From a virus (lineage: Duplodnaviria > Caudoviricetes): a DNA stretch of 59,063 bases. Location of the stretch: positions 1 to 59,063 of the IMG/VR virus record IMGVR_UViG_3300048550_000839. The stretch is one strand, 5' to 3'. The first letter of the stretch is position 1; each line of letters starts with the position of its first letter. The translations under genes and the position numbers were made by a program. Shown one piece after another: positions 1 to 59,063 of the stretch. The notes under the pieces are model-generated. The model ran no database searches. It was not told the DNA's origin and was given only the letters and a program-made list of their open reading frames with translations.

Positions 1-19
1 ATTTTCCAACATCTGACAT

Positions 20-1477
20 TTAAGTCTCCTCAAATAGTTCTCCAAACTTAGTGCTGGCATTTACTGTTTTCTTACCAACATTAAGTCTTGTACCAATTAC
101 TTGCATCCAGAACTTTGAATATTTAGTGATTAGATCTAAACTTTTTTGTCTATCTTTAAGACTAAAAATTTCATCTACAACTTGTTTAAATTCAATACGT
201 TCAAAACGCTCATCGATTAACATATATGGATATTGTCCTGTATCATAACGTTCATTTGCTCGTTGTGTACTTTCTATATGCGTCCATACATTGTGGCCCA
301 TTTGTAATGCATAACTAAATGAGTCCCAAGAAGTTTTACCTTCCTTTCCAATTTTATTTACATCGCCTGGTTTGTAATAACAAATATCACTTACTTTGCA
401 ATGTTTACTAATAGGCGAATCTTCAAACGCTTTTAGTATTCCGTCTGTTTCTACCACATCTTTAAATAATCTACTATCTGTGGCATACTTTTTATCATCT
501 GCACCCGGCGCCATCATATAGCTCCACTTACCGCGATCTTCAATACGTATAGTATGATACACTTGTCCATTTGCAGTTGCTAAAAAAGGGCTTGCACAGT
601 CATATGTAATCATAAAGTTTTTATTATGATACTTACGCACTGCACGTTGAATATCTGTTAGCAACACAGCCCATTCTAATTTACTTGTACCCAAGAAGTG
701 CATTACATCGTGTACACCTTCTTCTAATAATCCATCGTGTATTTGATGAACAAGTCTACGCAAAATTAGATCAACATCGCACATATTTTGTCCACCCATT
801 GCCCATCCATCAAAGTGTGTTTCTGGGTATTTTGCAGGATCACAATAGTCTTTGAATTCTTCATACCAACTGTCTGCATCAGCGTGATTGCTGCCTTGCA
901 ACACGTTTAGCACTTTGAAGTTGCCACGTCTATTAGCCATATAGTATTTTGCATTAATGTGTGTTGCATCTACAGCATCTTGATAACTGTGAATGTTTGC
1001 TGCTTTTGCTGCTTTAGGATCTTGGAATGTCCAAGTTGGAATATCCAACATCATTCCGTAGTCCATATACTCTTCCATCCAGTTTACAACCAGTTCACGC
1101 TTTTTGGCAGCTTTTGGACAATTTGGATTAGTCCAGTCGCCTTCCCAAAGTCCTTTAGCAATTTGAAAACCACCAGAGTCGCCTAACAACCAACTATTTT
1201 CTCTATCTCGGTTTCGCAACATATCTTCTTTTTCAACGTGCTTATTTACATCTAAGTCTGCGTGTCCTGCAGAATAGAGCGCCCATTTATAGTGGAACGC
1301 TCCTTCTTTAGAGTTCAAAAAGTTAAGACCTTCTACACCATTTAAGCCAGCTGGAACACGATTGTAATCAACGTATTCGCCATAACGTTGTTTGCCTACA
1401 AACGTAGCATAAAAGCCACTTATACTAGGCAAAAATACAGCATAATCATTTTGTGTTTCAGTAAGATTTGTTTTCAT
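20..1477 (-). CDS. dpdA: TGT-fold guanine transglycosylase, DpdA-like (7-deazaguanine DNA modification)
   Basis: TGT motifs in order: GDSGGFQ, MMLDIP, VLQG, GWAMGG, HFLG, YDCASP, late HN; canonical CxCxxC Zn site is degenerate; phage context with queD in window. Confidence 0.75.
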   Translation of the reverse strand: MKTNLTETQNDYAVFLPSISGFYATFVGKQRYGEYVDYNRVPAGLNGVEGLNFLNSKEGAFHYKWALYSAGHADLDVNKHVEKEDMLRNRDRENSWLLGDSGGFQIAKGLWEGDWTNPNCPKAAKKRELVVNWMEEYMDYGMMLDIPTWTFQDPKAAKAANIHSYQDAVDATHINAKYYMANRRGNFKVLNVLQGSNHADADSWYEEFKDYCDPAKYPETHFDGWAMGGQNMCDVDLILRRLVHQIHDGLLEEGVHDVMHFLGTSKLEWAVLLTDIQRAVRKYHNKNFMITYDCASPFLATANGQVYHTIRIEDRGKWSYMMAPGADDKKYATDSRLFKDVVETDGILKAFEDSPISKHCKVSDICYYKPGDVNKIGKEGKTSWDSFSYALQMGHNVWTHIESTQRANERYDTGQYPYMLIDERFERIEFKQVVDEIFSLKDRQKSLDLITKYSKFWMQVIGTRLNVGKKTVNASTKFGELFEET

Positions 1478-2205
1478 TATTTTTGTTGTGCTGGAAGGAT
1501 ATAGTCGTATGTTGCCATACCGCTGTCTACGCTAATCTTCATAGCGCCTTGATCTGTAATACTCATTGTTTTGTCGCCATCTAAATTCAAAATAGCAAGT
1601 GTTTGTGCCACAGGCCAAGCCCAAGTATGTGTTAATGAACCTGTAATGCCGTATTCAAAAGTAAATGTACCTGCGTGTGTAGCTTCGTCTCCAAAGTAAA
1701 AGTTTAAATTACCGTCTTCTGTTTTTACTTGAAATACTGTTTCTTCGCTGTGTGCGCCAGACATAAGTTTCATACGTTCAATTGCTGCCATATTAGGCTG
1801 AATCTCTACGTCATATGTGTTAACTTTAAATTTAACGCTTTTTAGTTTTTCTTCAATGATTGCTTTGTTCATAAAGCGATAATCATTTTCAAAATCGCCT
1901 GCTTTGTTTTCAAAATGAATATGTGTTGGCATAACTTCGCCGTTGCGCTCGGCTTGCACAACTTCAATTTTTGCTTCATCTTTGTACTCTGGATTCTTTA
2001 AATGATAATCCAGTTTGCCTAAATCTGGCATACCAAATGTACCAACAAATTCTCCAACCGGTGAATGTGTTGTTGCAGTCATAATTACACTACGATCATC
2101 AGCCATACTATCAATTTGAGTATCGTCTTCTGCTGTAACCTTCAATGTAGTAATAAAACCTAATCTGTGTGTATGACTCACAATGTCTTGTAGAATATCT
2201 TGCAT
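1477..2205 (-). CDS. Putative DNA polymerase sliding clamp (gp45/PCNA-like)
   Basis: 242 aa, PCNA-like C-terminus YDYILPA; near polB, clamp loader also in window. Confidence 0.65.
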   Translation of the reverse strand: MQDILQDIVSHTHRLGFITTLKVTAEDDTQIDSMADDRSVIMTATTHSPVGEFVGTFGMPDLGKLDYHLKNPEYKDEAKIEVVQAERNGEVMPTHIHFENKAGDFENDYRFMNKAIIEEKLKSVKFKVNTYDVEIQPNMAAIERMKLMSGAHSEETVFQVKTEDGNLNFYFGDEATHAGTFTFEYGITGSLTHTWAWPVAQTLAILNLDGDKTMSITDQGAMKISVDSGMATYDYILPAQQK

Positions 2206-2226
2206 AGTGTTCTCCTGTATCGTTGT

Positions 2227-2255
2227 ATTATACTAAATTTTGCCTTAGTTGTCAA
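2227..2255 (-). promoter_or_regulatory. sigma70-type promoter for clamp-dpdA
   Basis: Perfect TTGACA-17 nt-TATAAT on minus strand. Confidence 0.85.
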
Positions 2256-3006
2256 GTAATTGTTTTAGTTTTGTGTTGTAATACACTGCCGCTGACAGTG
2301 TATTTAGATTAATATTTTTTTCTGCTGCCATTTTTAATAGCGCACTTGTGTCTTTGGGAAAGCAATGGCCTCCCCAGCCTCTGATACCATCTTCTGGATA
2401 TACATAGGTATGACTATCAGATATGCGATCATCTGATGCTACTCCTGCTCGGACTTGATTAAAGTTTATATTATGTCCTTCACAGAAATCGTATATTTCG
2501 TTAAAGAAACTAACTTTAGTTGCTAAAAATGCATTACGAAAATATTTTATTGCAATAGCTTCTTCTGGCTTAACAATAGCTAACTGCATCTTAGACCAAT
2601 TGTAACTATATTGGTCTCTCCAATAATCTGTATCACCACTTAAAATAACACTGTCGAGATGTTTAACATCGTTCATAAAGTTTGCAGCCCGTAAAAACTC
2701 TGGACTAAAACATAATCTATGATTAGGAAATTTTTCCTTTAAACTGTGCCATCCGTCTAAACTTATTGTGCTTTTAATCATTATTGGCGTATAATCGGGT
2801 ATTTTAGATACAACATCAAAAACTGCACTCATATCGCAAGTACCATCATCTGCTGGCGGCGTTGGTACACAAATAATAACAGCACTTGTATTTTCTAAGT
2901 CGGCGTGCATATTTTTTGGAGGATCGTATATTAAAATTTCTCGCCTATGACCTGTAAATAATAGTTCGTGTGCTTTGCCTACAAATCCATACCCTGCTAT
3001 AATCAT
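2245..3006 (-). CDS. UDP-glucose/GDP-mannose 6-dehydrogenase family protein (short form)
   Basis: GYGFVG Rossmann motif, ICVPTP, IKSTI, SPEFLR, GWGGHCFPKD; start moved to ATG 3006 (ATGA overlap with upstream gene). Confidence 0.85.
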   Translation of the reverse strand: MIIAGYGFVGKAHELLFTGHRREILIYDPPKNMHADLENTSAVIICVPTPPADDGTCDMSAVFDVVSKIPDYTPIMIKSTISLDGWHSLKEKFPNHRLCFSPEFLRAANFMNDVKHLDSVILSGDTDYWRDQYSYNWSKMQLAIVKPEEAIAIKYFRNAFLATKVSFFNEIYDFCEGHNINFNQVRAGVASDDRISDSHTYVYPEDGIRGWGGHCFPKDTSALLKMAAEKNINLNTLSAAVYYNTKLKQLLDN

Positions 3007-3716
3007 CCTGCTAACTTTGCCTCCTGAAAGTAACTTAATCTTTCCCACGTGTCTCGCCAATCTTTTACATTAAAACAACGATTTTTGTCTAGTTTTACTG
3101 CAAGCGGCCAATCGTTGCCTCCTGGAGATACTTTATCACCAAAGAAGTAAATTTTATCATCGTTGTTAAAATCATCAAGTATTTGACTTTTATCTGCGCC
3201 TTTATTGTAAATGTCTATTCCAGTTTCCCCACCAACAGTAGCAGTAATATCTGGAAATTTCATATTAATTTCTAGTGAAATACTTTCACGTTCTTTGTTT
3301 GCTAAATCGTGTTTAATATATAGTTTTCGTTGTTGTAAATTACAATTGCGTCCTATTATACTAAAATTAATAGTTCCTGTGCGTTCTTCAATATGATTAC
3401 CAGTACGCAAAGGAAATGGACTTGCCTGCAACCATCCCTCCATAAGATTATATAATTCTTTAGGAGCTGAAAAATTCTTACTATTCACACGTTTGCCCTT
3501 GAACCATACATCGTTACCACTACAATTGTAACACGTAACTACCGACTCGGTAATATCTTTTCCTAATTGTTCTACAGTTTTTGCATAATCACTTCCGGTA
3601 ACTAGCCAAACTTTGTTGTGTGCCATAAATGATTTAAAAAACTCTTTAAATTCTGGATCTATTTTTTGTCTACTTGGTGTAAGTGTGCCATCAACATCGA
3701 ATATAAATTTATTCAT
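3003..3716 (-). CDS. HAD-IIB phosphomannomutase-like (eukaryotic PMM family) protein
   Basis: FDVDGTLT, VTGSD, INFSIIGR, FFGDKVSPGGND. Confidence 0.8.
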   Translation of the reverse strand: MNKFIFDVDGTLTPSRQKIDPEFKEFFKSFMAHNKVWLVTGSDYAKTVEQLGKDITESVVTCYNCSGNDVWFKGKRVNSKNFSAPKELYNLMEGWLQASPFPLRTGNHIEERTGTINFSIIGRNCNLQQRKLYIKHDLANKERESISLEINMKFPDITATVGGETGIDIYNKGADKSQILDDFNNDDKIYFFGDKVSPGGNDWPLAVKLDKNRCFNVKDWRDTWERLSYFQEAKLAG

Positions 3717-4123
3717 CTGTCACATACCCTTCTTCTTAAATCACTTGTGCTAAAACGGTGTTCACGTCTATTAAAGTGTACTTCAATTCCTCTTGCGGCA
3801 CAAGTAGCTCTACCAGTAAATTCTTTTTCTCTATATTCTTCGCCTAAGAATCTAACATCTATTTGAAACAGTTCTAGTATGTCTATCAAGTCTTCCTCTG
3901 TTTGATACGGAACAATTTCATCTACAAATTTAAGTCCATTAAGTTGTGCATAACGTTCTACCATTGTTTGTACAGGCTTATTTTTTGTATCAGGTCTATC
4001 AATTGTAGGATCACTTTGCAGTCCTACAATAAGATAATCGCAATTTGCCTTTGCTTCACGCAACATACCAATATGTCCTGCGTGTAACAAATCAAAAGTA
4101 CTACAAGTAAATCCTACTTTCAT
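3713..4123 (-). CDS. Glycerol-3-phosphate cytidylyltransferase (TagD)-like
   Basis: TFDLLHAGH (HxGH), LIVGLQSD, RFSTSDLR. Confidence 0.85.
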   Translation of the reverse strand: MKVGFTCSTFDLLHAGHIGMLREAKANCDYLIVGLQSDPTIDRPDTKNKPVQTMVERYAQLNGLKFVDEIVPYQTEEDLIDILELFQIDVRFLGEEYREKEFTGRATCAARGIEVHFNRREHRFSTSDLRRRVCDR

Positions 4124-4509
4124 TTGTGTCTCTTTCCGTCAAATACACACGTAAACTCTAATGCAGTGTCGCTTGTGTTATGTACTCTATGAAATACATT
4201 ATCGTGTATTAATACAGTACTGCCAGCTTTTACTTTGATGTCATCGCCATCAAGTGACATTTTGCCTTCACCCTTTGTAAAGATATATACTTCTTCTTGG
4301 CCGGCGTGCATATGTCCTGTTGTACTTTGTTTTGCATTTAACCTAGTAGTGCTTACTACTAAGTTGGTAAGTTCAGTGTTGTCTACTACACGATATCTTT
4401 TGTCATCTTTAATAATGTCGCCAGCAATTTGGAAATTATCACCTGCTTTTAATCGTGACTTATATCGTCGTTTGTTGATAGCTTCTGTAGTCATTTGTAT
4501 TAATTCCAT
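4120..4509 (-). CDS. Cupin domain protein (sugar isomerase-like)
   Basis: HMHAGQEEVY...G...FHRVHN cupin motifs. Confidence 0.75.
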   Translation of the reverse strand: MELIQMTTEAINKRRYKSRLKAGDNFQIAGDIIKDDKRYRVVDNTELTNLVVSTTRLNAKQSTTGHMHAGQEEVYIFTKGEGKMSLDGDDIKVKAGSTVLIHDNVFHRVHNTSDTALEFTCVFDGKRHK

Positions 4510-7181
4510 TCAAATAAATTATTAAATGTTGTTTTTTGTTTTGTGCTTTCTAAATCATATTTCAACACGCCAATCAAGTTGTCTAGTTTGTTGTCAATAA
4601 TAACTTCTTCCATTGCATCGCCATCAAATGGCAGTTCCTTGAACCATTCTGGAATACGTAATTCGTCTGTTGGATATGCTACACTTGTATACCCCAGTGG
4701 ATTCTGTTTTAGTTTGCAAACAATAACTTTCATACCATCTACAATCTCTTGTGAATACTTGTCGCCGTTCATACGTTTAAGTGTATTCCAATTGATACTT
4801 GCTCTTACGTGTCCAGGCATATTTGCTTTACCTTGCTTTTCTTCAAGACGTTGATAGTGTCCAATCTTATTTGCACGTTTGGGTGAACCTTTTTCAAAAC
4901 CCGGACGTTCTTTAAACTCACGCCTAAACTCACTAATACTTTCTAATAGATTTTTTTCATCTTCTAGTCCTAATACCCTATCAAGCAATGTTTTCAAATA
5001 GTCTTGCATAAACACAGGGGTATCACTGCGTTTCAAGTCCAAGCCCATTGCCTTAACTTTACCTAAACTACCTTCTTTGTCTTTTCTATCGCCTTCTAAG
5101 TCATAAACACGCACTGCATAACGTTTCTTTGTAATAAACAAGCCTGTGTCTGCAACAACTTCTCTTGCTGCTGCAATCACTTCACTGCGTGGACGTGGAC
5201 AATGGAAGGCTTCACGCATAAAGTCTGGGAAAGTTGTGTTTGCTTGTTCGCATAATTGATCATACAGCGTAATAACATTGTCTTTGCCCCACGGAATACT
5301 ACCTGTAGCAATTTCATCTTTTAATACAGGATATGCACTAAAATAAACAGAATCTGTATCGCCGTATATAATAGCTTTACCGACGTGATTATATTCACCG
5401 GTAATAATCTTATTCACTTCTGCACTCATATGTTTTGCAATACATCTACCTGTTAGTGTTGTACTCTGTCCGATACGTTTATCAAAAAATCTACAACCTG
5501 GATTAAGAATAGCACCATACAAACTGTTCAAGTTAATCTTTTTAACAAGTTGTCTTTTATCCCAAAACGCTATTTCTGTGCTATTGTTTGCATCAATGGC
5601 TTTGCGCATTTTTGCTTGTAGTTCTTTACGTTCAGCATACCAACGTTTTAGTAACCCTGGAACAACACCTTCAACTTCTGTAGTAAAAATTGTACCATTA
5701 GCACTAAGCATCCAAGGTTGATTACTGTCAAAAATTAGTTTCCAAATCTCTGCACCACTTAGTACGTGACTGGTGCCATCTTCCAAGTCCAAGTGCAACG
5801 ATACATCTTTGCGTTGTTCCATTACAGCATCATATTCTAGCGTAGCAAACTTGCCTTCCCAAGCACCTGCAAAACTTTTCTTTTCTAGTGTAGTTGCATT
5901 GTGCAAAAACTCATCTGTTAATACTGGACGAATCTGTCCTACAATAGTTTCCGGCGCCATATTCAATGCACGAATAATACTTGGATACAGACTGTTTAAG
6001 TCCATTGAACCAATCCACTCGTGTACGCCTTTTTTTGGAAATGCAACATAAGCGCCTGCTGCTGCTGTGTTGCCTTCGTGATTCATTCTGTTAGGCACCT
6101 GCATACCACGCCTGTGTGCTTCGTTAACAATAGCTTGCTCTGTAACTGCAACTGCACCTGCTGTTGTTTGTAATAGCACTGTGTTGTCGTGCGCAATTTC
6201 ATTTGCAAGATCAATAAAACGTAGTTTCTTATCAAGTTTGTCTAGCAGTGCAACGTCTTGTCTGTTGTATTCAATAAACTTTTCAAAGTCGTTGTTGTAA
6301 AGCTGATCAAGTGTGCCTTCATACACAGTCTTGTTCTCGCCTACTTCCATTTCACCAATAGCGTCTAGTCTATATGTGTGACGTTCTTCATATGTGTACT
6401 TGCGATACAAGTTAAGATAGTCCATATGTACTCTTCCGATAGTATCATACGTTTCACTTGTCTTGCCAAACTTTTCATATTCTCTACGCTTAGGCAACTG
6501 CCCCCATAAACAGAAACGTCTGGTATCATCTTTGCTTAATACACGTTGTATTCTATTAACAGTGTATGGAACGTCATAGCCTTCGCTGTTCCAACCACTA
6601 TGAATATCAGCATCCTCAATTAGGTCAAGAAATGCTTCCAGCATATCTCCTTCACCTTGTTTGCTATTCGGATATAATATACAAGTATCGCCCCAGCGTT
6701 CTTTACACATTGCCCTTGCTTCTTCAATTGGCAACCCTTTGGGAGGCATAGCAACTGTAATTAACATATCTAACCATTGCAAATGTACTGTAATAGCAGT
6801 AATAGGCATAAATGGATCTTCAACTGGAGCAAATCCACGTTCTGGATCAAAGTCAGTTTCAATATCCCAAAACGCCACATTCAACTTTGGTGCATCTTGG
6901 TTCAAGTAATTTTCACTTAAACATTGAAATATAGGATTTACATCCGATTCAAACATATTCTTGCCTTTATTAATAGCAAGTTCTTTTCGAAAGTCTTTTG
7001 TGTTTTTACATACTACACGTTGTAACGGATCACCGAAGATGCTTTTGTATTTGCCACGTGGATCTTCATAGTACCAAGTGTATTTGGCTTGATATTCATT
7101 ATAAAGTCGCTTTCCGTCTTTGCGTTCTACTGCACGAATAATATCAGCGTCTCTATCAAAAAATGCATCTACATATGGCAT
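4500..7181 (-). CDS. Family B DNA polymerase (gp43-like)
   Basis: ExoI DIETD, YNRQDV, SMDLNSLYPSII, KKINLNSLYG, YGDTDS, KKRYA. Confidence 0.97.
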   Translation of the reverse strand: MPYVDAFFDRDADIIRAVERKDGKRLYNEYQAKYTWYYEDPRGKYKSIFGDPLQRVVCKNTKDFRKELAINKGKNMFESDVNPIFQCLSENYLNQDAPKLNVAFWDIETDFDPERGFAPVEDPFMPITAITVHLQWLDMLITVAMPPKGLPIEEARAMCKERWGDTCILYPNSKQGEGDMLEAFLDLIEDADIHSGWNSEGYDVPYTVNRIQRVLSKDDTRRFCLWGQLPKRREYEKFGKTSETYDTIGRVHMDYLNLYRKYTYEERHTYRLDAIGEMEVGENKTVYEGTLDQLYNNDFEKFIEYNRQDVALLDKLDKKLRFIDLANEIAHDNTVLLQTTAGAVAVTEQAIVNEAHRRGMQVPNRMNHEGNTAAAGAYVAFPKKGVHEWIGSMDLNSLYPSIIRALNMAPETIVGQIRPVLTDEFLHNATTLEKKSFAGAWEGKFATLEYDAVMEQRKDVSLHLDLEDGTSHVLSGAEIWKLIFDSNQPWMLSANGTIFTTEVEGVVPGLLKRWYAERKELQAKMRKAIDANNSTEIAFWDKRQLVKKINLNSLYGAILNPGCRFFDKRIGQSTTLTGRCIAKHMSAEVNKIITGEYNHVGKAIIYGDTDSVYFSAYPVLKDEIATGSIPWGKDNVITLYDQLCEQANTTFPDFMREAFHCPRPRSEVIAAAREVVADTGLFITKKRYAVRVYDLEGDRKDKEGSLGKVKAMGLDLKRSDTPVFMQDYLKTLLDRVLGLEDEKNLLESISEFRREFKERPGFEKGSPKRANKIGHYQRLEEKQGKANMPGHVRASINWNTLKRMNGDKYSQEIVDGMKVIVCKLKQNPLGYTSVAYPTDELRIPEWFKELPFDGDAMEEVIIDNKLDNLIGVLKYDLESTKQKTTFNNLFEWN

Positions 7182-7201
7182 TTATATTCCTTTTTTTTAT
7201 A

Positions 7202-7480
7202 TTATAGCACAAAGAGCTGTACAAGAGCAATCGAATTCATTACAACAAACCAAGCACATAATACAATGGCAAATCCTGCTTTGCGAATTATTGTACTAAC
7301 CACACCAAGTATGCTACCTACTAGATACAACGGAATAAAAATCTTTGTTGCAGGATCTAATACTGTTACTGTAAGAATTGCACTCGCAGAAACTAGCAAT
7401 ATAGTTTCAACTAGTTCGCAATAGAATGCAACGGGAGAAAGTCTATAGCTTTCTTTAAAGAAGTTTATTATTTTATTCAT
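7202..7480 (-). CDS. Small membrane protein (about 3 TM)
   Basis: Hydrophobic segments; overlaps neighbouring gene. Confidence 0.6.
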   Translation of the reverse strand: MNKIINFFKESYRLSPVAFYCELVETILLVSASAILTVTVLDPATKIFIPLYLVGSILGVVSTIIRKAGFAIVLCAWFVVMNSIALVQLFVL

Positions 7481-7739
7481 TTTTATCGTAACCTGTAGTA
7501 GCTACGATTGTTTCCAGATCTTCAAATTCATCTGATACTCTACTCCAGTCACGCTTTTGTGCAACTTTTATTGCTTTATTAATAAGACTTGGCTTTACAT
7601 CTAGTTCTTCTGCAACTGCTTTAACAGTTTCTTTTAGTCCGCCCTGCAGATCTTCAATTTCTTGTAATACAGTTACGCCTTCTTTTACCAGGCGTTCTAA
7701 CTTGGCCTTTTCTTCAGGGCCATACACACGGTCACTCAT
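7473..7739 (-). CDS. T4 DsbA-like dsDNA-binding protein
   Basis: 88 aa coiled-coil/HTH pattern (LKETVKAVAEELDVKPSLINKAIK); AGGAG RBS. Confidence 0.6.
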   Translation of the reverse strand: MSDRVYGPEEKAKLERLVKEGVTVLQEIEDLQGGLKETVKAVAEELDVKPSLINKAIKVAQKRDWSRVSDEFEDLETIVATTGYDKNE

Positions 7740-7764
7740 ATAGTACTCCTTAGTTATTTGTTTT

Positions 7765-7793
7765 ATAATAATAGAATATTGTCAAAATGTCAA
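7765..7793 (-). promoter_or_regulatory. sigma70-type promoter upstream of dsbA-polB operon
   Basis: TTGACA-17-TATTAT. Confidence 0.7.
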
Positions 7794-8236
7794 GCTTTAA
7801 ATGACCCGTCTACGTGTTTATCTATATGCGCCAATATTTCATATCCTACAATTTCTGCTTTATATTCTTGGTGGTCACCTAAGTAAAGATACTTATATCC
7901 TTGTGACTTCATCCAAGCAGGAACGTGGTGACTAAAACGCCAACCAATACGCTTCCAAGGTTGTTCATAATTCCAAGCAAATTGTTGACTAAATCCTACT
8001 TTATCATTTGGATAGAGCAGTGTCTGCTCCCAAGCAATAAGTTTGTTATTTTCATACAAACAATTCCAAGCATAAAGATCGATATCATCTTGATATAAAG
8101 GATGTACACTTTCGAAATTTTTGTGTTTACAATATGTTACAAATACTTCTGAGGCTTCTTTTAGTGTAGGTCTTACAGATACAATATCCGGATCTAACTC
8201 ATAGTCTATTTTAGATAAATCTATTCTACCGTACAT
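7790..8236 (-). CDS. Arginyl/leucyl-tRNA-protein transferase (ATE/Bpt) C-terminal-like GNAT protein
   Basis: YENNKLIAW...FAWNY...RIG...GYKYLYLG...YKAEI resembles the ATE_C pattern (GxxYxYLG..YK). Confidence 0.55.
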   Translation of the reverse strand: MYGRIDLSKIDYELDPDIVSVRPTLKEASEVFVTYCKHKNFESVHPLYQDDIDLYAWNCLYENNKLIAWEQTLLYPNDKVGFSQQFAWNYEQPWKRIGWRFSHHVPAWMKSQGYKYLYLGDHQEYKAEIVGYEILAHIDKHVDGSFKA

Positions 8237-8924
8237 AATACCCTAATCTTTGTTCTTTGAAATATGGCTCGATATCTTCGTACCAATCTTCGTAAGGATT
8301 ATCTATCCATTGATATCCTTCGGTTACAAGCGATTCTTTATAACTTGTTGATGTATCTTGCCATATAGGTATATATTCATTCCATCTATCTTCTGATGTT
8401 CCATCTGGATTACCGCTAGGTCTAAAATGTAATTCTATAGGATTATTTTCTTTGTATTCTACATTTATTATAGGTATATCTATTGCTGCTAACGGTTCTG
8501 GTAGTACAGGTATACTATCACTTTTTTTCCATCTTGTAAACTTAATTACATTTGATTTATCATTCCAGCCTTGCCAATTATGCAAACATTTCCATTCATT
8601 GTCTTCTTTATAATATGTTGTTGAAAAATGTCTACCTTCAAAATACTCGCACCAAAAATATCCTGGAGGTACACTTGAAATATCACCCTTTTCTAAAACC
8701 TTTATTGTCGTACAAATACCCATTCCGCCTAAGTTATATATTGGTCTAATTACATATTCTTTTGTTGCTGGAATTTCTGTAGCACCTGGACCACAACTGT
8801 AGCCCATTGTTTCGGCTAGGTATAATTTGTTCCACCACTTATGTAAGTGTGGAAGTTTTTTGTAAAGTTCTCGTTCTTCTAAATCGTAAACATCAATAGT
8901 TTTTTTTAATTGAATTCTTCCCAT
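8226..8924 (-). CDS. ATP-grasp-like hypothetical protein
   Basis: YVIRPIYNLGGMG, YFWCEYFEG, NVEY...IELHFR match ATP-grasp motif order. Confidence 0.5.
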   Translation of the reverse strand: MGRIQLKKTIDVYDLEERELYKKLPHLHKWWNKLYLAETMGYSCGPGATEIPATKEYVIRPIYNLGGMGICTTIKVLEKGDISSVPPGYFWCEYFEGRHFSTTYYKEDNEWKCLHNWQGWNDKSNVIKFTRWKKSDSIPVLPEPLAAIDIPIINVEYKENNPIELHFRPSGNPDGTSEDRWNEYIPIWQDTSTSYKESLVTEGYQWIDNPYEDWYEDIEPYFKEQRLGYYVR

Positions 8925-11629
8925 AATGTCATATAAATTTCTCTTGCTTCTTCAAAATCTGGTATATCTTTAAATGCAGCATCAAGTCTAGCATTCATAC
9001 TAGTATCGTTATACTTAAACAGATAAGGTTCAAGTATGCTTAATGCATCTTCTATAGTATTGTCATTCCCGTATTCGTCGTCTAATCCTACAGACTTGTA
9101 TAATTCTTCGAGTTTTTTCATAAATGCTAATAAATTAATTGAGGATATAAGCTCACCTCTGCCCGCAATATCACCTCTGAAATTTTGTAATTCGTCAAGC
9201 ACACTACTAATTTCATCTACGGAATTAATTATCTCTTCTTTGTTATCCTCTGCGTCTTGTTCTTTGGGATTAATGCCTATTTTATCTAATAGCGCCAGTG
9301 AGTCTTCGTCTGATCTCCACCAATCTTTTTCTTCTATTACACGTTGTAGATCACCATCAAAATATTTGTCTACTAGATCAAAATCTTCTCTGCTAACTAA
9401 TGATTTTACAAGTCTTCTAAGGTGCTCCTCGTCGACATTATTAAACACACCTAAGAATGTAGTTCTATCTAATGCCTTTTTGAATTCATCTGCAACACCT
9501 TTTGGTGCAACAAAAGCAATTACCTCTAACGGACTTTTGCCTTTACTCTCAGCAAATTTTGTTAATAGTTTTGCCATTAACGGATTGCTATCAGTTGTGT
9601 TTTCAGAAAAGAATTTGTTTGTCCACGCATTGTCGCCTTTTCCACCAAGTTCAAATTCAATAAATTCACCTGTCTGTTGTTTGAATCCAGGATAAATTGT
9701 GTCAATGTATAATTTACTTGGATTGTTTTGTTCGAATATAAGGTCAACTGCTGCTAAAATAATGTCTTCTTTTTGGCTTGCTAGATCTCTAACAATATCA
9801 AGTTCTTCGTCAGTTAAAGCTATTTCTTCCTCACCGTCTGGTATTTCAAATGCTCTACTTCCTAGTCCTTCGTCTTGGTATCTTTCATCGAAATAAATGT
9901 TAGCATTTCCGCCATCTATCTCTCCATCGCCGTCATTATCTTCGCCATTGCCCACTAACCATTGTCTATCTCTAGCAATTGCGCTTTCAAAAAATGCAGT
10001 AGGATCAGTACCTGATTTTGCATATACTGTGCCTTCTTCAATAATACCTTTAAGTCTCAATGGGCCTAACGGAGCATACTCTGCAAATGGTGGCAAATGT
10101 GCGTAAAATCTTACCATTTCAGGATATGTATTATTCATAACATCTATGAATGCATTTATTGCTGAAATTCTTTCGTCTAATGTAGGTGCTGCATATAAAT
10201 CAGGAAGTGTGCCACCGGTTGATTCAATTGCTGATCGTAGTAATGCATCTTCTAATATAACATCAAAAACCTCTGGTTCTATATCTGGCCTTGTTCTAGT
10301 CATTACGGCCATTATTTCAAATTCTTTATCACTGTTTGGCGCAGTAACAGTTATGCTATCTTGTTGTCCAAATTGTATTGCGCTATGATATATACGTGGA
10401 TTTATTCTTTTTATTCTAAGTAGATGAGAAACAAATATACGTTCATACAAAGCTTCGTCTAATTCGTCTACCATACGTAAACTTAAATTATTACCTGTTA
10501 AACTATTATATTCAGATGCAACTATATCATAATCTTTTGCATTTGCAAGTTGCATCATAGCTTCTTCTATACTAACATCGTTGCTTTCAACACGAGCAGA
10601 AGTAAACACAGCAAAATAACGATTCTCAAATGCTTCTTCTATTTTTTCAGCCAACTGCCTTGCTGTAATTTGATCTATATTTGCTACATCATTTTGCTCG
10701 GACTTAGCATCTTCTTCTGCTTGTTTTTGTAGTCTGTCTTGTATTGTTTGTGATCCACGTTCAAATTGGTATTGTGCAATACTAGCAAAATGTATGTATA
10801 ATAGTTTTGGTTTATTTAAATCTTCTCTATTTATATTAGGACCTAAATAAGTGGTTTGTAAAAGTCTTAATCTTTCAAAGCCAGGAATTAATGTAGTATC
10901 GCCTGCTATTTTACTAGGAACTTTAGTTGTTGGAGGTAAAGGACGCAAAATAGCACGTAGATTATCAAAAAGTAAATCTACATTTCTTGATTTGTTCATA
11001 ATTGAATCAATACTATCATCTACATAATCTTTTATTAAGTCAGCTGTTGTGCCTTCAAATTGTCCTGTAAATCGTTGATTAACAATCGGAGTTAATACTG
11101 CTGCCCATCCATCTCTGCCAATATTTTGTATAAAAGTAGCATAATCAGTAACATTGTTAACATCACCGTTTGCAAATCTATTTTCATCAAATGCTCTACG
11201 TATTTTTACAAAATTATCTAGTGCAGTTTGTAATTCTCTATTTTCTAAAAAACCTAAATTATTCAAAGGAGCCAGTAGTATTTTACCATCTTCTTGATTA
11301 ATAACTCCATTTACTGTCAAAGGCCGTGTAGTCGAATTAGCAGGTAAATCGGCAATTTGGATGTTAATGCTTTCTTGCCACGTTCTTATAGCATTTCCTA
11401 AATTAGCATCAAATATACCTGTTTCGCCGCCTGTCCACGCTTTGTCGTTATTAGGCCACCAATTACCTTCTGTTCTTTCGCCTTTTGCTAGAGAATGTTT
11501 TGCCAAAGCCCGCTGTATAGATTTAATTAATTCTTGGTCATTACTATCAGGACCAACGTAAACATTAATGTTTCTATTACTAGCAAAAGCTCTTAAAGCA
11601 TCTTCCTTTAAGACGTCAAAAAGTTTCAT
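8906..11629 (-). CDS. Large acidic protein with N-terminal peptidoglycan-binding-like domain and annexin-like repeats
   Basis: IQRAL...TGIFDANLGNAIRTWQ...LTVNGVI; helical repeats DYDIVASEYNSLTGNNL and VDEEHL...DGDLQRVI. Confidence 0.5.
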   Translation of the reverse strand: MKLFDVLKEDALRAFASNRNINVYVGPDSNDQELIKSIQRALAKHSLAKGERTEGNWWPNNDKAWTGGETGIFDANLGNAIRTWQESINIQIADLPANSTTRPLTVNGVINQEDGKILLAPLNNLGFLENRELQTALDNFVKIRRAFDENRFANGDVNNVTDYATFIQNIGRDGWAAVLTPIVNQRFTGQFEGTTADLIKDYVDDSIDSIMNKSRNVDLLFDNLRAILRPLPPTTKVPSKIAGDTTLIPGFERLRLLQTTYLGPNINREDLNKPKLLYIHFASIAQYQFERGSQTIQDRLQKQAEEDAKSEQNDVANIDQITARQLAEKIEEAFENRYFAVFTSARVESNDVSIEEAMMQLANAKDYDIVASEYNSLTGNNLSLRMVDELDEALYERIFVSHLLRIKRINPRIYHSAIQFGQQDSITVTAPNSDKEFEIMAVMTRTRPDIEPEVFDVILEDALLRSAIESTGGTLPDLYAAPTLDERISAINAFIDVMNNTYPEMVRFYAHLPPFAEYAPLGPLRLKGIIEEGTVYAKSGTDPTAFFESAIARDRQWLVGNGEDNDGDGEIDGGNANIYFDERYQDEGLGSRAFEIPDGEEEIALTDEELDIVRDLASQKEDIILAAVDLIFEQNNPSKLYIDTIYPGFKQQTGEFIEFELGGKGDNAWTNKFFSENTTDSNPLMAKLLTKFAESKGKSPLEVIAFVAPKGVADEFKKALDRTTFLGVFNNVDEEHLRRLVKSLVSREDFDLVDKYFDGDLQRVIEEKDWWRSDEDSLALLDKIGINPKEQDAEDNKEEIINSVDEISSVLDELQNFRGDIAGRGELISSINLLAFMKKLEELYKSVGLDDEYGNDNTIEDALSILEPYLFKYNDTSMNARLDAAFKDIPDFEEAREIYMTLWEEFN

Positions 11630-12358
11630 TTACATTCCCATTTTTACACTAAGTGCAGCATACAACTGATCTTTAATACTGTCAACACTTGATTCTTTTG
11701 CATTTTTAGTTGCTGTAGCATACATTACTGCTTCTGCATCATCACCGTAACGATCTTTAAAGTCGCTTTTGTTTTTCTTCATACCTTTAACAAGACGTTC
11801 TTTTTCTTTTTCTTCACCTTTGGAAAGTTCTCGCTCATTTACAGATTCTTCCATACTTGTTGCGGCTGCTGTTGCTGCTTTGTTAATTTCTTGTTCACTT
11901 GCATCTGGCATAATGGCTTTAATCGCACGATAGATTGCTTTATACAATTCACCAGTTGGGCTAAATCCTATTTTTTTAGCAATACTTCCTTGACCAAAGC
12001 TTTTGTCAATAGCAGTCGTAAATGCATCATCATCTTCGCCAACTAACTTGTCTTTTAATGGATGTTTAGTCCGCCCTGGTTCTGCTTTAGGCATTGGATC
12101 TTTACCACGAGCATAGTCACCGTGTTTTTGACCTTCATTTATCTTAATGCCTGCTAGTGCTGCAAAATCTCTAACACTGTAATCTTTATCCATTTGTAAT
12201 GAGCCTTCTGGCACCGCGGCACTTTCTGCAATATAGTCTACTTTTTCAACAGGTGCCGGAGCATTGCCACCTGCTTGTGCTCGTAGTTGTGCTAATTCTT
12301 GTTGTGGATCCACTGGATCCATTGCAAATAGTTTGTGTTGTAATGCATTGTAATCCAT
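11630..12358 (-). CDS. Hypothetical protein, putative head/internal protein
   Basis: Modules separated by (I/V/L)xE sites; C-terminal VKGMKK..FKDRYG...VMYATATK module. Confidence 0.6.
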   Translation of the reverse strand: MDYNALQHKLFAMDPVDPQQELAQLRAQAGGNAPAPVEKVDYIAESAAVPEGSLQMDKDYSVRDFAALAGIKINEGQKHGDYARGKDPMPKAEPGRTKHPLKDKLVGEDDDAFTTAIDKSFGQGSIAKKIGFSPTGELYKAIYRAIKAIMPDASEQEINKAATAAATSMEESVNERELSKGEEKEKERLVKGMKKNKSDFKDRYGDDAEAVMYATATKNAKESSVDSIKDQLYAALSVKMGM

Positions 12359-12368
12359 TGCGAATTCC

Positions 12369-12896
12369 TTACATTTTTACGCAGTTGTCTACAGTTTTAC
12401 CGCCTTTTTTCTTAGTGCCCATACGCTTGTAGCCTTTCCAGCATACTTTGCCGTCAACACCTTTTTGCTTTTCTTCTGGGAGTGTAGTATAACTTGGCTT
12501 ACTACAATCAGGACATAAGTCTTTTGACTCTGTTATTTCTTTCATTTTCATAGCTAAACTTCCTTTGTATGATTTGATTTCTCCGTCACTTAAAATTTTA
12601 GTAAACTTTTTTGGTTTGACAGACTCTGGAATTTTTGGTGAATCCATATTCATTTCATAATCTAAGCTATGGAATACACTACTTAAATAATCTGCTGCTT
12701 TTGTTATTTTAGCTTGTTGCCATCCCTCAATGCCTTCTGCTTCACTTACGTTTTTCATCATTTCGTGAAGTTTGATAGAATACTTGGCAATTTTATACAA
12801 ATCACTACGTGCCATTTGTACTTCGTGATCACGTTCTGCGGCGTCTGCTAGATCCGCAAGACCTTCTTTGATTTTGTCTTTCATTATATGCTCCAA
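12369..12896 (-). CDS. Hypothetical protein, putative head/internal protein
   Basis: DHEVQMARSDL...WQQAKIT module and C-terminal CWKGYKRMG..KKKGGKTVDNCV module. Confidence 0.6.
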   Translation of the reverse strand: MEHIMKDKIKEGLADLADAAERDHEVQMARSDLYKIAKYSIKLHEMMKNVSEAEGIEGWQQAKITKAADYLSSVFHSLDYEMNMDSPKIPESVKPKKFTKILSDGEIKSYKGSLAMKMKEITESKDLCPDCSKPSYTTLPEEKQKGVDGKVCWKGYKRMGTKKKGGKTVDNCVKM

Positions 12897-12912
12897 ATAG
12901 TAATTACTATAC

Positions 12913-12920
12913 TATTTATC
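12913..12920 (-). promoter_or_regulatory. Late promoter motif GATAAATA
   Basis: T4-like TATAAATA variant, repeated just upstream of several late genes. Confidence 0.6.
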
Positions 12921-12928
12921 TAAGAGCT

Positions 12929-13447
12929 TTAGGACTTTTTCTTTTTCTTAGATTTTGGGGAATTAGTTTTTGCTGTACCAGTTCTACTTTGCATAGGAGC
13001 CATTGGCTGTGCTACTGCTGCTACTGAACCTGCACTTGTAGTTTCGTGCATACTTTCGCCTTTAGCATACATTTTTGCATCGCGATCAATCTCGTCATCA
13101 CTCGGTGCATCAAAATCATTATCAGTATTGTTTGTATCATCTAATCCGCCATCTTTGTGATCAGCTTTGAGTTTACTTTGTTCTGCTTGTACTTTTTGCG
13201 CAAATGCAACTAACTTTTTAATTACTTCTCTAGGAATACGACTTTTCTTTTCTACATCTGCTAAGTTTTTAGGACCAAATGTTGCACCATAACTTGTGAG
13301 TTCATCTCCAACTCTTGCCATAGCATTGCTTAATGCATCATCTTTAACAGTAGATGCCTGGGTTTTTAGAATGTGACCTAACGTAACTAATTTACGTTCT
13401 TGAGGTGTTAAATCAAAATTATCTGTTGCAATCTCATTTATCTTCAT
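12929..13447 (-). CDS. Hypothetical protein (MKINEI N-terminus)
   Basis: GGAG RBS; capsid-targeting-like start; basic tail. Confidence 0.6.
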   Translation of the reverse strand: MKINEIATDNFDLTPQERKLVTLGHILKTQASTVKDDALSNAMARVGDELTSYGATFGPKNLADVEKKSRIPREVIKKLVAFAQKVQAEQSKLKADHKDGGLDDTNNTDNDFDAPSDDEIDRDAKMYAKGESMHETTSAGSVAAVAQPMAPMQSRTGTAKTNSPKSKKKKKS

Positions 13448-13547
13448 TGTATTTTCTCCAATATGCGTTGCGTTCGTTTGTACTTGCTCTACGTGCTTCG
13501 TGTTCTTTATATTTAGTTATGTAGTGTGCAAGTTCTTCTTTTGTCAT
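13434..13547 (-). CDS. Small 37-aa ORF not in track (MTKEELAHY...YNEDK)
   Basis: ATGA overlap with upstream stop; fills the gap between genes. Confidence 0.4.
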   Translation of the reverse strand: MTKEELAHYITKYKEHEARRASTNERNAYWRKYNEDK

Positions 13548-14278
13548 TTCTTCTTACGTCCTGACTTCATATTAGCACACCAGTGATACATTTTAGCCTT
13601 TTCGCCACTTGCGTTCTTAGCACGTTTGCGTAATGCTGTTACACTACCATTACAACTAGCACCCGACTTCTTTACTCTACCAGGACGACTTTTGCCTTTT
13701 TTCTTACCATCAGCAAAGTTTTCACCGACTGCTTGTTTAATTGCTTTTGCTGTTCTTTCAAACTTGTGATCTTTATACTTGAAACCAATTCCGCCAGCAT
13801 CTTCCCAAGCATTTATATTGACACCATAGTCATCAATTAATATATTAGATGTTCCATCATCATTTTTTGCAAACTGTGGTTTATTGTGTGTAATGTAAAC
13901 ATCTTTTGGAGGGAAAAATGCTAAATTCTTTTTGATCCATTCACGCTTATGTGGTTCAGACTTTGGATCATCAGCTAATGGAGTACTACAAATATAATAT
14001 TCATTTTTTACTTTTTTTACCAAACCAAGTAAATCTTTTGCTTGTGGTAATAAAGGCAAGTTTAGCCAAAATTCGTCAGTGTCTCTTATCTTTTGTAGAG
14101 CATCATCTATATTGTGTTGTTTATTAATTTGAGTGAAATGATCAACTTGCATAATCTTTGCCCATTCACCAAAAAAATCAGCAAGTACACCATCCATATC
14201 AATATATATTTTTGTATTTGGATTTAATCCTACTTCCTCTTTCAAAGAAGCAAAATTTTTAATCTCAGAAAATCGCAT
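13544..14278 (-). CDS. 5'(3')-deoxyribonucleotidase-like HAD protein with basic C-terminal module
   Basis: IYIDMDGVLADF, ICSTP, K, ILIDD; start moved to MRFSEI (GGAG RBS). Confidence 0.8.
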   Translation of the reverse strand: MRFSEIKNFASLKEEVGLNPNTKIYIDMDGVLADFFGEWAKIMQVDHFTQINKQHNIDDALQKIRDTDEFWLNLPLLPQAKDLLGLVKKVKNEYYICSTPLADDPKSEPHKREWIKKNLAFFPPKDVYITHNKPQFAKNDDGTSNILIDDYGVNINAWEDAGGIGFKYKDHKFERTAKAIKQAVGENFADGKKKGKSRPGRVKKSGASCNGSVTALRKRAKNASGEKAKMYHWCANMKSGRKKK

Positions 14279-14606
14279 CCAAGTCTCCATTTGTAATAGC
14301 TGAAAATATGCTTCCTGGTTTTTTGGGCCTGATTGCAATATCTTCTAAACTATGCCCACCTTCTATGCAAGCCCATTCCATTGCTGTATAACGTGGTTGT
14401 GTGCTTTCTGCTAATCCTAAATTATAAAGAACGTTTGTGCTGTTACCTTTTACTTTTTTACTTAGAGTAGGAGGACGTCCGTCTTTGTCTACTTTGTTGC
14501 CAAACTTTGCTGCTTCAATACTGGTTTGGTTCACACCGACATCAGGAGTAGTGTTTACACCTTTTACAATACGTCCTACACCTTCATCTATGTGTTCAAT
14601 CTTCAA
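14265..14606 (-). CDS. Hypothetical protein, putative head/internal protein
   Basis: MKIEHIDEG start; IEGGHSLE motif; overlaps neighbours. Confidence 0.55.
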   Translation of the reverse strand: MKIEHIDEGVGRIVKGVNTTPDVGVNQTSIEAAKFGNKVDKDGRPPTLSKKVKGNSTNVLYNLGLAESTQPRYTAMEWACIEGGHSLEDIAIRPKKPGSIFSAITNGDLDAIF

Positions 14607-14802
14607 CTGGTTTTTCTCCTGTTAAGTGTGGCTGACTAAACCAAAGTTTAAACCATTCTTCTGTGCCAGGTTGTATTTTCTTTTTACGTTGAATACGAGA
14701 TTTTTCTGTGCCTGTTACACTTATATTCTCAGGGACATACGGAGTGAACCCTGTAAATTTATTACGTATACCTGCAAGATGTTTTAAGTCGGCAATATCC
14801 AT
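14596..14802 (-). CDS. Hypothetical protein
   Basis: LKHLAGI...IQPGTEEWFKLWFS; translationally coupled. Confidence 0.55.
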   Translation of the reverse strand: MDIADLKHLAGIRNKFTGFTPYVPENISVTGTEKSRIQRKKKIQPGTEEWFKLWFSQPHLTGEKPVED

Positions 14803-15326
14803 TAGACTGCTGCTTTTCTCGCCTGGCTAATTGCTCGTGCTAAATCTGCAGGAGCTGCTTTTGGAAACTTTTTTCGCATATCATTTAGTAACTGTTTGTC
14901 TGTTTTAAAATTTAGGCGTTTTTTTGCAAAGTCCATATAATCTTTAAACGGATCTTTTCCACCGTGCATAATTTTGTTACCAACATTCTGCACAAAATCC
15001 ATAACACCTTCATTTACTTCTTGTAATTCGTCTTGTATTAATTCACTTACAAGAACTGTTATATCTTTTTTATTTAATAATTCGTTTGGTGCAAAAGGTA
15101 ATTCAAATTTAGAACAATAATTTTTTAAACCGTTGTTTACCATATCGTACAAGCATTTAGGTTTCTTGGTTTTCTTATAATCTTCAAAAGCCGGAAAAAA
15201 TGATTTCCTATAAAACATTGGGTCATTTCTTATGTAAATTTTAAGATCTTCTTTTACATCATAATCAGGAGCTGGATAAATTTCTTTAGGAATATCCATA
15301 TCGTGAAATTCATTTATTTTTACCAT
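14802..15326 (-). CDS. Hypothetical protein (MVKINEF start)
   Basis: Coupled ORF; NDPMFYRK motif. Confidence 0.55.
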   Translation of the reverse strand: MVKINEFHDMDIPKEIYPAPDYDVKEDLKIYIRNDPMFYRKSFFPAFEDYKKTKKPKCLYDMVNNGLKNYCSKFELPFAPNELLNKKDITVLVSELIQDELQEVNEGVMDFVQNVGNKIMHGGKDPFKDYMDFAKKRLNFKTDKQLLNDMRKKFPKAAPADLARAISQARKAAV

Positions 15327-15892
15327 TTTCTACAACTCCAGTAACGTGCCTTATGACGTGGTCCTGGATTATCACAGTTGTGTCTTGCACGGAAACTTCT
15401 TCTACGTGCTGCATTGTCTTTTTTAATCCTTGCACCTTTTTGTCCAAAGTTTACTTTAACTACGTTGCCTTTTGGATTCTTAACATATACTTTAAACTTT
15501 TTAGTATCGCCTGCCATTGGCTTGCCTAGTTTGACTTTACGTCCTTGATATTCTGCTTCCCATACACCTTCGTCATCCACATATCCTGGATATCCAAAAT
15601 ATTCGTGAAAGTCTTGGTTATCTTCTAATGTTACTTCATTAACATTATCAAACTCTTCTGTTGCATTTATTTCAAAATCATTTAGTCCTAGTTCGAACAG
15701 TTTCATTGCTACTCCTTTTATTTCATCCTCATTTAGTGCAAACATAGTGTCAATGGTAACTGTCAAAGAGTTTTTACTTTCTTCTAATGTGTACTCACTT
15801 ACATTTTCAAATAGTTTATTGTTTGTAGTAGATAGAGTTTCTGCTACAAGTTGATGATCAAAGTTTGCAAAGGTAATACTTAAATAGTGCAT
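15320..15892 (-). CDS. Hypothetical protein with acidic N-half and basic C-terminal module
   Basis: EAEYQGRKVKL...KKFKVYV...VNFG...SFRARHNC...RYWSCRKW, a motif I recognise from T4-like marine phages. Confidence 0.65.
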   Translation of the reverse strand: MHYLSITFANFDHQLVAETLSTTNNKLFENVSEYTLEESKNSLTVTIDTMFALNEDEIKGVAMKLFELGLNDFEINATEEFDNVNEVTLEDNQDFHEYFGYPGYVDDEGVWEAEYQGRKVKLGKPMAGDTKKFKVYVKNPKGNVVKVNFGQKGARIKKDNAARRRSFRARHNCDNPGPRHKARYWSCRKW

Positions 15893-15896
15893 AATA

Positions 15897-16592
15897 CTAT
15901 TTATCTGTGTAAACTAATTGCTCTATTCTTTGTATGTTATCGCCTACTATCATTTGTGCTAATAATAATGCTTTTGTGTCGCGAACATAAAAATAATAAC
16001 CTTTTACATAACCTGAGGAAGCACACGTTTCCTTAGCTTTTGCACCTATTCTACCTAAATGAGGATTGCTATCTAACCATTTTGCTAGTGCAGGCTTACC
16101 ACGTTGTCTTCCCAGTGTAATTTTGTATTCATAATTTGGAGGAGTATCTACTAAAATGATATTTTTATTATTTTGTAAAAGGCTTACCTGCAATGGATCT
16201 GGTTCATAAAATTCTATCCAATTTACTTTTAATTTATTAGATAGTCCAATTAAAAATTTTCTATCATTAGCATACAACATTAAATTATTTAATTCAACAC
16301 GTATTAAATAATCAATTTCTGTTTTGACTAAATGTCTATATATTGTTATTGCATCATAATAATGTTGATTATCGATTCTTTCTCTAAAAAGATTTCCGGA
16401 AAGATCTATTCCAGTTTTCTTAAAATTATGATGTCTATTACATTCGTCTAATTTGCCTTTTGCATAACTCAACGTACCTTCTTTTTGGAACTCTGTCCTA
16501 AAGAAAGACGAACATTGGTTGCGTATACTTAATTTATAAAGGTACTTATTATAATGTAATTTTTTAGATTCAAACAGTTTCATTTTCTTCAA
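15897..16592 (-). CDS. Hypothetical protein
   Basis: 231-aa ORF overlapping the clpA end. Confidence 0.55.
   Translation of the reverse strand: MKKMKLFESKKLHYNKYLYKLSIRNQCSSFFRTEFQKEGTLSYAKGKLDECNRHHNFKKTGIDLSGNLFRERIDNQHYYDAITIYRHLVKTEIDYLIRVELNNLMLYANDRKFLIGLSNKLKVNWIEFYEPDPLQVSLLQNNKNIILVDTPPNYEYKITLGRQRGKPALAKWLDSNPHLGRIGAKAKETCASSGYVKGYYFYVRDTKALLLAQMIVGDNIQRIEQLVYTDK
15898..15905 (-). promoter_or_regulatory. Late promoter motif GATAAATA
   Basis: 5 nt upstream of ATG 15892, at the head of the internal-protein cluster. Confidence 0.55.
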
Positions 16593-18816
16593 CTAAACAA
16601 TCTAATTGTATCTCATCATTCCTAAAATCAATAGTAACACTACCTCCGTTTTTTAAATTGCCAAATAACATCTTTTTACTTAATGGTCTTTTAATTTGAT
16701 TATCAATTACACGTTGTAAAGGACGAGCACCCATTTTGGGATTAAACCCTTTATCAACTAAGAAGTCAAGTGCTTCGTCTGTAATTTCGATTGCAATGTC
16801 TTTTTCCTGTACTTGCTTTTTAAGTTCTAGTAAAAACTTACCAACAATTTTCATCATAACAGGTTTATCAAGTTTACCAAATGTAATTACACCGTCTAGT
16901 CTGTTACGGAACTCTGGTGCAAAGTATTTTTTAAAGTCTGTATCTTCATATTCTTTATCAATATCTTCGCCGAATCCGATAGCATTTTTTTCTGCTTCTT
17001 GTGCGCCTAAGTTAGTTGTTAAAATAAGTGTACAATTACGAGCATCTGCTTCTTTACCATTAGACCCTGTGATTTTGCCATTATCCATAATTTGTAATAA
17101 GATTTGTGATACATCTGGATGTGCTTTTTCGACTTCATCTAATAGTAGTACACAGTTTGGATTCTCTTGCAATTTAATAATTAATTGTCCTGCATCTTCT
17201 TCAAATCCAACATATCCAGGAGGCGATCCAATCAGTTTACTGATACTATGCTTTTCTTGAAATTCGCTCATATCAAACCGCACTAATTTCACACCTAGTT
17301 GTTCTGCTAATTGTTTACTAAGTTCTGTTTTTCCTACACCTGTTGGCCCCATAAACACAAAAGATCCTACTGGCTTGTTTTCACTTTTTAGTCCTGCTTG
17401 TGCAACTAGTATTTTGTCTACAATATCTTCTATAGCTTTATCTTGTCCATACACAACATTTTTTAAGTTATCTTCTAAGTGTGCTAAATTTTCACTTTCA
17501 CGTTCTTTGACTTGCTCTTCAGGTAAGTTAATCATTTTTGCCAGTTCAAATTGAATATTGTCTTCAGTGACAACTTTATTTTCTATTTGATCATTTACTT
17601 TGAACCTACTACACGCAACATCTATTAAGTCAATTGCTTTATCTGGCAATTTTTTGTCAGTTTGGTATTTTACACTGAGTTTTACCGCAGCAGCAATTGC
17701 TTCTTCTGTAATAGTTGTATTATGATAACTTTCATAATACTGTTTAATACCAGTAAGGATTTTGACTGTATTTTCTTCTGATGGTTCATCTACGTTTACT
17801 CTTTGGAATCTACGCATTAATGCACGATCCTTTTCAAAGGATTTACGATACTCTTCCCAAGTTGTACTTGCAACAACTTTAAGGTTGCCTTTTGTCAAAG
17901 CAGGCTTTAACATATTTGCTAAGTCATTGCTACTATTGCTTCCGCTTGCTCCTGCACCACTAATCATATGTGCTTCGTCAATAAACATAATAGTTTTGCC
18001 TTTTTTCTGCAATGCAGAAATGACTAATTTAAAACGTTCTTCAAAATCACCTCTGTATTTAGATCCAGCAAGCATACTACCAATATCTAATGTATAAACA
18101 TTATATTCCTTGAGAAATTCCGGCACATTGCCATTAACAATATTAAATGCTAGTCCTTCTGCAATAGCAGTTTTACCAACACCTGGTTCACCAACCATTA
18201 ATACATTGCTTTTCGTTCTACGTCCAAGTGCAAGAGCAACTTGTTCTAATTCTTCACTACGTCCAATAATGGGATCAATTTTATTGTTTTTTACAGCAGC
18301 GTTTAAGTCATCTGTAAACTCTTTAAGTGCTTTATTTGCAATACCTAAATTCTCAGGGCTCTCGTCATCAATTTGCCTATTAAATTCAGTGCTAATGTAA
18401 TCTGCAAACTGCTGTTTGTTTACATTTGCTTGCTGTGTTATAAAATAAGCATAACTTTTCTTTTCACTAAGTATGCTTAAAAAAACATCTGAAATTTCGA
18501 TCATATTACGCATACTAAAAAGCACTTGTGTAAACGCTCTATTCAATACACGTTCTACTGTTTGTGTCTTAGCAGGTTTATAATCTTTTCCTTTTTCTAC
18601 AACAATATTATCAAGTTTTGTTTTTAAAAAATTTTCTAAATTTTTCTTGATATATTCAACATCTGTACCATATCCAGTTACAAGATCACAGAAATTATTT
18701 TCACACAACATTGCATATAGTAAATGCTCTAATGTGACATATTCGTGTCGTAGTTTTTTTGCATCTTTTACTACTTTGTCAAATACAAGTTGTAATTCTT
18801 TAGATGGTTCTACCAT
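16570..18816 (-). CDS. clpA: ATP-dependent Clp protease ATP-binding subunit ClpA
   Basis: N-domain HEYVTLEHLL, GEPGVGKT, FIDEAH, GPTGVGKT, LLLDEVEKAHPD, ClpP-binding IGF loop; no ClpB coiled coil. Confidence 0.93.
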   Translation of the reverse strand: MVEPSKELQLVFDKVVKDAKKLRHEYVTLEHLLYAMLCENNFCDLVTGYGTDVEYIKKNLENFLKTKLDNIVVEKGKDYKPAKTQTVERVLNRAFTQVLFSMRNMIEISDVFLSILSEKKSYAYFITQQANVNKQQFADYISTEFNRQIDDESPENLGIANKALKEFTDDLNAAVKNNKIDPIIGRSEELEQVALALGRRTKSNVLMVGEPGVGKTAIAEGLAFNIVNGNVPEFLKEYNVYTLDIGSMLAGSKYRGDFEERFKLVISALQKKGKTIMFIDEAHMISGAGASGSNSSNDLANMLKPALTKGNLKVVASTTWEEYRKSFEKDRALMRRFQRVNVDEPSEENTVKILTGIKQYYESYHNTTITEEAIAAAVKLSVKYQTDKKLPDKAIDLIDVACSRFKVNDQIENKVVTEDNIQFELAKMINLPEEQVKERESENLAHLEDNLKNVVYGQDKAIEDIVDKILVAQAGLKSENKPVGSFVFMGPTGVGKTELSKQLAEQLGVKLVRFDMSEFQEKHSISKLIGSPPGYVGFEEDAGQLIIKLQENPNCVLLLDEVEKAHPDVSQILLQIMDNGKITGSNGKEADARNCTLILTTNLGAQEAEKNAIGFGEDIDKEYEDTDFKKYFAPEFRNRLDGVITFGKLDKPVMMKIVGKFLLELKKQVQEKDIAIEITDEALDFLVDKGFNPKMGARPLQRVIDNQIKRPLSKKMLFGNLKNGGSVTIDFRNDEIQLDCLVEENETV

Positions 18817-19336
18817 TTACTTTCCTTTTAATTTTTTTGTTTCTTTTCTTTTCTGCCAAGTTTAATTTTAATTTAGATACTCTATTAATGTATTGTACAC
18901 CTTGTAAATGATCGTACTCGTGTAAAAATATTCTGGCATCGATATCATCATATTTTGTTTCTACGTGTATAATATTTTTACCATCAGCTGTAAGTGTATC
19001 GAACTCTACCATACAACTCATAGGACGTCTTACTTTCAAAAACAAGTTAGGATGGCTTAAACAACCTTCAATTCCTAGTTCCATTTCTTTACTAATGCCT
19101 TTTATTTGCGGATTAATTACTGTAGTGACATCGCCGTAATCTTTATTCAATAAAGTTTTCATTACAAAAATTTGTCCGTCAAATCCTACTTGATTAGCAC
19201 TTAATCCAAGTCCACTATGTTGTCTCATTAATGCCATCATATCATAGGCAATAGGTGCAGGATGCATATTTGCTGTATCAAATGCCCTTACTGGGTTTTC
19301 TAACATTACATCAGGTGCGAGAATTAATTTCATCAT
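18800..19336 (-). CDS. def: Peptide deformylase
   Basis: GLGLSANQVG, EGCLS, HEYDHLQG. Confidence 0.95.
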   Translation of the reverse strand: MMKLILAPDVMLENPVRAFDTANMHPAPIAYDMMALMRQHSGLGLSANQVGFDGQIFVMKTLLNKDYGDVTTVINPQIKGISKEMELGIEGCLSHPNLFLKVRRPMSCMVEFDTLTADGKNIIHVETKYDDIDARIFLHEYDHLQGVQYINRVSKLKLNLAEKKRNKKIKRKVNGRTI

Positions 19337-20108
19337 AAAGTTGTTTTATCCTATCTAAATCTTCATACCTATCTAATTTAGGTGTTATTCCTTTTACCTC
19401 TACATACAAATTACCTGTATGTTGTGTTTTATAATCCTTGATTCCGTAGCCCGGAATACTTAATATTGTGCCTGGATTTGTGCCTGGAGGTATCTTAATG
19501 TTAAGAGGTCCGCCGCCTAATTTTTCGATAACCATTTCTGTGCCTAAAATAAGTCCTAATACATTTATACTACAATTTGTGCGTAAATGCAACCTATCTC
19601 TTACAAATTTAGGGTGACTTTTAATAATAATTTTTGCTAATAAATTTCCTCTAGGTAGGTTTGTATAAGTGTTATCTCCTAATCCACTTAATTGTAAAAT
19701 TGTACCGTGTTCTAGTCCTGCTGGCACATTTATGTTTGCAACGACTTCTTCTCCTGACCTTAATCTATATCTTCCTACAATATTTTTGCCCTGTGCTATA
19801 TCTTCTAAAGAAACTGTAACATTTATAGTAACGTCAGCATTGCGTCTTTGTTGTCGTCTCACTCCTTGATTAAAAAATTGTGAAAATATGTCATTCATAT
19901 TTCCTGTGTTAAATTGAGCTTGCGGATTGTCGTACTCAGCTTTTTTGTCCGGATTTTTTAGTGTATCATAAGCTTCACTAATTGACTGGAAAACTTTTTG
20001 ATCGCCGCCTCTGTCAGGATGGTGTCGCATAGCCAGCTTTTTATAAGCCCGTTTGATATCATCAGGAGATGCTTCTTTACCCACGCCTAGTCTTTTGTAA
20101 TAGTCCAT
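19311..20108 (-). CDS. DnaJ-class co-chaperone without Zn finger (CbpA-like)
   Basis: DYYKRLGV...HHPDRGG J-domain plus DnaJ_C domain. Confidence 0.9.
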   Translation of the reverse strand: MDYYKRLGVGKEASPDDIKRAYKKLAMRHHPDRGGDQKVFQSISEAYDTLKNPDKKAEYDNPQAQFNTGNMNDIFSQFFNQGVRRQQRRNADVTINVTVSLEDIAQGKNIVGRYRLRSGEEVVANINVPAGLEHGTILQLSGLGDNTYTNLPRGNLLAKIIIKSHPKFVRDRLHLRTNCSINVLGLILGTEMVIEKLGGGPLNIKIPPGTNPGTILSIPGYGIKDYKTQHTGNLYVEVKGITPKLDRYEDLDRIKQLYDEINSRT

Positions 20109-20127
20109 ACTATTACTTATTTAGGCA

Positions 20128-20586
20128 TTAACGTTTTTTGTTTGAACTTGATTGAGTATATGCTTGCCCACCAAAGAACGCTGCAACTATAGCTGCAACT
20201 GAAACAAAGTATGTTGCTGCCATACTACCTAATACAGTGGCAGCTTGATCTAGGTTCAAAAACACTGCTAGTACAACACTAAATGGATATAATAACATAC
20301 CTCCAAGTGCAAACCAAGCCATACTACGCTGCGCATCTCGCATAGCATCTTGGTCTTCTAGCATCTTGCGTCTAAACTCTAATTCCATTGCTTTTTCTTC
20401 AGCATCTACTTGACCATCGCCATTCAAGTCTGCAGGATGATATCCACTAACAGGTTGCGGTGCTGGTGCAGGTACAACTGGTGCTGTAGCAACCGCAGCT
20501 GGTGCTGCTGCTGGCTTTGTTTCTGCCGGTTTAGGCGCAGGGGCTGAACCGCCGCTCTTAAGTTGTTCAGGTTTTTTTCTTGGCAT
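20128..20586 (-). CDS. Membrane protein with EF-hand-like loop, holin candidate
   Basis: Pro/Ala-rich N-terminus, DLNGDGQVDAEE, two TM helices; end of lysis cassette. Confidence 0.5.
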   Translation of the reverse strand: MPRKKPEQLKSGGSAPAPKPAETKPAAAPAAVATAPVVPAPAPQPVSGYHPADLNGDGQVDAEEKAMELEFRRKMLEDQDAMRDAQRSMAWFALGGMLLYPFSVVLAVFLNLDQAATVLGSMAATYFVSVAAIVAAFFGGQAYTQSSSNKKR

Positions 20587-20863
20587 TTTTGCCCTCCAAT
20601 TTGTTTAATCTAGCCTCTATTGTATCTATTTTTGATGTTATTTTTGGATATTTCTTGCGCCACGCATCTTCAGGTTGTTCTAACCAAGTCCAGCCCCAAC
20701 GTTCTACTAAGAAATCCATTGCATTGTCAAACTTTGCATACAACCACAACGCCATTCGTGTTGTACTAAACCAAGTTGAAAATGCAAGACCAATAATAGA
20801 TCCTACTATTGCAGTATAGATCCATAATCTATCTCCTGCCATTTGTGTAATCATATCCCACAT
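20567..20863 (-). CDS. Single-TM membrane protein
   Basis: AGGAGG RBS, N-terminal TM, C-terminal coiled coil. Confidence 0.6.
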   Translation of the reverse strand: MWDMITQMAGDRLWIYTAIVGSIIGLAFSTWFSTTRMALWLYAKFDNAMDFLVERWGWTWLEQPEDAWRKKYPKITSKIDTIEARLNKLEGKNAKKKT

Positions 20864-20881
20864 ATTTTGCCCTCCTTGTAT

Positions 20882-21226
20882 TTAGTCTTCTTCAATATTT
20901 AATGCTTGGTGTCCCCAGATTTCCATTACTACTTCTCCAAACGCTTGTCCAAAAAGCCACATCAATGTAAGGATTACTGCTCCTATGCATATTATCATTG
21001 TCCATACCCAAATTTGTACTAATGGATGTTTGCCTTCTGCCCAATGTGCTACTCTCTTTATTTTGTTTTTTACACCGCCTAGAAGATAATTTCCTATTAT
21101 CCAACGTGCTAATCTCATTACAATTAGAATAGGCGAAGACAATACGTCAAACAATATTAAAAACAAGTCGACAGTGACATCTATGATGTTGTCGACGTTA
21201 AACCATTTTTTAAATTGCTTCCACAT
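20882..21226 (-). CDS. Membrane protein
   Basis: Two hydrophobic segments. Confidence 0.5.
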   Translation of the reverse strand: MWKQFKKWFNVDNIIDVTVDLFLILFDVLSSPILIVMRLARWIIGNYLLGGVKNKIKRVAHWAEGKHPLVQIWVWTMIICIGAVILTLMWLFGQAFGEVVMEIWGHQALNIEED

Positions 21227-21263
21227 CTGCCCTTCTTTCTGATGTTTCTCACTGCACTGGTAT

Positions 21264-21767
21264 TTATTGTAACAGTAAAGGTAAACTTCCCCGTGCTTCT
21301 GTTTGTATAACGTATCTTCTTATACCTATTGCTTTATTAGGTTTGAAAAGGTCATACCGCACTTCATTTCTTTGATTCCCTCCAAGTATCACCCAAAGTC
21401 CATTTTGCTCTTCAACAAAAAATCCAACGTGACCTTGCCAACCGCTATTGCCTCTTGGAAATACTACAATATCTCCACGTTGTATAAGTTCAGGATCAAC
21501 TGCTTCTCCCCAAGTCAAAAAACTACGTGCCATAAGCGGAACATCACTTACACTTTCAGATCCTGGTATGTTTTCAATTTCCAACACAGCATTTACAAAC
21601 GCCGCACACCATTCTGTACGCACAGGATCTACTCCTACAAAAGCTTCGAGCTCGTTGCGGTTTTGTCTTTCTTTAAGTCCTATATAAGTTTGTGCTGAAA
21701 CTACTGGATCTACATTTGGAGTTACATTACACCCTGCGAGTACGGTTAAGAAACTACTCGTCCACAA
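21264..21767 (-). CDS. NlpC/P60-CHAP-like (TIGR02594 family) peptidoglycan hydrolase, lipoprotein
   Basis: WCAAFVN, GDIVVF, GHVGF, LGGNQ; lipobox LAGC; start uncertain. Confidence 0.8.
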   Translation of the reverse strand: MWTSSFLTVLAGCNVTPNVDPVVSAQTYIGLKERQNRNELEAFVGVDPVRTEWCAAFVNAVLEIENIPGSESVSDVPLMARSFLTWGEAVDPELIQRGDIVVFPRGNSGWQGHVGFFVEEQNGLWVILGGNQRNEVRYDLFKPNKAIGIRRYVIQTEARGSLPLLLQ

Positions 21768-22146
21768 TAACTGCTTGATCTAATGCTTCCTCTGCTTTTG
21801 TATAATAGCCTTCGTAGGCTGCTATAATTGCTTGTTGCTGTTGTACAAGCGCACGTATGTCGCTGAAGTTGAGTCCTAGGTCGCCGTAGCCGTCACCAGT
21901 TAGACCGTATATAGCAAACGGTTTTCCACTTGCTGCAAGCCTAGCTATTACAGCATCAACATTGCCTTCATTGATAACAATCCATTCTAACTTGCGCATA
22001 TTAAGTTCGTCAACAGGAGGCAGAGATAGTGTAGGTTTTTCAACTGGCGATGTGCTTATTTCAATCTGCTGTGGTTTGCTTGAGCAAGCCGCGAGACTTA
22101 TAAGTATCGTAAAGCCAAGGACACTCTTTGTTAAAAGCGATGTCAT
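21754..22146 (-). CDS. o-spanin-like lipoprotein
   Basis: Signal peptide with lipobox LAAC, Pro-rich; overlaps 3' end of i-spanin-like gene. Confidence 0.65.
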   Translation of the reverse strand: MTSLLTKSVLGFTILISLAACSSKPQQIEISTSPVEKPTLSLPPVDELNMRKLEWIVINEGNVDAVIARLAASGKPFAIYGLTGDGYGDLGLNFSDIRALVQQQQAIIAAYEGYYTKAEEALDQAVIVDE

Positions 22147-22549
22147 TTTCTGCGTTCCTTTCTTTCTCTGTTAGATCTGCGCCTGATAGAAGTTCAAAAC
22201 ATCTACCTGCATTTGTAGTGCCTCTATTAACAGCACGTTCAATACCTTCAGCATTTGCTATTGCTGCTGCTGTCAAATCTATTTCTTGAAGTTTGTCAGC
22301 AAGTCTTTGATTCTGTCTGCGTATACTTGTGTACGCTTCGTTTAATCTAGTATTTTCTGCTTGGGCACTAGCATAACTTGTTTGTAGACTTTCCAATGCT
22401 GCTTCATTTGTTTCAACTGCTATTTCTAGTTTAGCATTGTTTTCGTTGAGTATTGCAATACGTTCTTGTGTATCATTATAGTACCAATAACCAATGCCGC
22501 CCATAGCGCACATTATTAAAAACATTACTCCTGCAAGTTTCAAGCCCAT
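22061..22549 (-). CDS. i-spanin-like protein
   Basis: N-terminal TM plus long coiled coil, directly after endolysin; start moved to MGLKLAG. Confidence 0.65.
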   Translation of the reverse strand: MGLKLAGVMFLIMCAMGGIGYWYYNDTQERIAILNENNAKLEIAVETNEAALESLQTSYASAQAENTRLNEAYTSIRRQNQRLADKLQEIDLTAAAIANAEGIERAVNRGTTNAGRCFELLSGADLTEKERNAENDIAFNKECPWLYDTYKSRGLLKQTTAD

Positions 22550-22560
22550 ACCTAAACCAC

Positions 22561-23424
22561 CTACCCTAATAACTTTCCCAGCGTGTTTGGTCCTACAATA
22601 CCATCTGCTACTAGGCCGTTTGCACTTTGCCATTCTTTAACAAGTCTAGCAGTTCCTGGACCAAAGATACCATCAGCAGGCGAAATGTTCAATATTTCTT
22701 GTACTTCTGCTACTAACGGACCACGTGAACCTTGACGAATAGTTTGATTGGTATTTAACTCTTTTTCTTCTTCTACTTCCATTTCCATATCGCCGCCTAG
22801 CACATCTAATGCGTGTGCCCAATGCTTCTTACGATCATCTAGTCCGATTGTACCACCGTTGATGCGTTTGGTCATTTTGAGTATGTCCATATTATCACAA
22901 TGTTTGTTGATGTTGTTTTCATCCCAGAACCAGCAAGCACTATCTAGCGCACCTTTTTTGGTCCGCACATAATCTACTGCTTCCTCTACACTCATTTCTA
23001 CATCTTCTGCGAATTCCGTATAATTGTATCTGCCTGTAAGTTGAATAAGGCCACCGCCCCTAAATCTCCAGCCATCGCCGGAATTGGTATCGCCGTTGTC
23101 CATTCTATTTGCGTAAATAACGTTTGCAATTTTTTCAGGTTGTCTATGATATTCATTTGCATCTCTTCCTGCTCGTTTAAAATATTTTGGAAAGATTACA
23201 TTAAGTGCTTTTGCACTGTAATTTAAGTTTTCACTTACTACTCTAAAACCGCCACTTTCGTGTCCGCATTGTGCAATAAATGCTGCTACTCTTGGAATGG
23301 TGTTAATATCCCACAATGGAAGTATTTCGCACATTGCTTCATACCAATCTTTCCAATCACTTCTGTGGATAAGTTCTTCTGCCATCCACGGTTCAAAATC
23401 AAAATCAAAATCTTCTTTAGCCAT
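22561..23424 (-). CDS. GH19 endolysin with C-terminal peptidoglycan-binding domain
   Basis: FIAQCGHESGG, FRGGGLIQLTGRYNY, TKRINGG; DGIFGPGT..VKEWQ..GLVADGIVGPNT. Confidence 0.92.
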   Translation of the reverse strand: MAKEDFDFDFEPWMAEELIHRSDWKDWYEAMCEILPLWDINTIPRVAAFIAQCGHESGGFRVVSENLNYSAKALNVIFPKYFKRAGRDANEYHRQPEKIANVIYANRMDNGDTNSGDGWRFRGGGLIQLTGRYNYTEFAEDVEMSVEEAVDYVRTKKGALDSACWFWDENNINKHCDNMDILKMTKRINGGTIGLDDRKKHWAHALDVLGGDMEMEVEEEKELNTNQTIRQGSRGPLVAEVQEILNISPADGIFGPGTARLVKEWQSANGLVADGIVGPNTLGKLLG

Positions 23425-23426
23425 AG

Positions 23427-23585
23427 TTATTCCTTTTTTTCCGGGGCACAGGCTTCACATCTGCAACATTCACATATTTTTATTATTGTTGGTGAAGCAT
23501 AATTCGGTATACCACAGTGTCCTGGGTATCCACAGTTTTTACAATATGTTCCGTTATAGTCTTTCGACCACGAGTGTATGTCCAT
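23427..23585 (-). CDS. 52-aa Cys-rich protein not in track
   Basis: MDIHSWSKDYNGTYCKNCGYPGHCG...ICECCRCEACAPEKKE; fills gap before endolysin. Confidence 0.6.
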   Translation of the reverse strand: MDIHSWSKDYNGTYCKNCGYPGHCGIPNYASPTIIKICECCRCEACAPEKKE

Positions 23586-24249
23586 TATTTTCCAGTGTTA
23601 ACGTCTTGTCACCATATTTAGTAACGTTGTAGTCTCCAAGGTATTTAGTTAAAAATAATATTTCAGGATATGCATCTATGTTAATTTTTTCTTCTATTTT
23701 AATATGTTCTGTTTTATCAAAATCTTTAATAGCAAATTGTAATGCATCAGCATAAACTTTTTTTACAATTACATTTTCTCCAATGAAATCTACTTTTCCT
23801 GGTAGATTTGAAAAAAATGTTTCTGCGTTTTCTACAACTGTTAAACTATATGTCCTTGCATCAATTGGTACCATTTCTTGTAAATTTCCAATATTCGCAT
23901 CGTAACTACGAAAGTTTTTATAGTATCTAAACTTGAAAGATTCGTTTGCAGTCAATTCGCCTACACCGTATATCATTTCAACAATATTGTCATTAACACT
24001 GTTATTTCTTTCAATTTCTACAAATACTTTGTGTATACCGTTATCAAGTTCGCTGGCAGTTGAATCTGCATCTAAAACAAAATCATAAGATTTTTCAATA
24101 AATTCAACTAAATCATTTGCAGCATTAGCTTCTTTGACACTAAAACTTATGACACAAATATCTTCGTCGTCGCCCATTTTACTTTTAAAATTATCTATTT
24201 CAAAAACCGGATTTACTAGATCACGTAAGTCGCCATTTTTTAAACCCAT
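23554..24249 (-). CDS. Hypothetical phage protein
   Basis: IDNFKSKMGDDED...FIEKSYDFVLDAD; coupled to upstream gene. Confidence 0.6.
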   Translation of the reverse strand: MGLKNGDLRDLVNPVFEIDNFKSKMGDDEDICVISFSVKEANAANDLVEFIEKSYDFVLDADSTASELDNGIHKVFVEIERNNSVNDNIVEMIYGVGELTANESFKFRYYKNFRSYDANIGNLQEMVPIDARTYSLTVVENAETFFSNLPGKVDFIGENVIVKKVYADALQFAIKDFDKTEHIKIEEKINIDAYPEILFLTKYLGDYNVTKYGDKTLTLENNGHTLVVERL

Positions 24250-24755
24250 TATACTACTCCCGGATCTGCCTGTGGTGCAGTTTCAGTTGGCGCTATTGTT
24301 TGTTCTTCTTTTTCTTCTTTGTTGTTGTAAAGATCTCTATCGCCGCTATAAATGTCTAATATTAAACTTTTGGGCATTTTAATTTCTACTATCCAAACAG
24401 GCAATTTATCTAGTTTACCTTTTTTTGTACCTGGACGAATATCGCTTGGTTTGCGGATTTGTCTAGCTTTAATTATTTCACTTTTTTCGTACGATAACTT
24501 GCAACCATAATCTAATAAAATTTTACCGCCAGCAGGATCTGGCATATTTTTACGTGGCCACATAAATGAACAAGATACCCAATGTCTTTCAATTCTAGGA
24601 CCTGCTGCTAATTCGCCCTCGCTCCAATTATCAAATACATAAAGCCCTAAGCTATCAATTACTCTTTCAAAATCCTTTAAGACTGTAAAAGCCTTATCGT
24701 CGTCGTGAATAGTTTGTAAATTTTTTATTACGTCTAAAGTATCTAAGATAGCCAT
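24249..24755 (-). CDS. Hypothetical phage protein
   Basis: DFERVID..GLYVFDNW..GEL..GP...MPDP; GAGG RBS and late promoter. Confidence 0.6.
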   Translation of the reverse strand: MAILDTLDVIKNLQTIHDDDKAFTVLKDFERVIDSLGLYVFDNWSEGELAAGPRIERHWVSCSFMWPRKNMPDPAGGKILLDYGCKLSYEKSEIIKARQIRKPSDIRPGTKKGKLDKLPVWIVEIKMPKSLILDIYSGDRDLYNNKEEKEEQTIAPTETAPQADPGVV

Positions 24756-24774
24756 AGTAGTCCTCGCTTTAGTA

Positions 24775-24847
24775 TATTTATCACGATACTAATCTAACCT
24801 CTACAGAATTCAACACGTACTTAATGATTTACCCTTTGATGTAAATA
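24775..24847. promoter_or_regulatory. Divergent late promoters
   Basis: GATAAATA on minus (24775-24782) and TGTAAATA on plus (24840-24847). Confidence 0.55.
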
Positions 24848-24901
24848 CATTGCAGGGGGACCTGCGTGGTCTCATCTGCTTCCATAAAAAGGAGACATTT
24901 A

Positions 24902-25621
24902 ATGGGTGCAAAAGCTAAAGCCAAAAGGCAAGCAAGCAACAACGTTGTAAAATTTAACAACTTTCTTCCAAAAAAGTCAAAAACTATTGACATTATCCCC
25001 CGTAACAGAAATCAAGAAAAATATGTGTTATCATTAATGAATGATGCTAAAAGCATTGTATTTGGTATTGGTCCTGCAGGTACAGGTAAAACACTATTAG
25101 CCTGTCAATCTGCTGTAAAAAGTTTTATACAAAATGATGTGGATAAAATTATTGTGACAAGACCGGCAGTAAGTGCTGACGAGGATCTTGGATTCTTACC
25201 AGGTACACTGGAAGAAAAAATGGCGCCGTGGACAAGACCTATTTTTGATGTATTTAGAGAGTATTTCTATGCTGGCGAAATTGAAGGTATGATAAAAGAA
25301 GGTGTAATAGAAATATCACCTCTTGCATATATGCGTGGACGAACATTTAAAAACGCATATATCATTGCTGACGAAATGCAAAATGCTACTCCGAATCAAA
25401 TGAAAATGCTACTTACTAGAATTGGTAGCGAAAGTAAAATGGTCGTCACAGGTGACTTAGCACAAGCGGACAGAATAAAAGATAATGGGCTTATTGATTT
25501 TGTTACGCAAATACAACGTAAAGACACCAAACACATTGATGTGTGTAATTTCAAACAAGGAGATATTGAAAGACACGAAGTTGTAAAAGAAGTATTAGAA
25601 ATTTACGGCGATTTAGTGTAA
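24902..25621 (+). CDS. phoH: PhoH family ATPase
   Basis: GPAGTGKT, TRPAV, LGFLPG, YMRGRTF, ADEMQN, TGDLAQ, IERH; AGGAG RBS before ATG 24902. Confidence 0.95.
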   Translation: MGAKAKAKRQASNNVVKFNNFLPKKSKTIDIIPRNRNQEKYVLSLMNDAKSIVFGIGPAGTGKTLLACQSAVKSFIQNDVDKIIVTRPAVSADEDLGFLPGTLEEKMAPWTRPIFDVFREYFYAGEIEGMIKEGVIEISPLAYMRGRTFKNAYIIADEMQNATPNQMKMLLTRIGSESKMVVTGDLAQADRIKDNGLIDFVTQIQRKDTKHIDVCNFKQGDIERHEVVKEVLEIYGDLV

Positions 25622-25629
25622 AAAAGTTG

Positions 25630-25824
25630 CTATGTTTTTAGCATAGCAACAATACCATTAGCCTCCGTGTAAATTGTTTTATTCATAACTTTTCGCGGAG
25701 GCCAGTCGTAATATTGTATGTATTCATAGTAATGTACTAACCAAAGTACATCGCCATTATTTGTACACTTTGGTAACAAAGCAAACCGTCTTTGCCAACA
25801 ATCTTTATAAAGGCTTTTTACCAT
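25630..25824 (-). CDS. Small hypothetical protein
   Basis: RRFALLP...VLWL motif shared with next ORF. Confidence 0.5.
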   Translation of the reverse strand: MVKSLYKDCWQRRFALLPKCTNNGDVLWLVHYYEYIQYYDWPPRKVMNKTIYTEANGIVAMLKT

Positions 25825-25829
25825 TTCGT

Positions 25830-26099
25830 TTATGGCAACAAACTAGGATATTTTGGGATCCATTCACCTTGCACATCAGGTTTTTCTTTACGTATCAAAT
25901 ACATTAGATATTCATTTTCTGTGTACAAGAGTTTCCAGGATTTACCTTTTATTGGCGGCCTGCCCATTGCATCGTAAAATATCTCACCTTGCCAAAACTT
26001 TTTTAACCATATACGTTTTTTGCTGAAAGTACTACGAACAGGAAAATAGGCAAAACGTTCAATAAAGTAAATTTCTGTTTCAATGGTCGGCGGCATCAA
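25830..26099 (-). CDS. Small hypothetical protein
   Basis: ERFAYFP...RIWL...YTENE. Confidence 0.55.
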   Translation of the reverse strand: MMPPTIETEIYFIERFAYFPVRSTFSKKRIWLKKFWQGEIFYDAMGRPPIKGKSWKLLYTENEYLMYLIRKEKPDVQGEWIPKYPSLLP

Positions 26100-26772
26100 T
26101 ATCTTTTGCTAATGGAAAAATTTCAGCTATTACTTCTGCACAAGCTTTTGCAATTTCCATATGCTCTTTTTGTGTACCGTTTGCACTACGTAGTTCAATG
26201 TAATGCACCCAACTACGAATAGTACCGTTCATATACAATCTTGTTTTAGTCAATCCTTCTGGCAATACTTTTCTTGCTACTTCTTTTGCAATACCGTTGT
26301 TAATTGCCCATTCATATGCACGACCAGCAGCAAAACATACATCTTGTTGCATTTCTTCCCACTTTACTACTAGTTCGGCCATACCATCTTCTGATAAGTC
26401 CAAATCAATGCTGTTTTGTCTATTTTTATTGTCTTGTAAACGTGCTTCGCTAGTAACAAATACTTCGCCCATTTCTTCAGGATTAGCATAACGCTGACTA
26501 AATTCTTGAAAAGCAAAACTCCTATGTCTTACAATTTGATGTGCAATATCTCTAGTAGTTTCAATTTCAATCACAGCATTGACCATTTCCAAAGGAGACC
26601 AATGTTGATGTTTAATCAAGTACTTAATCAAGCGTTCGCTTGTTTCTGAATTGATTTGCGCAGCAGGGTTTGATACCTTAGCACAAAACGCAATTAATTC
26701 TTGAAGGTCTGTTAATCCTTCTGCTTCAAAATCTTTTGTTGCTTTACTATAGCTTACTAAGCGAACGGCCAT
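26080..26772 (-). CDS. thyX: FAD-dependent thymidylate synthase
   Basis: HWSPLE, RHRSFAFQEFSQRY (RHRx7SxR), EVARKVLP, QKEH. Confidence 0.95.
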   Translation of the reverse strand: MAVRLVSYSKATKDFEAEGLTDLQELIAFCAKVSNPAAQINSETSERLIKYLIKHQHWSPLEMVNAVIEIETTRDIAHQIVRHRSFAFQEFSQRYANPEEMGEVFVTSEARLQDNKNRQNSIDLDLSEDGMAELVVKWEEMQQDVCFAAGRAYEWAINNGIAKEVARKVLPEGLTKTRLYMNGTIRSWVHYIELRSANGTQKEHMEIAKACAEVIAEIFPLAKDIDAADH

Positions 26773-26939
26773 TCTGCTAATTCTCCTTTTAAATTTGATA
26801 GTCTTTGACTTAGGAATCCAATTGTAGTATGAATATGTCCTGTATCGTGAGGCTGCAATAAACTTTTGTAATACTCTATTTCTTCTTCCAGTACATTTAT
26901 TCTAACTAAATCATTTATTAGTTTTTTGTTTTCTGTCAT
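26757..26939 (-). CDS. Small hypothetical protein
   Basis: HDTGHIHTTI motif; overlaps neighbours. Confidence 0.5.
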   Translation of the reverse strand: MTENKKLINDLVRINVLEEEIEYYKSLLQPHDTGHIHTTIGFLSQRLSNLKGELAEWPFA

Positions 26940-27120
26940 CTAAAATACTCCGCATTACATTGGTTGCTGTTTTTGTAAAATATCTTGGTGCTACACTATG
27001 TATAATAACCACAGGTACAAGTAACTGTAGTTTTAGTGCCACCATCAATGCTTTACCCATATGTTGTAAGCCTGTTTCGCCTACTGAGTCTAAGTGTAAT
27101 TTACATTTTTTGCTTAACAT
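26911..27120 (-). CDS. Small hypothetical protein (DUF6356-like)
   Basis: HL.SVGET..QH...IIH.V.P pattern. Confidence 0.5.
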   Translation of the reverse strand: MLSKKCKLHLDSVGETGLQHMGKALMVALKLQLLVPVVIIHSVAPRYFTKTATNVMRSILDDRKQKTNK

Positions 27121-27461
27121 TAATCTCCCTTTCCTGGAGCTTCAGAAAAATGCTCCATTTTATTTTCTACACCGTGCCATTCGTCTGCATCTTCGGGTAC
27201 ATCTTCAGAACGCATTTCAGTAATAACCGGCCACATATCTGCATATTTTTGATTAAATTCGACCCACTTGTCCATACCAGGAGCTGTGTCAGGAAGGATT
27301 GCATCTGCAGGACATTCAGGTTCACATACACCGCAATCAATACATTCAATTGGATTAATCACAAGCATATTTTCCCCTTCATAGAAACAATCTACAGGGC
27401 ACACTTCTACACAATCCATATGTTTGCACTTGATACACTGATCATTTACTACATATGTCAT
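27120..27461 (-). CDS. fdxA: 7Fe ferredoxin (FdxA type)
   Basis: [18 protein letters not shown]...[13 protein letters not shown]. Confidence 0.93.
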
Positions 27462-28372
27462 AATGCTCCTAATCTAATTAATGTTGCTGCTAAGTTTATT
27501 TCTGGATCTACAACTAATGTATGATCCACCAACCCTTGCTTAATAATTAGCACTGCTTGATCCTGTTGTTCGTCTGTTCCGAAAAGTTCAATATTGTCAT
27601 AAAGCCAACGATATATTTCCTCCATTTCTTCTGCTCTCACAGTACCACACAACAGTTTTCTAGCATCGTGAATCTTGCCTGCCTTGAACAGCTCAACCAT
27701 ATCCAGTTTCCAGTCTGCTTCGCCACTGTCACCTTCGTTAGGTTTTGTAAGCACACCTTCTACACTGTTCATTTGTACTGTGTTGATACACTTACGCAAG
27801 TCTGGATAAGTTGCTTTTACATAAGTGTCAAGTGTATCCAAGTCTGGAGTCACACCTTCTGTGATAAGAATCTCTGCAACTCTTGCTGTAAACTCTGTTT
27901 GGTCAATCTTAGCAATATGGAAGCCTTGGCATCTACTGTGGATAGCAGGAATAATTCTGTTGGGATAGTTACAAGTTAAAATAAATCTACTTGTAGTATG
28001 ATACTCCTCCATCACACCACGTAATGCCGCTTGTGCGTTTGGCGACAAGTAATCAGCCTCATCAAGTAGTACAACCTTAAAGTCACCAAAAGGAATCATC
28101 TGTACAAACGCAACAATCTTATCACGCACATCATCTACACTATTTGTGCGACTTGCGTTAATCTCAAGTATGTCTAATGGATTAACATCTAGCTCATTAA
28201 ACAACAACTTAGCAAGAGTAGTTTTACCAATTCCAGCATTGCCACTGAACAGCAAATGTGGAATAGTTTTGTCTTTGATCCAAGTCTTTACTTGATTACG
28301 TTGTGCGTCATCTCTAAATACATACCCGTCCACTGTTTTTGGACGATATTTTTCTACCCATAATTCTTTCAT
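27458..28372 (-). CDS. Clamp loader ATPase subunit (gp44/RFC-like)
   Basis: [30 protein letters not shown]. Confidence 0.93.
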
Positions 28373-28602
28373 CTTTCGCTTAATGCCTTTATCATTGCAA
28401 TTCTTTCGTGTTTTTTAACAAATTCTGTTTCGCCTTCATAACTATGACACTTGGCAAGCGCCTCTTCTACATACCATTTTATACGATATAAATCTTTTTT
28501 GCAATTAAAAGTTTCATCACCGGTTAGATTTTGATCAGATTCATTTAAGAAAATTCTATCTATATCGTTTTTAATTCCGTGTATGTCCCAAGTTTTAAGC
28601 AT
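28369..28602 (-). CDS. Hypothetical protein
   Basis: Coupled ORF. Confidence 0.5.
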   Translation of the reverse strand: MLKTWDIHGIKNDIDRIFLNESDQNLTGDETFNCKKDLYRIKWYVEEALAKCHSYEGETEFVKKHERIAMIKALSER

Positions 28603-28879
28603 TTATTAGTGTACTCCACTTTTTTAATTTATCACGTTTTATATCTGCACGATTTAAAATTTCATACCAATCAAATATACCGTGCTCACTCATAAGTTCT
28701 AGCATACAAAATACATCGCCTGCTTCCTCTAACAGTTTAGCACGTTGTTGTTCATCGATCAAGTCTAAAGTTTTATACTTGCGCATAATCTTACTGCATC
28801 GTTGTGTAAGTTCCCCACACTCTTCCATAGTAATTGTCATTAACTGCTGAAGTGTGTTTATTGGACTTTCTTGCATCAC
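28595..28879 (-). CDS. MazG-like NTP pyrophosphohydrolase
   Basis: MEECGEL...LLEEAGDV. Confidence 0.7.
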   Translation of the reverse strand: MMQESPINTLQQLMTITMEECGELTQRCSKIMRKYKTLDLIDEQQRAKLLEEAGDVFCMLELMSEHGIFDWYEILNRADIKRDKLKKWSTLINA

Positions 28880-29055
28880 TGTACTGCTAGTGGTTTGTTG
28901 TTTTGCGTATCGTGGTAATCACCAGACTTGTAATAATCACGACTTGCTTCTTCTTTTACCATCATTCCGTCTTTCATACGATATGTAATAATCTCTCGTC
29001 TGACAACTCCTTCGGTATCTGCGTTGAATGCATTCTTAAATGGACCATCTGTCAT
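28876..29055 (-). CDS. 59-aa ORF not in track (MTDGPFKNAF...PLAVQ)
   Basis: AGGAG RBS; overlaps both neighbours; fills gap. Confidence 0.6.
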   Translation of the reverse strand: MTDGPFKNAFNADTEGVVRREIITYRMKDGMMVKEEASRDYYKSGDYHDTQNNKPLAVQ

Positions 29056-29276
29056 ATTTTTACTCCTATGTTGTTTAGCATATTTTGTGCTAGTTTTAAA
29101 TTTTTAGATTCTTCTTCGCTTATTTCTTGTATTAATAGTTCTTGTAATACAATCGCCATATTGTATTCTTCTTCAGATAATGATTTGAAAAAATCATATA
29201 ATTCTTCTACTGTGTCAGCCACCCACATTTTATCTAATATGCGACACTGTTCTTCAGTCAATCCTTCTATGCGCAA
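29052..29276 (-). CDS. Hypothetical protein
   Basis: IEGLTEEQ..ILDKMW pattern; coupled ORF. Confidence 0.5.
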   Translation of the reverse strand: MRIEGLTEEQCRILDKMWVADTVEELYDFFKSLSEEEYNMAIVLQELLIQEISEEESKNLKLAQNMLNNIGVKI

Positions 29277-29791
29277 AGACCTAACTCCTTGTAAACCATT
29301 TGGACACCTTTTGCCTGGAAGTATGCATCTGCTAGTGCATTATGCAAATCACTTTGCATTGCTTTACGTGGATCTACTTTTGCCATAGCAAATAATGTTC
29401 TGCTATCACGTACTTGCCAAAACTGCCACGGAATGTTTTTTCCACGCTGCCTTAACATATCTTCAAGTATAGTAATATCAAAACCATAGCCGTGTCCCCA
29501 TAACACATCAACACCTACCATCCATTTAGGCAAACTATCTAAAAACACATCAACGTGTTCTCTGCCTTCTGTGCCAAATGCTTCGTCTTGTACTTTTTTA
29601 TCTTGAGTTGCCCACCAAGCAATTGTATCGTCATTTACACTGCGGTCTTGTGTATCTAAATCCAACTTGTAATAAAACTCACTATGTGGTTCTGAATCGC
29701 CGTAAGGATCGAACTTAACTCCGCCAACTGTTAATACACTTGCACTTGGGGTAACATCAAGTGTTTCAAGATCAATCATTCCGTGAATCAT
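29267..29791 (-). CDS. DEDDh 3'-5' exonuclease (DexA/ExoVIII-like)
   Basis: MIDLETL, FDITIL, RDSRTL, HNALADA. Confidence 0.85.
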   Translation of the reverse strand: MIHGMIDLETLDVTPSASVLTVGGVKFDPYGDSEPHSEFYYKLDLDTQDRSVNDDTIAWWATQDKKVQDEAFGTEGREHVDVFLDSLPKWMVGVDVLWGHGYGFDITILEDMLRQRGKNIPWQFWQVRDSRTLFAMAKVDPRKAMQSDLHNALADAYFQAKGVQMVYKELGLCA

Positions 29792-29816
29792 AAAAATACT
29801 CCTACTAGTTTCTTAC

Positions 29817-29845
29817 ATTATAGCGTAATAACTAATAGGAGTCAA
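29817..29845 (-). promoter_or_regulatory. sigma70-type promoter
   Basis: TTGACT-17-TATAAT upstream of exonuclease-clamp loader-thyX operon. Confidence 0.8.
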
Positions 29846-29850
29846 GTAAA

Positions 29851-30537
29851 TTATTCTCTATTTCCTAATAACATTAATAGGAATTGAAATAGATTTACAA
29901 AATCTAAGTATAAACTAAGTGCCATTTGCACACCATATTTTTCAGCTACATCCATATTAGGTGCCGAAATATACAAGTTCTTTGCTGTCTGCGTATCCCA
30001 AGCTGTCATACCTACAAAAATAAGCACACCGATAATACTAATTGCAAATGCAAATGCGGAACTTGCTAGAAAAATATTTACAATACTAGCAATAATAATA
30101 CCAATCAAGCCTACAATGAGAAAACTACCCATAGTGGTGAGATCACGTTTTGTTGTATATCCGTAGAGACTGGCGGCTGCGAATGTTGCTGCTGTGATAA
30201 AAAATACTTGAGTTATACTCGTCGCTGTATACACCACAAAAATTGTACTCATACTTACACCCATTACTGCTGTAAAAATGTAGTAAAAACGTGTAATACC
30301 TTGTAAGCTCCAGTTTCGTCCTGCGAAACTATAATATAATATCATTCCTAAAGGAGCAAACATAAACAGCCACATTAAGCTGCCCATACTATAAATCATA
30401 CCTGTTGTAAAAGTTAGGTATGCAATAAAACCACTTACTGCTAATCCTAGTGCAGTGTGATTATACATATTAATCATAAATTTACGCAAGCCTTCATCGT
30501 ATGCACGACTTGCAATATTTGCGGTTCTTGATACCAT
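29851..30537 (-). CDS. Bax inhibitor-1/YccA family membrane protein
   Basis: About 7 TM; YGYTTKRDL, TAWDTQ, ALSLYLDFVNLF. Confidence 0.92.
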   Translation of the reverse strand: MVSRTANIASRAYDEGLRKFMINMYNHTALGLAVSGFIAYLTFTTGMIYSMGSLMWLFMFAPLGMILYYSFAGRNWSLQGITRFYYIFTAVMGVSMSTIFVVYTATSITQVFFITAATFAAASLYGYTTKRDLTTMGSFLIVGLIGIIIASIVNIFLASSAFAFAISIIGVLIFVGMTAWDTQTAKNLYISAPNMDVAEKYGVQMALSLYLDFVNLFQFLLMLLGNRE

Positions 30538-30899
30538 TATAAGTCTCCTATAAATTTAGCAAGTTGTGGAGCCTTCCATCCTTCCGGCTTTAGAACTTTG
30601 CCATCTTCACGTTTACGTACCTTGCCTGTGTTTGGATCAATCTTAGCAAAGTTTGTGTCCATTACTTCTTTCCAGGCACCTTCGGCGTCCCAGCCTGCGG
30701 CACGAATAGCACCCATAGTAACAACAAGGATATCCACTAGTGCGTCTAGTTGTTCTACCTTATCGTTGTCTATAAGAGCTTCTTCCAGTTCGTCTGTTTC
30801 TTCTCGAATTAAATCAAGATACATTTTATAGTTTGCTTCACTTGCTGGTTGGTCACACGCTGTTCCAAACGTGTCAATATCTTTAAATGGATTAGTCAT
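30537..30899 (-). CDS. MazG-like/PRA-PH-type nucleotide pyrophosphohydrolase
   Basis: LIREETDEL...DALVD...NFAK...REDGKVLKPEGW; start moved to MTNPF. Confidence 0.8.
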   Translation of the reverse strand: MTNPFKDIDTFGTACDQPASEANYKMYLDLIREETDELEEALIDNDKVEQLDALVDILVVTMGAIRAAGWDAEGAWKEVMDTNFAKIDPNTGKVRKREDGKVLKPEGWKAPQLAKFIGDL

Positions 30900-30900
30900 A

Positions 30901-31278
30901 TTATGCTTTTCCAATACTAGCACCTTGGGGTTGTTCTTTGCTCCAACCCATAATGCTTTCTGCTTCTACCATACGTAGTGTTGATTCACCGGTTCCTTCA
31001 TCGACATCAATTCCACGGGTCCAACGTCCGTGTTCTACAAGGATCCAATCTCCAACTGAATAATTATCCTTGTTTTCAGGACCAACTGCGTGTACACGAC
31101 ACCAGCGTGGATAAATTCCACGTTGTGTACCATCATCACCTGTAAGTATCAAGCCACCTGTAGTAACTTGTTCTCCAAAATGCATATCACTTACAATTAC
31201 TCTATTTTTTATAGGGCTGAGTTTACCCTTTACTTTTGGTGTAATTTTAAATCCACCACCCATACCGTCTGAGCTCAT
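30901..31278 (-). CDS. GroES-like co-chaperonin
   Basis: LSPIKNRVIV...TTGGLIL...VHAVGP...VGDWIL. Confidence 0.75.
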   Translation of the reverse strand: MSSDGMGGGFKITPKVKGKLSPIKNRVIVSDMHFGEQVTTGGLILTGDDGTQRGIYPRWCRVHAVGPENKDNYSVGDWILVEHGRWTRGIDVDEGTGESTLRMVEAESIMGWSKEQPQGASIGKA

Positions 31279-31718
31279 TAGTTACCTTTCTTTACAAAAT
31301 TTCCTTCAGTGTCTTCGATCCAATCATCTTCGACCGAGACTTCTTCGATTACTTCTTCAACAGTTTTTGGTTCTGCCTTCTTTTGGACAGGTTTTACCGC
31401 CGGCTTTGGTACTGGTTTAGGCGGAACAGGTTCGTCGTCAAATTCAGCTATTTGAGCTGCTTCTGCCGATGTTAAAGATTCCGTCGATTTAGTAGGAATT
31501 TCGTCGGCAACTGGTCTGCTACCGTCATAATAATCTCTAACAACTTCTTCTCTTTTACGAATAATTTTACCGCCTGCGCCTAGTTCGTCACCACGGGCAT
31601 TTACACGAGCATTTCCTACAGCAGGGGTAAGTTCATTTCTTTTGATAAGTTTATCGATATCTACAATTTTACCTTGCATTGATCTGTAAACTTTTTTTGT
31701 CTTTGGTTTCATAGCCAT
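31278..31718 (-). CDS. Hypothetical late protein
   Basis: AVGNARVNARGDELG.GG motif; GGAG RBS; TAAATA upstream. Confidence 0.6.
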   Translation of the reverse strand: MAMKPKTKKVYRSMQGKIVDIDKLIKRNELTPAVGNARVNARGDELGAGGKIIRKREEVVRDYYDGSRPVADEIPTKSTESLTSAEAAQIAEFDDEPVPPKPVPKPAVKPVQKKAEPKTVEEVIEEVSVEDDWIEDTEGNFVKKGN

Positions 31719-31743
31719 AGGGTTCTCCTAATATAGTATATAT

Positions 31744-32301
31744 TTAGTCACGTAAAAATTCACGCCAGTCTAAATTGTAATTAATGCTATTAATACGATG
31801 TACGCCAATTAAGTATAATACATAACTTGCTACACTTGATCCACGTCCTACACCCCATATAATATCATTTTCACGCATAAAGTCTACAAGATAGATCATA
31901 TAGCGTAGCAAGTCCACCATACCGCGTTCTCTAAACGCTTCAAGTTCCTCTTCTACTCTTTTCCATTCTGGTAATGTCGTAGTGTCAATCTTATCTATTT
32001 GTAGTTTTTCCATAAGTCGTGATGCTATCCAACTTTCGTATCCAAGTGTTTTGTATTCATCAGGCATAAACCATTCACTTTGACATACACCGTCAAAAGT
32101 TTTTTGATCTACATCTAATGGAATATACTTTTGTAATTTGTCAAGACCCTGTTCTTCCATAGCCTTGTTAAACTTGTCTACATCGTCTGATTCGTCACAT
32201 AGAACCACGTGGCATTTTTCTACATTGCCACTATAAATCATATCTAACAAATCACGGTTAGAGAATCGTGGAATACCTAATTCATCTGTTTTCATAAGCA
32301 T
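31744..32301 (-). CDS. DNA polymerase III alpha (DnaE)-like fragment
   Basis: RVEEEL...YMIYLVD...WGVGRGSSVASYVLYLIG...EFL matches DnaE GxGRGS region; only 185 aa. Confidence 0.8.
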   Translation of the reverse strand: MLMKTDELGIPRFSNRDLLDMIYSGNVEKCHVVLCDESDDVDKFNKAMEEQGLDKLQKYIPLDVDQKTFDGVCQSEWFMPDEYKTLGYESWIASRLMEKLQIDKIDTTTLPEWKRVEEELEAFRERGMVDLLRYMIYLVDFMRENDIIWGVGRGSSVASYVLYLIGVHRINSINYNLDWREFLRD

Positions 32302-32307
32302 ATATGT

Positions 32308-32336
32308 ATATTACGATACATTTATCAAATTGTCAA
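32308..32336 (-). promoter_or_regulatory. sigma70-type promoter, near-leaderless, for dnaE fragment
   Basis: TTGACA-17-TAATAT, 6 nt before ATG. Confidence 0.55.
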
Positions 32337-32535
32337 GATCATTATCCGGACTTTGATCCCTTTTTTTGTTTCTGTTTCTAGTTTCAATTTCCATTTGGAA
32401 TGTGTCTATTAACAAACTAATTTGCGATTGAACTTCAACATTCATTGTTGTAAAATACCTTTTTTGTAAAGTTACAACTTTTTCTTGAAGTTGTGTGTCC
32501 GTAAAATTATTTAAGTCATCAATTAATGGATGCAT
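32311..32535 (-). CDS. Hypothetical protein
   Basis: Coupled ORF ending LDNLINVS. Confidence 0.55.
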   Translation of the reverse strand: MHPLIDDLNNFTDTQLQEKVVTLQKRYFTTMNVEVQSQISLLIDTFQMEIETRNRNKKRDQSPDNDLDNLINVS

Positions 32536-33122
32536 TATGTTGTTGTTACAAATTGGCCTTGGTATTCCATATACACATCAACACCATTGTTGTATGTCCA
32601 CGCACGTACTGAAATACTTTGATCGGCAGTAGCAGGAACATTAATTGCCCTATTTGTCCACGCACCGTTGTTATCTGTATAAATGTTAGCTGCTCCTGGG
32701 CTTGCAAAGGTTACAGCTTGTGTACCACTACCGTTACCCGAAAAGTGTACAACCATTTCGGCAAAATTGCTTGTTTCTGGCCAATCATCAAAAGTTACAG
32801 TAATAGTGTTGTTAATATTTACAAGTCTAAAGTAGTGTCCTGATTGAAAACTTAATGTTATTGAAGTATCACCCAAAACATTTGATTCGACACTCTCTTT
32901 TTGACTACTTAATAAATTTACATTTGAAATTGTGTTATTATTAAATGTTGTTGTAACATTAGTTTTGGCAGTATTATCCTGCAAAGTTGTGATTTCACTA
33001 TTAGCAGTTGCTAATCCAGTTTTTATAATGTTAAAGTTGTCACGAAATCCTTGGGTGTCGTTATCAACCCCTGCAATTGGATACGTGTCGTCTATTGTTT
33101 GCGATATAATATTACTTGCCAT
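32535..33122 (-). CDS. Putative virion structural protein
   Basis: YPIAGVDNDTQGFRDNF N-terminus plus beta-rich C-terminus; late promoter at 33141-33148. Confidence 0.6.
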   Translation of the reverse strand: MASNIISQTIDDTYPIAGVDNDTQGFRDNFNIIKTGLATANSEITTLQDNTAKTNVTTTFNNNTISNVNLLSSQKESVESNVLGDTSITLSFQSGHYFRLVNINNTITVTFDDWPETSNFAEMVVHFSGNGSGTQAVTFASPGAANIYTDNNGAWTNRAINVPATADQSISVRAWTYNNGVDVYMEYQGQFVTTT

Positions 33123-33156
33123 AAATTCTTTTCCTCTATATATTTATGATTAATTA

Positions 33157-36100
33157 CTAACCACTGTTAAAAGAATGACGTGGAAATAAAATAAATGTTT
33201 CTTGATTATTATTTTCTGTTTTATCAACAATATATCTATCAATTTCATAATTTATTTGCTTAAAGTCAAACTTAGCGTTTTCTATATTTTCTTTAATTGT
33301 TTGTGCTCCACCTGGCTTAGTGTAGCATAATGGTAATGCTGTTACATAATCAATTTCTGATAAACTTCCATCTTGTGCAGTACGCATCCATAATGGTAAA
33401 AATTCTCTTTCATTAGCACCAATGGCAGCAATACGTTTACGCATTGTTCCAATATTGCTAAGATATCTAAATCTATCTTTTGACTGACTTGTGATTACAC
33501 TTGTTTGATCAACAGTGACTACATCACCGTTTGGTCTAAAGCGATACGGATCGCCACTTGCATCATTTGATAAACTGGTTGTCTGTACTGATACTGTACC
33601 ATTTCTACCAATAATTGCAATACCCCCGTTTGTAGGTAATGTTAAATCACCTGCTCTTGTTTTAATTAGTAGGCCTGCTTCGTCTCTAACTTTTATAATT
33701 ACCCCGTTTCTAGTGCTGATACTAAAAAATCCTTGACCTTGTGCTTTTGCACTATCGTCATCTCTTGCTTCTTTTTTTACTTGGTTAATTTTTAAATCTG
33801 TACCTGTGCGTATAGATGCTCGGTCTTGTGTTTCACCGGTTTCTGGTTCGCCAGGGTCAATCACATCTACATATACAACTTCATATACAATATCATTTGT
33901 TCCGGGTTGTTTAGCAACAGCAGTTTTTAAACTACCAAATGTAAACTTTTTCTTAGTATGATTTAATGTAACCGCAGCAGCAAAACTTTCAATATTTTTT
34001 TGTTCAATTCCTGCATAAGCAAGTGTACGTAAATCTTTTTGTAATCCAAAATTAGTGTCATATGGGCGATAAATTAAACTTGCATCAAAAATTGTATAAT
34101 CATTAATAAATTCATTATATAAATTTCTTTGTGCAGTATTTAAAAATGGTTGCATATAAACATTGCTGTATAATTTTGTATCAAGATCAATAATGGTAAT
34201 ACTAAATGTTCTTGATAATGCACTATAACCAAATCTATCTCTTGCTAAAACTTTGAATGTAAATTTTCTATCAAATGTAGTGCTAGTACCGTCAAATGTA
34301 GTAGTTCTATCATCTATAGTTGTTAGTCCGGGATCAGCAGTAGTACCGAATTGCTTAACTGTTCCAGTTATTTCGCCATTACGCTTTAATTGTAAACCAA
34401 CAGGTAATTTTCCTGATATTAAATCATATCTTAGATTAGCACCTTCTAAAGTTGTTTCAGCTTGAACATTTAAATAACTTATTCTATTAGCGCCTAAGGA
34501 AGGTAATGTTTCTGGAGTAATCCATCTAATTGTACTATCAACATTACCTAAAACTTTTAGGGTAAATGTTTTACTAGTACTAGTAAATTCACTTTGTGTT
34601 TCTAAAATTCTTTTGGTAATACTTTTATCTTTAATAGCACCTAATGCAAATTGCGTATCTTTTGCTACATTCACGGTCCAACTATTTGTAAATAATGCTT
34701 TAACAGTATCTTCGTCTACAACACTATAAACTGGAGAACTGTCTTCAGTTTCAAATACACTTTCAAGCAAGTTTCTATTGTTCGTTAGGGCTGTTTGTGG
34801 AATGTTCACAACTATGCTTGTTAAGTCAGTAGCGTCAACAATAATTAAATCTTCATCTATATTTGCAACTTTACTTAAAGCACGTTTTACAGATGTTTGA
34901 ATTGGCTCACCAGGAATAATTGATATTCCTGTTCCTGTAAAATTAATTCCTAAACTTTGATTACTTTCGCCTACGAATCTATAATTATTTACAAAATTAA
35001 TTTCTTTAACAAAATTAGCTGTGGTGCCATAATTTATGTTTCTTGATACCCATTGTGCTATTTCTGTTTCAGTTAAATTATTTCTGTAAAATAAAGCAAT
35101 ACTATCGCCAATAGTTATATTAGTGCTTAATGTTAGTGGCTTTAGAAAAGGACTCGGTAGTAATGGAAAACCTAATTGTAAAGTATCGTATAAAAGATTA
35201 TCTTCATTTATTTGTTCAATAAGGTAATCATTATTTTCAATCGTAACTTGTGTCTTTTTAAGTGCTTCTACATCATCAACTCCATCATCTAAACTTCTAG
35301 AAATTTTGTTAACTTTTACTGTAGTCATACCTGCAAGTGTGTCTTCAAAAATATTTGTGTTTATTTCAAATACTTCTTGATCAGCTTCACTTCTTGTTGC
35401 CTCAATTGTAAATTTGTAATCTACTTCTACCGCAGGCTGATAAGGAATTATTCCTGCTAGTTCTCCAGTATCAGTATCAAAATCCAATCCATTTGGAATT
35501 ATACTTCTCGACCCGTCATCGTTGTATTCACGAATGTTATATTTTACATTGCCTAACAAATAGTTTGGATCGTATACATCAATAAAAATTGTTTGATAAT
35601 TATCTGCTCTGATACTACCTAAGTTACCTCTAGTTAACCAAATAGGTTTTCTTAGATATGTTACATCTGCTGTAAACAACCCTGTAGCAGATCTCATTAT
35701 AGTGTTATCTGCTCTTAGGAAATCGTCACTTACAACGTAAATAGCAAAACGCCTTCTGTTATCACTTACATCATCTGCTACAGTAACAAAGAATTCATAT
35801 TCTCTATTTAATTTTCTTGGATTTCTACTAGGCAATCCGAATCCATAAAACTGTGCATCATACGGATCACTATCAAAACCTTCAGTATCAGTAACACCTT
35901 GTTGTTGTCTAGTACTATCCCCATAAGGATCATAATTGTCTGAATCTAATGCTAAAATAGGATCTACTATACCTTTAATGTTACCTTCTTTTGACAAAGT
36001 CAATCCAGGAGGCAATTCTCCGTCGCCCTCTGCAATATAAAATGTTAAAGTTTCTCCAGCTGTTAAATCTGGATCAATAACTTCTAGATCAAAATCTACT

Positions 36101-38076
36101 CTACTGTTATCTAAAACGAAGAATGCATTGCTTGCTCTTTCTGGGGGAACAGGACTTGCAGTGTAAGGTAAGTCGTCCCATTGTAATTCGTCTCTGTCCC
36201 AAAACCTAAATACTAATCTTGTATCATTGTCAAAATACTGAATCCATACATCTTTGTCTTCAGGGTCAATTGGTGCTGTTTTTGTTAAACTATATTTTTT
36301 TGGCACCCATACTTCTGTGTTTGCATTGAATCTAGTTAATCTTAAATCTAAGCCGTTGTTATCAGGATTGATGTTAAACCAAAAATCTACATTTAAAGGA
36401 TTTGGTCTTGTTGCGCTAACTTCTAATATTGTGTCATTACCGTAAACACCTCTTAGACTATCCTGGTTAAGTAATTTCCACAATCCATCATACTTAAAAT
36501 AAAATACATTGTTTACTGTATCAAATAAATATTCTCCGTTATCACCAGTGGTATTACTAGGAACACCTTCATTATATAAAACTGTTTGTTTAGTGTAAGA
36601 GGAATAGCTAACAGGAGTATTTGCTTGACCTCCCATACCAGAATGATTTATACAATAGTAATATAAAGTAGGTGCACCTACTGGAATAGTTATTTCTACA
36701 TAGGCTAGTTCCGCTCCTGCAACTCCAAACACAGTAACGCCTTCAGTATATTCTTGCCCGCTGTCCCAAATACCGTTTGGAGTAGTTGAGAATCTCAAAC
36801 CGTGAGTCGCAACAGATATGTCCGATACATCAAATCTATAAGTATTTCCTTCTCTTAATTCTAAAGTAGGACTAGGGCCATCGAAGCCTTCTATGTAATA
36901 TTTGTTACCTGTACCATACTGATTAGTACCAGGTGCTACTGTTACTTTGTAATTTACAGTTGATATTGTAGAATATATACCAAAGTTTGAGTTTGTTTGA
37001 TCAAACCAAAAACTTTCTGTAAATGTAGAACCTATATTTAAATCGCCTTCGGGTGTTAGCCATTCAGGAGCATCTTCGCCTTCAATAGTAATTTCAAAGG
37101 TACGATCGCTAATTGTGCCATTAAAAGTTGCTCTTATAACAAAAGAAAAAGTAGTAAGCCTTTTTACTTCAAACGCAGACCCTTTGATTTGATTATTTTC
37201 TAATCTCAAACCAGAAGGCAAGTCTCCTGCAATTACACTAGTAGTTGCATTAGCAGTAAGATCAATAGGTAAATCAATTGTAACTGTTGTTCTTTCTAAA
37301 AACCTGCCTAAATTGTAAGGTGACTCTTTTGTCCATACGGTATATGTAGGATCAGCAATAACTTTTATAGCAAGCTCTCTATCATAATAGCCTTCATTGT
37401 CGTGTACTCTAACTGTAAATGTACTAGTTGTAGTTGTATTTTGACTTACTGGTGCACCGACAATAGTGTTATCTACTAATGTTAATCCGGGTGGTAAACT
37501 GCCATCTACTATTTCTGACCAAATATATCTAAATGCTGATCCGCCTTGGTCTCTGAATTGTTTTACATATGTAGGACTATCGTCTATCAGCACACTATCT
37601 GTCTGTGCATACGGTCCTTTATCAAAATTCTCTGCAAATAAAACTGGACCTGTAGGCTGGAAATTTGCACTAGCCCAATCCTGTTTTTCTCCATTTCCGT
37701 TTAACAAACCAGTATCAGTTGTTAGTATTTTGTAACTAGTTAATAAAGATACTAATCTATCTGCTTGGGGGAGTTTTTCTAAATTTGAAAAAAATCCTGG
37801 CATTGCATTTTGAATTGCAGTAATTTTTACACTGTCTAATGTCTGTATATCTCTAGCATTGCTAAGTGCAAATAAAGCTGCTAATCCTTTATTAAAATCT
37901 GCTATGGTATTATCCATATCGATGTATACCTGTGTATTAGGTCCTACATTTTCTGCTATAAACTGACTTATACTATTTGTGCTATTCTCTGTAGTAATCG
38001 GTAATGGCAAAAATATTTGACTTTGGTCATCACTATTGATTGTTAGAATTGTAGATCCATTACTTACATTGAACAT
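33157..38076 (-). CDS. Large virion/baseplate protein with Ig-like (He_PIG-type) repeats, inserted HAD nucleotidase and cupredoxin-like domains
   Basis: Repeats G.LP.GL.L...I.G....F.F.V.A; YIDMDN...LIDD; H...YYCINHSGM. Confidence 0.7.
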   Translation of the reverse strand: MFNVSNGSTILTINSDDQSQIFLPLPITTENSTNSISQFIAENVGPNTQVYIDMDNTIADFNKGLAALFALSNARDIQTLDSVKITAIQNAMPGFFSNLEKLPQADRLVSLLTSYKILTTDTGLLNGNGEKQDWASANFQPTGPVLFAENFDKGPYAQTDSVLIDDSPTYVKQFRDQGGSAFRYIWSEIVDGSLPPGLTLVDNTIVGAPVSQNTTTTSTFTVRVHDNEGYYDRELAIKVIADPTYTVWTKESPYNLGRFLERTTVTIDLPIDLTANATTSVIAGDLPSGLRLENNQIKGSAFEVKRLTTFSFVIRATFNGTISDRTFEITIEGEDAPEWLTPEGDLNIGSTFTESFWFDQTNSNFGIYSTISTVNYKVTVAPGTNQYGTGNKYYIEGFDGPSPTLELREGNTYRFDVSDISVATHGLRFSTTPNGIWDSGQEYTEGVTVFGVAGAELAYVEITIPVGAPTLYYYCINHSGMGGQANTPVSYSSYTKQTVLYNEGVPSNTTGDNGEYLFDTVNNVFYFKYDGLWKLLNQDSLRGVYGNDTILEVSATRPNPLNVDFWFNINPDNNGLDLRLTRFNANTEVWVPKKYSLTKTAPIDPEDKDVWIQYFDNDTRLVFRFWDRDELQWDDLPYTASPVPPERASNAFFVLDNSRVDFDLEVIDPDLTAGETLTFYIAEGDGELPPGLTLSKEGNIKGIVDPILALDSDNYDPYGDSTRQQQGVTDTEGFDSDPYDAQFYGFGLPSRNPRKLNREYEFFVTVADDVSDNRRRFAIYVVSDDFLRADNTIMRSATGLFTADVTYLRKPIWLTRGNLGSIRADNYQTIFIDVYDPNYLLGNVKYNIREYNDDGSRSIIPNGLDFDTDTGELAGIIPYQPAVEVDYKFTIEATRSEADQEVFEINTNIFEDTLAGMTTVKVNKISRSLDDGVDDVEALKKTQVTIENNDYLIEQINEDNLLYDTLQLGFPLLPSPFLKPLTLSTNITIGDSIALFYRNNLTETEIAQWVSRNINYGTTANFVKEINFVNNYRFVGESNQSLGINFTGTGISIIPGEPIQTSVKRALSKVANIDEDLIIVDATDLTSIVVNIPQTALTNNRNLLESVFETEDSSPVYSVVDEDTVKALFTNSWTVNVAKDTQFALGAIKDKSITKRILETQSEFTSTSKTFTLKVLGNVDSTIRWITPETLPSLGANRISYLNVQAETTLEGANLRYDLISGKLPVGLQLKRNGEITGTVKQFGTTADPGLTTIDDRTTTFDGTSTTFDRKFTFKVLARDRFGYSALSRTFSITIIDLDTKLYSNVYMQPFLNTAQRNLYNEFINDYTIFDASLIYRPYDTNFGLQKDLRTLAYAGIEQKNIESFAAAVTLNHTKKKFTFGSLKTAVAKQPGTNDIVYEVVYVDVIDPGEPETGETQDRASIRTGTDLKINQVKKEARDDDSAKAQGQGFFSISTRNGVIIKVRDEAGLLIKTRAGDLTLPTNGGIAIIGRNGTVSVQTTSLSNDASGDPYRFRPNGDVVTVDQTSVITSQSKDRFRYLSNIGTMRKRIAAIGANEREFLPLWMRTAQDGSLSEIDYVTALPLCYTKPGGAQTIKENIENAKFDFKQINYEIDRYIVDKTENNNQETFILFPRHSFNSG

Positions 38077-38088
38077 TTAAATTCATCC

Positions 38089-38757
38089 TCAACTTACAAT
38101 CAAGCCTTCATCAAGCGTGACATTAACCGGAGATGTGACAGTTCCGAAATCGACATCTGTTACAATATTTAAATAATCAATAATACTTGTTATAGTATTA
38201 CCAACACCTCCAAAATCAAGAGATGCAACATCTGCAAGATCGGTTACATTTACACCATTGATTGTGCCACAGTTTACTATATTATTTTGTTGCATATTTA
38301 ACGTTGCACTCACTGCCGGTGAATTTTCTCTAACCAATTGACTATCAATTGATATAGTTTTAGTATTATTATCAACACTCACCACTGCGCCTGTGTTTAC
38401 AGCGCCTTGGAATATTATAGGCTCGCTAACATTGCTTGTTATAGTATTTACACCGTCCGTAAAAACTAGTGTTGCTTGTGTGCTTTTTAAGAATAATGTG
38501 TTTCCATCATCACTAACTCTAAATGCTACTGTGCCAGGTGCAAGCGGATCAGGTTGTAATGCTCTAAAATTAAGTGTACTACCTACTTTGTCTTTGAATA
38601 ATGTGAAGCCGCCTATGCCTACATTTGCACCTTCGACATTTGCAGCTCTTAGATCTAGTTCATCAAAGTTTTGATTTACCTTAATAAATGCTTCTCTTAA
38701 ATCATCCCCTGTGCCGTCATTAGCAAGGTTGCCCACATTGATAACTTGGATTGCCAT
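38089..38757 (-). CDS. Baseplate/tail-fibre-associated protein
   Basis: gp9/gp10-type N-terminal motif NVGNLANDGTGDDLREAFIKVNQNF; GATAAATA at 38777-38784. Confidence 0.7.
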   Translation of the reverse strand: MAIQVINVGNLANDGTGDDLREAFIKVNQNFDELDLRAANVEGANVGIGGFTLFKDKVGSTLNFRALQPDPLAPGTVAFRVSDDGNTLFLKSTQATLVFTDGVNTITSNVSEPIIFQGAVNTGAVVSVDNNTKTISIDSQLVRENSPAVSATLNMQQNNIVNCGTINGVNVTDLADVASLDFGGVGNTITSIIDYLNIVTDVDFGTVTSPVNVTLDEGLIVS

Positions 38758-38799
38758 TATTTTTCTCCGTTTTTTATATTTATCACTTACGGAAGACTA

Positions 38800-40206
38800 T
38801 TAAGAACCAAGTGCTACCCAACCTGTTTGAGTACGGAATTGTAGTTCATTGTCAGTTATGTTAAGAATAATTTCTCCAGGTCTTGGATTAGAAATAGCGT
38901 TTCTTTGTGTAGTTGTAAAATAAGGAACTTGAAGTCCTCTTGTACCATTAGTTGCAGGAAGTTGCAACCATCCTGCGTTGCCTTGTCCGTCAGCGTTGGC
39001 AACGTAGTATTCCGCATAATCATTTGTTTGGTGGAAATCTCCAGTTTGTGGTGAACTAGGACGAGATGCATTAGGCTGAATTCTAAGGTAATTATTTACA
39101 GTCACTCTGTTATTTTGACCTGCGTCAATAGATATATTTCCACTGTTTTTTACTTCCGGCGTATTGAGTCGCACTGTGCTTGTCATCTCATTACCCGTAA
39201 TTTCATTACCAGCAGTAATATCTCCATTGGTAGCAACTATGTTACCATTTGTTGTTGCAAAGTTACCATTTGTACTACCTAGACTTGTTACCACAGTCAA
39301 GTTAGTGACTTCTGCGTTAGTAAGAGCACTAGTTCCTGCACCGTTAGCAGTAATCGTTCCAAAGGTAGCACTTTGCGTGGTAAGTGCGCCTGCTGTCAAC
39401 ACAGCATCTAAATCTACGTTTAACAATACTTGTGCAAGTGTAACAAACTGTGTGTTAGTATTATCAAAAGTAAAAACACCTGTGCTACTGTTATATGAAA
39501 TTGGATCACCTGCACTTAAACTTGCTCTTGTAATGTATCCTTGGGCATTAACTTCTGTAAGTGTAATAAAATTACTATCATTAGCAAGCTGGCTTGTTGA
39601 TGTTGGTACCAATGCTGGTGTAAAACTAAATTCACCTGTGCTATCATCATAAGTTAAACTACCATTACCGCTTGCTGGATTACTTATAAGGCTTAGATCA
39701 GTTAATTCAATACCGCCTCCACCGCCGGTATTGTCTACACCTTGCCAACTAAATCCGTCCCATTTTAAGATTTTATCGACTACACTTCCATCTGAAGGAT
39801 AGTTTGCAAAAACATCTGGAATATCAGCAAGTCTCTCAATTCCACTAATGACTGGTTTGTTATTAATAAAACTTGGATCATTAGGATCTGTTTCATTCCA
39901 ATTAGGTTGCACTTGGATACTACTTAAAGGATTTCCACTTACTGTGTAGTTACTTGCATCAACTACTCCGGCAGCAGTAACACCACCTGTTAAAGTTAAT
40001 GTTCCGCCAGCAATAGCTGAAATATCTGCACCAGCAGCGGTAATTGTGCTGCTTAAAGTAATTGTTGCAGCAGTCAACTGAGATACTAAAGACAGATTGT
40101 TTAAGTTAGCAATGCCGCTTCCTGTCATATCTAAAAAATCGCCATCTGGCATTTCTTTTATATTTGAATCTGTTGCATCTACTACTAGTGGAAATCTATT
40201 TGCCAT
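38800..40206 (-). CDS. Tail fibre-like protein
   Basis: Thr/Gly/Asn-rich; LQVPYFTTTQRNAI..P..G.I..N C-terminal fibre motif; GATAAATA at 40225-40232. Confidence 0.65.
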   Translation of the reverse strand: MANRFPLVVDATDSNIKEMPDGDFLDMTGSGIANLNNLSLVSQLTAATITLSSTITAAGADISAIAGGTLTLTGGVTAAGVVDASNYTVSGNPLSSIQVQPNWNETDPNDPSFINNKPVISGIERLADIPDVFANYPSDGSVVDKILKWDGFSWQGVDNTGGGGGIELTDLSLISNPASGNGSLTYDDSTGEFSFTPALVPTSTSQLANDSNFITLTEVNAQGYITRASLSAGDPISYNSSTGVFTFDNTNTQFVTLAQVLLNVDLDAVLTAGALTTQSATFGTITANGAGTSALTNAEVTNLTVVTSLGSTNGNFATTNGNIVATNGDITAGNEITGNEMTSTVRLNTPEVKNSGNISIDAGQNNRVTVNNYLRIQPNASRPSSPQTGDFHQTNDYAEYYVANADGQGNAGWLQLPATNGTRGLQVPYFTTTQRNAISNPRPGEIILNITDNELQFRTQTGWVALGS

Positions 40207-40239
40207 TCTATATGTCCTTTTTTATATTTATCGTACTCA

Positions 40240-40743
40240 TTACAATGCAGCTATTCTTGCTTTGAAGTCTGCGAAATCTGCACTTGCTGCTACTTCAGTT
40301 TTTAGTGTTGCTAAACTTACGTATCCTGGAATAACAGCATTTACAGCATCTACTAACAATGTGCTATCGTCAGCAAATACACTACCTTGTAAATCTCTAG
40401 GTGCTACTAGTAAATCATCAGTTTCTGGTTTTGTGTACACTTGTATTTTTGTATATGCGTCTGTAATACCAAACCCTGCTAATGTATCTGGAGGATTTGC
40501 TAAATCAGAAAAACTTATTAAGTCATTAGGAACAGTTCCTGATAATGCATTTGCATTTAGACTACTGTTAGGTCCATCAACAAGCATTGTGCTATCAGCA
40601 CCTATAATTGTTTGTGCAGCTTCTCCACCTGTCCTTGCGTATAGTTCTGCAAAGTTATCATTAATTTTTATCATTGCAGCACGTAACGGATCACCTCCAC
40701 CGCTGTTTGCGCTAGATCCTACGTTGATTACTTGAATAGCCAT
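40240..40743 (-). CDS. Short fibre/structural protein
   Basis: NVGSSANSGGGDPLRAAMIKINDNF; GSVFADDSTLLVD; DFADFKARIAAL. Confidence 0.65.
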   Translation of the reverse strand: MAIQVINVGSSANSGGGDPLRAAMIKINDNFAELYARTGGEAAQTIIGADSTMLVDGPNSSLNANALSGTVPNDLISFSDLANPPDTLAGFGITDAYTKIQVYTKPETDDLLVAPRDLQGSVFADDSTLLVDAVNAVIPGYVSLATLKTEVAASADFADFKARIAAL

Positions 40744-43700
40744 TATACTCTCCCCACTACTAGTTCAACGACACCGTGTCCGTCGTCATCTTTTGTACCT
40801 ACTGCTTTACCAATAACTTGTCCAATGCCTGGGGAATTATTTACTATACCGTATCCGGGTACAGCACTAGTAACAATCATATCACCTTTTTCTACTCTAC
40901 CAATTACTTTACAAGGTACACGCCCTTGTAGTGCTACACCAACAACATTGTCTCCTTGTAATGCACTATTCATTAGGTGTGCTGGATTAGTTGTAACTAC
41001 ACCAGCAGCTTTGTGATCATTTTTTGTATTACATAGTGTAACTTCTGCTTCACCACCAAATACTAAAACTGTACCTGGTTCATATTCTTTATCTGCTAGA
41101 TAGTTTTCTGCAAGGTCAGCATATAGTGCTTCAGTGGCTTGTCCATTAAACACTGTTGCCCAAACTGTATTGTATCTGTTACCATTAGCACCAATGTTAA
41201 CATTATTATCTGCTCCAATGTTTGCTGGACCAGTTATGTTGCCAGAATGATTAATTGTAGTAAGTCCTGTGAGTGCTGTAATCGAACCACCTAAGGAAAC
41301 ATCAGTGCTACCAATTGTAATACCGTCATTTGCAAGTTCACCGTTACTGATTTCACCGGCTTGTAATGTTACAGTTTTGCTACTAAAATCAAGTGTGCCT
41401 GCCATTTCATCAGCACTAACACCTCCGTCTTTTATTCCTACCCAGCCATCAGTAACTTCAAAATTAGCACTATCAAAACTTGCCAAGCCGCTTAGTGCTT
41501 GAATAGCTTCTGCATCACCTGTTGGTGCAGGCGTAAATGCTGTTGTTAATTGCATAGCTAATTTACTTTGAACTATTCCTGCATCATCATTAATATCAGT
41601 GTTTATAATTACACCCGGTGTAATACTTGCTGTAAGTTCGTTAGCTGCTGTTCTTGTTAAACCAATATCACCTACTACATCAGCATTTTCACTTGACTGA
41701 GCAGTTCCGTTAAACATTAGAAGTTGTCCAGAAAGTGGAGCACCTGTACCTGTTATTGTTACATCGCCAATATCATTAAGTTCATCTGTTTTGCTATCTA
41801 CATATGATTTATTTGCACCATCGCTGCCGGTAATAGGAGTAGCAAGATTTGTTAGTCTATTACTACCCATATTAAGAACATCTTGCATAGGTGTTTCACT
41901 GAATCCAGCACCGCCTAATGATAGAAAGCCTGGTCCAATTATTGGAGTATATGGTTGCCCATCTCTATTTAAACCTAAACGTGCATTGATATATCCTTCA
42001 ACTGCTGTTTGTGTTGGTACTGCATCGCCTTTAGCATCTGTGAATGTGTCATCAGCACTAAATTCATTTACACGTACACCACGCTTAAATCCAATACCGT
42101 CAATGTTTGTAAGAACAAGTGCCGCATTAAATGTAACACTACCTGTACCCTGATCAACTGTAAAGAATCTACCTACACGGAAGAAACCATCTTGGTCAGT
42201 AAGTACAGCAAACACACGCCCTTTATCACGTTCTTGCACCTGTGCTTTACTTGCGTTACCTGTACTGTCAATTGCATCGTTAGTGCTTACAACACTTGTA
42301 CCAAATGGCTGACCAAAAATACGATCTGGATAGTTACTTGTATTATAACCACCTGTACCAATATCGAGCATATCGTGTCCTGTAGCTCTTGTAGTACTAA
42401 TGTTGACAGTTATTTCACCATCTTCTCCAGCTACTAAACCACCTTTAAGTGTTATACCTGCGGTGTTGGTTAAACTCGTACCTAATCCTGCCGCGGTTGC
42501 TGGCCAATTAATATCACTGTTTGCTTTATCACTTATGCCTATCATTGCAATTGGTACAACACCAGTTCCAGGGTTGAATGTATATTCACTATAAGTATCT
42601 ACAACGTGTACCTTGCCACCCCAAGCAAATATCATTTCACCATCGGCAATTCTTGCTTGGTTAGTTGCATCAAGTGGATTAATTATAATAAATCTATCTC
42701 CAACTTTACTACCAAATGTTTTTGCTGCATCCGGAGTAACACCGCCTAGGATATCTGAATAGTTAGGATCTACGACAAAAGTACCGTTGTTTTCTGCTGT
42801 TGCAATGTAATCATTTTGTGCAGTCAAGTCAATGTATCTATAGTTACTGTCAAAAGTAACAACCCGTTCTGTAGCTGTTGTATTATATCCTGCAAGTATT
42901 GTGGTACCGAATGCAATTGTACGGTAAGTAAGGTCTGCATCATCTGTAAATACAAATGCAGTACTTGGTCTTGTTGCTGGATTGACTACAGGAAAGTTAT
43001 TTAGAATGAAATTTTGTTTGTGTCTAATAACACACTGAGTATTGTGAGGTGAAGTTTCTTGTAGGCCATTACTTGCTGTTCCTTCAATACCAGTACCTAA
43101 GTTTAATCTATAAACTCTGTTATCACGTACTGCTGAACTATCATCAAAAGTAGCAGTACCTGTGACAGATACAGCAGTTACAGTGCCACTGCTTACTGTG
43201 TCGATTGTTATCGTTGCATCATTAGCAGTGGTTGCACCACCTAGTAAATTACCTGCTACCACAAATGTTTCACCTACTGCATAGCCACCGCCAGCGGTGA
43301 GAATATCCACTTGATATCCGTTAGTTCTATTTTTTGTAATTTTAAAAGTAGCTTTTGACGATTGCGGACTACTACCTGCATAAGTGGCAGCAATGGTATC
43401 ATTTATACCATCATATTCGCCCCACTTATATGTAAGTTGTTGTGCGTTTGTAATTTCGTATGGTTGATATAATCCGCTTGGGTGTAAAATTTCAACTTCA
43501 CTTACGTTTAAAGGAAATCCTGTACAATCGTAAACATAAACAAAGAGCTTATCGGCATCTGCGCTTACATCTTCTAAAACAACGGCAGCAGGTTGTTGTA
43601 ATATAGTTGCACTATCATCCGTAGTAACATCGTCTGTTGCACTGAATATACCTGTAATATCCGTTATATATATTCTCTTGCCGCCTTCGCCTAATGCTGC

Positions 43701-46700
43701 TACTGTAGCACTAGCACTGGTTACTTGCTGTTCGATTGTATCTCCAACCGTAACACCGCCTGGCACTGCACTAGTGAATTCTAAATAACCTTCGATATTA
43801 ATTACTTTTCCAGAAAATACCATATCGTCTCGAAGATTTACATCAGTTGGAATTTCGTCTGGATCGGCACCCTCTGATACAAGACCAAAGAAGCCATAAC
43901 TGTTGTTACCGCCTAAACTACGAATTTGAGAACCGTTACTTGCAATATAACCTGTATGACAATAATATGTAAACATACTAACACATTCTGTAAGGGCATT
44001 GTTGTTAGCGACAATACCAAAACCTAAGTCATTAACCTGTGTAAAGTCATTTGATAACATACTTCTGTTACCACCACTTTGTACAAATATATCAACACCA
44101 GTACTACCTGTATACCCATTTCCACTGTTGCTGGTTTCATCAATAATCAAATCGCACGTACCAGCAGTTTGGTCATAGCTTTCAATTGCGTTTACCTGAT
44201 ATCTAGCACCGTTTAAAACAAAAGGAAAAGGAGTAGGTGGACGTCTGATAAACAATCCTTGTCCTGCCGGAGAACCAATTGTTACTTTAAATGGATTGGT
44301 TACATTAGTAATTTGTGCTGGCATATTTGCAGCATAACCGTCGATATATTGTCCACCGTTGAACGCACGTTTTGTACCAAAAGACTGTGAAAAACTTGTA
44401 CCAGTTTGACAATAAGGTGAACGTGTTAGAATTTGACCTTCAGGGTCAAGTACCATCATAAATCCACCGTGTTTTTGCACAGTGATATTTCTAACAATAG
44501 TAGCATCGTTACAAAGGAACACATCCATTTCTTTGTTTTCTTTTGGTGGATTATATGCACTATCAAAAGCAAATGCTACACAATCAATTAAGTTGTTTGC
44601 ATTAGTATCGGATTGAGATTCTGCTGCATAATCTGCATCAAAAATCTGTGATACTGATCCAGCTGCTGCAAAAGGATTACCGCTGTCATTAGCAAGTACA
44701 CTAGTAAGTATTGTTTTAATATTTAAAATTGCAGCTTCTGTTTGAGCTTCTTGTCCGCTTACCGCACCGATATAGTATGCACCTTGATTTATAAGAGTTT
44801 GTTTTCTGCCGCCGGCATTTAAATCTTTAACCAAGCCTTCTATAATTAATTGTGTATCTCTACGACACTTACTTTCATTATAAACTAATGAAGGGTAGGT
44901 AGTATCTACATATTGAATTGTTTCTTCAACAATAAAATCTTTGTTCAATTCTATAAGGTTAGCAGCCTGTGGAAAGCTGCCTGGATTAGATGCACCATTA
45001 GTACCAATATTTTGTGGGTTACCACTATCAGTGAGATAATGATATCCATATTTTCCTTGAATTGATGCTTGTGGGTGAGTAAAGTGATAACCACCGCCTG
45101 TAGTTGCAACATCAAATGTTAATGCTGCGCCACCGCCGCTGCCCATATCATCGTCATCAATAGTAATTGTTTCACCTATTATCCAACCAGTACCGCCATT
45201 TCCAACACTTACAGTTGCAGCACCGGTACCATCAACAACAATAGTAAATGTAGCATCTTGACCAATTCCTGTTTTTGCATAATCATTTGCTGCAATTTGA
45301 TAAGTGCCTGCCTGTCTACTTGCATCTGCACCACTTTGATTTGTTATAGTTGCAAGTGGCGAGGCTGCTGCAGGTAATCCATCAAAAACAATATCTCTAT
45401 AGAAGTATGTATTGGCATACTTACTTTGTGATGTTCCTTTTGCAGGACGAATAACTGTACGTCTAAATTCGTCTCCTTTAACACTTACATTTTCAGGAAG
45501 TTTGATAGGTAGCTGTTCGTTGTAAATACCACTTTCTATGAAAACTGTTACTTGGTTATTTCTTACAACACTTGCAAACTCTAATTCTTCACCTACATCG
45601 AAAGCAAAAGGCTCTAAAAGTTGGACTGTAATACTATCTGTTGTTCCAGTGGCTGCTCTTGCATAAGCGGTAATAATACCTTTTGCACCACTTTGCTTAC
45701 CAACAATAATTTTGCCTGCACGTATATCCGGGTTGCCTGCTATACCTTGGTCAACTGCTGCTTGTCCGCCGTTTGTAAAACTAAATGTATAACTATTACC
45801 ATATACTAGGTTGACGTTTAAATCCTCATTGTTTTCAATAAGAGATACAATTTCATCAAATCTATCACCGTAGTATCCTTGCACTGTTGCACTAATAGTA
45901 CCGTCGGCAATAAATTCTGCTTGTAATAATTGTTGAGCTTTTCTAATACCAGCTATAGTTTCTGTAAGTTGTTTTGTTTTGGCAAGAATACCACTAGGAT
46001 TAGCATTATATCTAAAGCCTGCCCAACGTGTTAGATAATTTGCAGTAGAGCCTGCTTCAACATCTAAACCTATACTTTGCAATATTAATTGTGTATCACG
46101 TCTACAAATTCCTTCATCGTATTCTAAACTCGGAAAGTTAGTGTTTATGTAATCTGTTGTGTCAAATGCAATTTGTATTTTTTTTGATTCTACAATTGCT
46201 CTTGCTGCTGCTGATGTCGCCACAGGGCTTCCAACTCCAGTTACAGTGTCAACTACACTATTAATTTTATTGCCTGAATGTGTAATAGTTTGCACATATG
46301 GACCAGGCTCGAAAGGAGTTGATTCGATAATCTGTTCAGCTCTTTGCATTGCCGCATTTACTGATCCATATGCATAACTTAAACTTCTACCTTCTTGACC
46401 CGAAGGTGTAAATGCTTGCGAATCATCACCTTTTGTACTAACAAATAAGTTAGTTGGTGAAGCATAACCTTGTGTATCTACATATAGTTTTGTAACATAT
46501 TGTAAATCATCTTCGCCTTGAGGTGTACCTGCTCCTCGTAATGGTTCCGGATGATCTGTTGCAAATAAATCTTGCAACATAGTCCTATTTTCTTTTGATC
46601 CTGCACGAGAGATAACATCTTCCATTGCAGGTATTTCTCTTCCTTGCGCAGGACCTACACCTGTATCATATGTGAGTAATCCAGTAAGTTCGTCACCATC

Positions 46701-47300
46701 AGCGTTTATATAGGTATCGTCTGCATAGCCCTTACTAATTAAAAGATTATCTGTGGAAATTTGTGGCAGACTATCGTGTATAGCATTCCAATTGTCTATC
46801 ATAGTTGTAGCACTATCGCCCGAACCGCTTACGTTTCTAAGGATGGTATTTTGTGCATTACTATAAGCAGCTGGTGCTTCTACTGATAAAGGATTTAATA
46901 ATCTAGGATCAGGATCACGTTCGATATGAGGATCGTTAATAACTATTCTAACACTTCCACTTTCGTTTGGAGTTGTAGGATCAGGATCCGTAAACGTGAA
47001 AAATACACTGTTTGTGGTTGAACTAGGATTGCTTACACTATTATTGTTTGCTCCGCTATCACTGACAAATCTATAAAAACTCATAAATGTTGCTTGGGTG
47101 TTTACAAGCGGAACGCTACTTTCATTTCCTGAGTATTGACTAGGAGTATCGTCTAAAGCTGTAAAACTAATAGTACCTCCTAAACCAAATACTGCAAATA
47201 GTTCACTGAAGTTTTCGTTTACTTTTTTAAAACTTTCACGAATACTATCGCCTGTACCGTCGTTGCCCTCTACACCAATATCAATTTCTTGTTTAGCCAT
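40743..47300 (-). CDS. Very large tail fibre/spike protein with C-terminal chaperone-like domain
   Basis: NDGTGDSIRESF N-terminus; beta-helix-like core (ESGIYNEQLPI..P.NVSVKGDEFR); repeated Y....CRRDT.LI; C-terminal YADLAENY...VALQGRVPCKV. Confidence 0.75.
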   Translation of the reverse strand: MAKQEIDIGVEGNDGTGDSIRESFKKVNENFSELFAVFGLGGTISFTALDDTPSQYSGNESSVPLVNTQATFMSFYRFVSDSGANNNSVSNPSSTTNSVFFTFTDPDPTTPNESGSVRIVINDPHIERDPDPRLLNPLSVEAPAAYSNAQNTILRNVSGSGDSATTMIDNWNAIHDSLPQISTDNLLISKGYADDTYINADGDELTGLLTYDTGVGPAQGREIPAMEDVISRAGSKENRTMLQDLFATDHPEPLRGAGTPQGEDDLQYVTKLYVDTQGYASPTNLFVSTKGDDSQAFTPSGQEGRSLSYAYGSVNAAMQRAEQIIESTPFEPGPYVQTITHSGNKINSVVDTVTGVGSPVATSAAARAIVESKKIQIAFDTTDYINTNFPSLEYDEGICRRDTQLILQSIGLDVEAGSTANYLTRWAGFRYNANPSGILAKTKQLTETIAGIRKAQQLLQAEFIADGTISATVQGYYGDRFDEIVSLIENNEDLNVNLVYGNSYTFSFTNGGQAAVDQGIAGNPDIRAGKIIVGKQSGAKGIITAYARAATGTTDSITVQLLEPFAFDVGEELEFASVVRNNQVTVFIESGIYNEQLPIKLPENVSVKGDEFRRTVIRPAKGTSQSKYANTYFYRDIVFDGLPAAASPLATITNQSGADASRQAGTYQIAANDYAKTGIGQDATFTIVVDGTGAATVSVGNGGTGWIIGETITIDDDDMGSGGGAALTFDVATTGGGYHFTHPQASIQGKYGYHYLTDSGNPQNIGTNGASNPGSFPQAANLIELNKDFIVEETIQYVDTTYPSLVYNESKCRRDTQLIIEGLVKDLNAGGRKQTLINQGAYYIGAVSGQEAQTEAAILNIKTILTSVLANDSGNPFAAAGSVSQIFDADYAAESQSDTNANNLIDCVAFAFDSAYNPPKENKEMDVFLCNDATIVRNITVQKHGGFMMVLDPEGQILTRSPYCQTGTSFSQSFGTKRAFNGGQYIDGYAANMPAQITNVTNPFKVTIGSPAGQGLFIRRPPTPFPFVLNGARYQVNAIESYDQTAGTCDLIIDETSNSGNGYTGSTGVDIFVQSGGNRSMLSNDFTQVNDLGFGIVANNNALTECVSMFTYYCHTGYIASNGSQIRSLGGNNSYGFFGLVSEGADPDEIPTDVNLRDDMVFSGKVINIEGYLEFTSAVPGGVTVGDTIEQQVTSASATVAALGEGGKRIYITDITGIFSATDDVTTDDSATILQQPAAVVLEDVSADADKLFVYVYDCTGFPLNVSEVEILHPSGLYQPYEITNAQQLTYKWGEYDGINDTIAATYAGSSPQSSKATFKITKNRTNGYQVDILTAGGGYAVGETFVVAGNLLGGATTANDATITIDTVSSGTVTAVSVTGTATFDDSSAVRDNRVYRLNLGTGIEGTASNGLQETSPHNTQCVIRHKQNFILNNFPVVNPATRPSTAFVFTDDADLTYRTIAFGTTILAGYNTTATERVVTFDSNYRYIDLTAQNDYIATAENNGTFVVDPNYSDILGGVTPDAAKTFGSKVGDRFIIINPLDATNQARIADGEMIFAWGGKVHVVDTYSEYTFNPGTGVVPIAMIGISDKANSDINWPATAAGLGTSLTNTAGITLKGGLVAGEDGEITVNISTTRATGHDMLDIGTGGYNTSNYPDRIFGQPFGTSVVSTNDAIDSTGNASKAQVQERDKGRVFAVLTDQDGFFRVGRFFTVDQGTGSVTFNAALVLTNIDGIGFKRGVRVNEFSADDTFTDAKGDAVPTQTAVEGYINARLGLNRDGQPYTPIIGPGFLSLGGAGFSETPMQDVLNMGSNRLTNLATPITGSDGANKSYVDSKTDELNDIGDVTITGTGAPLSGQLLMFNGTAQSSENADVVGDIGLTRTAANELTASITPGVIINTDINDDAGIVQSKLAMQLTTAFTPAPTGDAEAIQALSGLASFDSANFEVTDGWVGIKDGGVSADEMAGTLDFSSKTVTLQAGEISNGELANDGITIGSTDVSLGGSITALTGLTTINHSGNITGPANIGADNNVNIGANGNRYNTVWATVFNGQATEALYADLAENYLADKEYEPGTVLVFGGEAEVTLCNTKNDHKAAGVVTTNPAHLMNSALQGDNVVGVALQGRVPCKVIGRVEKGDMIVTSAVPGYGIVNNSPGIGQVIGKAVGTKDDDGHGVVELVVGRV

Positions 47301-47312
47301 TATATCCTATCC

Positions 47313-47672
47313 TTAAAAATTTGGAATTGCATCCATATCGAAATTTACACTTACACCGCAGCCACAACTACTTTGTGCATTTGGGTTGTTTATTTCAAAG
47401 TTACTACCTACTAGACTTTTAACATAGTCTACTTCAGTGCCAATTAAAAACATTAAACTATGTGATCCAACCACAAACGCACATCCGTTTGCTGTTTTTA
47501 CTACTTCATCATCAGTTGATAAATCGCTTGGCGTACCAATTGTACCCCATTCGTATTCAAATCCAGCACAGCCCCCGCCTTTGATGTTGAGTGTGATGCC
47601 ATAGCAGTTGTTTTCTTCGCTTAGAAGATCAATCTGTTTCTCTGCTGCTGGGGTTAAAGTTAGTATACTCAT
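47313..47672 (-). CDS. IscA/HesB A-type Fe-S carrier protein
   Basis: GGGCAGFEY, NPNAQSSCGCG. Confidence 0.92.
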   Translation of the reverse strand: MSILTLTPAAEKQIDLLSEENNCYGITLNIKGGGCAGFEYEWGTIGTPSDLSTDDEVVKTANGCAFVVGSHSLMFLIGTEVDYVKSLVGSNFEINNPNAQSSCGCGVSVNFDMDAIPNF

Positions 47673-47687
47673 AGTGTTCCTTTCTAA

Positions 47688-47723
47688 TATTTATCGTTGC
47701 TTTTTATAATCTTAATGTAAATA
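47688..47723. promoter_or_regulatory. Divergent late promoters
   Basis: GATAAATA on minus (47688-47695) and TGTAAATA on plus (47716-47723). Confidence 0.55.
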
Positions 47724-47728
47724 TAGTT

Positions 47729-48016
47729 ATGTTTATAAAAGAATATTTAATTGATACTTGGCATATGCGAAAAAGCAAACTAGGCAAGCAACACACATAT
47801 AATCGTAAAAAGACTATGGTTTTATTTAGATGCGATAATTGCGAAAATGAATTTACTAGAGAAAGAGGAAAAATGGATCCTAAAAGACTTAGTAATAATT
47901 ATTTTCACGTTTGCGAAAACTGTGATGCTAAACGTTTTGCTCAAAAGCAAGGCGTTAATAGGAAAAAAGTTTGGAATCTAACAGCCAGTAGTAATATGCC
48001 TATATGGAAAATGTGA
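47729..48016 (+). CDS. Zn-ribbon hypothetical protein
   Basis: CDNC...CENC; basic; follows TAAATA. Confidence 0.65.
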   Translation: MFIKEYLIDTWHMRKSKLGKQHTYNRKKTMVLFRCDNCENEFTRERGKMDPKRLSNNYFHVCENCDAKRFAQKQGVNRKKVWNLTASSNMPIWKM

Positions 48017-48664
48017 GTTATACATTTTTTCTACATCTGCAAAATCCATTCCTTTCATAATTTTTTTATGAAATTTTTCGCATTTGTTACGTAATAACTC
48101 ACTTATTTCTGTACCTATGTTACTAGCGACAGTTTCTGCTATCTTTAAGTGTGCAGGTATATCTGGGTGTTCGTCTAAAAATGGCTTGTCACTCCAAGGA
48201 GCAGATTTAAATCTATATTTGCCTGGATGCTGTCTATGTAACTCTGATAAATCTACAAAATCATTCATATGCACCATTGACATATGATAATGCTTAATAC
48301 CTATTGATTCACAAATTGCTTTTGCACTAACGATATAATTTTCAGTTTTTTCATATTCAAAATCTTCGTTATACCATTCTTTAATTTTGTTCCAAATGTG
48401 TTTATTTTCTTCGCTAAAGGCAATGTTCCCATCGTTAAATGTCCATCCATCTTTTTTACGATAATCAAATCTACCAGGTGAAGTCCATTGAAGTACAACT
48501 GCATCATACAAATGCAACTGTTCTGTTTTATATAAGTGACATAATATGTAGAATATACGTTCGTTGCCTATACCAGACAATCCGTATCTATCAGCTTGCA
48601 GTATATCTGCGTATGTTGGCCAAATATAATTTGTAAAACTACAACCAATTGCAGCTATATTCAT
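47978..48664 (-). CDS. SGNH/GDSL-like hypothetical protein
   Basis: IGCSFT, GIGNERI, QWT..GRFD, DEHP. Confidence 0.6.
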   Translation of the reverse strand: MNIAAIGCSFTNYIWPTYADILQADRYGLSGIGNERIFYILCHLYKTEQLHLYDAVVLQWTSPGRFDYRKKDGWTFNDGNIAFSEENKHIWNKIKEWYNEDFEYEKTENYIVSAKAICESIGIKHYHMSMVHMNDFVDLSELHRQHPGKYRFKSAPWSDKPFLDEHPDIPAHLKIAETVASNIGTEISELLRNKCEKFHKKIMKGMDFADVEKMYNSHFPYRHITTGC

Positions 48665-48825
48665 CCTTGTCTATAGATTGTCCAAGCACCGTATGCAATT
48701 GCTGCATACGCAATAGCCTGTGCTAAGCCACTAAAAATAATAATAATTGCTCCTGCAGCAACCATTGCAATACCGTCTAGTGTAGAACGCTCGTCTAGTT
48801 TCTTTTTGATCCAATTTTTAACCAT
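48661..48825 (-). CDS. 54-aa two-TM protein not in track
   Basis: MVKNWIKKKLDERSTLDGIAMVAAG...AYAAIAYGAWTIYRQG; AGGAG RBS; ATGA overlap downstream. Confidence 0.65.
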   Translation of the reverse strand: MVKNWIKKKLDERSTLDGIAMVAAGAIIIIFSGLAQAIAYAAIAYGAWTIYRQG

Positions 48826-49072
48826 TTGTAAGTCTCCTAATTTGTTTTTCTAAAACTGCAAGTCTTGTGTCTTGTGTTCTTAACTTTTCTTCAAGAGCTT
48901 GAACATATGCCTGCGTTGGAATTTCTTTTTCCATACCGTCTTCGCCTAACATACTAAAACTGTTTACACCTTGACCTTTTAGTCCGCCAAGAACTCTGTT
49001 AGGATTTTTATCTGCTTTTGTTACTTGTTTCGCTATACTGCGAGAATACATAGTTGATATAAAATTACTCAT
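48818..49072 (-). CDS. Hypothetical coiled-coil protein
   Basis: NPNRVLGGLK motif; TAAATA at 49077-49082. Confidence 0.55.
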   Translation of the reverse strand: MSNFISTMYSRSIAKQVTKADKNPNRVLGGLKGQGVNSFSMLGEDGMEKEIPTQAYVQALEEKLRTQDTRLAVLEKQIRRLTNG

Positions 49073-49079
49073 AACGTAT

Positions 49080-50159
49080 TTATGCAGCCAGATGCTTTGA
49101 TTCGTCAGTTATACTATATAATTGACCACTAGCCAAGTTCTTCATCTTTGCTTCTACCATAATATCCGCCCACGACCAATGTGACAATGCCCATTCATTG
49201 CAAGCATTATTCCAGCAGTAGTCGCTGTGTGCTCTTAGTTTTGCTCGTTTGTACCCTGCTTCGAGGAGTGTGTTGTATTCCGGTTTAACATTATCGTTAT
49301 GATCTTGTAGTACGTCCTCACGGCATAAACTATAGTGAATAACAGGACGCTCGCCACGCCAACTGTCAATAATGCGTCCAATACGGTCGTCATCTGGTTC
49401 AATGTATTCTCCTGTTTTTACCCAATGGTGATGAATATCTAAAACCAATGCTAAATCATCTACTAGTTCTAAGCTTGCGTCGAGACCCCACGACATTTCG
49501 TCGTTCTCGATCGTGATAGTATTTCTTGCTTCTGGTGATAGTCTTGGGAGGACGGCTTTGATACCGGCCGGACCTTGTCTACCCGAGATGTGGACGTTGT
49601 TCTTAAAGTCTTGGAACTTCTTACCGAACCCCATCCACCGTATGAGAGTGGCGTGATATTCAAATTCTTCTATGCTCCTTTCGACGATTTCTGGGTTATC
49701 CGAAGCAAGGACTGTAAATTGTCCTGGGTGCATTGAGAGCCTAACATCCAGGCGTCTGGCTGCGTCACCAACCTCTCTATAGTGCTTTTCTCCGTACGCA
49801 ACCACGTCAGGCAAAGACCAAAAATAGCGCCAGCTAGACTCGGTAGCACAAGGAAGCTGATTGCTACCCAGTCGGACCATACGAAGTTCTGGAGGAAGGC
49901 TTCCCACATATTCAACTAACCTCTTTGCGGCTGCTGCATTGTGTACCATAATGTCCCACAGTCTTTGTTCTGCAACATCCTTTGTTTGTCTATTTAGCCA
50001 AGCAACGGTTGTGCATCTCTCTGTGAGTGGACGTTGGATTTCTTCTAGAATTTTCTTCTTTTGATTTTGATTGTGATGCAAATATTTGCAAGCAAAACCA
50101 ATACGCTTTTGTTGCGATTTCAAAAAGTCGCCTGCATTTGTAAATTTTAAATCATTCAT
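49080..50159 (-). CDS. uvsE: UV-damage endonuclease
   Basis: RIGFACK, RLSMHPGQF.VL.S, IENDE, LDIHHH, AHSD, DIMVEAK.K. Confidence 0.92.
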   Translation of the reverse strand: MNDLKFTNAGDFLKSQQKRIGFACKYLHHNQNQKKKILEEIQRPLTERCTTVAWLNRQTKDVAEQRLWDIMVHNAAAAKRLVEYVGSLPPELRMVRLGSNQLPCATESSWRYFWSLPDVVAYGEKHYREVGDAARRLDVRLSMHPGQFTVLASDNPEIVERSIEEFEYHATLIRWMGFGKKFQDFKNNVHISGRQGPAGIKAVLPRLSPEARNTITIENDEMSWGLDASLELVDDLALVLDIHHHWVKTGEYIEPDDDRIGRIIDSWRGERPVIHYSLCREDVLQDHNDNVKPEYNTLLEAGYKRAKLRAHSDYCWNNACNEWALSHWSWADIMVEAKMKNLASGQLYSITDESKHLAA

Positions 50160-50165
50160 ATTACA

Positions 50166-50194
50166 ATTATACCTAATTTAATTTTATTTGTCAA
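50166..50194 (-). promoter_or_regulatory. sigma70-type promoter, apparently leaderless uvsE
   Basis: Perfect TTGACA-17-TATAAT ending 6 nt before ATG. Confidence 0.85.
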
Positions 50195-50195
50195 G

Positions 50196-50546
50196 TTATT
50201 TCGCTGTTCCAAATGCACCCATTGTGTTTTGAAGTCCAAGATTTTTACGTACTGTACCAGATTTAGTAAAAAACTTTTTGCGTACTGCTTGCAAACCGCC
50301 TTCAACTCTGCTAGGATACTTGCCTAAAAATGTGCCTGCTTCTAGATCACCTTTACTTATATACTCTTTGTGAAAGTGTTCAATATCGTCCCAGCAGGCT
50401 AACATAGTTTTACCCATATCGTCAAAAAAGCCATCGCTAAAAATTGCATCATCTTGATTGTAGTATGCGTATGATGCCATAAGATACCACGGCACCATCA
50501 TATTAATGTTTTTAGCGAAAAGCTTTGCTGCGTATTCGTCAAGCAT
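50196..50546 (-). CDS. Standalone NAD-ligase domain-Ia-like protein
   Basis: ASYAYYNQDDAIFSDGFFD resembles LigA YY..D.P.ISD.EYD. Confidence 0.5.
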   Translation of the reverse strand: MLDEYAAKLFAKNINMMVPWYLMASYAYYNQDDAIFSDGFFDDMGKTMLACWDDIEHFHKEYISKGDLEAGTFLGKYPSRVEGGLQAVRKKFFTKSGTVRKNLGLQNTMGAFGTAK

Positions 50547-50823
50547 CTTTCATAGAACGCATAAGATCTCTGTTTTCTTGTTCAACTTCACGCTTCGATG
50601 TTTGCCAAGTTTCGTAAAGTATATACGCAACCATAGGCACAATCACCATTAATCCTACCACAGCAATGCTGTGTAGCGGATCAGCGAATTGAGCACCTAA
50701 TTCAAGTGCTGCCAATACGTAAACAATACCAATAGCTGGAGGCGTTAGTTTACCTAAGAATTTTTTTAGTATTCGAGTTTGCATTTTAGTTTCCTTTATG
50801 TTAGGCATTTGCCTCCCAATCAA
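50539..50823 (-). CDS. Two-TM membrane protein
   Basis: Two hydrophobic segments; start uncertain. Confidence 0.5.
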   Translation of the reverse strand: MIGRQMPNIKETKMQTRILKKFLGKLTPPAIGIVYVLAALELGAQFADPLHSIAVVGLMVIVPMVAYILYETWQTSKREVEQENRDLMRSMKDA

Positions 50824-50862
50824 ATGCAGTATGATTATTTATAGCATAATATACAGCTCAGG

Positions 50863-51387
50863 TCAACCTAAAAGTTCATCTAAATTGACCGGAGTGTAAT
50901 TAATTTGCTCTACACTAACACACTTGTATGGTCCTTCAGGTGACGGATTACTGTGTATGTGACCGTGGACATTCAACACTTTCTCTGTACCAAACCTATG
51001 CGATTCTGCCAATGTGCTAGGATGCAAAGGTGCGTGACTCAATATTAATCCATCACTGCTTAAATCCTTCCACAAAGATATACTTTTAAAGTAATGGGAA
51101 AGAAACTTTGGATTATCGTGGTTGCCTAAGATTAAATGTTTTTTGCCGTGTAGCTTAACAAAATTTTCAGCTAACCAAAACTCTTTGTTTGTGCCAAAAA
51201 GAACATCGCCTAAGTGATAGATTGTATCCTCAGGTTTTACAGTTTGATTCCACATATCCATCATATGTTCATCCATATGATCAACATTATCAAACCCATC
51301 TCTAGGAGGCTTACCAGCATAGTCCTTAAAAGTAAGGATTGCTTCGTGCCTAAAATGTGTATCGCTTATAACCCAAGTATCAGCCAT
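50863..51387 (-). CDS. Calcineurin-like metallophosphoesterase
   Basis: SDTHF.H, HLGDV, GNHD, SHAP, HGHIH. Confidence 0.9.
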   Translation of the reverse strand: MADTWVISDTHFRHEAILTFKDYAGKPPRDGFDNVDHMDEHMMDMWNQTVKPEDTIYHLGDVLFGTNKEFWLAENFVKLHGKKHLILGNHDNPKFLSHYFKSISLWKDLSSDGLILSHAPLHPSTLAESHRFGTEKVLNVHGHIHSNPSPEGPYKCVSVEQINYTPVNLDELLG

Positions 51388-51412
51388 TATTGCCTCCTGC
51401 TTTGCATATAAG

Positions 51413-51441
51413 TTTATAACAAAGATAAATTAGTTTGTCAA
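51413..51441 (-). promoter_or_regulatory. sigma70-type promoter
   Basis: TTGACA-17-TATAAA. Confidence 0.6.
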
Positions 51442-52130
51442 CCCCAATTTTTCTTAACCCAACTATCATTTGCATCTAAAGGATTTGGTTCTCCGTGAAA
51501 TACCGCAACACTACAATCGTTTAAGATTTTAGGAGGTGCATCTACAATAAAGTTTCTTTTACCTTTGTGTAATTGCAAATCACGTCTGTCACGCATTTCC
51601 CATTTATAACTTTGTATCCATTCATCTGGCCAATAACTAAAATTTCTTATATTTTTATACATCCAATCTTGGTCGCCTCTGTGTTTTTGCATATGCATTT
51701 TAGGATCATTTTTAAATTGCTGCCAAATAGGATCAAACATTCCTGTTTCTAAACGAAATACACTGCTATTGATTTTATCAAAATTATGCCTTATACTTCT
51801 GTTAAAATCTCTTATAATACAAAACTGTTTCGGCTTATGTGTAAACAATTTATCAATATTTCTAAATACAATTACATCTAGATCAAAATACAGCATTGTA
51901 CCTTGTATAGGCATATCTTTACTGAAGAACCAAGGCTTGAACCACCAACCGTCTAAGTTCATAGTGGGCAATTGCATAGTTGTAATTTCTTTGTCAATAT
52001 CTTTGCGATTTTCGGTAAAGCAAATAAATTGATGAGGTATATTACAATGCCTTTGTGTCATTGCATATAACTTATTTACATATTCAGCAGAGTATTTCTT
52101 TCCCCATTTCAAACAAATTATATAATTCAA
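51438..52130 (-). CDS. GT-A fold glycosyltransferase (GT8-like)
   Basis: CLKWG.KY..EYVN, YFDLD (DxD), NSSV, GDQDW, FHGEPNP. Confidence 0.8.
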   Translation of the reverse strand: MNYIICLKWGKKYSAEYVNKLYAMTQRHCNIPHQFICFTENRKDIDKEITTMQLPTMNLDGWWFKPWFFSKDMPIQGTMLYFDLDVIVFRNIDKLFTHKPKQFCIIRDFNRSIRHNFDKINSSVFRLETGMFDPIWQQFKNDPKMHMQKHRGDQDWMYKNIRNFSYWPDEWIQSYKWEMRDRRDLQLHKGKRNFIVDAPPKILNDCSVAVFHGEPNPLDANDSWVKKNWG

Positions 52131-52531
52131 AGCACTCCATCTAACCTCATTTGTTTTCTTATTTTTGTAGCACTGATATTGTGTATGTCTTCACCTAAAT
52201 CGTGTTCTGTAAAAGTATAACCTACACCTCTACCATAGCTTATGTCTACAATGTTAGGCACTCTTGTAATAATATACTTATCAGCATATTTGTAACCTTC
52301 TTTTTCAAGTTCTTTCTTGATATTTTCAATTACATCCATTACTTGAAAAGGATTATCGTCTTGCACCATAGTTCTGCCGCCGCCAGCATCTTCTTTGAGT
52401 GGAACAGTCCTTACCATAATAATAACTTGTCCTGTTTCTTTTAGCGCACGTTTGAATAATTCTGTATGTCCTTTGTGCCAGGGTTGAAATCTACCTAGCA
52501 TTTGTGTTGTAGGTGAAAACTCGTTAAACAT
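52127..52531 (-). CDS. HxGH nucleotidyl/cytidylyltransferase-like protein
   Basis: GRFQPWHKGH, ISATKIR. Confidence 0.8.
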   Translation of the reverse strand: MFNEFSPTTQMLGRFQPWHKGHTELFKRALKETGQVIIMVRTVPLKEDAGGGRTMVQDDNPFQVMDVIENIKKELEKEGYKYADKYIITRVPNIVDISYGRGVGYTFTEHDLGEDIHNISATKIRKQMRLDGVL

Positions 52532-52946
52532 TTTTCTCCATCCATCTTTTCACAACTGGTACAAGTGCTTCGTGTGTATCATTAAACCATTTACTAATTA
52601 CGTAATCGCATTCCTCTGGTTTTTGGAACATATTGTTTGTATCTTTGAACCGTCCTTGTTCGATAGTATCCATCCACACTGTAAAGTTTGGGTTAAAGTT
52701 TTTCCTTATTTCCTCTGTAGGTGCAATAAAATCTGCAACAGCAATCTTGCCTGCCATAACTACACCATCTGCTAAATGTTTCATACGAACAGACTGTCTA
52801 ATACGACCGGACAAACTAAAGTCCCAATCGTCATAACTTGTTCTTACTACATCAGCATTGATATGTACACCGCCTACTAATTCTGCAAACGGCTTTGCCA
52901 GTGTAGATTTACCACTGCCAGGCAAACCAAATATTAAAATTTTCAT
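52524..52946 (-). CDS. APS-kinase-like P-loop kinase
   Basis: GLPGSGKST, NADVVR, DWDFS..GR, FIAPT...R. Confidence 0.75.
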   Translation of the reverse strand: MKILIFGLPGSGKSTLAKPFAELVGGVHINADVVRTSYDDWDFSLSGRIRQSVRMKHLADGVVMAGKIAVADFIAPTEEIRKNFNPNFTVWMDTIEQGRFKDTNNMFQKPEECDYVISKWFNDTHEALVPVVKRWMEKNV

Positions 52947-53419
52947 TCTGAAAATGACATCTTTTGTACAGTGTATGATTTGTAAATTGCGCTATTAGCA
53001 CCGTGTTCGGCACATTCAACTTCAATGCAATTACACCGTCCTTGGGTCATTTCTTGAACAAGTTCATTAGCTTGCCGCCAAGCGTGATAAGCAAACTTTT
53101 CAACTCCTACACCATCTAAGATTGTAATTTCTGCAAGTCCTGCATTTTCAAGTTCTGCAAATTTATACAACATAGGATCGTCTCTGTCTAGTACAACCTT
53201 GTGATCAAATGTATCTTCTAACCAAGCCTTTAATGGTTTCAGTCCTCCAAAATCAACAACCCAATTGCGTTCATCAAGTTCTGTTGCTTCAAATGTAAAT
53301 TTAAATTGCAAACTATATCCGTGTAAGAAACGGCAGTGTGAATGATCTGCGTGTGGTTGTCTAAAGCAGGCGCTTAATCCAATGTTATGTCCGTAAGTTT
53401 TTGTGCTATAATAAGCCAT
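52943..53419 (-). CDS. queD: 6-pyruvoyl-tetrahydropterin/6-carboxy-tetrahydropterin synthase (QueD-like)
   Basis: HCRFLHGY, VVDFG.LK, FDHK, E...NSAIY; AGGAG RBS. Confidence 0.85.
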   Translation of the reverse strand: MAYYSTKTYGHNIGLSACFRQPHADHSHCRFLHGYSLQFKFTFEATELDERNWVVDFGGLKPLKAWLEDTFDHKVVLDRDDPMLYKFAELENAGLAEITILDGVGVEKFAYHAWRQANELVQEMTQGRCNCIEVECAEHGANSAIYKSYTVQKMSFSE

Positions 53420-53435
53420 TAGTTTCTCCTTGTAA

Positions 53436-53470
53436 AGCGGCAGAGTTAGAAGGGTTGACGCTAAGTCCTT
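53436..53470 (-). ncRNA. Candidate structured leader (H-type pseudoknot) upstream of queD
   Basis: AAGG/CCUU stem with loop AGCG pairing to downstream CGCU just before the RBS. Confidence 0.35.
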
Positions 53471-53476
53471 ATTAGT

Positions 53477-53505
53477 ATTATATTATAGATTATTTATATT
53501 GTCAA
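53477..53505 (-). promoter_or_regulatory. sigma70-type promoter for queD operon
   Basis: Perfect TTGACA-17-TATAAT. Confidence 0.85.
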
Positions 53506-53508
53506 GTG

Positions 53509-53973
53509 TTAGCGTGGGTCTACTTTTAGATAGATGTTATCGAACTCTTGCTTTTTATGTGTTTTGAATATCAAGTGTACACATTCAAACTCGCCTGTCA
53601 TACTAACACGATATTCTCCACCTTGTATCATATCGTCTGGTACTTTCATATGCCAGCCGTTCTCTACACGCTCACCTGGTGCTGTGTTTTGCACATAGCG
53701 TTTTGTAAATGTGTTTAGGTTGTGCGAGTGTGAGCCATCTACAGCGTGTGCTACGCCATATGCGGCTGTGCTGTTGCACTGATACTTCTTTGAGCCTACC
53801 ATATAGAACTCTATGTCTTGTTCTGCTGTTACTGGATTATTTGTAATACCAATATGTGTATCTGTGAATACAAACGCATTGTCAAAACTCATATATAATA
53901 CTCCGATGATTATTAATGTAGCTAGACTGCATCCGCTAATAATGTTGAGTATTATTATTCTAATCGGACTCAC
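53509..53973 (-). CDS. Membrane-anchored hypothetical protein
   Basis: N-terminal TM, beta-rich body with two Cys. Confidence 0.55.
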   Translation of the reverse strand: MSPIRIIILNIISGCSLATLIIIGVLYMSFDNAFVFTDTHIGITNNPVTAEQDIEFYMVGSKKYQCNSTAAYGVAHAVDGSHSHNLNTFTKRYVQNTAPGERVENGWHMKVPDDMIQGGEYRVSMTGEFECVHLIFKTHKKQEFDNIYLKVDPR

Positions 53974-54262
53974 TCCTCATCTCCTCTCGTATATCTTTTA
54001 GATCTTGTTTTACCTCACGAAGATTGCTGGTTGCTGAAGACATTGTTGTAATAATGTATTTAACCGTGATAATGGTCCAAAACCACCAAGTCACGGCAGT
54101 AAAGGCAAATAATACCATACCTATATTAAACAATGTATCAAATGAAGTAATCCCTATAGTTAAAGAGATACCTCCTACAACAAGAAAAATCGTTGGGGCT
54201 ATTTTTGCATATAAATCCCAACGAGCAACTTGTTTTTCAATTTTTATATCAGTCTTCTTCAA
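53960..54262 (-). CDS. Two-TM membrane protein
   Basis: 2 TM (AVTWWFWT) plus coiled coil. Confidence 0.55.
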   Translation of the reverse strand: MKKTDIKIEKQVARWDLYAKIAPTIFLVVGGISLTIGITSFDTLFNIGMVLFAFTAVTWWFWTIITVKYIITTMSSATSNLREVKQDLKDIREEMRSESD

Positions 54263-54320
54263 TGTGTATTCTTTGCCTTTTGATATAGGAGGCTCGTGGC
54301 GAACTCCTTTTACATACTAT

Positions 54321-55499
54321 TTATTTTACACATTTAAGAATAATAGTATCACTATTTAAACGACCATTTAATTTAATATCTGTTGTTTTAATATCGTCCA
54401 TAAACTTGCGCAGTTGTACTTTGCCAGCTTTTTTAAACGCTTTGAGTGTTTCGTCTGGCTTGCGTAGGGTTTTTTGGATACTAGCTGTTTCACTATAAAA
54501 TAACAGCGTAGTGCCTTTAACTTGAATCGTAGCGGCTGTATCTGCTACATATTTTCCTAGCTTCCGTGTTTTGATATTGTACACCCAAACTTCTTTACTA
54601 TCCAAAATATCCAACGGATTCACACTAACAATTTGTAGTTTGTCATCACGTTGCATATATTTTAGTTTTGAAACTAATTTTTCTTTACTTGGTGCTTTTT
54701 TAACACGTGGCTTTCTATTTGCTTTTGCAGCATCTATAACAAGGTCACAAGCGCCGTGTAGTAGCTCTAATGCTTCTAAGTATGTTTTAGCATCCTTTTT
54801 AGTAAGGTGACTGTAACCTTCGCGTAGCTGCTGTAACATATCTGCTTCGTGTTCATCCTTGCATTTATTAATTTGCGCCGGAGTTGGTAAATTTTGTATG
54901 AGACGTGCTTCTTCTAACTCACTAGCATACAATCCTTTAATTTTTCTAGCGTGAGCTTGTGTAACTTTATGTGTAAAGAAGTGTTTTGTAAAATCAAAGC
55001 CTTTAGGATCAAAGTTTTTCTTGTCACTAATAAAGCCATCAAGCCACTCTTCTATATCATCGCAAGCAATAAATGCTTGATCTCGTATCCTCTCCTGTAT
55101 GCTTGGAACATAAACATTTTTTTTGACTTTTTCCTCTGCCTTCTTTTCTTCAACAATTTTTGCACCTTCTTCTGCAAGTTGGTGTATCCATTCGTTTAGT
55201 TTTCCTTTGTAACCTTCTACAACCTTATCCGGCCAGTTTTCCTCATAGTGTGCCGCAGTTGCATAGTGACTTTTGCCTCCTACTTTCCAGTCTGGAAGTT
55301 TGTTTATTGCTGAAACAATTTTTTTGTCGTAATGATCTTTAATATAATTTTTTACTTTGACAAGCCATTGCTTACTATCAATTTCGTAATGTATATAGTA
55401 CTGTGCTTTTTGCCAGCCCCAATCTTCACGTATAACATCCCAGTCATTTACATTCCGTTTTGCTCTAGGTTTTTTGCGTTTTACTACACTTTTAGCCAA
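54321..55499 (-). CDS. Hypothetical phage protein
   Basis: 392 aa; WVYNIKTRKL..Y...KTLRKP...NGRLN.DTIIL. Confidence 0.65.
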   Translation of the reverse strand: MAKSVVKRKKPRAKRNVNDWDVIREDWGWQKAQYYIHYEIDSKQWLVKVKNYIKDHYDKKIVSAINKLPDWKVGGKSHYATAAHYEENWPDKVVEGYKGKLNEWIHQLAEEGAKIVEEKKAEEKVKKNVYVPSIQERIRDQAFIACDDIEEWLDGFISDKKNFDPKGFDFTKHFFTHKVTQAHARKIKGLYASELEEARLIQNLPTPAQINKCKDEHEADMLQQLREGYSHLTKKDAKTYLEALELLHGACDLVIDAAKANRKPRVKKAPSKEKLVSKLKYMQRDDKLQIVSVNPLDILDSKEVWVYNIKTRKLGKYVADTAATIQVKGTTLLFYSETASIQKTLRKPDETLKAFKKAGKVQLRKFMDDIKTTDIKLNGRLNSDTIILKCVK

Positions 55500-55692
55500 T
55501 GAACTGTTCCTCTACTGCTTTTATATGTTTGCATTTTTTAAATGCAGGACAATCGCAACTGAAGCCTTTGTCTAGCATTTCTATATTATATATGCCTTTG
55601 CTGCCTTCTATATTCCAAATTGTTCCTACTGCCCAATGATTTTTAGTTTTAATATTTTCACTTGCGTAAACTTTTGGACCATATTTCGACAT
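55492..55692 (-). CDS. SWIM zinc-finger protein
   Basis: CDCPAFKKCKHI (CxC..CxH); GAGGAG RBS before MSKYG; TTGACT-17-TATAAC at 55714-55742. Confidence 0.75.
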   Translation of the reverse strand: MSKYGPKVYASENIKTKNHWAVGTIWNIEGSKGIYNIEMLDKGFSCDCPAFKKCKHIKAVEEQFIG

Positions 55693-55728
55693 ATTGTTCT
55701 CCTCACTCACGTAGTTATAGCATACTAA

Positions 55729-56451
55729 TTAGTAGTAGTCAAGTCTTTTACATTCAAAATCTAAATAATTACTCCAAGCAATATGAGCATCAAGTCCTAA
55801 ATGCCAACATTCTGTCTTTTTAAAGCCAGCTTTAAGCCCCCAATACAGAAAATTTGCATCTTTTGTAGTAGGATTTAAGTATGTTGATGTATCTAGTGAA
55901 TTAATTATATTTTTATTGTTCTGTGTATATGATAATTCTTCACAAGTGTTAAACATTATATGTTTTACATTATTCCTTTGTAAAAGACGTTGGGTAGTAA
56001 GTGCATAACTTGCCCACATATCTAATTCTTTAACTTCGGACATTAAATTAGGCATTATTCTGTGAATACGTTTAAACTCATTTGTTTTAGCAATATCAGG
56101 ACCTTGTCCTATACTTATAGGAAAATATTTCTGATCAATTCTACTTAACACATCGTGTTCTATATCTGAGTCTTCGGGATATCTTAGTTCAGTTCTTAGT
56201 AAACTTGTCCACCCTATAACCAAAACATAGTCTTCATCACGTTTACGTAATCTAGTTAGCCAATCTATAGTTTGTCTGTGTATAAATTCATTGCTTCCAC
56301 CAGGTTGGCTTAAATGGATGCATTTGAAATTATTTTTCTTTGCTAATAGTGCAGCATAATTATTGTTCAAATTATAAAGACTGCTACTTTGCTTTCCGTC
56401 TAACATTGTTCCGTATGTATGACTACATCCTATTGCTACTATTGTAGTCAT
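55729..56451 (-). CDS. SGNH/GDSL-like hypothetical protein
   Basis: IGCSHTYG, GGSNE.I, IGWT..LR.E, WHLG..AH. Confidence 0.6.
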   Translation of the reverse strand: MTTIVAIGCSHTYGTMLDGKQSSSLYNLNNNYAALLAKKNNFKCIHLSQPGGSNEFIHRQTIDWLTRLRKRDEDYVLVIGWTSLLRTELRYPEDSDIEHDVLSRIDQKYFPISIGQGPDIAKTNEFKRIHRIMPNLMSEVKELDMWASYALTTQRLLQRNNVKHIMFNTCEELSYTQNNKNIINSLDTSTYLNPTTKDANFLYWGLKAGFKKTECWHLGLDAHIAWSNYLDFECKRLDYY

Positions 56452-57071
56452 TTAGATTCCAATTTTTCTTTAAGCAAATTTGCAATTAATTTTTGTCCAT
56501 CTTCTGTGTAAAAATTAGACTTTAATTTCTTAACATATTTTTTTATATTAGCTTTTGGATTCTCAACTCCTATATATCTTGATCTATCTATATGTTTTAT
56601 CATATACAACGTGTTATGATTCCAATCAATTGCATTTTCTACATTATACATTACGTAATTAATATCGTAACTTTTGAGCAATTCTTGCAAACTTATTACT
56701 AAATTACACCAACGAGTATTAGTTAAGTGTTCGTCTAATAAAATTTTTTGAAATTTATTAATCCGTACCAAATCATAATCTAAATTTTTAATTCCTAAAC
56801 TGTAATTATAATAATTAGGATCCGAAAACCCTGTGTACTTTTTCTCTTTATGCAATTTTCTTAGTTCTAAACTCTGAGTATTACTCCAGCCTATTACAGG
56901 CAAAAAATTTTTATTCTCGACTGTATATTTTGTAACTAGTCTAAATATACTTTGTGGACTTGTAGTTTCTGTACTGCAATCAATGTAATTGTAATTTAAT
57001 TTTTTTGCTAAGAAATATGCAGCATTTTTATTTCCAACCAAGGCTTGACAACCAAATGCAACTACATCCAT
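56448..57071 (-). CDS. Degenerate SGNH-like paralogue
   Basis: AFGCQ (Ser replaced), VIGWS, catalytic His absent; start moved to MDVVAFG. Confidence 0.5.
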   Translation of the reverse strand: MDVVAFGCQALVGNKNAAYFLAKKLNYNYIDCSTETTSPQSIFRLVTKYTVENKNFLPVIGWSNTQSLELRKLHKEKKYTGFSDPNYYNYSLGIKNLDYDLVRINKFQKILLDEHLTNTRWCNLVISLQELLKSYDINYVMYNVENAIDWNHNTLYMIKHIDRSRYIGVENPKANIKKYVKKLKSNFYTEDGQKLIANLLKEKLESK

Positions 57072-58396
57072 TACATATATTCCTCCATCCAAGGAATATA
57101 ATCTAGTATGTTTACTTTTCTAAATCGATCACTAGCTTTTGTATTGTTTATATATTTTTGCCAATCGCCCTCGTTTGGTTCTTGGTTAAGTTGATTTTTT
57201 AAACCTAATATTGCATCAACTGCCCACTGCTCCCAATCTGGTAACGCTGCATTTTTAAATTTAGCGTGTTGTTGTTCTAACATATCATTCATAAGTTTTT
57301 TACGTTCTTCTGGTAAATTTCTAATATGTTGATTACGTGGATATTCAACAATGTTAAAATGAGGTAAACAATTTTGATATCCGTGATTGCCCCAATCCCA
57401 AGTGTAATGCCACGTGTCGTAGTTTTCTTTACACCAATTTAAAACATTAGGCAAGTCGTGCAAATTCATAACACTAATTGTAACGTGTGTATGTACGATT
57501 ACACCTGTGCGTGTTTTACTAAACTTTTTCAGTTTTTCTATGTTACGTTTTATAATTTTCCATTTGCTAGGAAATCTTACATAATAAGCCAAGTCATCTG
57601 TAGCATCAATACTTAAACTTAACACAACTCCTCTAAATTTATCCCAAATATCTAAAAGTCTATCTGGAATGGTTGTACCATTAGTATTATAATGTAGTTC
57701 AATGTTCTGACTCCATCCTTTTTCGATAATGTGTTCTAACCAAGTATAGTGTTCGTCTACAACCAAAGGCTCGCCACCGATAAAATTAATAATTTTTACA
57801 TTTGGCAGAACATCATCAAAGAAATCTTCAGCAAATGCTTTTATAAACCAAGGATCTGTACTACTAAGTTTTCCGATTTTATATGCAGTTTCGTCCCAAT
57901 CTGTGTGTGGAACTGTAGGACCTTCTTCAATCCATCTGTGACTAGCCCAAGGATTACAACTACGACATTTAAGATTGCATACATTACCTAAACTTATATC
58001 TAGATATGTAATTGCTTGTGGATCTAAAAACCCATCTTCACTTACGTTTTTTAAACTTTTATCTATATGCTCTTCGTATATTTCGTTTGAAGTCTGTCTA
58101 AAACTACGTATGCCATCGTTTTCTAATTTAAAACAATCAGCACAACCCTTTGGTTGCTCTCCTTTTAATAATTCTTCTCTTATTTTCATTATTTCAGGAT
58201 CATTTATAAACTCGCTTATATTTTCAGCTGCGTTTACCTTATCGTTGTATTCTGGAGTATCTTGGAAGTTTATACCAGGCATAAACTTTCTTGTTTCTTG
58301 TCTACTAAAACAACAAGGTCTACTACGTCCGTGAGGATGAGTGCTAAAACTTTGCATAGCGTGATAGCAAAATGTATCAGGCGATGAGGTTGACAT
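57071..58396 (-). CDS. Radical SAM protein with N-terminal twitch/SPASM-like domain
   Basis: FC...RPCC...GCADC; CNLKCRSC; GGEPL; TNGT; SID. Confidence 0.9.
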   Translation of the reverse strand: MSTSSPDTFCYHAMQSFSTHPHGRSRPCCFSRQETRKFMPGINFQDTPEYNDKVNAAENISEFINDPEIMKIREELLKGEQPKGCADCFKLENDGIRSFRQTSNEIYEEHIDKSLKNVSEDGFLDPQAITYLDISLGNVCNLKCRSCNPWASHRWIEEGPTVPHTDWDETAYKIGKLSSTDPWFIKAFAEDFFDDVLPNVKIINFIGGEPLVVDEHYTWLEHIIEKGWSQNIELHYNTNGTTIPDRLLDIWDKFRGVVLSLSIDATDDLAYYVRFPSKWKIIKRNIEKLKKFSKTRTGVIVHTHVTISVMNLHDLPNVLNWCKENYDTWHYTWDWGNHGYQNCLPHFNIVEYPRNQHIRNLPEERKKLMNDMLEQQHAKFKNAALPDWEQWAVDAILGLKNQLNQEPNEGDWQKYINNTKASDRFRKVNILDYIPWMEEYM

Positions 58397-59063
58397 TTTC
58401 AGGCCTCGCTTTACTTATGTTAAAATCTGCTGCACAATGACAATGTGTTTTTGGACAAATTATACCTTCACTTAGTTTAATATCAAATTTACCTTGTACA
58501 ATATTGCCTACTATAGGACCAACACCGCAACTTGCTTGTTGTATTCTGCCATTAGGATGTATGTGTAAACTTTCGTGTATATTACAAGTCCATCCTTTAA
58601 AGAAGTTTTTACCTTCTGTAATAATCAAATTCGTATCAATTGCTTCTACTGTATCATCTGCGTAATGCACCTTTGCCCAAGCATAATTTGGTTCTTTGTG
58701 TATAGGTATAACTTGTTGCCTTGCACTACTATTTGTTTTAAAGAAATCCATTTGCCATTGTTCTTCGTAGAAATACGGGTCAGTGCTAGGACGTAATTCG
58801 TCATACACAGGCGCATATTCTATCATATAATTATCACAAGTATCTTTTATTTTATCGCCAAAGTCAATGCATTGTTGGAAATGTTTATGATGCATCATTA
58901 TTCTACTACAAAGATAATTTTTTTTGTCTTGTAAAAATTTATATGACTGCAAATATTTTTCTTCTTTGGTCCATTCTGCGTGATAACTTGCAACAACATC
59001 TTCAAAAAGATGATGATGCTTTTCCCACCAACTTACTGGTCTGCTAAAATTTGTGTTTATTCC
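58377..59063 (-). CDS. Radical SAM-like protein, 5'-truncated by window edge
   Basis: Frame open to 59063 (INTNFSR..WW..ASYHAE); C-terminal FKGWTC...ASC...CPKTHCHCAAD; CxxxCxxC itself not in window. Confidence 0.7.
   Translation of the reverse strand, partial: GINTNFSRPVSWWEKHHHLFEDVVASYHAEWTKEEKYLQSYKFLQDKKNYLCSRIMMHHKHFQQCIDFGDKIKDTCDNYMIEYAPVYDELRPSTDPYFYEEQWQMDFFKTNSSARQQVIPIHKEPNYAWAKVHYADDTVEAIDTNLIITEGKNFFKGWTCNIHESLHIHPNGRIQQASCGVGPIVGNIVQGKFDIKLSEGIICPKTHCHCAADFNISKARPENVNLIA

Follow-up and report, generated by a model that had tools for sequence, protein, structure and literature searches.

Genes at the locus

The 59,063 nt IMG/VR record IMGVR_UViG_3300048550_000839 was analysed over its whole length, here called the window. 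It covers part of the genome of a giant marine phage and stops at the stop codon of a gene for a 485 aa protein, and gene content 3' of that gene was read from relatives. The features discussed below are listed in Table 1.

An earlier note, made from the sequence alone, had described this end of the window as a DpdA-like gene with a tRNA-guanine transglycosylase (TGT) fold, translationally coupled to a putative sliding clamp gene behind a perfect sigma70 promoter. The promoter was as described, with TTGACA and TATAAT separated by 17 nt, and the first 8 kb, the part that was scanned, contains no other 12/12 site. Related viral loci retain it approximately 50 nt ahead of the clamp start, with a match of 12/12 in 37 of 79 loci and at least 11/12 in 70 of 79. 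The TAATG overlap on which the coupling was based is present in the window but is not conserved, as the clamp and enzyme genes overlap in only 14 of 74 loci. The intergenic gap is <50 bp in 40/74 loci and at most 1010 bp. In 79 of the 80 related viral loci, the enzyme gene lies downstream of that for the clamp. The pair may make up an early two-gene unit under a host-type promoter.

Table 1. Features of the window that are referred to in the text
Feature	Position	Strand	Evidence
Probable DpdA-family enzyme with predicted TGT fold, 485 aa	20..1477	-	ORF, AF2 model, Foldseek, VIA-align, hhalign
Disordered C-terminal tail of the enzyme, residues 465-485	23..85	-	AF2 pLDDT
FGELF motif of the enzyme, F478-F482, putative clamp-binding peptide	32..46	-	Conservation; predicted complex 0.58 vs best control 0.00
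TAATG, overlap of clamp stop and enzyme start	1475..1479	-	Sequence
PCNA/gp45-type sliding clamp by predicted fold, 242 aa	1477..2205	-	AF2 model, Foldseek
AGGAGA, Shine-Dalgarno-like, 5 nt ahead of clamp ATG	2211..2216	-	Sequence
Sigma-70-type promoter-like TTGACA-17-TATAAT	2227..2255	-	12/12 matches
T4 gp43-type family B DNA polymerase (PolB), 893 aa	4500..7181	-	Pfam, PHROGs
FNNLF motif of PolB, F886-F890, 3 residues short of the C-terminus	4512..4526	-	Sequence
RFC/gp44-type clamp loader ATPase	27458..28372	-	Pfam, PHROGs
QueD-like 6-carboxytetrahydropterin synthase (PTPS)	52943..53419	-	Pfam PTPS E 1.6e-17

Clamp, polymerase and clamp loader

The 242 aa protein encoded upstream of the enzyme had no match in Pfam or NCBIfam, and in PHROGs it matched only phrog_12062, which is of 'unknown function'. 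Its AF2 model (pLDDT 91.4) was informative. The best Foldseek match was PCNA (1plq; E 3.7e-11, TMq 0.67), the alignments spanned approximately 255-270 columns, and the listed matches were PCNA or viral clamps, among which it was nearer to PCNA than to gp45. Homologues in some jumbo phages are annotated 'PCNA' or 'sliding clamp'. Judged by its modelled fold, the protein is a PCNA-like sliding clamp, as the earlier note had supposed. A second 242 aa ORF (11630..12358) was considered as a clamp paralogue and rejected (BLASTP E 1.8). In phage PA5oct, the clamp is annotated as a structural protein on the basis of virion mass spectrometry.

PolB contains Pfam DNA_pol_B and belongs with phrog_262 (E 9e-192), and its C-terminal third matches Straboviridae polymerases. 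The clamp loader contains Pfam AAA and DNA_pol3_delta2 and matches phrog_168, 'clamp loader' (E 1.9e-76). This RFC-like loader would load the PCNA-like clamp.

Fold and active site of the enzyme

No family in Pfam, PHROGs or NCBIfam was matched by the 485 aa protein, and searches of PDB sequences with phmmer and the A1 profile returned nothing for it. Pfam PF01702 did not match it, and among 56 diverse members of its family only two were matched (best E 0.043). As these sequence-only searches were blank, its identity rests on fold and profile-profile evidence. The AF2 model has a pLDDT of 93.3, and all 50 of the PDB entries listed by Foldseek were TGTs (best E 1.1e-7). VIA-align gave Z scores of 19-20 over approximately 300 residues to bacterial, archaeal and eukaryotic TGTs, including 2ash_A (Z 19.8, rmsd 4.4, 306 residues aligned).

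Comparison with E. coli Tgt using hhalign (prob 92.9%, E 3.6e-7) paired GDSGGFQ, LDIPT and YDCASP in the enzyme with TDSGGFQ, FDECT and FDCVMP in Tgt. D100, D145 and D293, which are invariant in the 56 family members, lie opposite three Asp of E. coli Tgt that we take, from the Z. mobilis and E. coli enzymes, to be the Asp of DSGGFQ, the substrate-binding Asp and the nucleophile. The zinc site of the tRNA TGTs has the form CxCxxC...H; the CxCxxC motif is absent from the enzyme sequence, and the hhalign match to Tgt stops before that region. The chemistry is expected to be TGT base exchange via the conserved Asp residues.

Relationship to known DpdA proteins

The nearest known relative is PA5oct QCG76197.1 (35% identity, E 2e-70), which is listed in Supplementary Data S1 of PMC10516641 as DpdA3, alongside FolE, QueD, QueE and DpdL. 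A tblastn search with the PA5oct protein returned the same 13 phage records and no others. With the A1 profile, no match was obtained in the CP220 and phiST records, and phiST DpdA3 found none in the CP220 record. The phage DpdA1-4 proteins (Hutinet 2019, PMC6884629; Cui, Hutinet et al. 2023, PMC10516641) share with the window enzyme the TGT fold and the aligned invariant Asp residues. The phiST DpdA3 (CGPG_00065), which is grouped with Campylobacter phage proteins in the DpdA3 subfamily, is 259 aa long compared with 485 aa here and only remotely similar (hhalign prob 66%, 82 columns; Foldseek E 3.3e-3). The hhalign probability for nt-1 DpdA2 is 94.8%, and the nt-1 model R9TGF0, possibly the DpdA2, gave a Foldseek E of 4e-11. 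By profile and predicted fold, nt-1 DpdA2 is no more distant from the enzyme than phiST DpdA3 is.

We conclude that the 485 aa protein is probably a DpdA-family enzyme, a DNA 7-deazaguanine transglycosylase, judging from its alignments and model, and the TGT fold and DpdA likeness proposed earlier have held up. Within the tRNA-guanine transglycosylase superfamily it appears to belong to the DpdA branch, as a long form.

All of the closest solved folds are tRNA enzymes, as would be expected if the protein acted on phage or host tRNA rather than DNA. We regard a tRNA substrate as highly improbable. The gene is in a clamp operon and its product has a polymerase-type tail, the viral models closest to it are phage DpdA-type proteins, and the PA5oct relative has been published as a DpdA3 (PMC10516641). 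No tRNA genes were found within the window. A convincing QueC is also lacking: in five relatives, QueC (PF06508) gave partial matches only (E 1.1e-6 and 1.4e-3) and was treated as absent or unproven.

Precursor pathway genes

The only pathway gene in the window encodes a QueD-like protein, which matches NCBIfam QueD with an E of 1.3e-9, under the curated cut-off. It is the sole precursor gene here because the contig ends at the enzyme stop codon. In one relative (L032), DpdL (60.5% identity to PA5oct DpdL), FolE (Pfam E 1.2e-39) and QueE are found at most 7 kb downstream, and QueE is present in 4/4 long relatives. In Vibrio phage 2.275.O, the enzyme homologue adjoins QueF, YhhQ, QueC and FolE. 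A GT1-like protein travels with the gene cluster. The relatives of the window enzyme resemble DpdA systems in their association with FolE, QueD, QueE and DpdL. PA5oct, which encodes the relative listed as DpdA3, appears to have modified G in its DNA, which an extract of PMC12191111 reports to be resistant to five restriction enzymes with G-containing sites.

In double-stranded phage DNA, the enzyme would replace guanine with a 7-deazaguanine, probably 7-deazaguanine itself or CDG, made by FolE, QueD, QueE and DpdL. It is also conceivable, though quite unlikely, that a clamp-tethered enzyme inserts no 7-deazaguanine and is instead glycosylase-like, or exchanges a different base or acts on a different target. 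The missing Pfam TGT match and canonical zinc motif, the remoteness of the characterised DpdAs and the linkage of the GT1-like protein to the cluster are compatible with this. Against it are the correspondence of the three invariant Asp to those of E. coli Tgt, the co-occurrence of FolE, QueD, QueE and DpdL in relatives, and the apparent presence of modified G in PA5oct.

A C-terminal motif shared with the polymerase

The enzyme ends STKFGELFEET (...NASTKFGELFEET) and PolB ends TTFNNLFEWN (...QKTTFNNLFEWN), so the FxxLFE ending that the earlier note had recognised in both is present. In the enzyme model, residues 465-476 have pLDDT <50 and are followed by a short helix at 478-481. The protein thus appears to consist of a catalytic barrel, a disordered linker and then FxxLF with acidic residues. 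The T4-type precedent invoked for such an ending was also appropriate: T2 gp43 ends ASLDFLFG at a position equivalent to the PolB tail, and LDFLF is the T4 gp45-binding motif according to an extract of PMC6212786. PolB carries the same peptide at the place where T4/RB69 polymerases bear their clamp-binding tail.

Within the window, 5 of 158 ORFs of at least 60 aa have [FY]xx[LFM]F, here called the strict motif, in their last 15 residues. Two are the enzyme and PolB, and the other three (60-82 aa, plus strand) are antisense inside minus-strand genes. Across the 80 related viral loci, the strict motif is present in 71/75 complete enzyme tails and in 71/72 complete PolB tails. Elsewhere in these loci it was found in only 3 of 1378 same-strand ORFs of at least 80 aa, one of which is a piece of PolB. 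In a 256 kb relative with 471 ORFs, the enzyme and PolB are the sole plausible genes marked by the motif. The tail common to the enzyme and PolB exceeds chance.

In 41 enzyme sequences, F482 is invariant and L481 is at least 90% conserved. Four of the 75 relatives are missing the strict motif, three of them with quite different tails. In the distant family, represented by 100 sequences of at least 400 aa chosen at 50% identity, the strict motif was found in 26 and a relaxed form in 45, compared with means of 4.6 and 16.3 for shuffled tails; 53 representatives match either pattern and 47 match neither. A 70 aa window in the body of the same proteins yielded 0 strict and 3 relaxed matches. The motif is kept across relatives with 30% identity while the linker diverges.

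Pairs of tails from other phages are similar. In PA5oct, PolB has HFDSLFGW and DpdA3 has SFNSLFD, and in Vibrio phage 2.275.O the pair is NNTDLFDW and NNNDLFGW. A DNA methyltransferase (N6/N4) of the 256 kb relative (G001) has the C-terminus LDNDLFEVDNG, and an LF-type tail is kept in 77 of 120 listed homologues of it.

A tail of this kind might have no docking role, and act as a linker or stability element or as a turnover or packaging signal that resembles the polymerase end by chance. The motif is short, and the enzyme and PolB tails do not covary in the clade (paired identity 3.60 of 8 positions compared with 3.52 when shuffled, with a value at least this high in 875 of 5000 shuffles). The annotation of the PA5oct clamp as structural also makes a virion association of the module conceivable. 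However, chance resemblance does not sit well with a motif that persists at 30% identity despite a diverging linker, has a background of only 3/1378 ORFs and is also borne by a third DNA enzyme, the methyltransferase. We consider a tail without a docking role to be very unlikely.

Predicted complex of clamp and tail

Docking on the clamp trimer, which the earlier note had suggested modelling, was predicted with three copies of the clamp and enzyme residues 446-485, in three runs with three controls. The score was 0.58 (runs 0.57, 0.61 and 0.58) and the best control scored 0.00, a difference that supports docking of the enzyme tail weakly. The runs share at least 52% of contacts, with a partner pLDDT of at least 46. 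In calibration, the pass mark was reached by 116/157 solved complexes and 2/215 mismatched pairs, and scores of 0.60 or less at the pass mark came from 18 of the 157 solved complexes and both passing mismatches; the job itself was set up differently from its calibration. As PCNA-peptide complexes have already been solved, the pass may reflect memory.

The motif could instead dock on another replisome partner common to PolB and the enzyme, such as the single-strand-binding protein, the helicase or the clamp loader. That a motif is specific and shared with PolB does not identify the protein it contacts, and the complex job yielded no interface. The motif has an internal position in 35/75 relatives, where a second conserved acidic motif (LDETKLEELEDEQL) comes after it, a hint of more than one partner. 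Several observations point to the clamp rather than elsewhere. The tail occupies the clamp-binding position of T2/T4-type polymerases, as given in the same extract of PMC6212786, the clamp and enzyme genes stand in this order in 79/80 loci, and the control in which the clamp was replaced scored 0.00 compared with 0.58. A different partner is, in our view, unlikely.

On the strength of the sequence comparisons and models, the enzyme tail is probably a clamp-docking peptide with which the enzyme rides the replication clamp. The FxxLF peptide would dock into a hydrophobic pocket of a clamp subunit, and the clamp would carry the enzyme along the new duplex, which would allow processive modification during or just behind replication. 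The complete explanation, a clamp-tethered DpdA-type enzyme that places 7-deazaguanine into DNA during or just behind replication, draws on the folds, the aligned Asp residues, the conservation and specificity of the motif, synteny and the pathway genes of relatives, and we consider it moderately likely to be correct.

Comparison with known and proposed clamp clients

The T4/RB69 gp45 clients described in an extract of PMC6212786 (the gp43 C-terminal tail, gp33 and the LDFLF loop of T4 DNA ligase) likewise rely on short peptides, hydrophobic-aromatic in character and placed on flexible segments, that are common to the polymerase and other DNA enzymes. They differ in the motif, which is LDFLF rather than [T/x]FxxLF[D/E], and in that the client here is a base-exchange enzyme.

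The same idea, of a DNA-modifying enzyme on the clamp acting during replication, was put forward for T4 alpha-glucosyltransferase and gp45. According to an extract of a preprint (bioRxiv 10.64898/2025.12.06.692756), the interaction could be reproduced neither in vitro nor in vivo. In the present case, the evidence is a conserved polymerase-type peptide and gene linkage rather than biochemistry. In the literature searched, this disputed case was the only report of a phage enzyme that modifies DNA and is a client of the clamp.

In eukaryotes, DNMT1 binds PCNA through a PIP-box, which couples DNA methylation to replication. There, too, it is a short peptide that brings a DNA-modifying enzyme onto the clamp. 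The likeness is functional only, as DNMT1 differs from the window enzyme in enzyme class, domain of life and motif. The tailed N6/N4 methyltransferase of G001 is the nearer analogue of DNMT1.

Significance

DpdA enzymes are a known kind, and the one in the window carries, on the sequence comparisons, a probable clamp-docking tail. We found no published report of such a tail on a DpdA-type enzyme, and the word 'clamp' is absent from the main text of PMC6884629 and of PMC10516641. The authors of the latter (Cui, Hutinet et al. 2023) concluded that DpdA inserts 7-deazaguanine after replication, and left open the difference between DpdAs that replace <0.1% of guanines and those that replace all. 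The polymerase-like tail of the window enzyme is lacking from phiST DpdA3 and nt-1 DpdA2, so a tether is unnecessary for DpdA function in general. As complete replacement has been reported for the tail-less phiST DpdA3, a tether is also no general explanation of full replacement.

More tentatively, and we hold this to be possible but rather doubtful, the clamp may be a hub for genome camouflage in this abundant marine jumbo clade and in PA5oct-like phages, recruiting the DpdA-type enzyme and, in some members, an adenine or cytosine methyltransferase. Hypermodification would then be processive and co-replicative, which would aid modification of most or all guanines, and the second acidic motif would bind a further replisome component.

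A clamp-docking tail would offer a concrete mechanism, open to testing, by which base exchange could be coupled to the replication fork. With the T4 glucosyltransferase example now in question, it would also, if true, be a clear phage case of a DNA-hypermodifying enzyme that uses the sliding clamp. The enzyme family has many members in metagenomes: among 8000 candidates scored, there were matches to at least 7360 clusters at 90% identity. If real, the mechanism would therefore be ecologically widespread.

The enzyme

The 485 aa protein has no match in Pfam, PHROGs, NCBIfam or PDB sequence searches, and just 2 of 56 members of its family touch Pfam TGT (E 0.043). The family is large, with at least 7360 matching clusters at 90% identity among 8000 scored candidates and 974 matches among 50% representatives (E up to 0.001). 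An alignment of 56 diverse members revealed that S69, D100, S101, G103, D145, P147, H260 and D293 are invariant, with the GDSGGFQ block part of this set. The AlphaFold2 model is confident (pLDDT 93.3), and among the 50 Foldseek matches listed there are solely Z. mobilis TGT entries (best E 1.1e-7). VIA-align gave Z 19.8, rmsd 4.4 and 306 aligned residues against T. maritima TGT, and Z approximately 19 against archaeosine TGT, mouse QTRT1 and human QTRT1. When its profile was aligned with that of E. coli Tgt (prob 92.9%, E 3.6e-7), D100, D145 and D293 fell on the Asp residues of TDSGGFQ, FDECT and FDCVMP, the three catalytic or substrate Asp of TGT. The enzyme sequence lacks a CxCxxC zinc motif. 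The identity of this protein as a TGT-fold DpdA-family enzyme, which the earlier note had proposed, is well supported.

When the enzyme was compared with phiST DpdA3 (259 aa), the match was prob 66%, E 5.5e-5 over 82 columns in hhalign and E 3.3e-3 in Foldseek, and the A1 family profile found no match in the phiST or CP220 records. The nt-1 DpdA2 outscores phiST DpdA3 (prob 94.8%, E 5.6e-8), and an nt-1 model, R9TGF0, has a Foldseek E of 4e-11. As the DpdA3 label relies on a published table and the phiST match is the weaker, we file the enzyme as a long-form DpdA-family member without a subfamily.

Relatives and 7-deazaguanine genes

Among cultured phages, the closest relatives of the enzyme come from PA5oct-like Pseudomonas jumbo phages (35% identity, E 2e-70), from Vibrio phage 2.275.O and from Sinorhizobium phage Phosso. 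Supplementary Data S1 of Cui, Hutinet et al. 2023 (PMC10516641) gives PA5oct QCG76197.1 the label DpdA3, alongside FolE, QueD, QueE and DpdL, and passages of Iyer et al. 2021 (PMC7824862) also ascribe a deazaguanine system to PA5oct. In Vibrio phage 2.275.O, the enzyme homologue adjoins QueF-like, YhhQ, QueC, amidotransferase and FolE genes. Downstream of the enzyme in locus L032, from a 256 kb relative, are a DpdL homologue (60.5% identical to PA5oct DpdL), FolE (Pfam E 1.2e-39) and QueE. QueE is found in all 4 long relatives. Across 5 relatives, no convincing match to QueC was found, which agrees with the QueC-less route described for phiST. Taken as a whole, these associations point to DNA, not tRNA, as the probable substrate of the enzyme.

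A conserved 352 aa protein adjoins DpdL and the enzyme in L032 (13346-14404, + strand) and PA5oct (EST35_0317, L001:7617-8678). The marine phage and PA5oct versions are 43.6% identical, and the protein has no Pfam or PHROG match. Its Atlas look-alike clusters are auto-named glycosyltransferase family 1, one with PF00534 in 29% of members.

The sole deazaguanine-pathway gene within the window is a QueD-like PTPS. In 52127..59063 (- strand), it is adjoined by nucleotidyltransferase-like and APS-kinase-like P-loop proteins, a 441 aa radical SAM protein with a twitch domain (NCBIfam E 2.2e-96) and, at the contig end, a second radical SAM fragment.

The clamp and the linkage of its gene to the enzyme gene

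The 242 aa protein matches phrog_12062 alone, which is annotated 'unknown function'. Its model (pLDDT 91.4) matches PCNA over the full length (1plq, E 3.7e-11, TMq 0.67), all structure matches listed are PCNA or viral clamps, and some jumbo-phage homologues carry a PCNA or sliding clamp annotation. Thus, the putative clamp of the earlier note has a PCNA fold, and its identity as a sliding clamp is well supported. A second 242 aa ORF of the window was ruled out as a paralogue, being unrelated to the clamp. The PA5oct clamp homologue (EST35_0314, L001:4912-5658) is annotated 'structural protein' on virion ESI-MS/MS evidence, an unexpected label for a replication clamp.

Positions of features in the window and in relative G001
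Feature	Position	Strand	Details
485 aa enzyme gene	20..1477	-	ORF; C-terminus NASTKFGELFEET
TAATG overlap of clamp and enzyme genes	1475..1479	-	read from sequence
242 aa clamp gene	1477..2205	-	ORF
AGGAGA	5 nt ahead of clamp ATG	-	read from sequence
TTGACA-17-TATAAT promoter-like site	2255..2227	-	12/12 matches
UDP-glucose/GDP-mannose dehydrogenase-like, phosphomannomutase, cytidylyl/adenylyltransferase-like, cupin	within 2245..4509	-	four sugar-nucleotide genes separating PolB from clamp
PolB, family B polymerase, 893 aa	4500..7181	-	ORF farther upstream; C-terminus QKTTFNNLFEWN
ClpB-like AAA+ (748 aa), peptide deformylase, DnaJ, weak Cpn10-like	16570..20108 and 30901..31278	-	host-like proteostasis genes
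RFC-type clamp loader	27458..28372	-	
N6/N4 DNA methyltransferase, 290 aa	L103:12362-13234 (G001)	-	Pfam E 6.6e-29; ends ELDNDLFEVDNG
Radical SAM protein, 373 aa	L104:15273-16394 (G001)	-	ends EIDKLFELSEEV

The window spans the entire 59 kb record, and the enzyme stop codon lies 19 bases from the contig end. Of 80 related viral loci (55-87% identity), 79 have a clamp gene upstream of that for the enzyme, and the remaining locus begins just 270 bases ahead of the enzyme. Fewer than 50 bp separate the two genes in 40 of 74 scored loci, and the widest gap is 1010 bp. Translational coupling behind a perfect sigma70 promoter had been claimed. The window does have the TAATG junction and the promoter-like site, the sole perfect one in its first 8 kb, but the two genes overlap in just 14/74 scored loci and coupling is therefore not conserved. 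The promoter-like site is kept approximately 50 nt 5' of the clamp start, matching at 12/12 positions in 37 of 79 loci and at least 11/12 in 70. As the PolB-to-clamp spacing varies from approximately 40 bp to approximately 3 kb among relatives, the sugar-nucleotide block looks like a variable insert.

The sole match of a 185 aa protein (31744..32301, - strand) is to the DNA polymerase III alpha NTPase domain (Pfam E 1.7e-11; phrog_11127 E 1.8e-38), in line with a passage of Iyer et al. 2021 (PMC7824862) on a split, minimal form of Pol III alpha in group 2.2 jumbo phages.

A tail shared by the enzyme and PolB

In the window, [FY]xx[LFM]F occurs within the last 15 residues of 5/158 ORFs of at least 60 aa. 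These comprise the enzyme and PolB plus three ORFs of 60-82 aa on the + strand, antisense to - strand genes. In the enzyme model, pLDDT falls below 50 at residues 465-476, and a short helix follows at 478-481. Across the 80 related loci, the motif is present in 71/75 enzymes with a complete C-terminus and 71/72 complete PolBs, and in only 3 of 1378 other same-strand ORFs, one of them a PolB piece. Thus, the shared tail reported earlier is conserved across homologues, and it is real and non-random. The consensus is x-F-[GDN]-[NEA]-L-F-[ED]-[EV] for the enzyme and T-F-[NS]-[SN]-L-F-[DE]-[FW] for PolB. The two tails are also alike in PA5oct (PolB HFDSLFGW, DpdA3 SFNSLFD) and Vibrio phage 2.275.O (NNTDLFDW and NNNDLFGW, respectively). 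Within the close clade, no covariation of the paired tails was detected (3.60 identical positions of 8 versus 3.52 when shuffled, with the observed value reached by 875/5000 shuffles).

The strict motif is missing from four enzymes. L076 retains NNLFREA; the tails of L008, L009 and L035 are different and longer, and end NFWEIST, DLWENN and SLWEI. These three ends may be an alternative terminal motif. In the 71 motif-bearing enzymes, the motif is terminal in 36 and followed by an acidic extension in 35. In 35/75 relatives (L041, L046, L056, L063, L082 and 30 others), this extension of approximately 25-30 aa terminates in another conserved motif, LDETKLEELEDEQL; the PA5oct enzyme (L001:5995-7617) has DEKLTELEQGLDN at this place.

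In a wider sample of 100 enzyme representatives (50% identity, at least 400 aa), 26 have the strict motif, 45 a relaxed form and 53 either. Shuffled tails gave means of 4.6 strict and 16.3 relaxed, and a body window gave 0 and 3.

Proposed clamp tethering

The window polymerase is a homologue of T4 gp43. The C-terminus of T2 gp43 is EEKASLDFLFG, and a passage of PMC6212786 describes LDFLF as a gp45-binding motif common to T4 ligase, gp43 and gp33. When three clamp copies were modelled with enzyme residues 446-485, each with a separate alignment, the score was 0.58 (runs 0.57, 0.61 and 0.58), compared with 0.00 for the best of 3 controls, with contact agreement of at least 52% and partner pLDDT of at least 46. 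In calibration, with counts that hold only roughly for a multi-copy job with own alignments, the mark was reached by 116/157 solved complexes and 2/215 mismatched pairs; at or below 0.60, it was reached by just 18/157 solved complexes, plus both passing mismatches. As PCNA-peptide complexes have already been solved, the pass may reflect likeness to these. The predicted complex, which came with no interface listing, weakly supports clamp binding by the enzyme tail.

Unlike the window enzyme, phiST DpdA3 and nt-1 DpdA2 have no such tail; complete replacement has been reported for phiST. The nearest phage precedent is the T4 alpha-glucosyltransferase-gp45 interaction, which, according to a passage of bioRxiv 10.64898/2025.12.06.692756, was not reproduced. 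The word 'clamp' is absent from the main text of PMC10516641 and PMC6884629, no DpdA-clamp link was found in the related passages of PMC7824862, 10.64898/2025.12.06.692756 and PMC6212786, and literature on deazaguanine, the sliding clamp and DpdA3 yielded no published report of the enzyme tail. The best explanation is that the enzyme is probably tethered to the clamp via a putative docking tail.

Other candidate clamp clients

Among 471 ORFs of at least 70 aa in G001, a 256 kb relative, the strict motif marks the enzyme and PolB alone among plausible genes. A relaxed search returned two further proteins, a radical SAM protein and a methyltransferase. The former was found with its EIDKLFELSEEV end in L030 and L032 alone, and the window lacks a homologue of it. 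The C-terminus of the methyltransferase consists of a basic stretch and then LDNDLFEVDNG, and 77/120 of its homologues among the matches listed keep an LF-type motif, typically ...RKKQQLDPTLFE, within their final 14 residues. Judging from these tails, the N6/N4 methyltransferase is possibly a second clamp-tethered DNA-modifying enzyme, and a second such enzyme with a tail would fit the idea of the clamp as a hub.
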